From Macrostomum lignano (taxonomy: Eukaryota), in the NCBI GenBank assembly GCA_002269645.1, contig NIVC01000724.1, positions 64,379-106,630 of the forward strand: a stretch of 42,252 bases of DNA, written 5' to 3'. The notes under the pieces were generated by a model. That model did not search any database. It was not told where the DNA came from and worked only from the letters and a program-made list of their open reading frames with translations. Positions 1-42,252 of this stretch are shown one piece after another. Numbering within the stretch: position 1 is the first letter of the stretch; every line of letters begins with the position of its first letter. The translations under genes and the position numbers were made by a program.

Positions 1-416
1 GACAAACAGAAAGACTGTAGACAGACAGAAAGACTGTAGACAGACAGAAAGACTGTAGACAGACAGAAAGACAGAAAGACTGTAGACAGACAGACAGACA
101 GAAAGACAGACAGACAGACAGAAAGACAGACAGACAGACAGACAGAAAGACTGTAGACAGACAGCGCAAGTGCATCTGCAGATTGCAGTTTTTACCGATA
201 ATTTCTGCAGTGTAATTTCGCTACTATAGTCTTTCTGTCAGTCAGTCAGACAGACAGACAGACAGACAGACAGACAGGCAGGCAGACAGACAGAAAAGAC
301 TGTAGACAGACGGACAGACAGACAGACAGACAAACAGAAAGACTGTAGACAGACAGCGCAAGTGCATCTGCAGATTGCAGTTTTTACCGATAATTTCTGC
401 AGTGTAATTTCGCTAC
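1..416. repeat. Compound (GACA)n microsatellite with interspersed GAAAGACTGTA units and a duplicated ~61-bp core
   Basis: GACA runs throughout. The core GCGCAAGTGCATCTGCAG...TTTCGCTAC is present at 164-224 and 356-416. Confidence 0.9.
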
Positions 417-1963
417 ATGACCGCCTCGCCTTGCCCCAACCCCTCCCCCCTCAGTGCCGCTCTGATTCCACTTTGTTATCATACCTCCTTTGACTACAAT
501 GCGCTTGAACTAACTGGTTCAGGTGCGGTATTTCATACTCTTAGTTATATTCTAGTATGCAATTCACGTATACGTAGAGGTGCACACACAGCAGGTTATA
601 TGCGGCAGTATTAAAAGCTGGTGCACTGCTAGCACAAACAGTCTGAGAATGGAAAACTTGATTGAGTTGACAGTTGACTTGCACTTCTCTCACTCTCCCC
701 TGTCTATTCTCTCTCTAACTAGTCTCTCTAGTAATGAGTTAGCTTTGAATATGGGCTTACCTCTATTGTATATAATAAAAGTGTATCTGCATTTTACGGC
801 GGTGGGTGATTCTGTGGCCGCGTTATAAATAGAACTCATTGTGCGTCATCGGCTCAATTGTTCCAGATTTATGCGTTAGTGTATGCACAAGACTCATTTT
901 ATTGTACTTTTCTATCGTGAAGGTGAGTTGGACGCAGACATGACCATGATCGCTTTCATAATATGAAATGAAAGACTTTCTAACAGTAGAACTACCAAGG
1001 GGGGGGTTCCGACGGCGTCGTGGTGATTACGGAATTATGCTTAAGAGACTAGCTGAGGATGTAGTGAAATTCGCAACACAGGGTGTCCATAGTCGCCTGC
1101 AGTGCTATCCATTGAAGGTCCAGAAGCTTGTTCGCTCGCTCGCACTAGGGCAAACCCGCTAATCCACTAAGACAGAGTGTACATGGCCTGGTATGCCTTG
1201 ATTTTTCTCTTCGTTTTGTTGTATTTTTTATATCTGTTTTTCACAGTCCTACGCTCGTAGCTATAGCCAGATTGATAAAAACAATATTAATGCCTGGGAC
1301 AAGACTCTACTATGTACTACAGATTCGGGGCAGCAGGGCCTAATTGGCACGGGAACACGAAACACTCGCTCTGCCCTGCCGCCCCTCTTTCACCTACAGC
1401 TCGAGTTCGAGAGTTGAGACGCCAATCATAATCAATATTTTTCTCTCCTCTCCGCCTCTTTATCAGCGAGACTACACCCCCTCTCAAGTCACGATCCCAG
1501 CTGCTCCTGCGAGTCTAATTAGCGAGCTCAATCAGCTGCAGCTGCTCATCTTCTGATCATCAAAAACACGTCAGACTACTCCACTGTGCTCAATCAGACG
1601 TTTTTTACATGCCTTCTCCACTGCTTTTTCTTTGGAGGTGGGGAGGGGGGTTTAAGTAAGCCTTTGCCTTTTTGTTTTAATTAACCAAATTAACAGTACT
1701 TTAACTCGAGTACATATTGCTTCTCAGGGCCTTTCCCCAAGGTGCCGGAAATGAATATCAACTCAAAGCACCGACTGCAATGGACAATCGTTTCGTTCCT
1801 CCAAAATACCATCGAATTGACTGCCGCGAGAAATAACAAATTAAGTCTATTTCGAATGATTTAAAATAGGGATTGTAAAACTAAAAAACACCTCACTTCC
1901 AAGATGAACTACTAGAGAACATGCTACTCGTACTTTAAGTAGCCAGTAGTGCATATTGTTAAC

Positions 1964-3316
1964 TCAGGGACGGAAAAACCGTCTCAGATCGGCCAACTGC
2001 TTTGAAAACCCGACGCCGCAGCCGCCGCCTCTGCCGTCGATGCCGCATTCCAGAGCTGCGCCTGACAGTGACGCCGCCAAGCAGACGAGAAACGCTTGAA
2101 CATCGCCAAAGTTCTCGCTCTTGTCGCCGCCGTCGAACCAGTCGCTGTTGCTGTTGTTCTCGCCGACGTTGTCACTAGCTGCTTCGTCTTCGACTTGTCC
2201 AGCAGCGCTCGCAGCCACCGAGGCTGACAGCACGGAGAAAAAGCCGGGACACAGAGCCCGCCTGACCAACTGCTGACGTTGGTTCGCCGCAGGCACCGTC
2301 GTGTTAGAGTCCGCAGCCGAGCAGATCAGCAGACAGGCGGTCACCAGCGGGCAGACGGCAGATAGCGGGCTGGAGTCGGAGAACTCACTTATCGCCTGCA
2401 GACAGCGGTGCAGGCAGTAGCGCAGCGGCTGTCGCGACTCCGGCAGCTGGCGAACGCTCAGTCTCGACTGCCAGGCCTCCAACCATTCGATCCCACCAAC
2501 GTCCGGGTCCGCTGTCGAGTTGCTGTCCAGTTCAAAGTCATCGCGCTGCCGACACCAGCGGGCAAACTGACGGCCGTTGTTCGTTCGCAGGTCATACTTG
2601 GCACCGAGCTGCCAGGCCTCTGCATCTTCAAGCTCGTCGACAGCAGCGGCGCCGCCTCCGCCGTCGAGCCGACGCTCCGCTCTGGCGAGGCTCTCCTCGA
2701 GCGAGCGCGGGCGTCCGCTCGTGTACTCAATTCGAAACACCTCGTCCCTGGTCAGGTCGAACACTCGGCAGATCCGGCGGACCCAACCCATGGCGGCCGA
2801 GAAGTAGATTAGGCCGACCTCCGCCTTCCGCCTGTCCCCACCAGTCGACTGGCAGCTGGCTACGACGGCGTGTCGAAAGGTCAGCCTGTGACAGTCATCA
2901 TCGTCATCGTAGTCGTTCTCGTCAAAGTCGTCCACGCCGATGTCACTGACGTGTCGCCGGTAGCTGACCGAGCAACCGGGCTGCAGCTCATCGGCAGTGA
3001 CGACGCGTCTCACCGTGTAGCCGTCGGCGTGCTTGGCGCAGGCAGCAGCCAGCGGGCAGTCGAAGTCGGCATGCTGCAGCGATACTCGGATCCGCTGGTG
3101 AAAACTGGTCCGTCGAGTGTCGACAAAGCAGCGGAACTCGCACACAGGGTCGCGGTCGACGTTCTGCGGTGCGTGCCCGTAGATCAGCAGTGCTGCTGTA
3201 ATCAGAGCACCGCTGCAACCGTCCGAAGGCTCAACACGCTGCAGCTCCGTCAGCAGGCCAGGCGGCTGGCCGTCAATCGACACAACATCGCCGACGCGCA
3301 GGTCGCTCAGCGGCAC
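1964..3316 (-). CDS. LRAT-like tandem-domain protein, 3' part (repeats 3-4), probably the frameshifted continuation of 3307-4581
   Basis: 450-aa ORF with only a GTG start, overlapping the upstream ORF by 10 nt in another frame. Contains DLRVGDVV and ELQPGCSV..RHAVV..KYDLRTNNGRQFARWCR (Cys replaced by Gly). Confidence 0.7.
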   Translation of the reverse strand: MPLSDLRVGDVVSIDGQPPGLLTELQRVEPSDGCSGALITAALLIYGHAPQNVDRDPVCEFRCFVDTRRTSFHQRIRVSLQHADFDCPLAAACAKHADGYTVRRVVTADELQPGCSVSYRRHVSDIGVDDFDENDYDDDDDCHRLTFRHAVVASCQSTGGDRRKAEVGLIYFSAAMGWVRRICRVFDLTRDEVFRIEYTSGRPRSLEESLARAERRLDGGGGAAAVDELEDAEAWQLGAKYDLRTNNGRQFARWCRQRDDFELDSNSTADPDVGGIEWLEAWQSRLSVRQLPESRQPLRYCLHRCLQAISEFSDSSPLSAVCPLVTACLLICSAADSNTTVPAANQRQQLVRRALCPGFFSVLSASVAASAAGQVEDEAASDNVGENNSNSDWFDGGDKSENFGDVQAFLVCLAASLSGAALECGIDGRGGGCGVGFSKQLADLRRFFRP

Positions 3317-4581
3317 GGAATCGACGCCGTAGCTGCTGTTGGTCCCAACGCTCCCGCGCCGCCGACGCTGTCAGCCAGCACCAAAGCCTCCAGCGGGTCA
3401 CGAGCTGCGGCTAGCGTGGCTGCAAAGCTCAATGGCGACACTGTGCCGGCCTGAAATACGGCGCCAAGAAATGCGGCGGCGCGACGTTCCACACGTTCAA
3501 GAGGCAGCGCCGGCGTCGGGCTGGACGTCAGACGGTGGCGAAGTGCCGGATAGGCTGCCGGATAGGCGGTCACGGTGCGGCGATGGGCGAACTCCAGCTT
3601 GGCAGCGTTCACCTCGACGGATAGCACCATCAGCCGGAGCGCTAAGAGGTTGTGCCGACGACCTACTGCGCGGACTTCGGCGTGCACCGAGCGTGCAGAC
3701 GATTCGCTGCCATCAGCCGCCGTGGCGCTAGTCGGCCAGTTGATGTGGTCACCGGCGCGCAGCTCGGAGTGTTCTTCGAAGACGGTCAGCGAGGCGAATC
3801 GCTGCACAGCGGAACCGGCCGAGTGCAACTTGCACCAGCGAGCGAACTGACCGGCATTGTTGCCAAGCATCGAGTGTCCGGCGTGTCCGAGGCAGCTGCG
3901 CGCCCGGTCAACGGTCTCCCCGGCCGGTCGGCAGGCGGAAGCCGGGTAGCGTCGAATAGCGACTCCTCCGCCGTCCAACCGGAAGTCGTCGCGCAACACG
4001 CGGATGCCACCGAAAAGGCTCGGGCGGCCGAAGTGAATGGCGCGTAGAAGACGCGGCTGCCCAGTGGCCGGGTTGCGCTCCACCGACTCGGCCACGACCA
4101 GGTGCGGCAGGCGGTAGTAGCGCAGCTCGACAATGTCACCTGGTTCCGGTGGCGTATCTGGCGTTACGGCGATCTTCACGGAGGCCGGCGCCATGTCGTT
4201 GCCATTGGCAACGCAACAGTCGGTTCCAAATTGTCGGCGCCAGATTCTACTGGCCAGACGCGGCTCCTCCAGCAGCGGTGCCAGATCGCGCGCCAGACAG
4301 CAGCGCAATTCGCGGAGGGCTACGCGAACTGCTCGTTCTGGCAAGTCGATGAATTGCTGTTGAACGCTGTCCTGTTGGCTTTTCGACTGACTTGATCGAA
4401 GCGCCGGAAATGTCGTTTGCTGAACCGGTGTCGTTGGCAGCAACAGCGGGGACGTTGGCAGCCAGAGATTGCGCAGCGCCTGACGGCATTCGAACAGCTC
4501 TACTGGGAGGTCGAGGCTGGTGCTGGAGGCTGTGTCGAAGGAGTGTGAGGCGCTAGGGTAGGTGGCCCTTCTCGACTGCAT
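3307..4581 (-). CDS. LRAT/HRASLS-like (permuted NlpC/P60) tandem-domain protein, 5' part (repeats 1-2), probably catalytically inactive
   Basis: 424-aa ATG ORF. PEPGDIVEL..PHLVV..AIHFG..RARSCLG..SMLGNNAGQFARWCK matches the LRAT pattern PGD..H..H..Y.L..NNCEHFA.WC with Cys replaced by Ala. A second degenerate repeat starts ELRAGDHI. Confidence 0.7.
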   Translation of the reverse strand: MQSRRATYPSASHSFDTASSTSLDLPVELFECRQALRNLWLPTSPLLLPTTPVQQTTFPALRSSQSKSQQDSVQQQFIDLPERAVRVALRELRCCLARDLAPLLEEPRLASRIWRRQFGTDCCVANGNDMAPASVKIAVTPDTPPEPGDIVELRYYRLPHLVVAESVERNPATGQPRLLRAIHFGRPSLFGGIRVLRDDFRLDGGGVAIRRYPASACRPAGETVDRARSCLGHAGHSMLGNNAGQFARWCKLHSAGSAVQRFASLTVFEEHSELRAGDHINWPTSATAADGSESSARSVHAEVRAVGRRHNLLALRLMVLSVEVNAAKLEFAHRRTVTAYPAAYPALRHRLTSSPTPALPLERVERRAAAFLGAVFQAGTVSPLSFAATLAAARDPLEALVLADSVGGAGALGPTAATASIPCR

Positions 4582-6876
4582 GGCGGACGGATGAGCTGAC
4601 TAAAAGAGGAAAGTACGAGCGGGGAAAAAGTGCTTTGACTGTACGAGTTTGACCATATTTCAAGTATAAATTGTGCAAGGCAATTGTTTAAAGAAATGGC
4701 CATGAATGCGACGGTTGCTTTCAAGCTACTTTTAGTAATATAGCAATGTAGGTAAAGCAGTTTTTGTAAACTTTTTGCCGCGTTATGTACACTTTTTAGG
4801 CCTAGTTTTACGTTTGAATTTGTTAGGGATTTCAAATACCTTTTAAAGATCTTTCATAACAATTATCGCTTAAATAATATTATAAAGTTGCATACCTTTA
4901 TCTCCGAATTAACAGTTTAAGAGAAATCATTAGAAGTATTGAAACTGGTTCCAGTTACTGAATTTCAAATAGTATAATAACTTTAAAATGTGATGGTACT
5001 CACTCACCCGAACATCGGCTTGTATACTAATTCAGCACTTTATAAAGAGGACACGGCAATCAATAATGTACATTAAGATCAATGCACAAACTTTTATGTA
5101 CAACGTCTGCGCGCTTATCTTATCTTTTCCTGCCCCTCCAGCCCCTTCGTCGCCCTAGCCGAAACCTCATTTAGTTGATTTCACAGCCCTCTCAACCACC
5201 CACCCCACTCCCAAGTCGCTCATTCCCCCGCGATGCCATCTGATTGGCTGGCTGAAGACGTAGTAAAAATTTAGAGCCAAGAAGAGCGACAGGCAGGTCA
5301 AGACTACTGAGGAAAAAAATCAATTGAACACCTCCACCATACGAGCGCAGTGACCCTTCGGTAAAGATATTCCAGAGGTCAGAATTTAGTAAAAGCAAAG
5401 TGTACACAGAAATTTTCAATCTTGGTTGCCACTGCCAGAAAAACAGAAGATCGATAAAGGACGTTGCTTCGTTTTTGTTTGATGGCTTTAGATCGATATA
5501 AGCTGGACCGATGCTCTTAGTGTCTGGTGTCATTCAAGACCCCTAGATCTTGTTAATTTAGAAACACAAGATGTCAATCAAATAAGAAATGCAAATTCAT
5601 TCAGTGAGAAAACTTTTTAGTCGATTTTCAAGAAAGTTTTACAAGGAAAGTCAGTCTAATTATAATGAAGTGGCAGCACACTCTCCATACATCATTCCCT
5701 TGTATGCAAAAAGTGCAAGTTTTTCTGATGAGGCGGCGTATTGAGAGGAAGCAGCAAACTTCCCTAAGCTCATCACATCACTCCCCCTCTCCCTTCCCCT
5801 CTCTCTCCCTCTCTTTTTGCGTAGAATTTCTGTCGCACAAAAGGCAAACTATAACAACAGCAGCAGCAGCAGCAGTTCATGAGCTAAAGGCTTAAAAAAA
5901 AACGTTGGGTCTTCATCAGCTTTACTCTCTCTTTTCTCAGCCTTCCCAGCTTTGCCTTTTGCTTCTCTTCTTTGCACTCTTTATACGTAGTTATATAGTT
6001 CTAGGGGGCGCCAAGCCTATATAATACATAGGTCGCATATTGGCCCACCCTCTATTATTGCTCAGGGAACTTACGCTCGTATCTAGACAAGGCCAATCCT
6101 TCTCTAACCGTCATTCAAATTTGAGACTGACTGAGTATAGTGTGAGATACCGCCATGCAGTGAGAGAGATTGTGGGACAGAGAGATAATCGATAGACTCT
6201 CCCAGCAGCGCCCATGCAGCGAGACAGCGGTTCAATTAAAATCTGTCAGTTTACAACCCTCTCCCGTGAGAGTCAATTTTTCTCAAGTCCAAGAAGCTAG
6301 CAGCGAATTCGAGCAGGCTGTGCGCAGTGCAATGCAATATATCGAATTCCTTCACCAGATTTCTAAGGCGGCAGAGAAAAAAATCAATTTCATTTTCTCT
6401 GACAGTTTTTGTTGTGAATTTCTGCGCCCGGCTAATCTCTGCCTTGGCTCTGGCCTGATCCTCTAGCAGTAAAAGTTCAAAGGCGAGCGTAAAATTCCAC
6501 GCAACTTCGCCTTCTCCTCTAACCAACTCCCTGCAGCTCCTTCCCCGCCTAGCAACCAGTAAAATCTATCAAATGTCAATTTTCATAAGTCGCAACCGCA
6601 GTTCCTCTCCTACCAATCGATAAACTCCTCCTTTCCCTTTGCTGCCAGCTGACTCGGAGGTCGAAAGCGAAATTCTAACCGAGTTCAGAGTCTCTCATTA
6701 TTAATTCAGCTAGGCCGGGAATTAAGCTTTGCCCCAAATCCCAATTAGAATCCGTGCTAGCATTCTAATGCCTATGCAGAAAGACCTCCACTGACTTCAA
6801 TTTCGGACTTGGAATGAAAGTATGAAAAAATTACAAGTTTTTAACTGTTAATTATGTCTTCAAGATACTTAAATCG

Positions 6877-7120
6877 CTCACCCCTACCTCTCATATCTAG
6901 CACTCTATCTCTCACTCCTACCTCTCATATCTAGCACTCTATCTCTCACCCCTACCTCTCATATCTAGCACTCTATCTCTCACCCCTACCTCTCATATCT
7001 AGCACTCTATCTCTCACCCCTACCTCTCATATCTAGCACTCTATCTCTCACCCCTACCTCTCATATCTAGCACTCTATCTCTCACCCCTACCTCTCATAT
7101 CTAGCACTCTATCTCTCACC
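6877..7120. repeat. 34-bp minisatellite, ~7 copies
   Basis: Unit CTCACCCCTACCTCTCATATCTAGCACTCTATCT starts at 6877, 6911, 6945 ... 7081, 7115. Confidence 0.95.
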
Positions 7121-7879
7121 TATATCCACTCCATCTGACTCTATCTCTCATACACACGAGCGTATTTTCTTTTCTATCAAGCTAATTTGAGATGGCTACG
7201 TTATCCAACAGCCTCAACACTCCTGTGGCAGACAAAATATTTGAGCGAATTATTATTTTTTTCATCTTCTTTTCTAGCCTTGCCCAGAGAAAACTGACGA
7301 CCTAGAAAAAATGATGACTAAAATTGCTAGAACCAGATCAATCCAGATTGATCGACAGAAATCCTATCCTTTAGTGGCGACGCGACAAATTCCCAAGTAA
7401 AATGAATCCCCCAAGGCAGAGCAGCTCCTCGCGCATTCGTTATTAGTCGTTAGGATCATCTCCACATCAAACATTGCTACATCAAATTCGAAAATGTTCT
7501 CGGATTTTCTGAGCTTAAAAATTCGGAAACTGGAATGAACCGAGGCATCAAGTCTAAGATCTTTGGTTCTCACGAGAAGTTTGAGCAGTTCGGGGCCTCG
7601 AGTCAACAGATCGATGCCCACTTAAAGCAAACTGCTAGATCGAGGATAGAAACAAGTCTGAAAATTGTTCGAAACCGAAGAAAGTGTGTCATTTGCTTTA
7701 GAGTACTTTTGGCTTCCAAATTGCTCTTTTTAGTTGTAAGTTAGTTTTGTTTAGCCAAGTTTACGAGATAGTTTAGAGTATTCTGCATGCACAGCTTTAA
7801 TTTTTCGAGGTTTGTCTGAGAAGTTCTGTGTACTCGTATTTTGTTATAAGTTTTGTGGCTCAGGAAGTTGCACACTCTT

Positions 7880-8470
7880 TCGAGTGAAGAGTCTCCAAAT
7901 ATGCACCCTCAGCCTCCAGACTTCAGGCCTCCTGGCTCATTGTTCATCGCAGTGACGATGCTTTTCTTCTGTAGGCCCTCATCGATTCCTTGATGCGAGG
8001 AAAAAGGAGGAAGTCGAAAGGACTGACGTCCGGGTAGTACGGCGGATGCGGAAGAATTTCTAGCCATCCTTGATGACTCGATGATGCAGGCCTCTTGTCA
8101 CGAATGGCCCTTCAAACCTTCACAATGACTAACAAGTAGAAGTCGCCATTCACCGCCTGCCCTGCTGGCACTGGCTGGTTCAAGCGGCAAACTCTTGACG
8201 GTCAACGAAGGTGATGCGCTTGATCTTCAGCTGGGCCATGGACCGAGCGACCTCCCATCGATTCCGATGCTTCTTGCGCTTGATCTTCAGCTGGCCCATG
8301 GACCGAGCGACCTCCCATCGATTCCGATGCTTCTTGCGCTTGATCTTCAGCTGGGCCATGGACCGAGCGACCTCCCATCGATTCCGATGCTTCTTGCGCT
8401 TGATCTTCAGCTGGGCCATGGACCGAGCGATCTCCCATCGATTCCGATGCTTCTTGCGCTTCTAGCTTAA
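7880..8470 (-). mobile_element. Degraded mariner (DD34D-type) transposase remnant
   Basis: Minus-strand translation with stops and frameshifts gives ..LKIKRITFVDRQEF.. / AVNGDFYLLVIVKV*RAIRDKRP / GWLEILPHPPYYPDVSPFDFLLFPRIKESMR. These are the mariner TVN..YY..KRP and HPPYSPDLAPSDF.LF motifs in the correct order. Confidence 0.8.
8216..8461. repeat. 60-bp tandem repeat, 4 copies, inside the mariner remnant
   Basis: Lines starting 8221, 8281, 8341 and 8401 are near-identical. The minus strand reads (KRKKHRNRWEVARSMAQLKI)n. Confidence 0.95.
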
Positions 8471-9439
8471 CAGATACGCTCGTAGTCTGTTATCCGTTAC
8501 AGCCCGTTTCTGTTATCCGTTACAGCCGACCGAATGAAGTTACTCGTACAAGTAGTTGAGGTAAAAAGCAAATTCTCGGTCTAATTTGGAGCGCAGCTCC
8601 AGACCCAGAAATAAAACCAGACTCTAATTTTGAGTCTGGATCGTCAGCACAGTTTTCAGCCATTCCTTTCCTCTCAAAGGTGTCGCTATATGGGCATAAA
8701 ACTGGGAACTGTCTTCCAGCAACTCATATTCATATTCCCAATATTCACATTCTGCCTGCTTGACTTCCTCACCCGGCCTTTCATCCCCCCGCTCCTAGAA
8801 GAAGGAAAAGTCTCCCCCCCACTCTCTCTATCTCGCTTCGTTTTTTAGACCAAAGCACGCAGAGAGACGGAGACACGGGAGTGACAGGGAGGGGCATCTA
8901 TCTTCATCATAAAACTCTCGGCTTACTTTTGCAGAAAATCAGCGAGCCATCATTATTATAGGCCATGGGAGAATTCAGTAGAAAATCAGAGAGTTCGTCT
9001 TTTCCTCACGCACTCGTAGGACCGTCTGCGTCCTGACGAGAGGAATCCATGCCGAGTGTTACAGCCGGTGCTGGATGCTGGCCTTCTGCACATGATTCCT
9101 TCGATCCCATCAGCTAAGCTGCTCGGGAATTAACATTGCCGAACCTTTCCTGTCTTCTTTGCTACTCGCATTGCATTCATCGGCTGATTCTGTTTCGGTT
9201 GCTTGGTCTAAATATAGACTGACGGCAAATTATACTGCATTATCCTTTGATGCTTTGATCTTCTGACTGCGTGGCGAGAGCAATGCTGGCTGTTAGTGCT
9301 TGCTGGGTGGGGCTTTTGTGTCTTAGTGAAGTACCTTAATATAAATATTCGAAGGACGGATGTGGGGCGCCCTGGTGCAACATCTTCGGCAACATTATTC
9401 TGCCCATTCCGCTGACTCCTCCTGAGCACATGCAGGAGC

Positions 9440-9662
9440 GCCAATACTGTACGCTCACACAGGGTGCACAGCGGCCCTCACTTTCTAATCATCACGCATG
9501 TACACTCTCTGTGCCTTGGGGGTTGGCACTCATGGCTGCGAATCGCAAAACAACCCCAAGGCCAATTTTCGTGCACACAAGCCCCAAATGAGTGTGGCCG
9601 CGCAGGGAATCGAACCAGGGGCCCTGGTGCGAGAGTCAGACAGGTTTGAGCTGCTCTGCCCC
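9440..9662 (-). mobile_element. tRNA-derived SINE, 3'-truncated diverged copy
   Basis: B box GGTTCGATTCC at 9606-9616 on the minus strand. The body (GCCAACCCCCAAGG..GTGTACATGC..GGGCCGCTGT.CAC.C.TGTGTGAG) aligns with the copy at 11028-11385. Confidence 0.8.
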
Positions 9663-9683
9663 TGAATTAATGCTTTAGATGTA

Positions 9684-10014
<331 letters not shown>

Positions 10015-11027
10015 CACTTCATATTACAGCAGTTTTAAGACTTTTGGTTTTAGACACGAATGTCGATTTTCGTGTGAAATGAGCAGCTACCTGCACTTTT
10101 AAATTCCACGTTTGATAAAGTAATCTGAGGAAAGAATGGAAGGGGTCTGTTTTTAGCTAGCGAAATCAACTTAGTCTCAATTTACCTAATTACGATTTCG
10201 ATGCATTGTTTTGAGCTGTTCAGTCAGTCGATGCAGAATTGATTACAGATAAACAGGGGTCTCAACTGGACAGTTTTGAGTAGCCAGCTAGCCAGCTATT
10301 GTTCATGAATATTCATATCATTTCTAACAACTTTCATAATTCCATAGCTAGTGCTGACGGTTTTTAGCTTGGGAGACTTGAGCTTCAGACAATGTTCTAC
10401 TCAGCACACGCAAGTCTAAGGCTCTGTCTCTATTCCCTATTGGCATTTCAGGCTGATCCGCATTCTGCTGAGGCAGAAGCAGAGAGAGAGAGAGGTAGAG
10501 AAGAGAAAGCAGAAAGACTCCCAAGTGCCGTTTCCTCGCTAGCACCTCTAATTTATTTCTGGCCCAATAATGTCAAGAGTAATTTGCTGGATTTTTAGCT
10601 ACTGTTTCTCCCAGCCTGTTCCGCCGTCTCTTTGAGTCTTTGCTCGAGGATTTGCGAGGAAAAACCAACTTTGCGACACAGTTTGTAATTTCCGTTGGCT
10701 TGGCTTGACTTGGCCCGGAATGCTGAACCTAAGCTTCTTAATTTTGAGTTCTAATTGTTTTCAGCTAGCTAGAAAAAAATCTTGCAAGCTAAAAAAGTTG
10801 GTGTAATTAACTAATTTATTTACTTCTTACATTTTTAGCAGTATTTCTTATGAAAATTTATGTACATCAATGGACATTAGTCAGTATAGCATGGAGTTAG
10901 GAAATAAAAGGCTATTTATTTACGAAAATGTTAATTAAAACTTCCTGGAAAGTAAAAAAAAATAAAACTCAGTGTTTTATCACTGTAGGCTCTGAAAAGA
11001 CAAATAAACACACCATAGGGTTAAATA

Positions 11028-11385
11028 GGGGGCCGTAGCCCAGCGGTAGCGCAGCTGCTCTGGTGTGCCAGCGACCCAGGCTCGATTCCAAGTGCAGTCA
11101 CATTAATTTGGGGCTGAATTGGAATCTCGGCTTGGCTCTGCTCGTGCAATTAACGGCCTTGAGAGCCAACCCCCAAGGCGCAGTGAAGTGTACATGCCTA
11201 ACGATAAAATAAAGTTAGGGCCGCTGTACACTCCTGTGTGAGTGTGTGCCTGCGTACGTATCCGCGCGCTTGTATGCCTGCTCAGGGGAGTCGGCGGAAT
11301 GGGCAGTAATGCCTCTCGCCGGTTGTGTGCCTATGTCGCTTAAAGTGCGCCAGGGTGCACACAACCCCCCTGCCTCTAATAAAAA
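11028..11385 (+). mobile_element. Full-length tRNA-derived SINE with 13-bp target-site duplication
   Basis: A box TAGCCCAGCGG at 11036-11046, B box GGCTCGATTCC at 11080-11090, A-rich tail TAATAAAAA. TSD ATAGGGTTAAATA at 11015-11027 and 11386-11398. Confidence 0.9.
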
Positions 11386-12315
11386 ATAGGGTTAAATATG
11401 AAGCTATTTGTTTATAATCCTGTATTAAACGCGTTTATTGCATAATATGCCGATTTTATTTATTTAAGTTGTTTACATTTGCTTCGGACGAACCTAAATT
11501 TTTTATTCGTTTTGAAGAAACATTTACCATTGCAATAGGCGTTAATGAAAAAATCTTAGATATATAATTCTTCTCTCAGCTCAGTGGCCCTTTGCCGATT
11601 TTTTTGCTTACTCTTCCTATCTTTTGTTGCTGTTCGTCCTGGTGCCTGGCTCGGACGACACCAAGGCTGCTATTTTCTTGATATTATTAAAATAAGAAAT
11701 CCAATAAAAATATTGCATTTAATAATATACCGAATATATTTGCATCCGTATTAGCATATTGTGTCAATTAATTAATATTCAATAGTTCGATTGAATTAAG
11801 CACAAAATAAGTTATATTCAAGTGAACTTGACTTTACTGGAGCATGCAAAAATTTTAACAAAAGCAAATTTAAATTGATCACAGCTAACATAAAATAATT
11901 AAAAAATTCACAGAGTATGGGACTTATTACATAACCATTTTCACGTACTGATTTTAATGTTGCAAAAGTACATTTTAAACATAACAATAGCTATTCAATA
12001 AAGTCCAAAATTGTAAATTTAAAACGCCCCTATAGCAGAAAAATCAATTAGAAAGTTGAGAGAAATTTTAATTCTGTAAATACAGGTAAATAGAAATAGA
12101 AGTCAGCTCAAGGACTTAACAATTAACAAGTAAAAGGAATTGGACAGAGATTAGGAAAGTTTGTGAGGGAGCTAGACAGACTGATTCGTTATCAAATTAT
12201 TAGAGGTAAAAAGCAAGGAAACGAGATGGTGGAAAGGAGATAGATTAAATAGAATCTATCTATCTCTAGAGGGGAATAAATAAAAGAGAAGAAAGAATGA
12301 GGATGAAGCGGGTAG

Positions 12316-12625
12316 GGAGATGAAGGGAGGGAGATGAAGGGAGGGAGATGAAGGGAGGGAGATGAAGGGAGGGAGATGAAGGGAGGGAGATGAAGGAAGG
12401 GAGATGAAGGGAGGGAGGTGAAGGGAGTGAGATGAAGGGAGGAAGATGAAGGGAGGGAGATCATGGGAGCTGGGAGCTGAGGGAGAAAGATGAAGGGAGG
12501 GAGATGAAAGGAGGGAGATGAAAGGAGGGAGATAAAAAAGGATGAAGGGAGGGAGATTATTGGAAGAAGACGGAGGGACGGAGATGAAGAGAGGGAGATG
12601 AATGGGAAGGAGATGAAGGGAGGGA
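12316..12625. repeat. Purine-rich ~14-bp degenerate tandem repeat (GAGATGAAGGGAGG)n
   Basis: Direct inspection. Confidence 0.9.
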
Positions 12626-13720
12626 GAAAAAGAAAGAGAGATGAATGGATGGAGATGCATTGAAAGTGAGCAGAGTGTAGCAGATACAGATTTAGTGTAT
12701 AGGTTAAAAATAGAATAATTCCAGACTTTAAAGAAAACGCCACAAGTAGCAAATAGCTATTGAAAAAATTAGACTTGCAGAAATATCAATGTTAGCGGCA
12801 AACTTTGAGATTAAAATTGAACTGCTCATAATTTATGTACATTGTTATGAATCGCAAGGTAGTTTTAATGCAGATGTGAACAGTTTATCAAAAAAACAAA
12901 TATGAACTGACTTGCTGAGCTGTAGTTAAATGAATACAAATTAAAAACAGTTAAAATTTTGACAAATTGTAATTACAATATAGGATTATCGGCGCTAGTT
13001 AACGGATTTGAAATATAAATAAAATTTGCAATAACAATAGAATAATTTGGTAAATCACAAGACTGCAGACAAGTTGAATTTCTTGTGTCTGTGTTAAACA
13101 CAATCAGACAGTCGGTAAAGTACAAAGTGCTGTTCAATGCTTTTTTCTACTTGAGCCAGTCACTGCGGATTTCCAAACTGCTACAGACGAACCAACAGTA
13201 ATAGAGGGCATGAAGTCGCTGCTAATGGCTCCAAGTGAACCGTTGTCAAGCATCAGAAATGCATCAATGATCCCGAAACCCGATGGGGCTTTTAAACTTC
13301 TTTGTGGTCTTACGCATGTCGAACAGAAGGACTTCCGAAGGCGTTGGTTATGTATTTGCAGAGACAATCCTTAGCTTTGCAAAATGTATTCAGTCCAATA
13401 CGAAAGATGCCCCTTTTTCAATAGTAGGTTCTTTAGTCAGACTTAATCTTCAAAAATTAATAGTAACTTTCGATTTTTGCGTAAAGATTTAGAACATTCG
13501 AGTGCCATGCGATAATCGCGCGTTTTGGTAGGAAAAATGTATGATTTATTACCACTCCACTTTACGATCTACTTAAGAAGTTCTTAAGAAAAGTCAGAGC
13601 GAATGGACCTGAGACCTGGCATCCGCTGAGACAACAGTGCTCAAAGATCACCCAAAACACGGTCCCTTTGTGTTCAGTGCCCATGCAACTTCGGGTCACC
13701 AGCTGATCCGTCAGTCTCTC

Positions 13721-14207
13721 TCACGCCTTGTCCGCCTCCCCCGTGTCGATCTTGACAACCAGCACAAGATAGTAGAGCCAATAGAAACAGTTGTACAGCA
13801 GGAAGCAGGCCGGGAACAGGAACCGGCTGTAGGCGTCGATGTCAGAGTCCGGCGAGGGCACCGGCGAGGCCGTCTGAGCGGCACCGCCTCCGCTGGCGCC
13901 TTTGCCGCCCTCCTCTACGCTGACCACCAGAAGGTCTTCGAGCTCCTCTGGGAAACCCGGATAGCCATGCGCGTTGCCGGCGGAGGCTACGGCGGCTGAG
14001 CCGGGAGTCGGCAGGCCCGGTGGCGGACCCCGGATGACGGCGAGTCGCTGGAGTTCCGAGCGAACCACGCAGCGAATCTCCTGCTGCCAGTTCTCCATTT
14101 TGGTTCGACGGGCGCGGAATGAAGCGACGGCGAATTCGATCAGGGCGCCGATGACGAACATGATGCTGGCGATGATCCAGATGTCTATGGCCTTGATGTA
14201 CGCCACT
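13721..14207 (-). CDS. Cys-loop anion channel 3' (constant) exon: M2-M3 loop end, M3, intracellular loop, M4, stop
   Basis: Acceptor ..ccaccAG at 14210-14208 is followed by A GTG GCG TAC = (R)VAYIKAIDIWIIASIMFVIGALIEFAV (M3) ... DIDAYSRFLFPACFLLYNCFYWLYYL (M4), with TGA at 13721-13723. Phase 2 matches the donors of the three upstream exons. Confidence 0.92.
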
Positions 14208-16726
14208 CTGGTGGAGGAGGTATTGGGAGCTCTTAGCATCTGTGTGTTTGCATTGCGATTCGAATGATGGGTCGAAGTCTTCCAAATGAGATGAATAGCC
14301 TATTTTATTAGCCTCTCAGAGCATGTAGATGAATTTATGCGATGTATTATAATGTCTCAACTATAATCAATTAATAGTATTAACATTCCATCTCCAAATT
14401 TATGCAAATTAGTGCTGAAAAAGATTTTAATATCTTAGTTCAATTTTCAGACTCCGTCATCAGCTCATAGCCGATTTCCTTGCAGATTGTTGTGAATCCA
14501 GGGCCCCCGAAAGAAGAGCTGAACTGAATTCCCCTAGACCGAGCCGACGAGTGCCCTCATGCAGAATTCCCCATCAAGTATTCGAGTGAGTGGCTGCGTC
14601 GGGACTGCACCGTTCCCTCCTCTCTCCCCTACTCCTCTTGGATTCCTCAAGCCAAGATTTTGCAGTCCCTGCCAGTTGGTCTCTCCGCGGGTTTCCTGCT
14701 TCCAGGCAGGCACAGAAACTTGGATAGCCGCCCCTAGAAGTCCTTCGTTTCTCTCTGTCTCTCTCTCCTCTCTCCTCGGGCATTTCGGAATCGGAATTCG
14801 GGCTCTGGGGTGCCGGTGGGGCTGAGTTAGAATCGCAGGCCAGCATAGACTTCAGTCGAAATGTCGCTTCTGAGAGAGCTGAACTACCTTCGACTCATTT
14901 TCTCTACTCCCTCCCGCAGCCGTGCAGGCCACTGCTAACTCCACTCCTCGCTATGTCTAAAACTCCCCCTTTCAGATTCTCTCCCTCCGCTGTTCCTCAA
15001 ACCTGCGTTGAGTTCAAACTCCCCTCACACAGTCCAAGAAACGAGGTGGAGGGACTTCGGTCGAGGGTGGAAAGGGGGAAGATTTGAGACAGCGGGAGTC
15101 GCAGGCAGAGTCTCTGGAGAGCCGCTGACAGGATGACAAGAGTGAGTAGTCGAGGATTTTGTTTTGGTCAGGAGAGGCTCAACGTGAGATCGAACCGTAC
15201 CTCAATTCAAACTGAAAATTTCCGGCCTCAACTGCCACTCTCCAGCCATGATAACGCCTCTTCGGAATGCCAATTCTTGTAGAATCAACAAATATAAAAG
15301 CTCAAAATCTGACAACATCCCGTTTTTTAGCTCAAGACGTCAAGGCTTCTCTTGTTGTTGCCATTGGACACGATGCAGCTGCTATAGCTAAAATGTTAAA
15401 CACTGGTGAAGGGACTTTGGCAGAGCTATGGGCAGGGCAGAAACGATGCATCGGCATCAGCAAGTGAGTTATCGATCTGCTGTGAGCTGTCGTCAGCACA
15501 GGCAGTGAGGGAGAAGACACTGAGGGAGTGAGTAGGCGGAGCTGGAGGAGAGAAAGATGGGAGCGAGAGAGAGAAAAGAAAACTACAAAGCAGCATCCAG
15601 TAATTTTCAAAGCAACGATGCATCCCACGGCGCTATTAGCAATTTTAGGCCCTAATAATGAAGGCCGAAATCAGTCAAACACGACAGGGGCTCAGAAAGT
15701 AGCCGAGTCTACTCCTGACTTGCTGGAATGTTTACAAGGCTGATGAAATGTACTTTATTTGTTGTGCATATACATCCGCAGATTCGTTGGATCCGATTAT
15801 TTTTTGGCGAAAATTTTCCACTCCTGTAAACGAGAAGAAACAAGGCAGTTTTCTTGGCAAGATTCGGCCAGCCAGGGCTGCATGGTCAGGAGGTTGGGGG
15901 CGAAGGAGGTGAAGCCACGGGCCGGGGGAAGGCTGACGAGCTGACGAGCCGCTGCATGTCACATCCGCTTGACAACAGGGAGATCAGCCGGGGCGTCAGA
16001 AACAGCTACAACAACAGCAAAAGCAGAAGAAGCAGAACCAACAGCAACACCTAGAAGACTGGCAGAACTGTTCCTTGCCGCAACTCTCGCAATGCGCCTT
16101 CTTGCTTTGGAGAACGGTATAAGGGGACAGTGAAAAGAGGCAGGGGGAGAGGGCGTGGCTGATTGAGCCCCGGGGAGATACAGAGCCGCTGCAGTTGAAA
16201 GGCCTGTATAAACAGAGCCCCCGGGGTTCCCCTAGTTGGTCGTCCGGTCCATCAGGAGTGCGATTCTGTGAAAAAAGGGAAGCTGCTTTGCTTTGCCGAG
16301 ACATGCAGGGGCAGCGAGAGAGAATTTAAAAAAGAGGAATACAGACGCGAAAAAATATACAGACAGGGACCTTGGAATGGAGAGAAAGTGTAGGCGCACT
16401 GTTTCAGTTTTCGGAACTGGAACAGCTGCCGCTGCCTCAACTGATTGCCTCAGGGGGAGTAAGGGAGCTCTTGCTCTGGTCCGAGCTGACCACTGAGCTC
16501 AAAACCTTTCAGCCCTTCCCCCAGCCAAGAAAAGAGATTTTATTTTATAAAGCGAAAACACTTTAAAACGGTCTTTTTCCTATTTTCATAGAAACTGGCA
16601 TGCAGTTACTAAGCTGACTTGGGCGAGACGGCCGAGTGGGAACTCGAGAGCGCGGGGGGTTCTCTTCCACTTCAATCCAATTCCGCTGCTGCGTCAGCTC
16701 GAGAATGAGCATTCCCAGAGAAGCAA

Positions 16727-16757
<31 letters not shown>

Positions 16758-17624
16758 AAGGCCGGTTAAACACGCATCTCCTTAGGCTAAGCGGGCAGTC
16801 AGAGAAACTGGGAGGGAAAGCACTGCCAGCCTGGGGTCAATCAGGCTGAAAGCTGGACCCTGAATGTGAACAAGAGTGGACGGGAGTGCTGAGTCCACAT
16901 TGTGGTTGTGTGTGTACTGGGGGGGGAAGTTAGTTGATGCAGTGGAAAATCAGAGGGGAAATTTGTCGATTGGTCCGAAATTCGACAAATAACTTCAGAA
17001 TTCGGTTCTGGTTGGGACTTGCGTCGCTCTCTTTCCTAGCTCGCTGTGTTTGCACAAACTCCCGGATAGCAAACTCAAAAAGACGGTTGTTCTTCATCTT
17101 TTACTTCTTTCTGTCTCTGTCTTTTCTTTTGCTTTTTCATGCCAGCCTCCTTGGCACGTATTTTTGGGACTTTGGTGAATCAACAAATCATTTAGTATTT
17201 TCGGGTACGTGATGCCTTGCATAGAAAATGAAGAAAGAGTTTTTTGAGCAGCATCCACCATCACATATTTAACTTTCCGCATGCAGCTCAATACCCGAAG
17301 TCACTGCTCAGACTGTGATAGCAAAGTTTCGATCTTCTTGGTAATTTCTCTCCAAACTTGATATTTTTTATCGTCTAAAGCCCCTCCTAGAGTCTAAGAC
17401 TCAGTCAACCGCATCATCATTTCTCAGCTGAATCCCTTTTTTCCAGTTCTTGGTTATGCAAAGTAGGCGGCTGGTTTGCGAGATTTACGGCCGAGACGTG
17501 GCCAGATGATTGAGCAGAGAGGCAGCGACAATACGTCAAGGATATGGAAATGAGCATCGGGATACGATCCCACGGGCTCAATTTTCCCTAGAGGGATGGA
17601 CCCTCGTCTCCTGACTAGTCTCAC

Positions 17625-18640
17625 CTGGGCAAATTTCCCATCACGGTCGAAGCCTGAGTGAGAATGCCCAGCAGAGTGAGCAGTCCCAGAGTCACCCTGG
17701 CGGGCACGGCCTCAATGTTGACCCAGAAGTTCAGCCAGCTGACTGTCACGATGAGGATAGAAGGGATGTAGGTCCCAGCAAGGTAGCTGCTCAGCTGCCT
17801 CTCCAGTTTGAACTCCGCCTTGAGGCAGGCGTAGGCGCCAGTGCTGGTGGCGCTGCCTTTGGTGCAGTCGATGGTCTTTGCTTTGCCGGGCGTGTTGAAC
17901 TCGGCAATCTGCATTGAAGTGTCCAGCTCCACCGGTTGTTTGTCCTTGTCCTGCTTCCACTTGAACAGCAGATTCTTGGTTGTGTAACCGTAACTGCCGA
18001 TGTTGACGAAGCAGTTCTGTATGTCCATGGGGAATGTCTGCAGCTGCATCTGGCAGGAGAACTTCATGGTGATCTTCTGCGAGTACAGGATGTCACCGTT
18101 CGGACCCACTCGGATTAGATAATTTGGCTGCGTCATCTTGTGCAGGTAACCCTCTTTTCCGTTGCGAAAGAAAAGGTCTGGCAGCCACAGCTGCTCCTTC
18201 TTGGCCGGTATAGCGATGGAGTCATTGTAGAACTTGAACTGCGGGATATTCTCCCAGCTGAGCCGGTGATCGCGCCAGAACTGCCTCAGGTACATGTCCA
18301 AGCTGAACTCCATATTGATGACGTCGACCTTGTTGATGCTGAGAATTTTCATGTTCACGTCGACTTTAGTCGGTGGCTCAAACGGTTTTCCACCTTCAAC
18401 CAGCGGCGGCTGCGGCTTGCCGCCCATCGTATCAAAAACTTCCACTGGCCGCTGGTGCTTGTTGTAGTTGGTGAAGATTTTCTCAACAATGCGATCTACT
18501 ATGTTGGTGTAGTTGGAGGCCGTGGTGCCCGCCGAGGCCGGCAAGGGCTTCAGCAGCAGCAGCGGCAGCAGCGGCAGCAGCAGCGACAGCGAAAGCTTCG
18601 TGCACCGCCGGTTGCAGTCTGGCGCCGCCGCCGTCGCCAT
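17625..18640 (-). CDS. GluCl-like Cys-loop subunit 5' exon C: signal peptide, whole ECD, M1, M2
   Basis: ATG and hydrophobic leader; WLPDLFFRN; Cys-loop CQMQLQTFPMDIQNC; loop C CTKGSATSTGAYAC; PAR motif before M2 (anion-selective); ends NLP-AG|gtgag. Spliced to 13721-14207 it gives a 500-aa subunit. Confidence 0.93.
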
Positions 18641-20591
18641 GCCGACACTCTCCGCTCGCGGTTGTCCACTTCTGAGTCAGGCTGCGTTGCTGCTTGATTG
18701 TCGGACCCGAAGACTACCTGAATAGCCCTGGTTGATCCCAGAACATTTGATCGGGATTATGACGACGAGGTGATGGTGCTTGGAAGAAGACGGATGCGCA
18801 GTCGCGAGGCCTGCCAGCTTTAGGCGTTTTTAGAGGTCCGGGTAAGTTGAGTTCAGACGGGTACCGGATTGGCACGGTGACTGCCTGCCCCCACTCTGCC
18901 CCGAGTACGCTCGGCCAATGACGGGGCGACCTCTCTCCTTCCCTCAGAATACTGGATGAAAAAGAGGAGTATTTTACACTCGCTGATCTATTATTCGCCG
19001 TGGCTACAATTTTGTTATTTCTAATGAATCCCTGAACCCTTCTTCAGGCTTCAATGTGTCCACGCACCTATTAGAGATTTTATCAACTGCCTGTTTTATT
19101 CCCGCACTAACTTCAGCATCGCGCATCAGCACGACAAAAACCGCGTTGCTGCCATCGCTGTAGAAACGAACTTATGCGATGCTGTCTCTATCTGCACGAA
19201 CTGTTACAATAACACTGTATACAGTTTTATGTCCATCAAGCAACACCGAAGTGTCGCATCTGCTTCTAAGCCACCCGCGGCTCCGCAGCTTAGATTAGTT
19301 GAGATTAAGCGAGAGTTCGCGCAAAATAAAGAGGCCTGAATGACAGGTTAGAGGGAATTAACTAATATTCAGGCAATGGGACATTGTGTGCGCGCGTAAA
19401 TTAACGCGAGGAGAAGAAGCCCAGGTGCGCATGTGCGTGTGTGTGTGTGCAGCACAGGGTGTTACAAAAATGCTGTGTGGTCTTCTCACAGCAGCAGCAG
19501 CTGGTGTCAGTCACACAGCTGATGACAGGCGTAAAGTCAAGCCACTCAGGCTGAAATCACCTTTCCGGTCCAAGGGAGGAACAGAGGCGAGTATGAAGAG
19601 ATGGCTTGGCTGGAGGGACAGGCGTGGAACAAGGGAGAGAGGCAGGGTCGGGTTGAGAGACACGGCGCGGTGTATAGAATTCCGGTTGAGTTGATGCAGC
19701 TGCGTCAATGTTGGGGCCGCGAGGGAAGCTGAAGTCTTCTCTCCTAAAAGTTCCCGAAACTCCTGACATGTAAAAAAAGTATTACAGTGCACAGACAGAC
19801 GGCAGCACGATGGCTATGAATATAGAATCCATTGCCATTAAATGCGCGTTTCACTTGGTCAAGGGAGTTGCAATTTAGTATGAATAATTTGATACACGAG
19901 TCTGGCGAACCGGGAGCCAATGTGCGTGTTTATGCTAAGCATGGACTTCCGCCGAACCCTGCCTAGGAAGGGGTGGGCTCAGGCAAAAGTGTGCTCGACG
20001 GAGCCTTTGGACCAAGGAGACCTGAGACCTGGGACGCGGAACAGTTTTTTAAATTCTGGATCCATTTTCAGGCGTAATGGTTTCAAGCTCAATCGAATGT
20101 CCACCAAATAAACATTTAAAACATGTCAATAGGGGCTCGTAATACGAGCGTATAGTTAAAAAAATTTTAAATGCAAAACCCAAAAATACTGTATGTTCCC
20201 AAACTTCTGCCGAAACTGGCTCGGAGACTTTTCTCTTTAGAGCTTAATCAACTCCCGAAGCTTAGAGAGCAAAAATTTACAAGTTCAGTGAAGCCTATTT
20301 TTATATTTTACAAACTGACGTGCTAAATCACTACTTGTAAGTAGCATATGCAGTATCAGTAACCCTGGTTTCTACTAAATTTGATATCAATAAGGCCGAT
20401 CCGGAATTTAAGTCGAGAGGTTTTTCCAGCTCGCGGATCGCTTGGGTAGCTCAAGAGAGTCAAAGAATTCGAAGATCTGTGGCTCAGTTGTCCGTGGCAA
20501 TTCGAATGGGACACGGATAGCTACTTGTTGGTCCAAGTTACAAGCGTCTGAGCTGTTTAGGGATAGTTTGCATAGCTACGCCTATTCTTAC

Positions 20592-21331
20592 CTGGGCAGC
20601 CAGTTAGCAAAAGTACAAATGTGAGCCAAAATGCACAGCAGCGTTAGTAATAGCAGCAGAGCCAACAGGTAAGGGACAATGTGACGCTTCAGTTTGAATT
20701 CCACTTTCAAGCAAGGATAGAAACCGGATGAGGTAGCGCTGCCTCTTGAACAGTCGATGAGTTCCAGCTCAGCAGGCGCTTGAAACTCGCTAATCTGCAT
20801 CGCGGAGTCTAACTCAATAGCTTTTCTGTATTCTGTGTTGTGCCACCGCAGTAACTGACGATTCGTTGTGTGGCGATGGCTTCCGATGTGAATTCTACAA
20901 TTCTGCGTATCAAATGAAAATGTCTGCAGCTGCATGTGGCAGGAGAACTTCACTGTGGTCTTCTGCGAGTAGAGGACGTTCCCGTTGCGCTGAACCTTGA
21001 TGAGATGGTTCGGCTGAGCCATCTTGTGCTGGTAACCTTCGTTGCCGTTCCGGAAGAACACATCCGGCAGCCACAGCGTGTCCCTCGCGTTCGAAAAGTC
21101 GATGGGATCAAAATAAGATTGGTACTGCCGAAGACTGTCCCAAGCCAGTCGGCGGTCTTGCCAGAACATTCTCAGGAACATTTCGACACTGAACTCCATG
21201 CTGACTGGGTCAATGTTGCTGATTCTCAAAATCTTGATGGTCAAATTCACTTTGACAGGTCCATCTTGATACATTGGCACCTGTTCTTTGTAGTAATCAA
21301 ACTTCCTGTCGAAAATTGGTCCCGGTAACAA
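20592..21331 (-). pseudogene. Divergent GluCl-like 5' exon B: ECD intact, M1 missing, no clear signal peptide or ATG; possibly functional as an atypical isoform
   Basis: WLPDVFFRN, CHMQLQTFSFDTQNC and CSRGSATSSGFYPC are retained. KLKRHIVPYLLA runs directly into the M2-like LLLLLTLLCILAH..NWLP-AG|gtaag. An in-frame TGA lies immediately upstream of 21331. Confidence 0.75.
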
Positions 21332-21573
21332 TCAGGAAAAGATTTTTGTCCCACTTTCGTTCAGAGATTTCAAAACAATTTTTATGGATGATAATTGTAG
21401 AAAATTTGGCACTTGCAAGCGAAATGCTAGCTAATGCTGTGTCCCTAAAAGAATAAGCTGGTTGCTTTGGTCACACTGTCTTCTCTTTATATCTTCGAGC
21501 AATCATTGAGTTATGTGATGGAGCCTTAAGAGATGAGAGGATGCTGACTGACAAATCTGACTCATTCTCATTG

Positions 21574-22024
21574 CACAGGGGCGTCGCCACCGGACGGGGG
21601 GACATGAGGACATGCCCCCCCTCCAGTAAAAGCTATGGGGGGGACATGCTACCCCACCTTGTGACTCGTGGTTGAAATCAATAATTTTGCTTCAGAGCGG
21701 CAAAACATAGCGCCTACTGCGCCAAAATGAGTGCCTGCGGCGCCAAAATGAGTGCCTGCGGCGCTAAAATGAGTGCCTGCGGTGCAAAAATGAGTGCCTG
21801 CGGCGCTAAAATGAGTGCCTGCGGCGCTAAAATGAGTGCCTGCGGCGCCAAAATGAGTGCCTGCGGGGCTAAAATGAGTGCCTGCAGCGCTAAAATGAGT
21901 GCCTGCGGTGCAAAAATGAGCGCTGACGACACCGATTCTGAAAATAATATACATTTAGGAATTTATTCATGTACATGTTCATGTAGAATACACCCACCAT
22001 AAAACCCATGGCGGCGCCCCTGTG
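21574..22024. mobile_element. MITE-like element with ~15-bp TIRs and an internal 21-bp tandem array
   Basis: CACAGGGGCGTCGCC at 21574 and GGCGGCGCCCCTGTG ending at 22024 are inverted with 1 mismatch. About 10 copies of GCCTGCGGCGCTAAAATGAGT lie at 21712-21921. No TSD was found. Confidence 0.7.
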
Positions 22025-24663
22025 ACATTTCAGGTAGTGAATCCATTCCCAGGAAAGACTCCGGAAGGTGTTGTACTGGTGACTACGAAACTATATTAGT
22101 TATCGTTCATTCATTCAAAACAAGTCTGTCTTGTTTCTGTGTCAGCTCAAGTTGTTCGTTGATCCGTCACGGCAAGAATATTGCTGCATCGACAGTTATA
22201 AAAAAGGTGTAAATTCTGTTAGTCAGCTGCGCAGACTGACAAGCACACGGATTTAATTTGTTGAATTGGGTTCAAGTACAAACTTCTTCAAACTTCAGTG
22301 GACAGGCCGACAGCTGACTAGCAAACATTGGCTTATTTTTGTAGCCAAGTCTAGAATTTTCCTCATCAGAATACTGCGCAGTTCCACGAAAGAAGGACTT
22401 GTAAGTTAACTAATGAAGCTTCTAATAAACAATTTTTTGCCTGCGAATTTTTCCTACCATATTGTCCTTTCTGGGAGCCGGCTGCAGCTCAGTTGCTCGA
22501 CTGAGTAAATTCAATTTAAAGACGCTTGGGAAACATTTCTGCTTTTCGTCTGCTGGGTTGAGCAATCCGAATCTGCGACAGAATCGACAGGACGCGAGTG
22601 AACAACCATGGCTCATCGACTTCTTCATCCGGGCAGCTAATTAGAAAAGAAGAATGCCAGGCCTCCGTGTCTGGGGTTCAGATCCAGTTATGGCCTGATT
22701 GAACAAGTTCTACTCATTTACTGTAAGTTTGACTACATTTTTACCAAATCCGTGGGGCTGGACTTACTAATCAAAAATGCATGCCATTCTGAGCCAAACT
22801 CTGCCCCCCAGTAGCCCCTTTAGCAAATCGAAAACCAACTGTAACTCGAGACTAATTTCCATGGACTGCATGGCTAGAATTGGTAAATTGACACCGTATG
22901 CACGGCGACTTGAGCTGTGCGTTGCTCAAGGCATAAGAGGAACCTTTTTTATACACAGCAGGGTCCTAGCTGTGTTCCTGTCAAGACAAGCAATAGTTAT
23001 CACTAACTAAGGGGCTGCTATAGAGAGGATCGATTCAAAAATACTGTAATTAAGCGAGTCTATTCGGTAAGACTTAGCAACTAAGCAACTAAGACAGGGA
23101 ATCTATCCACTCAATTGATAGAACGCGCCTCTTTCTGCTTTTCTGCCAGCCAGAGACGGTTTCGATTGATTTTACGATCTTTTGCAACCGTCTGCTCCTG
23201 CGCTTGAGCTTAGATGCATTATAGCAGAAAGATCTTCTGAGGAGGTATGAGGGGAGGGCATGATGGCCCATTGGAGTGGAAAAGAATTAGCCTTTGATTA
23301 CAGGCCGAGCCACCGATCTCATCGTCACTGAATGCACGGCTCGCTCACGTAGTACGGTACAGGTATTGGCCAAGCGATTTTCGCTGTTTAGTACTATACT
23401 AGCAAGATATGATTACATGTTCCCATATTGTAGAGTATAATAACGGTATTATGGCTTGTTAAGCTACAGAGGCTGCAATCTAAGATCCCCGAATCCCACT
23501 ATCTCCCTATCCTTTCATCAATGGGCTGCGTGTCCATCAATGACAGCTGTTTCTACTGCAGGTTTACAGAGAACATTTCGTTCTTAGGGTTCGATTGTAA
23601 GGCAGAAAGTCGCACGATGTCTGATCACTAATACACGCACCTGTCCCATCTCTGTCAATACATTTAATGTGCACCCCAAGTCAGCAGAGACCGCCGAGTT
23701 TCATTCCATTTGGTAGCGAATATCGTCATGCAGTAATGCAGTTGTCAATGTTGACACAGTGGGGTTAGGTTAGTGCAAACAGCTGGATCGGGGGGGGGCA
23801 TATGTGAGTTTTAAAACCTAATATAAGACAGCAGAAGTTGAAGGTAGCTCATGCACTCCCTATTAGCTACCATCGCAATTCTTTACTCTTACGAGTGCCT
23901 CGTTAGTCTCGGAATGAGACTTTGAGTAGAAAAAAAGTTCAGAGAGTCACGCCGCAAAGGAAGTGAGACAGCCCCCCTGCTGCTAGCCCAGCCTCTGCTG
24001 TCATGGTGGGCGCGCAGCTTTCTTCTTCTCTTTAGTCAAAGTTTAGTCGCAAAAAACGTTAAGAGGCAACGAGGAATGCTCTGACTGCCTGGAGAGTGTG
24101 GCGATGCGTTGAAAACAAGGCCAACCTCCCCCCTCTCTCTCTAATCCCTTCTCCCCAGGCCTGGCAATTAGTGTGAGCAGGCCCGTTGCAACTTTCGGAC
24201 TTTTCTCTGTGAGTCTCTGAGTGACCAGCTGCTTGGAGCAGAGCACGATGAACTGTGCACGTCTGGCGTCTGTGTGTGCGTGCGTGCCCAGAGCCGAGAG
24301 AGACGTGACGCACCAACAAGGGGCACGCGAAACGAAAGCGAAAGTTGAGGAGAGAAAGAGGAGCTCGCTATATAGCAAGAGAAAGAAAGCAAAAGATGTC
24401 GCCGAAGATTTCCTCAAAGTTTCTCTCCGGAGAGGAAGACTTGAAGTTTGGGGATTTGAGTCGAGAGTGCGGGAAGAAAAAAGGTAACGAAGATCGGGAG
24501 AGAGACCTGAGGGGCAGGCCTGAACAGGTCAAGAAGGCCTTCTCTAATTGCGATCAGATTGCCGCCATGTGAGCCTTCCGTTGTGTATTACTTATTCAAG
24601 CAAATTAAAAATAGCACCGAGGTGTCGACTGAGGGCGCATGACTCAGCGAGGCTGACTCTTAC

Positions 24664-25610
24664 CTGGGCAAGTTGTTGATGACTGACATGCCCTGGGTTA
24701 GGATGCCGAGCAGAGTGAGCACGCCGAGGGACACGCGAGCCGGTATGGCCTCAACGCTGATCCAGAAGTTCAGCCAGCTGACTGTCACGATGAGAATCGC
24801 GGGAATGTAGGTGCTGGACAGGTAACTGCCGAGCTGCCTCTCGAGGTTGAAGACAACCAACAGGCAGGCGTAGGCGCCGGTGCTGGTGGCGCTGCCCTTC
24901 GTGCAGTCGATGGTCTCGGCGCTGCTCGGCGTGTTAAACTCCGAGATTTGCATTGTGTCCAGCTCCACTGAGGCTTTATTCTCGTCTCGTTTCCATCGAA
25001 ACAGCAGGTTTCGAGTTGTGTATCCGTAGCTGCCAATATTCACAGTGCAGGTCTGCGTGTCCATCGGGAACGTCTGCAGCTGCATCTGGCAAGCGTACCG
25101 CATTGTAACCTTCTGCGAGTACAGGATGTGCCCGTTCGGCTCAACTCGGATTAGATAATTTGGCTGCGTCATCTCGTGCAGGTAGCCTTGCTTTCCATTG
25201 CGAAAGAAAAGATCTGGCAGCCACAGTTGCTCCTTCTTGGCCGGTATAGCGATGGAGTCATTGTAGAACTTGAACTGCGGGATATTCTCCCAGCTGAGCC
25301 GGTGATCGCGCCAGAACTGCCTCAGGTACATGTCCAGCGTGAACTCCATATTGATGACGTCGACCTTGTTGATGCTGAGAATTTTCATGTTCACTAACAC
25401 GAGTGTCGGGTCTTCCTCCAGTTTGCCGTCCTTGTTCTGCCTGCTGGCCGGCACGGGTCTCTGGTGCTTGTTGTAGTTGGTGAAGATGTGCCCTACGATT
25501 CGGTCCACAATGTTGGTGTAGTTCGGCTTCATTCCAGCTTGGCCTGATGCGGTCCCGAGCATCAGGAGAACCGAAGCGGCAACTAGTGTTGCTAGGCTCA
25601 GCGGCTGCAT
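24664..25610 (-). CDS. GluCl-like Cys-loop subunit 5' exon A: signal peptide, whole ECD, M1, M2
   Basis: ATG at 25610 (MQPLSLATLVAASVLLMLGTASG leader); WLPDLFFRN; CQMQLQTFPMDTQTC; PAR motif; ends NLP-AG|gtaag. Spliced to 13721-14207 it would give 477 aa. Confidence 0.92.
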
Positions 25611-27524
25611 GGCAACGTGGCAGTGGTTCTCCGCTGAGTTGCAGACCACCGCGTCTCCCTGCTACTTGTATGCAGGCCTCGCAGCTGAGGGCACCACAGC
25701 TTTGGCTTTTGTCCTTATGCGCTTCTTTGTCTGGCTTCCGGCCCGGGTTTAATCCAGCCGCGCGCTCAAGTCAGCTCGCTCTCGCTCCACCGTGCCGGAT
25801 TAAAGTCGAGGCGCTCCGGGCCTCTCCCGAGCCCTCCCGGTCTGAATAGAAGTCTTTTGTCTCTCGCTCTAGCTGGCTTTCTCAACCCAAGTGTGATGAG
25901 GCTTGAGAGTTTTGCAAACGAAACCTGAATTCTGAGTTGCTGGGTAAGGAGAGACTTTTCGCGTGCTCCTGCTGTACCTGCCCGCCCTGCCTCCTGGCTC
26001 TCGCGTTTCCTCAACGGAACCGGAGCTCTGGCGGCTGCGAGTAAGGAAGGTACAAAGCTATCGTGGGGGATGTTTTTGTAGGAAAAGCTGCTGGATAGTT
26101 GCGGGGAGAAATCTTTTGGCGGAAGGCCTGGGGAACGGCTGAACTTTAGGCAACGGGGGGAGGAGGGGAGCCTGAATGGAGGAGACTTCAATCGTCTAAA
26201 GCAGGTGGCAAAAAAACTGAGAAAGGACGAGGACGGGGAGCTATTTTGCCTTTTCCTTCATTGCCAACCTCCTCCCTCAGCATCCAGCCCGGCGGGCTCC
26301 AACCGCCTCTCGCGCCTCAGAAAATGGAAGTCTGTTGGCTGCAGGCGCGGACTCCGGCACTGCACAGCCAGCCCGGCCCGTTCCTCAGCGTGGGAACCAA
26401 TAGCAGAAGTCCGATGGCACAACTAAGAAGCTTTCCGCGAAACGAATGAAGATCCACTGCTGCTTAAGCGGAGCAAAATGTGGGAATGATGAGGGTTGAG
26501 AACTGGGAACTGGGAGGGGGGACTCGCATGGCCCCTCCGGCCACTTCCATTCTACATGTTCTGCTTGCGCTTATGGTAGTCCTATCTATCTACCGGTTTG
26601 GAAAACTCTTCTCATCGATATGTTGGGCTGGGAAATCTCGGATTTCTCAAGCGAGATTCTATTATTAGATCGTTTGATCCAGAGGGGAGGGGCCAGTCGC
26701 TCTAAAAGGAAGGACTTTTCTTTTCTCATTTTGCTTCTCCTTGTACCAGAGAGGCGGAATTTGGGAAATGTCAGCTGTCAAGACTTCGGACTTCCCAGGC
26801 CACCCCCTCCGCCCCTTGGGGCTGGTCGGAGTACAAGAAGGTCTGAGGAACAGAGGGAGGCCGCAACCGGTTATGCATCGATCTAGTTAGAGACGATTTA
26901 GTGCGAGACTTTAGAAAAGCGATCTGAACTAAAAAGCTGCTGTCAGAGACAAAGAGTCTCAACTTCGATTGCCTGCGGCAGAGACCTAAAACTGTTGAAC
27001 CTCGGTGACTTTCTCTAGCAGTTAAACGTTTTCGTTTCTAAGAATAGTTACCTACCGCCTGAGTTTTTTGAATTGGCTTAGTTCAAATGCGGTGAATTTC
27101 TCTTTAAAACTGACCTCGCGTGTCCTGCAGCCTACCGGGTTCTCTGAACTGATTGACTGGGAAGAAAAATGGATTTTACAAACGCAGCCTACTGATTTGG
27201 CCTTGCTGATGCTGAAATATGCGACTGCTTGGCACGAGGCTGCAAGCTGTGAAGCACCTGACCCAAGCTTGGGGTTTTAGCGCGTGTGGGCGTCATCTGT
27301 GCAGCGCTATAGAGCGACCTTGATTGCGACTGCTGACTGTCACGTTTGGCGGGATGAAAAACTGGGATCCATCGTTTGTTCCTGAACACATCCAGTTCGA
27401 CAAACTTTTCTTAGCGCTAATTGGCAGGTTGAAAGACCAGTTTGACATTTCTGTTCGGTCGATGAAATCTAGAGGGAAGATTTACACGTAGTCTTAAAAA
27501 CCGAGCGGTTCGAAATTAATGAGT

Positions 27525-27650
27525 AATCTCAATGAGATTCTCAATCTAGATGCCAGGAATCTCAATGAGATTGTCAATCTAGATGAGATGAATCTCAATG
27601 AGAATCTCAATCTAGATGCCAGGAATCTCAATGAGACTCTCAATCTAGAT
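27525..27650. repeat. 33-bp tandem repeat, 4 copies, with internal palindrome AATCTC-AAT-GAGATT
   Basis: Units start at 27525, 27558, 27591 and 27624. Confidence 0.85.
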
Positions 27651-28701
27651 TCAAAGAACCTCAGTTAAACTGTTGAATGAAATTTCAGGGATCTTTTGGG
27701 GGAGATAAAAACCTTAAAAAAGTGACTCATTAACTCTGTGCTGCTAAGTAAGCTACGAGCCGTATAAAATCGAAGGCTTAAAAAACTTGAAAATTTAAGA
27801 TTTTGTTTAAACTAGGCTCCGAGGGCAGAATTATATGCATGCGCATACAGGCATTGATGAGGCTCGCTTACAGCCTTCCCAGTAATCCCCCATAGGGATA
27901 ATAATGGAGGGAGATGGGGGTAGCTCTGCCCATACAGAATCTCACAGGCTAAGGTGGCTGTGACTCCCTTATTGAGCCAATATAATATCCTCTTGGCGAG
28001 TTTCACACCTTTGTAATTGGGGGGGGGGGGTGTTTTATTGTCCACAGCCAGCCACTTACTTCTTCAAGCAGCTGTGGCAGTCTGTGTGTGTGAGAGAGAG
28101 TGGCGAGAGTGAGAGTGAATGAGAGAGAAGCATTGTTGCCACAGCTTTTGGCAGGCTGAGGCTAGAATGATGAGGGAAGCTGGCGAGACCGGGGGCTACA
28201 TCAGGGGATAAGGACTAGATGAGGCCTGTGTGTGGGGAGTATTTTGCAAGCTCTAATGATGCGTACAGTGGGATCTCATGAGCGAGCAACTCAAGTTGCC
28301 GTTTCAGTTGAGAAAGCATCCATGGCGTGAATTTGTTGGGCAGGTGCACTAAGATGCGTCAGGCGCCCCCTCCCAGTCTTAGGTGAATGAAGGTTCATTA
28401 GTTATTCATGAGGACTCTGCATGTACCTAACACCCGATTAAATCTTATGAAGAAGGTTTCCCTTACAAAAATTGTTTACAGAGTGCCTACGGGTCTTATA
28501 CTTATCTACCACTGGCAGAAATTGCCTCTAGAAGTTTGATTGAGTTTTCTGCCGAGAACTGAAAAATCCTTCTCAGAATTCTCCTCGTAGTCTCTCTCTC
28601 CTCTCCTTCCCTCTCTCCCCCTTCGTCACCGCTCAATCCAGTTCAGAGCAATCTGCTTTTTTGAAAGTTTCTGACTAAATATTTTTCTGTCCAAAGTTCC
28701 A

Positions 28702-30400
28702 TGTCTAGAATCTCACCTTTATACTGGGAGTCTAGAATCTCACCTTTATACTGGGAGTCTAGAATCTCACCTTTATACTGGGAGTCTAGAATCTCAACCT
28801 TAGACTGGGAGTCTAGAATCTCACCTTTATACTGGGAGTCTAGAATCTCACCTTTATACTGGGAGTCTAGAATCTCACCTTTATACTGGGAGTCTAGAAT
28901 CTCAACCTTAGACTGGGAGTCTAGAATCTCACCTTTATACTGGGAGTCTAGAATCTCACCTTTATACTGGGAGTCTAGAATCTCACCTTTATACTGGGAG
29001 TCTAGAATCTCAACCTTAGACTGGGAGTCTAGAATCTCACCTTTATACTGGGAGTCTAGAATCTCACCTTTATACTGGGAGTCTAGAATCTCACCTTTAT
29101 ACTGGGAGTCTAGAATCTCACCTTTATACTGGGAGTCTAGAATCTCACCTTTATACTGGGAGTCTAGAATCTCACCTTTATACTGGGAGTCTAGAATCTC
29201 ACCTTTATACTGGGAGTCTAGAATCTCACCTTTATACTGGGAGTCTAGAATCTCAACCTTAGACTGGGAGTCTAGAATCTCAACCTTAGACTGGGAGTCT
29301 AGAATCTCACCCTTAGAAGATTGGGAGTCTAGAATCTTACCCTTAGACTGGGAGTCTAGAATCTCACCCTTAGACTTGAAGTCTAGAATCTCACCTTTAT
29401 ACTGGGAGTCTAGAATCTCACCTTTATACTGGGAGTCTAGAATCTCACCTTTATACTGGGAGTCTAGAATCTCACCCTTAGACTTGAAGTCTAGAATCTC
29501 ACCTTTATACTGGGAGTCTAGAATCTCAACCTTAGACTGGGAGTCTAGAATCTCACCTTTATACTGGGAGTCTAGAATCTCACCTTTATACTGGGAGTCT
29601 AGAATCTCACCTTTATACTGGGAGTCTAGAATCTCACCTTTATACTGGGAGTCTAGAATCTCACCTTTATACTGGGAGTCTAGAATCTCACCTTTATACT
29701 GGGAGTCTAGAATCTCACCTTTATACTGGGAGTCTAGAATCTCACCTTTATACTGGGAGTCTAGAATCTCACCTTTATACTGGGAGTCTAGAATCTCACC
29801 TTTATACTGGGAGTCTAGAATCTCACCTTTATACTGGGAGTCTAGAATCTCACCTTTATACTGGGAGTCTAGAATCTCACCTTTATACTGGGAGTCTAGA
29901 ATCTCAACCTTAGACTGGGAGTCTAGAATCTCACCTTTATACTGGGAGTCTAGAATCTCACCTTTATACTGGGAGTCTAGAATCTCACCTTTATACTGGG
30001 AGTCTAGAATCTCACCTTTATACTGGGAGTCTAGAATCTCACCTTTATACTGGGAGTCTAGAATCTCAACCTTAGACTGGGAGTCTAGAATCTCAACCTT
30101 AGACTGGGAGTCTAGAATCTCAACCTTAGACTGGGAGTCTAGAATCTCAACCTTAGACTGGGAGTCTAGAATCTCAACCTTAGACTGGGAGTCTAGAATC
30201 TCACCCTTAGAAGATTGGGAGTCTAGAATCTTACCCTTAGACTGGGAGTCTAGAATCTCACCCTTAGACTTGAAGTCTAGAATCTCACCCTTAGAAGATT
30301 GGGAGTCTAGAATCTTACCCTTAGACTGGGAGTCTAGAATCTCAACCTCAGACTGGGAATCTAGAATCTCACCCTTAGATGATTTGGAATCTAAAATCTC
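28702..30400. repeat. 27-bp minisatellite, roughly 63 units, with variant units; open as a 574-aa ORF (28701-30425)
   Basis: Unit TGGGAGTCTAGAATCTCACCTTTATAC (WESRISPLY) with variants STLD, PLED and PLDLK. Confidence 0.95.
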
Positions 30401-31073
30401 ATCGTTAGATTCGGTATGTTATTAGTTGTCCAGGAAAGCACCACTGCAGAAGCTTGAAAAGACACTTCAAAAAGTACATATAGTTAGTCACCTATTGAAC
30501 ACACGCGTCTCAAATTGAAAATACACTTCAAGCTGAAAAGGGGCCATGCCGAAAATAGCACAAAAAGTTTTGAAAGCGTTTAAACTTTCCAAATTGAATC
30601 AAAAAATTAGAGCTGACTCTGTAACGGGGAAAGAGAGCAATGCTCAACATGTGCTAGCTTTTCACCGCCAACTTTGAGTCAAGTCCTTATAATATGATAG
30701 AGTATTCACAGTATAACAGAATCGAACAGAGACAGAACAAAATGCATGCGATCACGCGACGCAGGCAAAGAGTTCGAGTTGCGCCTCGCGGGACTTCCTA
30801 ATAAGATCTTGATGAGAGTTGCTAGAGCCTTGGCTGAAGCACGTATTGCAGCAGATTGAGGCAGCGGCATGACAGGCCCTTCTGTGCATTTCGCGCCCTA
30901 ATAAGAGCTGGGGTCCATGAGACAGCAATATCACCCCTGAGGGTCAAAGTCTGATTCAATACCATTGCTCGCTGGAACGTGCCATTTGACTATCAGGGAT
31001 GCCAAAATTTTCTTGCAGCTCAACTGACCGAAAGAGTGCTTGTCGATGCAAAAAATTCAATAATCACACAGCC

Positions 31074-31330
31074 AGTAAGAGAGTCACACAGCCAGTAAGA
31101 GAGTCACACAGCAAGTAAGAGAGTCACACAGCCAGTAAGAGAGTCACACAGCAAGTAAGAGAGTCACACAGGCAGTAAGAGAGTCACACAGAAAGTAAGA
31201 GAGTCACACAGCAAGTAAGAGAGTCACACAGCCAGTAAGAGAGGCAAAGCCAGTAAGAGAGTCACACAGCCAGTAAGAGAGTCACACAGCCAGTAAGAGA
31301 TTCACACAGCCAGTAAGATAGTCACACAGT
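31074..31330. repeat. 20-bp minisatellite, ~13 copies
   Basis: Unit CACACAGCCAGTAAGAGAGT. Confidence 0.95.
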
Positions 31331-32412
31331 CCTTACGATAGATATTAACAGACCAACCTTAGCTACTTTTAGCTTGTGGAGCTGACTAATTATTATTTTG
31401 TAATTTTTTCCAACAGCGGGTCCGTGTTCGCTATAGTACGGTGCATTTCACATTTCACATTTCACATATGCAATAGCTGCTATGACATTGATAATGTAGA
31501 GAGCCGTTAGTCATACCGTAATGCGCAACTTAAAGTAATATTCTAATAAAATTAATTTAAACTCGGACTCTATTTTTAGAATGAGTCATGATGAGTCATA
31601 TCTATTTTTAGAAATTCTATTTTTAGAATGAGTCACGTGCAAACAGAAGTGACTCAGAGCCCTACGTAGGACCGACGTTTATTTGATCAAGGAACCGGTT
31701 CTCGGTAGTTTTATTTGCTTAACTCCATATATGGAAATGATCAAACATACGTGACCTAAGTAAATAGCCGATTTTAAACCAGTTTTTTTTCACCAAAATT
31801 TTACTATAAATATAAGCGAAAATCCGAGTAAAAAACTCAGACTCGGAGGGGTCTCAAGGAAGACTTTGGAATACGTTAACCAAGACGACTCATCTCTGAG
31901 AGAAGAAGTCCGGATAGATTGGTAAGCGTTTACCCGATTTAGTTTATTGTTACTATCGCTAATAAGTTGATTAATTGAGTTTACGAGAGCCACTTATTGT
32001 CGACACATTTGAGAAAGGCCTCCTTGTTTCCTAGGATACATTCCTAGAGGATTATAGAGTTGATTTGAGTTATCCGTTACGTTTCGGACGTAACGAAGAA
32101 GACGCCCTTCAGGAGGACCTATTACAGAAAGTTAGAGAATTCAATTGTTCATAATGGCGCACGTTCTATTGTTAATTCCGAGCTGGAGGACCGTCAAGAA
32201 TTCTGATTCGCTCTCGTTTTGGTCGACCTACAGGTAAAGTTAAGGACTCCAAGAAGCAACAGCTGCTCACCGGAACCGGCCGCCACCGCTCATCAAGCTA
32301 GCTAGCCCTACAAGCAACAATACCCCGCCGAAAGTAGTATACGTTTTTTTGACACAAAGCCGATTTCCTTATGGCGAAATACATAGTAAGTACAGGCCCA
32401 AAAAAATGGCAG

Positions 32413-32481
32413 AGTCCGAAATTTCATGTGCACGCAGTCTGAAATTCCATGTGCACGCAGTCTGAAATTCCAAGTGCACGC
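32413..32481. repeat. 23-bp tandem repeat, 3 copies
   Basis: AGTCTGAAATTCCATGTGCACGC at 32413, 32436 and 32459. Confidence 0.9.
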
Positions 32482-32957
32482 TAAATATCTTTTACGCAAC
32501 GTGATTATTCAGACGAATTGCATATCCACCTGTCCAAAATACAAGTAACCGATTCTAGCAATGGTGACACAAACACACTTCAAAGGATTCCATTCAAGAC
32601 AAATTTACTCCAAAGCTATTCACACATTTCAAGTGTTATTGAAATATTGAAAACTTGTGAATATTATCACCCTTTTGAAGAAAGATAGTAAATGATCTAT
32701 TCTTGAGTGCCTATAGAATTTTTGCACCAACTTGAGCAGATGGTTTACAGATACTATGTCAACAACTGCGTCAACATGCTTCTTCTTTATACTATATATA
32801 TATACGAACACACTGACACAGAAAATATTAAATAACTTAAACCAAGTTTACATTATACTACTTGTTCAACTATACTTACATCTTAAGTGAAATGAAGCGA
32901 TCACGTCAGCAGGAATTGGCCGAGCGCTATGTTAAACAAGGTAAGATAATCACCTAC

Positions 32958-33185
32958 TCTAGTTCAGTTTTCTTTTTTAGATTGACTGTTCGCTATAGTT
33001 TAGTTTCTAGATTGATTGTTAGTTCGGTTTCTGTTTAGACCGATCCTCTGTTTGTTCAGTCTCTAGATTGATTGTCTGCTAGTTCGGTTTCTGTTTAGAC
33101 TAATACTCTGCTAGTTCAGAATTTCTAGATTGATTGTCTGCTAGTTCGGTTTCTGTTTAGACTGATTCTCTGCTAGTTCAGTTTC
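32958..33185. repeat. Degenerate ~56-62-bp tandem repeat
   Basis: CTAGATTGATTGT..CTAGTTCGGTTTCTGTTTAGAC recurs at 33007, 33063 and 33125. Confidence 0.8.
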
Positions 33186-33201
33186 TATATACATTGTATA
33201 C

Positions 33202-33753
33202 ATGCACCTATACCAAATTTCCCTCATCTTATCCATTATTATAGCATTCAAGAATGGTTTCTTCACGCGGCCACCTCCAGATCAGTGCAAACGCATTTGC
33301 CACGACACCACCACATCCAATTCTGCTGCAAGAGCATCATATTCTACATCTCTCGCCAGAGTAACCTCGATTCATGTCGAGAGACAGACAACTGAGCTAG
33401 ATCGCATTTACACAAGAACTGATGTTATTCAGTCAATTAGGCAGCAATCGAACCCACGACCAACTGACCAACTGCAGTATGCACCACCACCACCATCACC
33501 AACCAGCTACAATGACCCAACAAAGCAAACTTGCAGTAAGCCTACAAGTACCAAACCAACGACAGCAACTGAAACACCATCATCATCAATTGCTATTTCT
33601 AGCCAAGTTCAACCGCTGCTAAACTCGCCAATTATTGTACAGAAGGACATCAAGTCTGTAAAAGTCTCTCAAATGAGCACAGGCTTCTACCAAGTAGAAT
33701 TAGCAAAGACCTGTAATACAACTCAAGTATTTGAATATTGGGACCTATCTTAA
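33202..33753 (+). CDS. Hypothetical Pro/Thr/Ser-rich protein with possible signal peptide
   Basis: 183-aa ATG ORF in AT-rich DNA with a hydrophobic N-terminus (ISLILSIIIAF). No recognisable domain. Confidence 0.3.
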   Translation: MHLYQISLILSIIIAFKNGFFTRPPPDQCKRICHDTTTSNSAARASYSTSLARVTSIHVERQTTELDRIYTRTDVIQSIRQQSNPRPTDQLQYAPPPPSPTSYNDPTKQTCSKPTSTKPTTATETPSSSIAISSQVQPLLNSPIIVQKDIKSVKVSQMSTGFYQVELAKTCNTTQVFEYWDLS

Positions 33754-34002
33754 AAAGACATTTTTTCTAACTCTTCATAAAATTTTGCCAGCAATGTGTC
33801 CAAGTAATTGCTCTTTTAGTATATATCAAACAAGTCTGTAATCAATAATATAATCTCTATAAATTCATTATTCTAAAAAAATCTTTCAATTTTATTCACC
33901 ATTCATTGAAATTATTTAATTCAATATAAAGTCAATATCTTGTACAGTCATCATTAAACAAAAATTATTAATCCATGCAAATAATTTTTTTTCATACGTT
34001 TC

Positions 34003-34800
34003 TTTAGCCATGGTCTGGCTTTTGCCACAACAGTATGATTTAGCTGTGGTCCAGCTTTTGCCTCAACAGTATGATTTAGCTGTGGTCCAGCTTTTGCCTC
34101 AACAGTATGATTTAGCTGTGGTCCAGCTTTTGCCTCAACAGTATGATTTAGCTGTGGTCCAGCTTTTGCCTCAACAGTATGATTTAGCTGTGGTCCAGCT
34201 TTTGCCCCAACAGTTTTTAGCCGTGGTCCGGCTTTTTTGCCTCAGCAGTATGATTTAGCTGTGGTCTAGCTTAAAACTGCATCAACAGTGATTTAGCTAT
34301 AGTCCAGGCTTAACTACCTCAACGATGATTTAGCTATAGTCAAGGCTTAACTGTCTCAACAGTAATTTTAGCTGTTGTCCAGACTTAACTGCCTCAACAG
34401 TGATTTTAGCTGTGGTCCAGGCAACTGTCTCAACAGGGATTTAGCTGTAGTCCGATTAGCTTAACTGTCCAGTTATTTAGCTGTGAGCCAAGCAGCAGCA
34501 CCCGTCTCAACAGTGAGAATTAGCTATGGTCAGCTTTACCTCAACTGTGATTTGGCTGCTGTGGTCTAGCATAACTGACTCAACAGTAATTTTAGCTGTA
34601 GTCGTCCAGCTTAACCACCCGTCCAGTTTTATAACCATGGTCCAGCTTAACCACCGTCTCAACGTACAGCGATTTAGTCGTGGTCCAGCTTAACCGTCTC
34701 AACGTACAGTGATTTAGCCATGGGTCTAGTAGCAATTAACCGTATCAATAGTGATTTAGCCGTGGTCCAGCTTAACTGTCTCAACACAGTAATTTAGCTT
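34003..34800. repeat. 36-bp tandem array decaying into degenerate units
   Basis: GATTTAGCTGTGGTCCAGCTTTTGCCTCAACAGTAT is near-perfect to ~34200, then progressively diverged. Confidence 0.9.
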
Positions 34801-35426
34801 AGTCCAAACAGCATTTGTGTGTCAACTGCACTGACTGCATGCGGTTATAGCAGCGGCAGTCATTATAGTCCCAACAATTAGCTGCGCGTCGCAGCATGAT
34901 AGTGTAACTCTATATAGCTTCTGCTCAATATAGGACTGCAAAAGCTGAGTTACAACTATACATTTTTCTGTTTGAAAAGTAACACTCTATATATAGGTTA
35001 CTCAAGCAATCTCTTGTCACCGTGCGAGCTAAAAAATTCCAACATGCAAGCAAAACTTTCAATAAATTAATTTCATAGCACCGCGTGCAGCTTATTTTTA
35101 CTCTAAAATCCAAGATTGCTAATTTTTCAAGTCGCAAAATATTTTAATTACATTCTACTTGAGAACAAAACCAATCTAATGAAGCAGCAACCAGCAGTCT
35201 TCTTATTAAACGCTTGCCATCGTGTTACTCTTGCAAATTTATAACTAGTGTGCCTAAGATTCATTAATTTTATTGTATAAAATATCAACCTACATTTGCG
35301 TAAAATTAGACCTAATCATGCAACCCACCCTAGAAACTTATGCCACCTTTGGCACGCAACAATGTCTTAATCAGCACGCAACAATTAAATTTGTTTACTA
35401 GTTCACAAACAGCATGCAATGCTTGC

Positions 35427-35434
35427 TATAAATA
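35427..35434 (+). promoter_or_regulatory. Candidate canonical TATA box for the SSB-like gene
   Basis: TATAAATA about 85 nt upstream of ATG 35513. Confidence 0.4.
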
Positions 35435-35512
35435 CAAGACCCGAAATAGTCAATTTTTCATGAGCTCAATCATTACAGCAAAAGAAATACTATATTCAAT
35501 TGCTTGTAAGAC

Positions 35513-36711
35513 ATGGCAGCTTGCATCAAGACGGAGTCAATTGTACGCTCCGACTCGAGTCCGATTTTTTACGTTGGAGAGCAGTCTACAACCACGACTG
35601 GTTCGTCCTGCCAGTTTCGATCTATTGCGTGGAAACCATCAATCGAGTGTACAAAATGGTACCCAATTATATTGCAAACCAAGGCTCCAATGGAGCTTTT
35701 TCGTGGAATCGCAGAAAGGCCAGAGCTCGATCATCCGTCTTGCAGACACGACTCTCGCGACGCAGTAAGTGTCCAATTTCATCCAGACAGCTGCGATAAG
35801 GAACTCTTCCACTCTCTCCGGTGAGCACCATATTAAATTTATACAATTAATTTTAGGAAACTATATTCATAATTTATATAATGTTTTGCAGTCAAGTCGA
35901 AAAAGGTCTATCGGTCAAGTTGAACGAGATTCAAGATGCTCGACCCTTGGCACGACTAACAAAACCAGCTCATCAGCATGCTAACGACGTCCTCGAGTTT
36001 GTGCCTCAACAATGGCTGGCTATAAAGCCTGCTTACCCTTGTGCCACAATCAGGATCAGCAACGATCATCCACACGGGAAGGAGGTGTCCATTTCCGATT
36101 TCAAAGGTGTCAGCGGTACCTACCAAATGACAGTGCAAGCAACGAGCTTGTATTGTCCAAAAGGCTGCCTCGTCTGGCGCATTACATTCGCTGTGCGCTC
36201 TCTGACACTCATAGAATCTTCCGACAACATGTTGCAGCGCCTCGACATGTTCAAGGGAGTGCTTGCACACCTACCCGCGACCAAGTCAGCAATTAGAAGC
36301 AGGAGTCCGTCCCCAACATCTACCTGTGAGCAAGAAGAAGCAAATGAACAAAGCCTGCAGAATTCAAGCCAGGTGACACCTGCCAAGTCACCTGCAAAGC
36401 GTCGGTCTACCACCACCGTATCGAAGAAGTCGACTACATCGAATGCAGCGCCAGCCTCTATTGAACCACCGCCTAAAAAGCAAGTTCGAAAACGCAGCGG
36501 TGCAAAACAGCAAAACAATTCTGCCGAAGCTGGTGCAGATGGCACAGACTGGGTGGAGGCTCCACCAGCAAAGATCTTGGTGAGTACACCTGCCTCTGGA
36601 ACCAGGGTAGCGTCCAAGGAGACAGCATTTTTAAAGCGTGCTGCTGCGGACGCTACTACAGCTAGCGTGTCTTCATCGGACGACTCGTACAGCAGCTCTG
36701 ATGATGAGTAA
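35513..36711 (+). CDS. Two-exon gene (35513-35820 + 35892-36711, 375 aa), putative T7 gp2.5/NCLDV-like OB-fold ssDNA-binding protein
   Basis: A 71-nt intron GTGAG...TTTTGCAG joins ORF 35513 in frame to ORF 35881 (..HSL-R-QVEKG..). PIILQT.PM..F.GI / KG..YQMTVQATSLY..WRITFAVRSL plus an acidic tail (SSSDDSYSSSDDE) resemble that family. The family call is by eye. Confidence 0.55.
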
Positions 36712-36921
36712 CAAAATTTTTGACTAATTTTATCCAATTTTTAACTAACTTATTCCACTATATTTATCAAATTTTTGGCTAGGGAAATATTATTTTTTAG
36801 GGAAAAGCTCAAAACATTGTTTGCTACTCCTTGTACGCTAACCAGGTTTTGTAATTTAATATTAGAATTTACGATAGTATAGTCATGTTTAACTTTTCTT
36901 ATTATTTATTTTCCGTTTTAG

Positions 36922-37479
36922 CGACTTGTCCTATTAATAGTTACTGCGAGTCTGAAGCTGCACCCGTTTGAAAAATTTGATTTAAAGCAGACCAAACAGA
37001 AGCTACAGACCAGAAACCGGTTTTGCAAACTATTCCTAAGCCGACCAACAATGCTAAAGACAATTTATTCAAATGCTAAAATCCAACTTTATCCAGCAGG
37101 AAAACTAACTATATATGGCTGTAAATCAAATTCTCAGATAGTCTCAGTTTTACGATTTATCAACGACACTATTAATTGTGTAGATTTTGATTCAGTAAAA
37201 ATTCAGAGCAGTACCTATGTCGGCTTTATTGGTCATCTTTGGCCAAAATTCGGTTTCTCTAGTCTAAAAAGATATGCAGGCTACTATTCGAATTATCTGG
37301 TTGGATACGATGCAGAAAATTTCCCACAAGCAGTTTCTGTTAGATCAGCATCAAAACCAAGGCTTTTTTGTAACATATTTTTTTCGAAAAAGTTTGTTAT
37401 TATGGGCGTTCAAAACACTCATGAATTGAATAATATTCTTAACCATGTCAAGGATTTTTTAATCTCTGTTAATAACTAA
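36922..37479 (+). CDS. Divergent TATA-binding-protein-like ORF (two TBP repeats)
   Basis: IQLYPAGKLTIYGCKS resembles LIFSSGKMVCTGAKS, YDAENFPQ resembles YEPELFPG, and IFFSKKFVIMGVQ resembles IFVSGKVVLTGAK. The frame is open upstream of ATG 37051 back to 36922 (LIVTASLK..FDLK resembles NIVSTVNL..LDLK), right after an acceptor-like TTTTAG. Confidence 0.75.
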   Translation, partial: RLVLLIVTASLKLHPFEKFDLKQTKQKLQTRNRFCKLFLSRPTMLKTIYSNAKIQLYPAGKLTIYGCKSNSQIVSVLRFINDTINCVDFDSVKIQSSTYVGFIGHLWPKFGFSSLKRYAGYYSNYLVGYDAENFPQAVSVRSASKPRLFCNIFFSKKFVIMGVQNTHELNNILNHVKDFLISVNN

Positions 37480-37702
37480 ACTTAACAAGTAAACAATTGC
37501 TGTCAAATCGCAGTTGCGATGCATTCTTTTACAAACATTTTGTCTTTTTTTATTTATTTACCAATTGTTTTCTCTAATAGTAAACGTGTCAGCTATATCT
37601 ATAACTAACCAAATCATCATTTTTCTTACAGCCGCAAATGACAAACCGGATCATCTATTAATATTATGCTCGATACGCTCGTTGTCGAGCTAGGTGCACA
37701 CA

Positions 37703-38440
37703 ATGCCGCGTGCACAATGCCAAATCTGCAGAAAAAAGTTCAGTAATCAAGCCGAGCTGCATGCTCACTCGCATGGTGCTTGTTTTTCACCGCAACGATT
37801 ACTGACCGGATCGCTGCAAAACCTGATCGAAAACCCACCAGATGGGTGGTCCATCGCTTTGCGCGAGTCAGCTCATCGTGGTCGGGTAAATTTTGTCGAA
37901 TTTACTCCCACTCTTGAACAACAAGGCAACAGCTCTGGCGAGTTACTTCCTGGCGAGTTGATTGCGTCTTTAAGAGAACCAATATTTAAAATATTGGAAA
38001 AAATTGGCTCACCCAGTTTATTAATAAGAGTCTGCTTTCACTTGAAAGTGACACTATTTCGACCGAAAACAGCAGCAGACGACAACGATGGCTCGAGCAG
38101 CGAAGAGATCATTTCGGTCTATTTTAATACCAACATTGCGACAATATCATTTGATGAGACGATTGCAAACAGTGACATGCTGTTATCTCCCGAGGCCTAC
38201 AATGACTGGTTCGCACGCGTTATTAATCAGTTGTTAATAAAAATTGACAATTTTCAATCTCGAGGTAGTAATTGGCAATATAGAGCAATCGAGCAGCTAG
38301 ACTTGATGCTCTGCGTTTATCGCAAAAGCCATGCAAGCACACTGTCAACAAATACGTCCCACGGTGGTGTGGGGGCGGGCGGCGGCAGTGGTGGTGGTGG
38401 TGGCGGTGGTGGTGGTGGTGGTGGCGGCGGTGGTGGTGGT

Positions 38441-38472
<32 letters not shown>

Positions 38473-38810
38473 GCGCGGGGAGTCCGGTCCAGTCCGGTCC
38501 GGTCCAGTCCGGTCCGGTCTGGTTAAGCAGCAATCGTTTAAAGTTCCAGTCTCAATCGGTCGCAAAGCTGGAGCAGTACTGCTTCTAAAGCCGCACAGAG
38601 CAGTTTAAAGCATCAAGACTATTTAAGAGTCTTACACAAGCGACAACTTGTGTTTTCGCGCATGCAGTCCATTCGTTCTCGAAAACAGAAAGTTTTTTTT
38701 GATGCAACAAAGAAAACTTGCACTAAGCTTCTTCGATACGAAGCGATCCTGGACAAGTTCAATTAATTCGCTACCCTTTGGACACTGGCACTTGGCTAAT
38801 TAATTAACAA
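37703..38810 (+). pseudogene. Truncated N-terminal region of Polinton-type protein-primed DNA polymerase B (Zn finger plus RGS.W motif), with poly-Gly expansion
   Basis: CQIC..H..C zinc finger. KIDNFQSRGSNWQYRAIEQLDLMLCVYRK resembles Polinton IDEF.ERGSGW..I..LD...Y. After stops at 38606 and 38624 the same frame reads SDNLCF (typical DNKCF motif). No exonuclease or polymerase motifs follow. Confidence 0.65.
38371..38520. repeat. (GGT/GGC)n poly-Gly tract followed by (GTCCG/GTCCA)n
   Basis: Direct inspection. Confidence 0.95.
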
Positions 38811-39095
38811 TATGCTCTGATCTCTTTTGTTGTACAAAGTAATAGCATGCTATAGAAGACTGTAACCCATCATTAATTTTTTCATTGATCATTATTTACA
38901 ATAAATAAATGATACCGGCATTCGTTTAAATTATAATTTTAGCACTTTTTTGTGTTTAATTATTTGAAAAAGTATATTTTTTATAGTTAGATTCTCAAGA
39001 CTAAGCTTGTGTTTGTAGTAGACGTAAATGTAGTGCTATCGTTCATGTTTCAAGAAAAAAAACTTTTTTTTAAACTTTCAGCTACAAGAATCGAC

Positions 39096-39578
39096 ATGAA
39101 TCCCGAGCAGCAGCAGCAACAACAACTAACTGATCGTAAGCTTTTAGTTGAACGTCTATACGATTCGGCAACGATTCCGACCCGAAAAACTGTCGGGTCG
39201 ATCGGGTATGATCTTTGCGCTGGCGTCGATGGTACCATTCCGGCCTACGAGTCCCGGAGTGTGCGAACCGGACTCAAAATTCGCTTACCGCCTGGTACCT
39301 ATGGCAGGATAGCGGGACGTTCCAGCATGGCTCTGCACAGCTTATTTGTTGGCGGTGGCGTAATCGACCCCGACTATACTGGTGAAATCTGTATAGTCTT
39401 GTTTAATTACAGTCCGGAAGACTTTGAGTACTATGCCGGGCTCAGTATTGCACAACTGGTTCTGGAGCAGGCCGTGCTTGCTTCAGTCTATGTGACTGAA
39501 GCAGACAATTCGATTCGGATGATTGAGCCGCCGACCAAGCGGCGCGGCTTTGGCGGCTTTGGCAGCACTGGCCAATAA
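39096..39578 (+). CDS. dut: Trimeric dUTPase
   Basis: All five motifs present: GYDL, GRSS, GVIDPDYTGEI, IAQL, RGFGGFGSTG. Likely ATG at 39096. Confidence 0.95.
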   Translation: MNPEQQQQQQLTDRKLLVERLYDSATIPTRKTVGSIGYDLCAGVDGTIPAYESRSVRTGLKIRLPPGTYGRIAGRSSMALHSLFVGGGVIDPDYTGEICIVLFNYSPEDFEYYAGLSIAQLVLEQAVLASVYVTEADNSIRMIEPPTKRRGFGGFGSTGQ

Positions 39579-39648
39579 GTATAATAATAATAATAAACTG
39601 ATTTTTTTCTTTGGTGATTGGTGCACTATGCGAGAGCTTTGTAAATAC

Positions 39649-39657
39649 TATAAGCAA
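39649..39657 (+). promoter_or_regulatory. TATAAGCAA motif upstream of the PLA2 gene
   Basis: Identical 9-mer 45 nt before ATG 39694; also present at 40812 and 41855. Confidence 0.6.
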
Positions 39658-39693
39658 TTTTAAAAATTTATGCCTAAAATATATGTTGTAAAA

Positions 39694-40113
39694 ATGTCTC
39701 CAGCGAAAGATCGAGGTTTTAAAAAGAAAAAGAAGAGCATTCGTAAAAAGAAGAAATCTATTAGAAAGATTAATAAAAAGCAACAAGGTTATGGTGTCGT
39801 AAATTGGTTAATTAATCATTTACCATTTGAAGCACATTTACCCGGCGGATATCAGTTTTGTGGTCCAGGTACGCAACTGCAAGCTAGGCTAGCAAAAGGA
39901 CAACGAGGAATTAATCGGCTTGACAATTTGTGCATGCTTCACGACGTGGCCTATGATAAAAATTCTGACGTGCAAGAGAGGTTAAAAGCTGATAAGCTAT
40001 TAGAATCTGGTGCACGAGAGATTGCCCACGATCCGTCTACTGGTTGGAAAGAAAAACTAGCTGCGAAGTTGGTTACCAAGGTTATGCAAGTTAAGCAACG
40101 CTTTGGTGCTTGA
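39694..40113 (+). CDS. Parvovirus VP1u-type phospholipase A2 virion protein with Lys-rich N-terminus
   Basis: HLPGGYQFCGPGT (Ca-binding loop), LDNLCMLHDVAY (catalytic HD), ADKLL. ATG at 39694, alternative ATG at 39670. Confidence 0.9.
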   Translation: MSPAKDRGFKKKKKSIRKKKKSIRKINKKQQGYGVVNWLINHLPFEAHLPGGYQFCGPGTQLQARLAKGQRGINRLDNLCMLHDVAYDKNSDVQERLKADKLLESGAREIAHDPSTGWKEKLAAKLVTKVMQVKQRFGA

Positions 40114-40115
40114 AA

Positions 40116-40805
40116 ATGCAGCAGCCATACAATATGCAACTAGCTCACGATTCTACATTTATTATTGCTGGACCTTCAAACTCGGGTAAAACTGAATGGA
40201 CGTTGCGTTTGTTGACTGAACGAAAAGAATTATTTGATAAAAAACCGTGCCGTCTTGTTTGGTGCCATGGATCAAGTTTGAAACCAGACGATCAACAACG
40301 AATTAGAACATGCTGGCAAAAAAGCGGTCTTGACCCTATTGTTTTTGTACCCGAATTCACACCACAGATGATTAATCGTTTTTTACCACACGATTTGGTT
40401 GTTGTTGACGACTTGCAAAGCGAGATTGCTAAGTTGCCAGAATTTACTAGTATGTTTACAAAGCATGCGCATCATATCCCTTTGACTTGTCTGTACCTTT
40501 GTCAAGGTCTTTTTAACAAGTCTGATCCAGAAGCACGCATGCGAAGTTTATCAGCTAGTTATATTTGTCTAACTCGTAGTGTGCGCGATCGAACCACAGT
40601 TGAACATCTCGGTCGACAAATGTATCCGCGTAATAGTAGGTTTCTAGTGAATGTGTATGAAGACGCAACAAATAACAAACCTTTTTCATATTTATTCATT
40701 GACCTGCGGCAAGTGACACCAGATTTTTTACGATTGAGAACAGGAATATTTTCTGGTGATGAACAAGTTGTCTATACTCGTGAATGTGATGCAAAGTTTG
40801 TGTAA
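40116..40805 (+). CDS. FtsK/HerA-family (A32-like) genome packaging ATPase
   Basis: Walker A GPSNSGKT, Walker B LVVVDDLQ, and the Polinton-typical H..LCQ.LF..R..S.SASY..L.R..RD / PFSYLFIDL...RLRTGIF. Confidence 0.93.
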   Translation: MQQPYNMQLAHDSTFIIAGPSNSGKTEWTLRLLTERKELFDKKPCRLVWCHGSSLKPDDQQRIRTCWQKSGLDPIVFVPEFTPQMINRFLPHDLVVVDDLQSEIAKLPEFTSMFTKHAHHIPLTCLYLCQGLFNKSDPEARMRSLSASYICLTRSVRDRTTVEHLGRQMYPRNSRFLVNVYEDATNNKPFSYLFIDLRQVTPDFLRLRTGIFSGDEQVVYTRECDAKFV

Positions 40806-40811
40806 TATTAT

Positions 40812-40820
40812 TATAAGCAA
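40812..40820 (+). promoter_or_regulatory. TATAAGCAA motif upstream of the penton gene
   Basis: 51 nt before ATG 40863. Confidence 0.6.
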
Positions 40821-40862
40821 ATTATAAACTGTTGTCAATATTAGTTTGTGTTTTATTTCAAA

Positions 40863-41852
40863 ATGAGTTTTTACGTTTTTTTGCCGTCAAACGATATCAG
40901 TTACGAAACCAACTCGCCTAATGAATTTCGAGTGCGACTAACTGAACCAATAAATTTATTGAACGGATTCTTCGAGGTTGCACTAGTTGAATTACTGTGC
41001 CATGGAGCAATTACGACGCCAAATGCTCATCGTGAGCGTCGATTTGAAGTTCCATATTTTGCGGACATTGACTCAATAATACGATTAAAGAAAAACTATT
41101 GGGGTCGTGTTTGGGCAGAGGCAGACTTGGATGCTTACGTTTCCTGGCAACCGTCTGGTACAGATGAAAAATTTGCCTGGCTTTTACGAAATTCAGGCGA
41201 AAAAACTATTGGATTAGAACTACCAGTTACATTTATGGACGCTTTCAAATTTGACTCTTGGAAGAAACTTTCTGGACTTGTCTCGGAAAAATTATCAAAA
41301 CCTGCCGCTGGTAGTGTACAACCACCGGATGGTTCATACTTGGATTTGATAAAAAGTCTCGACAATACTCTAGCGCTAGTACCTGAGAACTATTATGTTT
41401 TTTATTGTGTTCTATCGCCTGGTGAAGCTATACGACTTGTTTCGCATGGAGACTATCTTCGAAAAACGGAAGGAGAAGTGTACATCAAAGTACACCAATA
41501 TTGGTTGAGAAATCGTGTTTGGCGCATTAACAAAACCTACTTGGATGCTGTGCTACCTTCTCCGATGCCTAGTAAAACGGTTTACATGTACTGTTACACA
41601 GATATAATCGAGTATCAAGCAGTGGGAAGTACATCAGTACCGTTGCTTCGAGTTGTGGAACTCCAACAAAAGAAAAACGGAGAACTTATACGCGATAGCA
41701 GTGCATTGCAAACACCCTACTACTTGAAAACAAATCGACAACAAATTCACGAGATTTCGATTCGACTATCGGACCAGCGCGGAAAACCGTTTAATTTTGA
41801 TCCGGGAGCACACGTTGTTGTCGTACTGCATTTTAAACATAGGTCGGACTAA
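40863..41852 (+). CDS. Minor capsid protein (penton, Polinton PX-like)
   Basis: N-terminal FYVFLPSN..N.PNEFRVRL.EPI.L..FEVALVEL. C-terminal YMYCYTDIIEYQ.VG..VPLLRVV..PYY..I.I.L.DQ.G.P..F..VVVVLHFK. Confidence 0.85.
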   Translation: MSFYVFLPSNDISYETNSPNEFRVRLTEPINLLNGFFEVALVELLCHGAITTPNAHRERRFEVPYFADIDSIIRLKKNYWGRVWAEADLDAYVSWQPSGTDEKFAWLLRNSGEKTIGLELPVTFMDAFKFDSWKKLSGLVSEKLSKPAAGSVQPPDGSYLDLIKSLDNTLALVPENYYVFYCVLSPGEAIRLVSHGDYLRKTEGEVYIKVHQYWLRNRVWRINKTYLDAVLPSPMPSKTVYMYCYTDIIEYQAVGSTSVPLLRVVELQQKKNGELIRDSSALQTPYYLKTNRQQIHEISIRLSDQRGKPFNFDPGAHVVVVLHFKHRSD

Positions 41853-41854
41853 TT

Positions 41855-41863
41855 TATAAGCAA
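41855..41863 (+). promoter_or_regulatory. TATAAGCAA motif upstream of the GGFLP core-protein gene
   Basis: 53 nt before ATG 41908. Confidence 0.6.
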
Positions 41864-41907
41864 AGATTAATTGTGTAATAGAAAATTTTGTGAATTTGTT
41901 TTTAAGA

Positions 41908-42252
41908 ATGAGCGAACTAACAGAAAAAGGAAAACAAAATGCTCGCTCATTGTGTCAGTGTGCTTTTTTACTACAAATTGTTTATCGGCTAAAGCATCCA
42001 AAGCAGAGAAAAAGTTTTTTACAAACACTTTCAGAGTCGGAGATACGATGTCTAGTAGACTTTCTGTTTAATATTATTAGTGGACGTATTAAAATTAGTA
42101 ACTGTAACAAAAGACGACTTGAGAAGCATCGCAGATATATACGCCAGCTTTTGGAACAGAAGACTCCAATTACTGCAAAAAGGAAAATACTTGTCCAACA
42201 CGGAGGATTTTTACCTTTTTTGGCTCCAATTATTGCCGCTCTACCTGCTATA
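41908..42252 (+). CDS. Polinton small core/virion protein (PW or adenovirus pX-like), truncated by the window end
   Basis: Not in the ORF track because it has no stop in the window. MSELTEKG..KQRKSFLQTLSESEIRCLVDFLFNIISG..RLEKHRRYIRQL..KRKILVQHGGFLPFLAPIIAALPAI; the GG|FLP..IIAA end resembles adenovirus pX. Confidence 0.8.
   Translation, partial: MSELTEKGKQNARSLCQCAFLLQIVYRLKHPKQRKSFLQTLSESEIRCLVDFLFNIISGRIKISNCNKRRLEKHRRYIRQLLEQKTPITAKRKILVQHGGFLPFLAPIIAALPAI

What the first reader, a model, noticed from the sequence alone, without database searches (positions are those of the whole stretch)
13721..25610. Protocadherin-style variable-exon/constant-exon architecture for a pentameric chloride channel
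Seen: three large tandem minus-strand exons (A 24664-25610, B 20592-21331, C 17625-18640) each encode a Cys-loop ligand-binding domain up to M2. All three end at the identical phase-2 donor LP-AG|gt(a/g)ag. Only one M3-M4 exon (13721-14207, KAIDIW..YSRFLFP) was found downstream, and its acceptor phase fits all three. A and C each have their own ATG and signal peptide. Known: clustered protocadherins and UGT1A use this layout with alternative promoters, whereas nematode avr-14 uses the reverse (shared ECD, alternative TM region). Inference: one locus makes subunits with different binding sites and pore-lining M2 helices (C: VTLGLLTLLGILTQ; A: VSLGVLTLLGILTQ) but a common M3, cytoplasmic loop and M4. 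I am not aware of this layout being described for Cys-loop receptors.
Basis: partly seen in the sequence, partly recalled or inferred. Interest (0 to 1): 0.92.

Follow-up and report, generated by a model that had tools for sequence, protein, structure and literature searches.

The report
Two-headed flatworm chloride-channel gene
A flatworm glutamate-gated-chloride-channel-like gene carries two intact, interchangeable 5' exons (plus one decayed one), each encoding the outer domain and the pore helix. All feed a single shared 3' exon, so one locus should make two different channel subunits, a layout I could not find described for this receptor family.

Summary
Minus-strand exons A (24664-25610), B (20592-21331) and C (17625-18640) all end at LP-AG|GTRAGA in phase 2. 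Sequence and profile searches find one M3-M4 exon in the window (13721-14207).

A and C are complete: start codon, signal peptide, ligand-binding domain, M1 and M2. B is not. It has no start or signal peptide and lacks M1 plus half of M2. It has also lost the Cys-loop proline and the loop-B aromatics.

Three Macrostomum lignano loci show the same A'-C'-D' layout with the same splice phase. A GenBank protein from its transcriptome-derived annotation (PAA70662.1, 474 aa) is exactly A'+D', spliced over an intact C' exon.

A-type and C-type exons are each under purifying selection (dN/dS 0.16 and 0.21; 0.09 and 0.04 in M1-M2). Their type-specific M1-M2 residues are conserved. The cores of their ligand-binding domains are homogenised by gene conversion.

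So the variable-exon/constant-exon reading is supported for two exons. C-to-D splicing, separate promoters and any RNA in this genome remain inferred. The 'different binding sites' claim is weak, because the stable differences lie in M1-M2. I rate it a new variant of a known kind, of moderate to high interest.

The parts
24664..25610 (-). Variable exon A (A-type): ATG, signal peptide, whole ligand-binding domain, M1, M2; phase-2 donor CCCAG|GTAAGA at 24664/24663
   Evidence: ORF and donor. Family ECD-M2 profile 421 bits. 81-84% aa identity to the M. lignano A-type exons P0004/P0044. dN/dS against A' is 0.16. The matching M. lignano exon is spliced to D' in P0261.
20592..21331 (-). Exon B: decayed third variable exon. 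Same donor (CCCAG|GTAAGA), but no start codon or signal peptide, 27-residue in-frame loss of M1 through the first half of M2, and loss of the Cys-loop Pro and the loop-B aromatics
   Evidence: No counterpart in L001, L005 or L006. The reading frame is still open and dN/dS is about 0.15-0.27 at saturated dS.
17625..18640 (-). Variable exon C (C-type): ATG, signal peptide, ligand-binding domain with a longer N-terminal insert, M1, M2; phase-2 donor CCCAG|GTGAGA at 17625/17624
   Evidence: 430 bits. 78% aa identity to M. lignano C'. dN/dS against C' is 0.21 overall and 0.04 in M1-M2.
13721..14207 (-). Constant exon D: rest of the M2-M3 linker, M3, short cytoplasmic loop, M4, stop TGA (13721-13723). 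Acceptor cctcctccaccag|A at 14208/14207
   Evidence: the only M3-M4 match in the window, E=4e-43. 75% aa identity to M. lignano D', dN/dS 0.145.
14208..24663 (-). Intron removed when A joins D (10,456 nt; contains B and C). The C-to-D intron is 14208-17624 (3,417 nt)
   Evidence: Follows from the exon ends. The corresponding M. lignano introns that contain C' are 7,212-13,879 nt in the P0261 gene models.
25228..25394 (-). Gene-conversion tract in exon A. The counterpart in exon C is 18192-18358. 164 of 167 nt are identical (one codon differs); the rest of the exon alignment is about 80% identical
   Evidence: A longer tract exists between A' and C' in M. lignano (8 mismatches in 472 nt).

Best explanation
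The region is one gene for an anion-selective Cys-loop receptor subunit of the flatworm glutamate-gated chloride channel (SmGluCl-like) clade. The source is probably a Macrostomum species.

The gene has two working alternative first coding exons, A and C. Each supplies its own start codon, signal peptide, complete ligand-binding domain, M1 and the pore-lining M2. Each ends at the same phase-2 donor inside the M2-M3 linker. Either one is joined to a single downstream exon D (M3, cytoplasmic loop, M4).

A transcript that starts at A must run through B and C and splice A's donor directly to D's acceptor, treating B and C as intron. A transcript that starts at C splices C to D. The result is two subunits:
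- Same in both: agonist-contact loops A-C, M3, intracellular loop and M4.
- Different: N-terminal insert, pre-M1/M1, M1-M2 loop and M2 (2' Ser vs Thr; 15'-19' GMSVI vs ASTVM). These are the residues that shape the pore and the gating interface.

B is a third exon of the same kind that has decayed. The variable exons exchange sequence by gene conversion across the ECD core, while selection keeps their M1-M2 identities apart.

Shown: the anatomy; its conservation in a second genome; selection on both exon types; an RNA-derived A'+D' product in M. lignano.
Inferred: A-to-D and C-to-D splicing in this genome; separate promoters; glutamate as the agonist.
For: - Anatomy and splice phase.
- A single M3-M4 exon by tblastn and by profile HMM in the window, L001, L005 and L006.
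- The junction is continuous with GlyR alpha1 across the M2-M3 linker.
- Family: best hits are flatworm GluCl/GlyR-like proteins including SmGluCl-2. Pfam LBD and TM domains. PAR motif, C-x13-C Cys-loop, loop-C Cys pair, and the loop-A Arg (FFRNGK) that PMC4338433 links to glutamate recognition in lophotrochozoan GluCls.
- M. lignano loci L001, L006 and L005 have A'-C'-D' with donors CTGCCCAG|GTAGG and acceptor ..cag|GGTTGCC in the same phase. Only the exons align to the window, at 77-80% nt.
- P0261 (PAA70662.1/PAA71747.1, 474 aa) equals A'+D' exactly at all three loci, with C' inside the removed intron. The GenBank annotation is built from RNA-seq and transcriptome assemblies.
- P0004 shows the A' donor also being used with a cryptic acceptor inside a retroelement.
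- dN/dS: A-A' 0.16, C-C' 0.21, D-D' 0.145 at dS about 0.8-1.1. In M1-M2, A-A' and C-C' are each 92% identical (dN/dS 0.09 and 0.04), against 75-80% between types.
- 11 type-diagnostic positions, 9 of them in pre-M1 to M2.
- Under neutral drift at d>=0.25 an exon of this size stays open in <=0.2% of simulations.
Against: - No RNA evidence from this genome. Exact look-ups of the window's A+D and C+D products found nothing.
- No C'+D' product is on record for M. lignano. The only C' model (261 aa, L001) is frameshifted. C-to-D therefore rests on conservation alone.
- Several M. lignano A-type models (P0004, P0044, P0262, P0263) end in non-M3 tails.
- No shared promoter motif lies upstream of A, C, A' or C', so independent promoters are unproven.
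- Gene conversion could in principle help preserve an unused exon, although it cannot explain the conserved type-specific M1-M2 residues.
- Flanking genes are not syntenic between the window and the M. lignano loci, so strict orthology is unproven.
Confidence: 0.75

Rival explanations
1. Only the distal exon is used (A+D, as annotated in M. lignano). C is an unexpressed internal duplicate that looks intact because gene conversion from A keeps refreshing it.
For: A'+D' is the only full-length product on record. Exact look-ups of C'+D' found nothing. The one C' model is frameshifted. Conversion tracts cover much of the ECD.
Against: C-type-specific residues in pre-M1, the M1-M2 loop and M2 are conserved between C and C' (92% aa, dN/dS 0.04 at dS about 1) and differ from A-type, so conversion from A cannot be maintaining them. 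C and C' keep their own ATG, hydrophobic leader and the phase-2 donor. Neutral drift would have closed the frame. The protein index used here misses known relatives, so absence from it is weak evidence.
Confidence: 0.1
2. Only the proximal exon is used in this genome (C+D). A and B are silent partial duplicates left by tandem duplication of the 5' exon.
For: C is the exon nearest to D. B is clearly decayed. There is no RNA evidence from this genome.
Against: The A-type exon is spliced to D' in the M. lignano transcriptome-derived annotation. A vs A' dN/dS is 0.16 overall and 0.09 in M1-M2. A-type-specific residues are shared by three A-type exons (A, P0004, P0044). The reading frame is intact over 315 codons.
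Confidence: 0.05
3. Same two products but a different choice mechanism. One promoter upstream of A makes a long pre-mRNA. Either A is cis-spliced to D, or a spliced leader is trans-spliced just upstream of C and C is then cis-spliced to D.
For: 38.8% of M. lignano genes are SL trans-spliced, and about 7% of assembled transcripts are multi-gene precursors (PMC5730564). The gene names Mlig000841.g2/.g5 and Mlig026840.g2 look like several genes per transcriptional unit; that reading of the names is my inference. No promoter-like conserved element was found upstream of C or C'.
Against: No strong polypyrimidine-AG acceptor is obvious just upstream of the C ATG. An acceptor there would also invite A-to-C cis-splicing. 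No SL-containing read data were available to test this.
Confidence: 0.1

Closest known systems
Macrostomum lignano BOX15_Mlig000841g2/g5 (PAA70662.1 / PAA71747.1; P0261) and the loci L001, L005, L006
   Same: Same exon types in the same order (A-type, C-type, one M3-M4 exon). Same phase-2 donor inside LP-R and same acceptor before VAYIKAIDIW. 75-84% aa identity per exon. A'+D' is annotated as a 474-aa protein.
   Different: No B-type exon. Introns and flanking genes are unrelated to the window. L001 carries a retroelement between A' and C' that captures the A' donor (P0004). L005 has the C'-D' unit duplicated. The GenBank record calls it a 'hypothetical protein'. I found no paper that describes the alternative-exon layout.
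Clustered protocadherins and UGT1A (variable first exons spliced to constant exons; from general knowledge)
   Same: Tandem paralogous large first exons, each with its own start, signal peptide, extracellular part and membrane-spanning part. All share one downstream acceptor. Upstream exons splice over downstream ones. Gene conversion occurs among variable exons. A relic variable exon is present.
   Different: Only two working variable exons, not about 10-60. Each variable exon here also carries two of the four membrane helices, including the pore lining. No conserved promoter element was found. Promoter choice is untested.
C. elegans unc-49 (and nematode avr-14): one Cys-loop receptor locus that makes several subunits
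   Same: A single locus yields distinct subunits of a pentameric chloride channel by joining a shared block to alternative blocks (unc-49: PMC6920096).
   Different: The polarity is reversed. In unc-49 the N-terminal extracellular block is shared and the alternative 3' blocks carry binding-site parts and all the transmembrane segments. Here the 5' blocks (ECD+M1+M2) alternate and M3-loop-M4 is shared.
Schistosoma mansoni SmGluCl-2 / SmGluCl-3 (functionally characterised flatworm GluCls)
   Same: Same clade (about 50% identity). Same loop-A Arg, PAR motif and double Cys-loop. SmGluCl-2.1 and SmGluCl-3 form glutamate-gated homomers (PMC3757052).
   Different: SmGluCl-2 and -3 are each encoded in a single exon. 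There is no M2-M3 intron, and no alternative ECD exons are reported.

Membership tests
Cys-loop (pentameric) ligand-gated ion channel subunit | Neur_chan_LBD followed by Neur_chan_memb; C-x13-C Cys-loop; four membrane helices | tested here: met
   A+D: PF02931 E=4.5e-45 and PF02932 E=3e-28. CQMQLQTFPMDTQTC. M1-M3 plus M4 align to GlyR alpha1. C+D is equivalent. B+D fails: it lacks M1 and has no PF02932 match.
Anion-selective GlyR/GluCl-type subunit | P-A-R at M2 -2' to 0'; second disulphide pair in loop C | tested here: met
   A has ..EAIPARVSLG.. and C has ..EAVPARVTLG... Both have CTKGSATSTGAYAC.
Lophotrochozoan 'S-like' glutamate-gated chloride channel (SmGluCl clade) | Clade membership, the amino-acid-agonist motif, and the loop-A arginine that binds the glutamate alpha-carboxyl (PMC4338433) | tested here: met
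   Best hits are flatworm GluCl-like proteins including SmGluCl-2. LWLPDLFFRNGK (loop-A Arg), YLRQ (loop D), GSYGYT (loop B) and STGAYAC (loop C) are present in A and C. B keeps the loop-A Arg but has GSHRHT in loop B.
Lophotrochozoan 'S-like' glutamate-gated chloride channel (SmGluCl clade) | Gated by L-glutamate, conducts chloride | not testable with these tools
   Needs electrophysiology of A+D and C+D.
Variable-exon/constant-exon gene (clustered protocadherin / UGT1A type) | Tandem paralogous first exons, each with its own start codon and leader, all in the same splice phase as one downstream acceptor | tested here: met
   A and C meet this. It is conserved in three M. lignano loci. B shares the donor but has no start.
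Variable-exon/constant-exon gene (clustered protocadherin / UGT1A type) | Each variable exon is actually spliced to the constant exon, with upstream exons skipping downstream ones | tested here: inconclusive
   A-type: yes in M. lignano (P0261 = A'+D' over C'). C-type: no product on record. This genome: no RNA data.
Variable-exon/constant-exon gene (clustered protocadherin / UGT1A type) | A separate promoter in front of every variable exon; cell-specific choice | not testable with these tools
   No conserved upstream element was found, which neither supports nor excludes separate promoters. Needs CAGE, 5' RACE or single-cell data.
unc-49 / avr-14 type multi-subunit Cys-loop locus | Shared N-terminal extracellular exons joined to alternative C-terminal (transmembrane) exon blocks | tested here: not met
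   Here the transmembrane tail (M3-M4) is the shared part and the ECD+M1+M2 block alternates (unc-49 layout from PMC6920096). It resembles unc-49 in outcome (several subunits from one locus), not in layout.

The most novel reading that the evidence does not exclude
Macrostomum flatworms make two distinct chloride-channel subunits from one gene by choosing between first exons. Each first exon encodes the signal peptide, the entire ligand-binding domain, M1 and the pore-lining M2. Both isoforms share one M3-cytoplasmic loop-M4 exon. The alternative exons evolve in concert across the binding domain, while selection holds their pore and gating-interface residues apart. This is the mirror image of unc-49/avr-14 and has not been described for any Cys-loop receptor.
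Probability: 0.65. Interest if true: 0.7.

Novelty: new variant of a known kind. Interest (0 to 1): 0.62.

Why it matters
Subunit diversity in pentameric ligand-gated channels normally comes from separate genes, small cassette exons or RNA editing. The known 'one locus, several subunits' cases (unc-49, avr-14) share the ligand-binding end and vary the channel end.

Here the channel's pore helix and outer domain vary, while the cytoplasmic loop and M3/M4 stay fixed. These fixed parts handle trafficking, clustering and lipid or modulator contacts.

That gives a natural experiment on which half of a subunit sets assembly partners, conductance and pharmacology. M2 2' and 15' are classic blocker and modulator positions. 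It also gives a compact model of alternative first-exon choice and of concerted evolution under divergent selection.

Practically, it explains why flatworm gene predictors emit truncated 'LBD-only' channel models: they miss the distant shared exon.

Tried and rejected
1. Protein search with exon D alone returned one unrelated fragment, and the search with exon B returned nothing. Both missed proteins already known to match (P0001-P0004). The word-indexed search gives weak negatives, so I did not count these as absence of transcripts.
2. A full HMMER search of the 50%-identity representatives with D found no Macrostomum-level match. Relatives are collapsed into clusters, so this is uninformative about isoforms.
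3. Exact-product look-ups for the A and C open reading frames, for window A+D and C+D, and for four versions of M. lignano C'+D': none on record.
4. Search for a shared promoter or conserved upstream element among A, B, C, A' and C', using shared k-mers and local alignment against shuffles: nothing above the null.
5. Conserved intronic elements between the window and M. lignano: none; only the exons align.
6. Flanking synteny: only simple-repeat hits. The glutaredoxin and aldolase neighbours of the M. lignano loci are not in the window.
7. Looked for a second, diverged M3-M4 exon with a family profile: none. This rejects 'each ECD exon has its own hidden tail' within the sequence available.
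8. Considered assembly artefact. Rejected because four independently assembled loci in two genomes share the layout.
9. Considered A-to-B in-frame splicing through a possible acceptor before B. Rejected as a functional product on topology grounds (five helices) and because B's homology extends upstream of that site.
10. Literature searches for alternative first exons in Cys-loop or pentameric receptors found nothing.
11. Loci for P0044 and P0104 could not be fetched.
Full report
OBSERVATION

On the minus strand there are three long open exons: A 24664-25610, B 20592-21331 and C 17625-18640. There is also one shorter exon, D 13721-14207.
- A, B and C end CCC AG|GTAAGA, CCC AG|GTAAGA and CCC AG|GTGAGA.
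- D begins after cctcctccaccag| with an A that completes the split Arg codon.
- Each join therefore reads ...NLPR-VAYIKAIDIW... and stays in frame to the stop at 13721.
- The A+D product aligns across the junction with zebrafish GlyR alpha1 (..SLPKVSYVKAIDIWM..) without a gap.

WHAT THE PIECES ARE

A+D has Pfam Neur_chan_LBD (E=4.5e-45) followed by Neur_chan_memb (E=3e-28). It also has a C-x13-C Cys-loop, the second Cys pair in loop C, and P-A-R at the start of M2. Together these mark it as an anion-selective Cys-loop receptor subunit.

The best database relatives are flatworm GluCl/GlyR-like proteins, including S. mansoni SmGluCl-2 at about 50% identity. The closest, at 73-84% identity, are from Macrostomum lignano.

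A and C carry the loop-A arginine (LWLPDLFFRNGK) and the aromatic/Thr motif that Lynagh et al. link to glutamate recognition in lophotrochozoan GluCls (PMC4338433). Glutamate is therefore the likely agonist; this is an inference. SmGluCl-2.1 and SmGluCl-3 are glutamate-gated, and the SmGluCl-2 and -3 genes are each single-exon (PMC3757052). The M2-M3 intron seen here is thus not a feature of the whole family.

ONE TAIL ONLY

- tblastn at E=10 finds a single M3-M4 exon in the 42 kb.
- A profile HMM built from the M3-M4 regions of 103 family members was run with all filters off on every stop-to-stop frame. It hits only D (E=4e-43); the next hit has E>2.
- A matching ECD-to-M2 profile finds exactly A, B and C.
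- There are 16.6 kb upstream of A and 13.7 kb downstream of D without another piece of this gene.

EXON B IS NOT LIKE A AND C
- It has no ATG or hydrophobic leader: maximum 12-residue Kyte-Doolittle mean 0.31, against 2.45 and 2.52.
- It has an in-frame gap of 27 residues that removes M1, the M1-M2 loop and the first half of M2.
- Its profile score is 246 bits against about 420-430.
- It has FSFD for the near-invariant Cys-loop FPMD, and GSHRHT for loop-B GSYGYT.
- B+D would have three helices and the wrong topology.
- No B-type exon exists at the M. lignano loci.

I read B as a relic. Its frame is still open over 246 codons, and its dN/dS against A or C is 0.15-0.27 at saturated dS. It was probably functional for most of its history, and when it decayed is unexplained.

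THE SAME LAYOUT IN A SECOND GENOME

P0004 (BOX15_Mlig026840g2) led to M. lignano locus L001. P0261 then led to L006 (an inverted copy on the same contig) and L005 (another contig). All three carry an A-type exon, then a C-type exon, then one D-type exon. In L005 the C'-D' unit is duplicated.
- Donors are CTGCCCAG|GTAGGC (A') and CTGCCCAG|GTAGGG (C').
- The acceptor is ..ttc(a/g)cag|GGTTGCCTACATC.
- The phase matches the window.
- Between the window and these loci only the exons align (77-80% nt). Introns and flanks do not.

The layout has therefore persisted through roughly one synonymous substitution per site.

RNA-DERIVED SUPPORT

The M. lignano GenBank annotation is built from StringTie/TACO and de novo transcriptome assemblies, not from ab initio prediction (PMC5730564).
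- Its protein P0261 (PAA70662.1/PAA71747.1, 474 aa) is, residue for residue, A' (10001-10944 in L006) joined to D' (18157-18637). The intact C' exon (15670-16664) lies inside the removed 7.2-kb intron. The same product fits L005 and L001.
- P0004 shows the same A' donor joined to a cryptic acceptor inside a retroelement that sits between A' and C' in L001.
- I found no C'+D' product. The only C' model is frameshifted.
- The protein index demonstrably misses known relatives, so this absence is weak evidence.

SELECTION

Nei-Gojobori estimates between the window and L001:

| Comparison | Whole exon dN/dS | M1-M2 (last 60 codons) aa identity | M1-M2 dN/dS |
|---|---|---|---|
| A vs A' | 0.16 | 92% | 0.09 |
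| C vs C' | 0.21 | 92% | 0.04 |
| D vs D' | 0.145 | n/a | n/a |
| A vs C | 0.21 | 75% | 0.20 |
| A' vs C' | 0.36 | 80% | 0.33 |

- Across three A-type and two C-type exons there are 11 positions fixed within a type and different between types. Nine of them lie in pre-M1 (QLG/QLS, YLS/YLA), the M1-M2 loop (FWIS/FWVN) and M2 (2' S/T; 15'-17' and 19' in GMSVI/ASTVM).
- The ECD core is nearly identical between the two exons of the same genome: 164 of 167 nt in the window (25228-25394 vs 18192-18358), and 8 mismatches in 472 nt in M. lignano. Yet it differs between genomes. This is gene conversion.
- Conversion cannot create conserved type-specific residues, so both exon types are individually maintained.
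- Under neutral substitution at d>=0.25, exons of this size stay open in <=0.2% of simulations.

MECHANISM

The best-supported reading is one gene with two working alternative first exons and one shared last coding exon. It gives two subunits:
- Same in both: agonist-contact loops A-C, M3, cytoplasmic loop and M4.
- Different: the N-terminal insert, pre-M1/M1, the M1-M2 loop and pore-lining M2.

How the choice is made is not shown. The rivals are:
- Separate promoters (the protocadherin/UGT1A logic). This is the default.
- A single upstream promoter with spliced-leader trans-splicing at C. This is a live alternative because SL trans-splicing and multi-gene precursors are common in M. lignano.
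- Use of only one exon type. For A this is contradicted by P0261 and by selection. For C it is contradicted by selection only.

COMPARISON AND NOVELTY
- By layout it works like clustered protocadherins and UGT1A, but with only two live variable exons and no promoter evidence.
- By outcome it resembles unc-49 and avr-14. Those share the N-terminal block and vary the transmembrane blocks (PMC6920096). This locus is the reverse.
- Full-text searches found no description of alternative first exons of this kind in Cys-loop or pentameric receptors. The M. lignano product is deposited only as a hypothetical protein.
- I rate it a new variant of a known kind, with moderate to high interest.

LIMITS
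- No RNA from this genome was available.
- C-to-D joining is inferred.
- The source organism is not identified; a Macrostomum species is inferred from 75-84% identity to M. lignano exons.
- Orthology versus old paralogy of the window and the M. lignano loci is unresolved, because the flanks are not syntenic.

Noticed in passing
window 35881-41852 (+ strand): A run of long ORFs on one strand. It includes a dUTPase (39009-39578, PF00692 E=2e-29), a parvovirus-type phospholipase A2-like domain (39670-40113, PF08398 E=3e-9) and an ORF with a Walker-A motif (40110-40805, AGPSNSGKT). Several ORFs of 276-334 aa have no Pfam, PHROG or PDB match. It looks like an integrated virus-like or large mobile element that may run off the window end.
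   Followed up: partly
window 1964-4581 (- strand): Two adjoining long ORFs (450 and 424 aa) in a 64.5% GC island, against about 44% in the flanks. Each contains a similar '...NNG(R/A)QFARWC(R/K)...' motif. No Pfam or PHROG match. Probably a neighbouring gene on the same strand downstream of exon D.
   Followed up: partly
window 28703-30377; also 21712-21920, 12314-12657, 9680-10015, 6873-7150, 8215-8461, 34003-34453: Many minisatellites, including a 27-nt unit repeated about 62 times upstream of exon A and a 21-nt unit repeated 10 times inside the A-B interval. The M. lignano A'-C' interval also holds large minisatellites (L001 13105-15367).
   Followed up: no
L001 16061-19961: A retroelement sits between A' and C'. 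By inspection it has a gag-like ORF, a reverse-transcriptase ORF with YLDD, and an ORF with a tyrosine-recombinase-like HGLRRGGAT motif (DIRS-like). It is flanked by a >=1.6-kb duplication of the C' upstream region (15373-16128 = 21240-21995). A cryptic acceptor at about 16312 in its gag ORF captures the A' donor and produces the truncated protein P0004.
   Followed up: partly
L005 10201-13330 and 16158-19308; L001 vs L006 on NIVC01001215.1: In L005 the C'-D' unit is tandemly duplicated, and the gene model joins A' to the second D'. L001 and L006 are near-identical inverted copies about 10 kb apart on one contig, each with glutaredoxin and aldolase neighbours. These are either recent duplications or assembly of haplotypes in this hidden polyploid.
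   Followed up: no
window 20592-21331 (exon B): Although B has lost its start, M1 and key motifs, it keeps a 246-codon open frame and the exact donor. Its dN/dS is about 0.15-0.27 against A and C. The decay may be recent, or B may have some residual use.
   Followed up: partly
proteins P0044, P0262, P0263 (M. lignano, UniRef only): A second, more divergent A-type exon exists in M. lignano. It is 83-84% identical to both A and A', and its M1-M2 differs from the window's A at one residue. Its models all end in non-M3 tails straight after ..NNLP. Its locus could not be retrieved, so whether it belongs to another variable/constant cluster is unknown.
   Followed up: partly

What the first reader, a model, noticed from the sequence alone, without database searches (positions are those of the whole stretch)
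35513..37479. Predicted alternative splicing fuses the SSB-like protein to the TBP-like domain
Seen: the TBP homology extends to 36922 with no in-frame ATG before 37051, directly after an acceptor TTTTAG (36916-36921). The SSB exon 2 contains a perfect phase-0 donor TTG|GTGAGT at 36580. A 36580-36921 intron (342 nt) joins ..PPAKIL to RLVLLIVTASL.. in frame, giving a 517-aa OB-fold-linker-TBP protein. Not splicing gives the 375-aa SSB with an acidic tail. Inference: one locus could couple ssDNA replication intermediates to late transcription.
Basis: inference. Interest (0 to 1): 0.7.

Follow-up and report, generated by a model that had tools for sequence, protein, structure and literature searches.

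The report
Polinton splice site linking SSB–TBP
In a virus-like Polinton element of the flatworm Macrostomum lignano, a gene for a predicted single-stranded-DNA-binding protein carries a splice-donor signature, kept at the same spot in five divergent families, that likely lets a minority of transcripts join it to the start-codon-less TATA-binding-protein gene next door; RNA assemblies so far show only the unfused form, and the worm's AUG-ending spliced leader, seen on the next gene, could start that protein instead.

Summary
The sequence observation holds: intron 1 (35821-35891), donor TTG|GTGAGT at 36580, acceptor at 36921, and the 375-aa and 517-aa arithmetic. The host is Macrostomum lignano. 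The upstream protein folds like ASFV CP312R/T7 gp2.5; the downstream exon is TBP-like and has no start codon of its own.

RNA: intron 1 is spliced in 6 of 8 runs, but the fusion joint appears in 0 of 8 and contigs read through the donor in 5 of 8. The unfused SSB is therefore the main product; contigs drop rare isoforms.

The donor still looks selected. K-x-L|V-S is the only invariant block of the tail in five families 31-34% identical, the codons form a perfect donor with 2.4% chance, and two other-family gene models leave the frame at that point.

Verdict: a minor SSB-TBP fusion is likely (about 0.5) but not shown; coupling of replication to late transcription is untested (about 0.25).

The parts
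35427..35434 (+). TATA-like box (TATAAATA) 86 nt before the SSB ATG; candidate promoter
   Evidence: sequence; function inferred
35513..35820 (+). SSB exon 1 (308 nt, ends in phase 2)
   Evidence: matches P0001
35765..35770 (+). Second perfect hexamer A|GTAAGT inside exon 1; serves as control. No joint listed from it, and V-S is not kept here in the other four families
35821..35891 (+). Intron 1, 71 nt, GT..AG
   Evidence: joint in 6 of 8 runs, 3 studies
35892..36579 (+). SSB exon 2, part shared by both products: rest of the CP312R/gp2.5-type fold, then a disordered basic linker
36466..36495 (+). Basic stretch PPPKKQVRKR in the linker, resembling a nuclear-localisation signal; kept in both products
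   Evidence: sequence; motif type recalled, untested
36577..36585 (+). Candidate internal donor TTG|GTGAGT (L332|V333-S334), phase 0
   Evidence: use in RNA not shown
36580..36711 (+). Read-through tail of the SSB (43 aa: conserved RVxxKxxA motif and Ser/acidic end, stop at 36709-36711); 5' part of the proposed intron 2
   Evidence: contigs cross the donor in 5 of 8 runs; conserved
36712..36921 (+). 210-nt AT-rich spacer (GC 0.25) with branch-point-like words, no poly(A)-type hexamer of 12 tested, and the acceptor TTTTCCGTTTTAG
36922..37479 (+). TBP-like exon, 185 aa, two TBP repeats, no ATG before 37051
   Evidence: Pfam PF00352 E 2.2e-7
37480..37631 (+). 152-nt spacer ending in acceptor TTCTTACAG; spliced leader joined at 37631
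   Evidence: loose end in run X8 equals the 3' end of the published leader
37703..38608 (+). Third cistron: weak C2H2-finger hit plus a segment resembling the N-terminus of Polinton pPolB, interrupted by a GGT/GGC microsatellite
   Evidence: pPolB likeness recalled, no library hit
39649..39657 (+). TATAAGCAA box before the PLA2-domain gene (ATG 21 nt after box start)
40812..40820 (+). TATAAGCAA box before the minor-capsid-like gene
   Evidence: gene label recalled
41855..41863 (+). TATAAGCAA box before the pX-like ORF at the window end
   Evidence: gene label recalled

Best explanation
The locus makes a 375-aa predicted ssDNA-binding protein by reading through an internal splice donor, and likely also a minor 517-aa product in which that donor is joined to the start-codon-less TBP-like exon. 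SHOWN: intron 1 is spliced; contigs read through 36580; the third cistron receives the host spliced leader, so the region is processed like an operon. INFERRED: SSB, TBP and the third gene share one precursor RNA. If the precursor is cut after the SSB stop, the freed acceptor at 36921 would take the leader, whose terminal AUG starts a 186-aa TBP. If splicing comes first, the donor pairs with that acceptor, removes the SSB's acidic tail and stop, and yields SSB fold + basic linker + TBP. The fusion would give the TBP a start codon, a possible nuclear signal and a tether to single-stranded replication intermediates. The TBP would then read the TATAAGCAA boxes before the virion-module genes. Those functional steps are untested (about 0.25).
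For: (1) K330, L332, V333, S334 are invariant in five families 31-34% identical; they are 4 of only 6 invariant columns among 84 ungapped tail columns, and the only block. V-S is what a phase-0 GTRAGT encodes. An alignment-free search finds K.LVS 42-49 residues from the C-terminus in 8 of 15 proteins held. The other 7 end earlier or leave the frame; L-V-S arises in 4-8% of shuffled tails per family. (2) Codons in this copy form G|GTRAGT with 2.4% chance given L-V-S. (3) Model P0012 (BOX15 set, RNA-guided per PMC5730564) reads KDL then PI-stop where P0011 reads KDL|VS; model P0009 skips 28 residues from KVL; P0010 ends at KV. (4) Control: the other perfect hexamer (35765) is not kept as V-S in 4 of 4 other families and no joint from it is listed. 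(5) The acceptor is among the strongest in the region, is in phase, and no poly(A)-type hexamer lies in the spacer. (6) Starting at Met 37051 would drop 43 residues, about half of the first TBP repeat. (7) In parasitic flatworms cis- and trans-splicing share acceptors widely, on average 66% of leader sites (PMC12582326, passages).
Against: No 36579-to-36922 joint in 8 of 8 runs from 5 studies, although the intron-1 joint is present in 6 of them. Contigs cross the donor unbroken in 5 of 8 and cross the acceptor unspliced in 4 of 8 (piece tables were cut; contigs drop rare variants). No annotated fusion: the TBP exon finds no protein of 325-2000 aa, and the SSB profile finds 4 proteins, none with a TBP domain. 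The read-through tail is itself conserved, so K-x-L-V-S may be a protein motif. Codons in the other families could not be seen. Gene models in this set also splice at another V-S site (P0003, P0013), which weakens P0009, and P0012 could reflect a damaged copy. In parasitic flatworms cis-splicing is strongly prevented at operon-resolving acceptors (PMC12582326). The leader AUG explains the missing start codon without any fusion.
Confidence: 0.5

Rival explanations
1. Leader only: SSB and TBP are two cistrons of an operon. The acceptor at 36921 takes the spliced leader, whose 3' AUG starts a 186-aa stand-alone TBP, and the donor look-alike is a by-product of a conserved K-x-L-V-S peptide.
For: Leader joined at 37631 in run X8; its 24 letters equal the 3' end of the published 35-nt M. 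lignano leader, which ends in ATG (PMC8629364). In frame at 36922. Spacers of 210 and 152 nt are well under the paper's 1-kb operon threshold. Leader-supplied start codons are known in Schistosoma (Cheng et al. 2006, seen only as cited in PMC9851317). The nearest TBP clusters by features are stand-alone proteins of 180-199 aa. No fusion joint in 8 of 8 runs.
Against: No leader listed at 36922 in 8 of 8 runs (the control site was seen in only 1 of 8, so this is weak). It must treat the perfect donor codons (2.4%) on the only invariant tail block, and the P0012/P0009 departures, as coincidence.
Confidence: 0.25
2. The donor is real but pairs with a nearer acceptor, trimming or swapping the SSB's C-terminal tail; the TBP is started by the leader.
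For: P0009 joins KVL to a point 28 residues on in the same frame; P0012 ends two residues after KDL. Neither shows TBP sequence after the donor.
Against: No joint from 36579 to any site in 8 of 8 runs. The nearest in-frame AG in this copy (36636) ranks 167 of 225, while 36921 ties for first.
Confidence: 0.15
3. The TBP exon is translated from Met 37051, from a near-cognate codon, or from another short upstream exon, or is not translated in this copy.
For: Contigs cross the acceptor unspliced in 4 of 8 runs. Residues 1-46 have no HMM hit of their own. The single-sequence model is poor (mean pLDDT 46).
Against: The frame is open from the first base after the acceptor and is closed by TAG just before it. 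The only ATG in the spacer (36885) is out of frame. An internal start would remove about half of repeat 1.
Confidence: 0.1

Closest known systems
T7 gp2.5 / ASFV CP312R / iridovirus P31K-type ssDNA-binding proteins
   Same: Model residues 1-211 match CP312R (8hw5, Z 10.2, rmsd 4.9, 186 aligned), T7 gp2.5 (1je5, Z 6.0) and Enc34 SSB (5odk, Z 5.7); P31K and CP312R among 82 viral hits at E<=0.001; Ser/acidic tail.
   Different: Only 7-8% identity; split by a spliceosomal intron; long basic linker; an internal donor that would swap the acidic tail for a TBP domain. ssDNA binding untested.
TBP family (PF00352), including TBP-like genes of Nucleocytoviricota and of MELD viruses (PMC8502044, passages: one figure-legend mention)
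   Same: Two TBP repeats; aromatic residues Y57, F134, F153 align with TBP phenylalanines (their DNA-intercalating role is recalled).
   Different: Very divergent; no start codon of its own; N-terminus must come from splicing, cis or trans.
Beta/gamma-herpesvirus viral TBP mimics (KSHV ORF24; PMC12529657 and PMC4893493, search listing and start of abstract only)
   Same: A virus-encoded TBP-like domain, with a variant TATA box in front of virion-module genes; late genes there start only after DNA replication begins (10.1101/401976, start of abstract).
   Different: ORF24 works in a six-protein activator complex and no homology to it was tested. Here the partner would be an SSB joined by alternative splicing.
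Flatworm operons and leader-supplied start codons (PMC8629364, PMC9851317, PMC12582326)
   Same: Short same-strand spacers, a leader on a downstream acceptor, and a leader ending in AUG that is in frame with an ATG-less ORF.
   Different: Described for host genes; here on a virus-like element, and with a conserved upstream donor that would compete for the same acceptor.

Membership tests
Alternative cis-spliced SSB-TBP fusion | Consensus donor and acceptor in matching phase | tested here: met
Alternative cis-spliced SSB-TBP fusion | Donor position conserved in related elements | tested here: inconclusive
Alternative cis-spliced SSB-TBP fusion | Junction present in RNA | tested here: inconclusive
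   0 of 8 contig sets; contigs drop rare variants
Leader-resolved operon | Spliced leader on a downstream cistron | tested here: met
   37631 in 1 of 8 runs; sequence match to PMC8629364
Leader-resolved operon | Spliced leader at 36922 | tested here: inconclusive
   0 of 8 runs
Leader-resolved operon | Same-strand spacers under 1 kb | tested here: met
   210 and 152 nt; threshold from PMC8629364
gp2.5/CP312R-type SSB | gp2.5-like OB fold | tested here: met
   (Z 10.2, next unrelated rows about 3 or less); core pLDDT mostly 60-80, whole model 46, one good model of five
gp2.5/CP312R-type SSB | Acidic C-terminal tail | tested here: met
   P0001 ends in a Ser/Asp/Glu tail; similar in P0002, P0011, P0015
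gp2.5/CP312R-type SSB | Binds ssDNA | not testable with these tools
   needs a binding assay
TBP family (PF00352) | Two TBP repeats above the curated cut-off | tested here: met
   31 bits against 22.9, two stretches; atlas score 0.96
TBP family (PF00352) | Saddle fold including the first half of repeat 1 | tested here: inconclusive
   single-sequence model pLDDT 46, no Foldseek match; residues 1-65 no hit
TBP family (PF00352) | Binds a TATA-type box | not testable with these tools
   TATAAGCAA occurs 3 times against 0.33 expected (motif picked by eye first); binding untested
Polinton/Maverick (adintovirus) | PLA2-domain gene of Alpha-type virion modules | tested here: met
   PF08398 E 3.6e-9; PMC8502044 passages
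Polinton/Maverick (adintovirus) | Packaging ATPase and capsid genes | tested here: inconclusive
   Walker-type motifs at 40116-40805 and a minor-capsid-like ORF recognised from recall; no library hit
Polinton/Maverick (adintovirus) | Protein-primed DNA polymerase B and integrase | tested here: inconclusive
   no PolB or integrase Pfam hit among 28 ORFs scanned; only an N-terminal-like segment at 37703; the element runs off the window
Polinton/Maverick (adintovirus) | Terminal inverted repeats and 6-bp target duplication | not testable with these tools
   right end outside the window; no genome held
Herpesvirus vTBP (ORF24 type) | Homology to ORF24 and its activator complex | not tested
   used as a functional analogy only

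The most novel reading that the evidence does not exclude
Macrostomum Polintons use competition between cis-splicing and leader trans-splicing at one acceptor as an early-to-late switch: the same exon yields either a leader-started free TBP or an SSB-TBP chimera that lacks the acidic tail, rides on displaced single strands, and fires the TATAAGCAA late boxes only on replicating genomes.
Probability: 0.25. Interest if true: 0.85.

Novelty: new variant of a known kind. Interest (0 to 1): 0.6.

Why it matters
How Polintons/Mavericks time their genes is poorly known. An SSB-TBP chimera would be a one-protein link between genome replication and late transcription, a link that herpesviruses make with a multi-protein complex. 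Either outcome is informative: if the leader supplies the start codon instead, a virus-like element depends on the host's trans-splicing AUG to make its own transcription factor. The leader on a Polinton transcript is shown here at one site in one run. I did not find an SSB-TBP splice fusion or leader trans-splicing of Polinton RNA in the listings of five searches (open-licence library only, most hits seen as title and abstract start). M. lignano is a laboratory model, so one junction count or one RT-PCR pair settles the splicing question.

Tried and rejected
No genome is held, so donor and acceptor nucleotides in other copies could not be compared. No RNA holder is listed on record; all runs are guessed RNA and kept as contigs. 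I laid 8 of the 24 listed runs and none of the six unlabelled ones (X15-X20); X1 shows no intron-1 joint and may be DNA; X14 has no cover across intron 1. Coverage gaps in the spacer in X6, X8, X10, X12, X13 and X14 fall at different places and were not used as evidence for an SSB 3' end; depth was not used to rank genes. TBP-exon homologue searches found nothing at 101-324 aa or 325-2000 aa. Scans for related loci found nothing: metagenomes with the TBP exon and the SSB alignment, viral contigs with the SSB alignment and the ATPase. The TBP model was too poor for a fold search, and the two TBP halves do not align in register by BLASTP. An alternative intron 1 (35765-35856, also in frame) was rejected because RNA shows 35821-35891. 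One search read the dUTPase ORF in a wrong frame for codon counts (2.9%); one search corrected it (2.4%). Pfam hits on the 27-bp tandem array at 28643-30425 were rejected as repeat artefacts. No complex prediction was sent, because the TBP exon has no alignment. No supplementary files were read; junction or leader tracks in the supplements or browser of PMC5730564 could bear on the claim.

Full report
What was checked. The upstream gene starts at 35513, has a 71-nt intron (35821-35891) and stops at 36711, giving 375 aa; that protein is in UniRef as P0001. GTGAGT at 36580 is in phase 0, the acceptor ends at 36921, and a 342-nt intron would give 517 aa. The downstream frame opens at 36922, directly after a TAG, and has no ATG until 37051. 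G|GTRAGT occurs once on the + strand of 35513-42252. The acceptor ties for first of 225 AG sites in pyrimidine content. That TBP homology reaches 36922 is an extrapolation: Pfam aligns residues 47-84 to model positions 44-82 of 85, and residues 1-65 alone give no hit.

Context. The left two-thirds of the window is host DNA with ligand-gated ion-channel genes. The right end holds a compact same-strand gene run: SSB-like, TBP-like, a zinc-finger/pPolB-N-like ORF, dUTPase, a PLA2-domain gene, an ATPase-like ORF and a minor-capsid-like ORF. dUTPase and PLA2 are Pfam hits. The other labels are recalled motifs with no library hit. PLA2 genes mark Alpha-type adintovirus modules (PMC8502044, passages). 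I call it a Polinton-like element; the polymerase, integrase and right end are not in the window. All 13 proteins in the five clusters looked up are named Macrostomum lignano, as are the two further hits.

The two proteins. A model of P0001 from a 13-row alignment has a core mostly at pLDDT 60-80 and a disordered tail from residue 215; only one of five models was good. Its best match among 48,161 chains is ASFV CP312R (Z 10.2, rmsd 4.9, 186 aligned), then T7 gp2.5 (6.0) and Enc34 SSB (5.7); giant-virus and iridovirus proteins, P31K among them, lead the viral library. The acidic tail of gp2.5 affects its DNA binding (PMC10359462, abstract). The downstream exon passes the Pfam TBP cut-off with two repeats, aligns with solved TBPs over residues 50-181 and scores 0.96 against stand-alone TBP clusters of 180-199 aa. 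Its single-sequence model was too poor to search.

RNA evidence. I laid 8 of 24 listed runs, from 5 studies, all guessed RNA and kept as contigs. The intron-1 joint appears in 6 of 8 (X2, X6, X8, X10, X12, X13; 3 studies). The 36579-to-36922 joint appears in 0 of 8. By the 31-letter rule, listed contigs cross the donor in 5 of 8 (X1, X2, X8, X10, X12) and cross the acceptor unspliced in 4 of 8 (X1, X2, X6, X13); 35 and 5 pieces were not shown. Read-through is therefore the main form in these samples. Contigs drop rare variants, so a minor isoform is not excluded. Run X8 has a 23-letter loose end at 37631, the next acceptor. With the G at 37631 it equals the last 24 nt of the 35-nt M. lignano spliced leader, which ends in ATG (compared by eye with PMC8629364; passages and part 1 of 2 of Results). 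So this element's RNA is leader trans-spliced at one site at least. The same leader on the acceptor at 36921 would give Met in frame and a 186-aa TBP. Leader-supplied start codons are reported in Schistosoma (Cheng et al. 2006, seen only as cited in PMC9851317, passages). No leader was listed at 36922 in 8 of 8 runs; since the control site showed in only 1 of 8, this blank is weak.

Is the donor selected? After I favoured the leader alone; the paralogues moved me back. In five families 31-34% identical to P0001, K-x-L|V-S is invariant exactly at the donor. It supplies 4 of 6 invariant columns among 84 ungapped tail columns and is the only block. A phase-0 GTRAGT encodes V-S. Given L-V-S, this copy's codons make G|GTRAGT with 2.4% chance; 2 of 11 V-S pairs in the element's ORFs are GTRAGT and only this one has G at -1. 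The other one (35765) is not kept as V-S in 4 of 4 other families and shows no joint. Model P0012, from the RNA-guided BOX15 set (method in PMC5730564, passages), leaves the frame right after KDL; P0009 does so after KVL; P0010 ends at KV. Against this: neither model continues into TBP sequence; models P0003 and P0013 splice at another V-S, so predictors in this set use such sites freely; the read-through tail is conserved too, so the motif may act at protein level; the other families' codons could not be read; and no fused protein is annotated. In parasitic flatworms cis- and trans-splicing share acceptors widely but cis-splicing is strongly prevented at operon-resolving ones (PMC12582326, passages), which cuts both ways.

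How it most likely works. One precursor RNA covers SSB, TBP and the third gene (inferred; contigs across genes do not show a single transcript). Most molecules keep the SSB tail (shown for these runs). The TBP exon needs an N-terminus from splicing (inferred). If the precursor is cut after the SSB stop, the leader would supply Met. If splicing wins, the donor would give SSB fold + basic linker + TBP without the acidic tail. I put 0.5 on the fusion existing as a real minor isoform (with or without the leader form beside it), 0.25 on leader only, 0.15 on a real donor with a nearer acceptor, and 0.1 on other starts. A possible target for the TBP exists: TATAAGCAA occurs three times in the window against 0.33 expected, each 21-53 nt before the next ATG in the virion module (the motif was picked by eye first). 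That the fusion couples replication to late transcription is untested; I give it 0.25.

Comparison and novelty. It works like a herpesvirus-type viral TBP with a variant late box (PMC12529657, PMC4893493: listing and abstract start), but membership was not tested. A TBP-like gene is mentioned once for MELD viruses (PMC8502044 and 10.1101/697771, passages), and 'splic' does not occur in the main text of PMC8502044. Earlier notes of this scan describe Polinton TBPs and TATAAG-type boxes, and one (e1-8573555) also reads the TBP as spliced onto the gene in front; these are unchecked leads, not support. In five searches no listing described an SSB-TBP splice fusion or leader trans-splicing of Polinton RNA. 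Verdict: new variant of a known kind, interest 0.6.

Noticed in passing
window 37631: Host spliced leader joined to a Polinton-like transcript (run X8). Here the leader AUG opens a 9-codon upstream ORF out of frame with the main ATG at 37703.
   Followed up: partly
window 39649, 40812, 41855: Identical TATAAGCAA box before three virion-module genes and nowhere else in the window; the SSB gene has TATAAATA instead.
   Followed up: partly
window 37703-38800: The pPolB-N-like ORF carries a GGT/GGC microsatellite, and no polymerase body follows before dUTPase at 39096; the element may lack PolB here. An earlier unchecked note (e1-8580994) describes split Polintons in this genome.
   Followed up: no
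window 39081: Strong acceptor-like site (TTTCAG) 14 nt before the dUTPase ATG; another candidate leader or cis acceptor. Outside the stretches laid with reads.
   Followed up: no
window 35404-35446: Runs X1 and X2 hold contigs that match only this 43-nt stretch around the TATA box and then run into other sequence, as if another gene or element family shares this promoter piece.
   Followed up: no
window about 32335; 33967-34800: AGTAGT at about 32335 resembles a Polinton terminus (recalled), and a 36-nt tandem array lies before the SSB gene. Contigs in X8 and X2 run from about 34190 into SSB exon 1.
   Followed up: no
window 13721-25661 (minus strand): Tandem cluster of at least three ligand-gated ion-channel genes with long exons (Pfam PF02931/PF02932).
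   Followed up: no
window 28568-30425: Array of 27-bp repeats open in two frames; its Pfam hits look like repeat artefacts.
   Followed up: no
P0001-P0015: UniRef names for these SSB-like proteins (VASt, OTU, HORMA, YDG, VgrG and others) are not supported by Pfam for the five scanned and look like automatic mislabels.
   Followed up: partly

Follow-up and report, generated by a model that had tools for sequence, protein, structure and literature searches.

Six genes of the virion and integration cassette of a Polinton-like element in the Macrostomum lignano genome lie behind a shared box, TATAAG(C/T)A, which we interpret as a noncanonical TATA-type box. With a probability of roughly 60%, this box is bound by a TBP-fold protein that the element itself encodes and serves as a late switch that works through host RNA polymerase II. 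The interpretation draws on the fold of the protein, its remodeled DNA face, the lineage-specific boxes of related elements, and the lack of the box in a lineage without a TBP. The window, by which we mean the whole stretch of DNA that was analyzed, is 42,252 nucleotides of contig NIVC01000724.1 (positions 64,379 to 106,630, forward strand).

Judged by its sequence, the element that carries these genes is Polinton/Alpha-adintovirus-like. It is bounded by terminal inverted repeats, as Polintons/Mavericks (Alpha adintovirus-like) are. We searched the 764-Mb assembly (5,269 contigs) and examined four runs (all contigs). The 5' limit of the element is position 32333, where loose ends were found in two of the four runs, and its 3' part is cut by the contig end, which is also the end of the window. 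An identical copy, L029, supplies the rest of the cassette in the order 229-aa gene, small open reading frame (ORF), rve-chromo integrase, 152-aa gene, 440-aa capsid, and protease; the capsid identities we assume from gene order. The L029 integrase is retrovirus-like, with rve (33.7 bits) and Chromo domains, and the virion module has PLA2 and Adeno_PX matches above the cutoff and a weak protease match (E = 0.038). The left end and the genes from the DNA polymerase onward are as follows.

32333..32420, plus strand, left terminal inverted repeat, which starts AGTAGT and matches the right end of copy L029 in reverse complement
37703..38608, plus strand, truncated DNA polymerase gene, of which an N-terminal stub with a polyglycine tract remains; the window copy lacks most of PolB
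39045..39578, plus strand, dUTPase (Pfam PF00692, 1.5e-29)
39694..40113, plus strand, PLA2-like virion gene (Pfam PF08398, 3e-09)
40116..40805, plus strand, presumed packaging ATPase, labeled from gene order; a Walker A motif is visible and there is no significant Pfam family
40863..41852, plus strand, ORF that we take to be the penton/minor capsid gene by its place in the Polinton gene order; it had no match in Pfam
41908..42252, plus strand, GGFLP core protein gene, truncated at the contig end (27.8-bit match to Adeno_PX, PF05829, in the complete copy L029)

Passages of PMC8502044 describe the same AGTAGT terminal repeats, rve-chromo integrase, PolB, and PLA2 in Alpha adintoviruses, Mavericks, and Polintons, and the same cassette of pX-like core, ATPase, protease, and capsid. 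A capsid search defined subfamilies A to E, at about 100, 80, 75, 70, and 66% identity, plus more distant lineages, and our counts use one representative per subfamily. Related copies have frames of 1,276 to 1,478 aa at the place of the stub, which, from their size and position rather than a Pfam scan, are presumably PolB. The assembly contains 28 near-identical matches to the stretch 39560-40900, an inflated count (the host TBP also appears three times); with the PolB stub, this repeated stretch may represent an amplified nonautonomous family. Beyond this genome, there were no relatives in viral contigs or phage records, a metagenome search returned three short contigs (1.2 to 2.8 kb), and three TBP-like proteins were found, which came without genomic context.

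The sequence-only reading had reported a 9-mer, TATAAGCAA, before the PLA2, penton, and core genes, and a near match before the ATPase gene.

39649..39657, plus strand, late-type box TATAAGCAA before PLA2; exact in four of five subfamilies, TATATGCAA in the fifth
40091..40098, plus strand, near match TTAAGCAA, within PLA2 codons and outside the box class
40812..40820, plus strand, late-type box before the penton gene; TATAAGC exact in 5/5 subfamilies, at 46 to 54 nt
41855..41863, plus strand, late-type box TATAAGCAA before the core protein gene; exact in 5/5 subfamilies, at 43 to 88 nt

The 9-mer occurs exactly three times in the window, at 39649, 40812, and 41855, always on the plus strand and nowhere else, just as had been seen by eye, and the distances of 45, 51, and 53 nt to the ATGs at 39694, 40863, and 41908 are correct. 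Three copies compare with 0.33 expected, and 1 of 100 shuffles reached three. With one mismatch allowed, there were 10 matches against 12 expected. Because the motif had been picked by eye and shows no excess with one mismatch, this window-only evidence is weak and post hoc, and we therefore tested relatives. The host part of the window (62,980 nt, both strands) has no copy of the 9-mer and one TATAAGC, and no sense-strand TATAAG occurs in the window element between its left end and the dUTPase gene. An in-frame ATG lies at 39670, 21 nt behind the first box. The near match TTAAGCAA is indeed at 40091, but it spells Val-Lys-Gln codons of PLA2, and only two of five subfamilies have a TAAG 45 nt or less from the ATPase ATG; we rejected the near match as a box.

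Across the five subfamily modules, the motif proved to be a real class, although its conserved unit is TATAAG(C/T)(A/T) and not the 9-mer. TATAAG stands well above background, with 33 sense occurrences against 2 antisense and about 6.4 expected, and it ranks first among hexamers in four subfamilies and shares first place in the fifth. It occurs in 32 of 50 upstream windows. In the held-out subfamilies B to E, 18 of 40 windows (-35 to -100) contained it against 2.1 at random, and none of 20,000 draws exceeded 10; since the subfamilies are homologous, these counts are not independent draws. Fourfold (silent) sites in the capsid gene are saturated, with an identity of only 23 to 36% between subfamilies, and the flanks of the box are near background.

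Six genes carry TATAAG(C/T) upstream on the sense strand: PLA2, penton, core, the small ORF, the 152-aa gene, and the major capsid gene. Over six genes and five subfamilies, the word is exact in 27 of 30 cases, the others being two TATATGC and one TTTAAGT. Position 7 is C in 23 of the 27 exact sites and T in 4. Canonical TATATAAG is at none of the 27, and A stands at -1 once, in CA-TATAAG. The substitute TATATGCAA was found in three copies (two among the 30 cases plus a second B copy). Both variant words, TATATGCAA and TTTAAGT, were picked after being seen. TATATG(C/T) occurs eight times in the modules, and its three TATATGCAA all lie before the six genes; TTTAAG(C/T) occurs 11 times and is weak as a substitute. 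The box is conserved and strand specific, mostly 40 to 60 nt before the ATG. The small ORF (57 to 99 aa; L029 3871-4059, before the integrase) has its own box upstream in 5/5 subfamilies; the ORF begins with an amphipathic segment and contains a Cys-Cys motif. The penton box is intergenic or falls in different reading phases among subfamilies. The sequence-only reading had proposed looking before the major capsid and protease genes beyond the window. The major capsid gene does have a box in 5/5 subfamilies, 124 to 165 nt upstream, inside the preceding gene, where it reads T+ATA+AGC in every case, with varying residues before it. The protease gene does not, since its upstream TATAAGGAA is coding (Tyr-Lys, and TATAAA in one subfamily), and we rejected this site. 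In 4/4 cases, the 152-aa-gene box is also the last Tyr-Lys-stop of the integrase, and it is inseparable from coding. Elsewhere, boxes were found for the ATPase gene in 1/5 subfamilies, for the 229-aa gene in 1/5, and for the integrase in 0/5, and the dUTPase gene has a late-type box in subfamilies D and E. No initiator consensus was found downstream of the box in the five modules. These comparisons suggest with high confidence that the motif is real and selected, and they make promoter function very likely. The coordinated promoter class that had been proposed is thus well supported over five subfamilies, as a set of candidate promoters.

We then turn to the gene that would supply the reader of this box.

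35427..35434, plus strand, canonical TATA box TATAAATA, 86 nt before the ATG at 35513; a putative early promoter
35513..35820, plus strand, exon 1 of the first (SSB-like) gene, an ORF with a homologous frame in all subfamilies
35892..36711, plus strand, exon 2 of the SSB-like gene; the SSB label is only a lead
36580..36585, plus strand, phase-0 splice donor GTGAGT in the SSB-like frame, a predicted alternative donor
36922..37479, plus strand, TBP-fold exon, 185 aa (Pfam TBP, 31 bits), with a conserved pyrimidine-YAG acceptor ahead

The first gene lies behind a canonical TATA box and is transcribed and spliced. A GT..AG joint, 35819>35891 (cut +1), links exon 1 to the SSB-like frame in three of four runs, so the box at 35427, earlier assigned to the SSB-like frame, is there as claimed but belongs to the upstream exon. 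At the same place, subfamilies B to E have TATAAAAG, TATATAAG, or TATAAAAT. Among six copies (TATAAATA, TATAAAAG twice, TATATAAG twice, and TATAAAAT), the TATA box is canonical in five and a one-base variant in the sixth. The top atlas hit of exon 2 (0.92) is a viral cluster, 10% of whose members carry DUF2738, and its fold model is of low confidence (pLDDT 52, best Z 2.5).

The TBP-fold exon has the two-repeat saddle of the TBP family by Pfam, model, and Foldseek: the model has a pLDDT of 93.9 and a TM score of 0.73 to both yeast and human TBP. The frame at 36922-37476 is present in all five subfamilies, at 40 to 46% identity. We numbered residues through the host TBP, which is colinear with yeast TBP 64-239. 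Like cellular TBP/TRF (PF00352), the element protein keeps F190, F207, and the stirrup acids (E186 as D130, E188 as E132); it differs from them in being only about 20% identical, in a shortened first stirrup, and in the changes L114 to Q55, F116 to Y57, and L205 to N151. Residues Q55, Y57, D130, E132, F134, N151, and F153 are invariant in five proteins with 40 to 44% identity to the window's. A change at one of these positions, L114F in yeast TBP, is said to read TATAAG (Arndt et al., in 1994). Of the four intercalating Phe and two Asn of cellular TBP, F116 is Tyr, and F99, N69, and N159 have no clear counterpart. A table in PMC2265533 lists F116Y and T112K as DNA-binding-null changes in yeast TBP.

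The first Met of the TBP-fold frame is residue 44 in the window and residue 21 to 44 over the copies, inside the fold. A phase-0 GT(G/A)AG donor lies 129 to 153 nt before the first-gene stop in 7/7 copies of the five subfamilies, preceded by a similar Pro-Pro-x-Lys-x-Leu stretch, and a phase-0 pyrimidine-YAG acceptor lies at the fold start, also in 7/7. The predicted donor-to-TBP joint is absent among the joints of the four runs (contigs), and a weak search for longer forms of the protein found none. The simplest reading of this arrangement is that the TBP would be an alternatively spliced fusion with the N-terminal part of the first (SSB-like) protein, made from the canonical promoter. In subfamily C, a P-loop kinase-like gene shares one frame with the TBP domain (469 aa); such a gene lies between the TBP and PolB genes in subfamilies B to E (L010, L060, L063, and L065) and is missing in the window's family.

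In the proposed mechanism, host TBP at the canonical box would first produce the viral TBP, and an alternative splice from the donor inside the first gene to the TBP exon would make the SSB-like-TBP fusion. The viral TBP, in which Gln and Asn replace the two specificity leucines (yeast L114 and L205) and the acidic stirrup is kept, would then bind TATAWGCA and recruit TFIIB/Pol II, and transcription would proceed from about 30 nt downstream. The box-less ATPase, 229-aa, integrase, and protease genes would be second cistrons of these messages. Several features speak against this reading: the protein has no clear equivalents of N69, F99, and N159, the dUTPase gene has a box in some subfamilies, and the 152-aa-gene site overlaps coding sequence.

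The strongest alternative, which we consider unlikely although a genuine contender, is that the box is a weak TATA for host TBP (or a host TRF), made conditional through template amplification or an activator, with the TBP-fold protein acting as a decoy, a repressor of host or early promoters, or a replication factor. Cellular TBP tolerates G6 and T5 to some degree, and PDB entries exist for TBP with G at position 6 and with T at position 5. The element protein lacks several of the residues that contact DNA, and passages of PMC6590836 indicate that TATT boxes can recruit cellular TBP too. One lineage with a TBP-like frame even uses canonical TATAAATA for its virion genes. However, this alternative leaves unexplained why G6-C7 is near-invariant while the early genes keep canonical boxes, why lineages have boxes of their own, and why the changed DNA-face residues are invariant.

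Other Polinton lineages in the genome bear on this choice. The second TBP-bearing lineage (L085, L091, L093, L095, and L097) has its own TBP-like gene (188 to 196 aa) and a different box, YTTAAGAA; TTAAGAA occurs before 8/10 and 7/10 genes at similar spacing. Its TBP gene itself lies 74 to 80 nt behind this box, and its first gene, which we take to be PC4-like, lies behind a canonical TATA. A third lineage (L069, L075, L053, and L055; capsid identity, 30 to 32%) has a very divergent TBP-like frame, for which reason we dropped it as a TBP-less control. It has TATAAATA before 5/7 virion genes in each of two copies and TATATAAG before the first genes, and no PolB was found within the stretches fetched. 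The fourth lineage (L102, L103, and L107; G000 C274 and C27) had no TBP hit in 1,079 frames (best E, 0.66), and neither TATAAG (0/11) nor TATAAA (0/11) was found in the windows of 11 genes pooled from its three loci. It is multicopy, with at least 117 integrase matches. The comparison fits a pairing of factor and box, with this lineage as the single TBP-less control. Most of the 11 genes have an A-rich run right before the ATG (for example, TAAAAA-ATG; TAAAAATG-like junctions). Such runs resemble the late starts of poxviruses and may hint at a cytoplasmic helper in that lineage.

A more far-reaching version of the element-TBP reading is that several Polinton lineages might each have a private late code, made up of an element-encoded TBP of reprogrammed specificity and a box to match (TATAWGC, YTTAAGAA, or TATAAATA), with the TBP here spliced onto a single-stranded DNA-binding protein. 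We regard this as possible, with the odds somewhat against it. The third lineage uses TATAAATA, which host TBP can read, so a TBP-bearing lineage need not have a noncanonical box, and private codes do not hold throughout. If the idea is right, the fusion would be a one-protein device tying late transcription to replicating DNA.

The closest known parallel is the late system of herpesviruses, whose viral TBPs include EBV BcRF1 and HCMV UL87 besides KSHV ORF24. By the parts of PMC12529657 and PMC6590836 that treat them, viral TBPs of beta- and gammaherpesviruses use TATTWAA late promoters. KSHV ORF24 is described in PMC12529657 as a 752-aa protein in a six-member complex that keeps N69, F99, and N159 at 100%, and Table 1 of that paper gives polar Ser at yeast L114 and L205. 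The element protein is likewise a TBP mimic with a polar DNA face (Q55 and N151 against S471 and S560 of ORF24). As far as these sources describe the herpesvirus system, the likeness lies in a virus-encoded TBP fold with polar residues at L114/L205, in canonical TATA for early genes with a short noncanonical box for virion genes, and in host Pol II, which is presumed here. In contrast, the element's box is TATAWGC and not TATT, and its protein is a single 185-aa TBP domain, with a predicted splice fusion to the SSB-like protein and without N69, F99, and N159. No partner activators were recognized and there are no spare genes for five partners of the ORF18/30/31/34/66 type; the element is an integrating Polinton. 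By analogy, the element may work like the herpesvirus late system without being a member of it.

Short motifs also coordinate the genes of small Polinton-like elements among virophages and PLVs (mavirus and Gezel-14T), but in the published descriptions covered here a helper giant virus supplies the machinery, whereas our element carries its own candidate factor. In PMC8502044, "promoter" occurs 0 times, and the single mention of TBP is in a legend that concerns viruses of nonanimal eukaryotes. The literature on Polinton TBPs or late promoter motifs, in the portions covered (including PMC8502044, PMC11296320, and PMC11161782), has no such pair; supplements may list TBP-like genes. The system bears on the timing of gene expression in animal Polintons and on their possible need for a helper virus. 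If the element-TBP reading is true, it would argue that TBP-bearing lineages are autonomous nuclear viruses with an early/late program reached independently of herpesviruses, and they would offer a testable factor-promoter pair and natural TBPs with changed specificity. TBP-bearing and TBP-less lineages in one genome suggest two lifestyles side by side.

A second alternative is that the core is a baculovirus-type DTAAG start for the RNA polymerase of a nudivirus-like helper, with the element as a satellite. The sequence-only reading had drawn the DTAAG comparison, which our results do not support. TATAAG does contain ATAAG, the second lineage's box contains TTAAG, and late baculovirus transcription starts within A/G/TTAAG according to passages of PMC9927509; adintovirus particles were also copurified from baculovirus-infected insect cells, as a passage of PMC8502044 reports. 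Most sites here share the TAAG core, but against the DTAAG promoter as PMC9927509 describes it in part, the element's box has a fixed TA/TATA prefix. The TATATGCAA sites in three copies lack TAAG, so the core is not invariant, and the third lineage lacks TAAG as well. The substitution falls at position 5, which in a TATA box takes A or T, and it destroys TAAG. Since TATATGCAA keeps the TATA shape and loses TAAG, it agrees better with a box of the TATA type. There is no enrichment of other DTAAG words (AATAAG, 5; GATAAG, 7; CATAAG, 2; GTAAG, 20 versus 15 antisense) against 33 for TATAAG. Searches for LEF-8 and PIF2 gave no match, with the controls silent as well. At 6 of 29 sites, nonproductive ATGs fall in the first 28 nt after the box, which also argues against a start within it. 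Over all positions, there were 15 such ATGs in 870 up to +35 and 1 in 993 beyond (P = 1e-4 at this post hoc cut); since the cuts at +25, +28, and +30 are not significant, the pattern is only a hint of a downstream start. Altogether, we consider a helper-read DTAAG start improbable. Least probable of all, at very long odds, is that the repeats are by-products of codons, stops, or 3'-end signals at gene junctions: this would suit the protease site (Tyr-Lys codons, TATAAA in one subfamily), the 152-aa-gene site (Tyr-Lys-stop), and the many boxes directly after a preceding stop, but the major-capsid site is midgene and keeps T+ATA+AGC in 5/5 despite saturated silent sites, the PLA2 and small-ORF sites are intergenic, the penton site is noncoding or in two phases, and the PLA2 box keeps its spacing to the ATG that follows.

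Some minor observations concern the rest of the window. A separate repeat-like stretch (31498-32332) adjoins the element's left end and contains TATAAATATAAGCG at 31805; the TATAAG at 31811 is outside the element. Near the left end, a GT..AG joint at 32938-33243, found in 4/4 runs, gives a 183-aa ORF a short first exon. Farther out, frames labeled by eye as host ligand-gated ion channel-like cluster on the minus strand (13721-25610), and a 21-nt tandem repeat (28701-30425) forms a 574-aa open frame.
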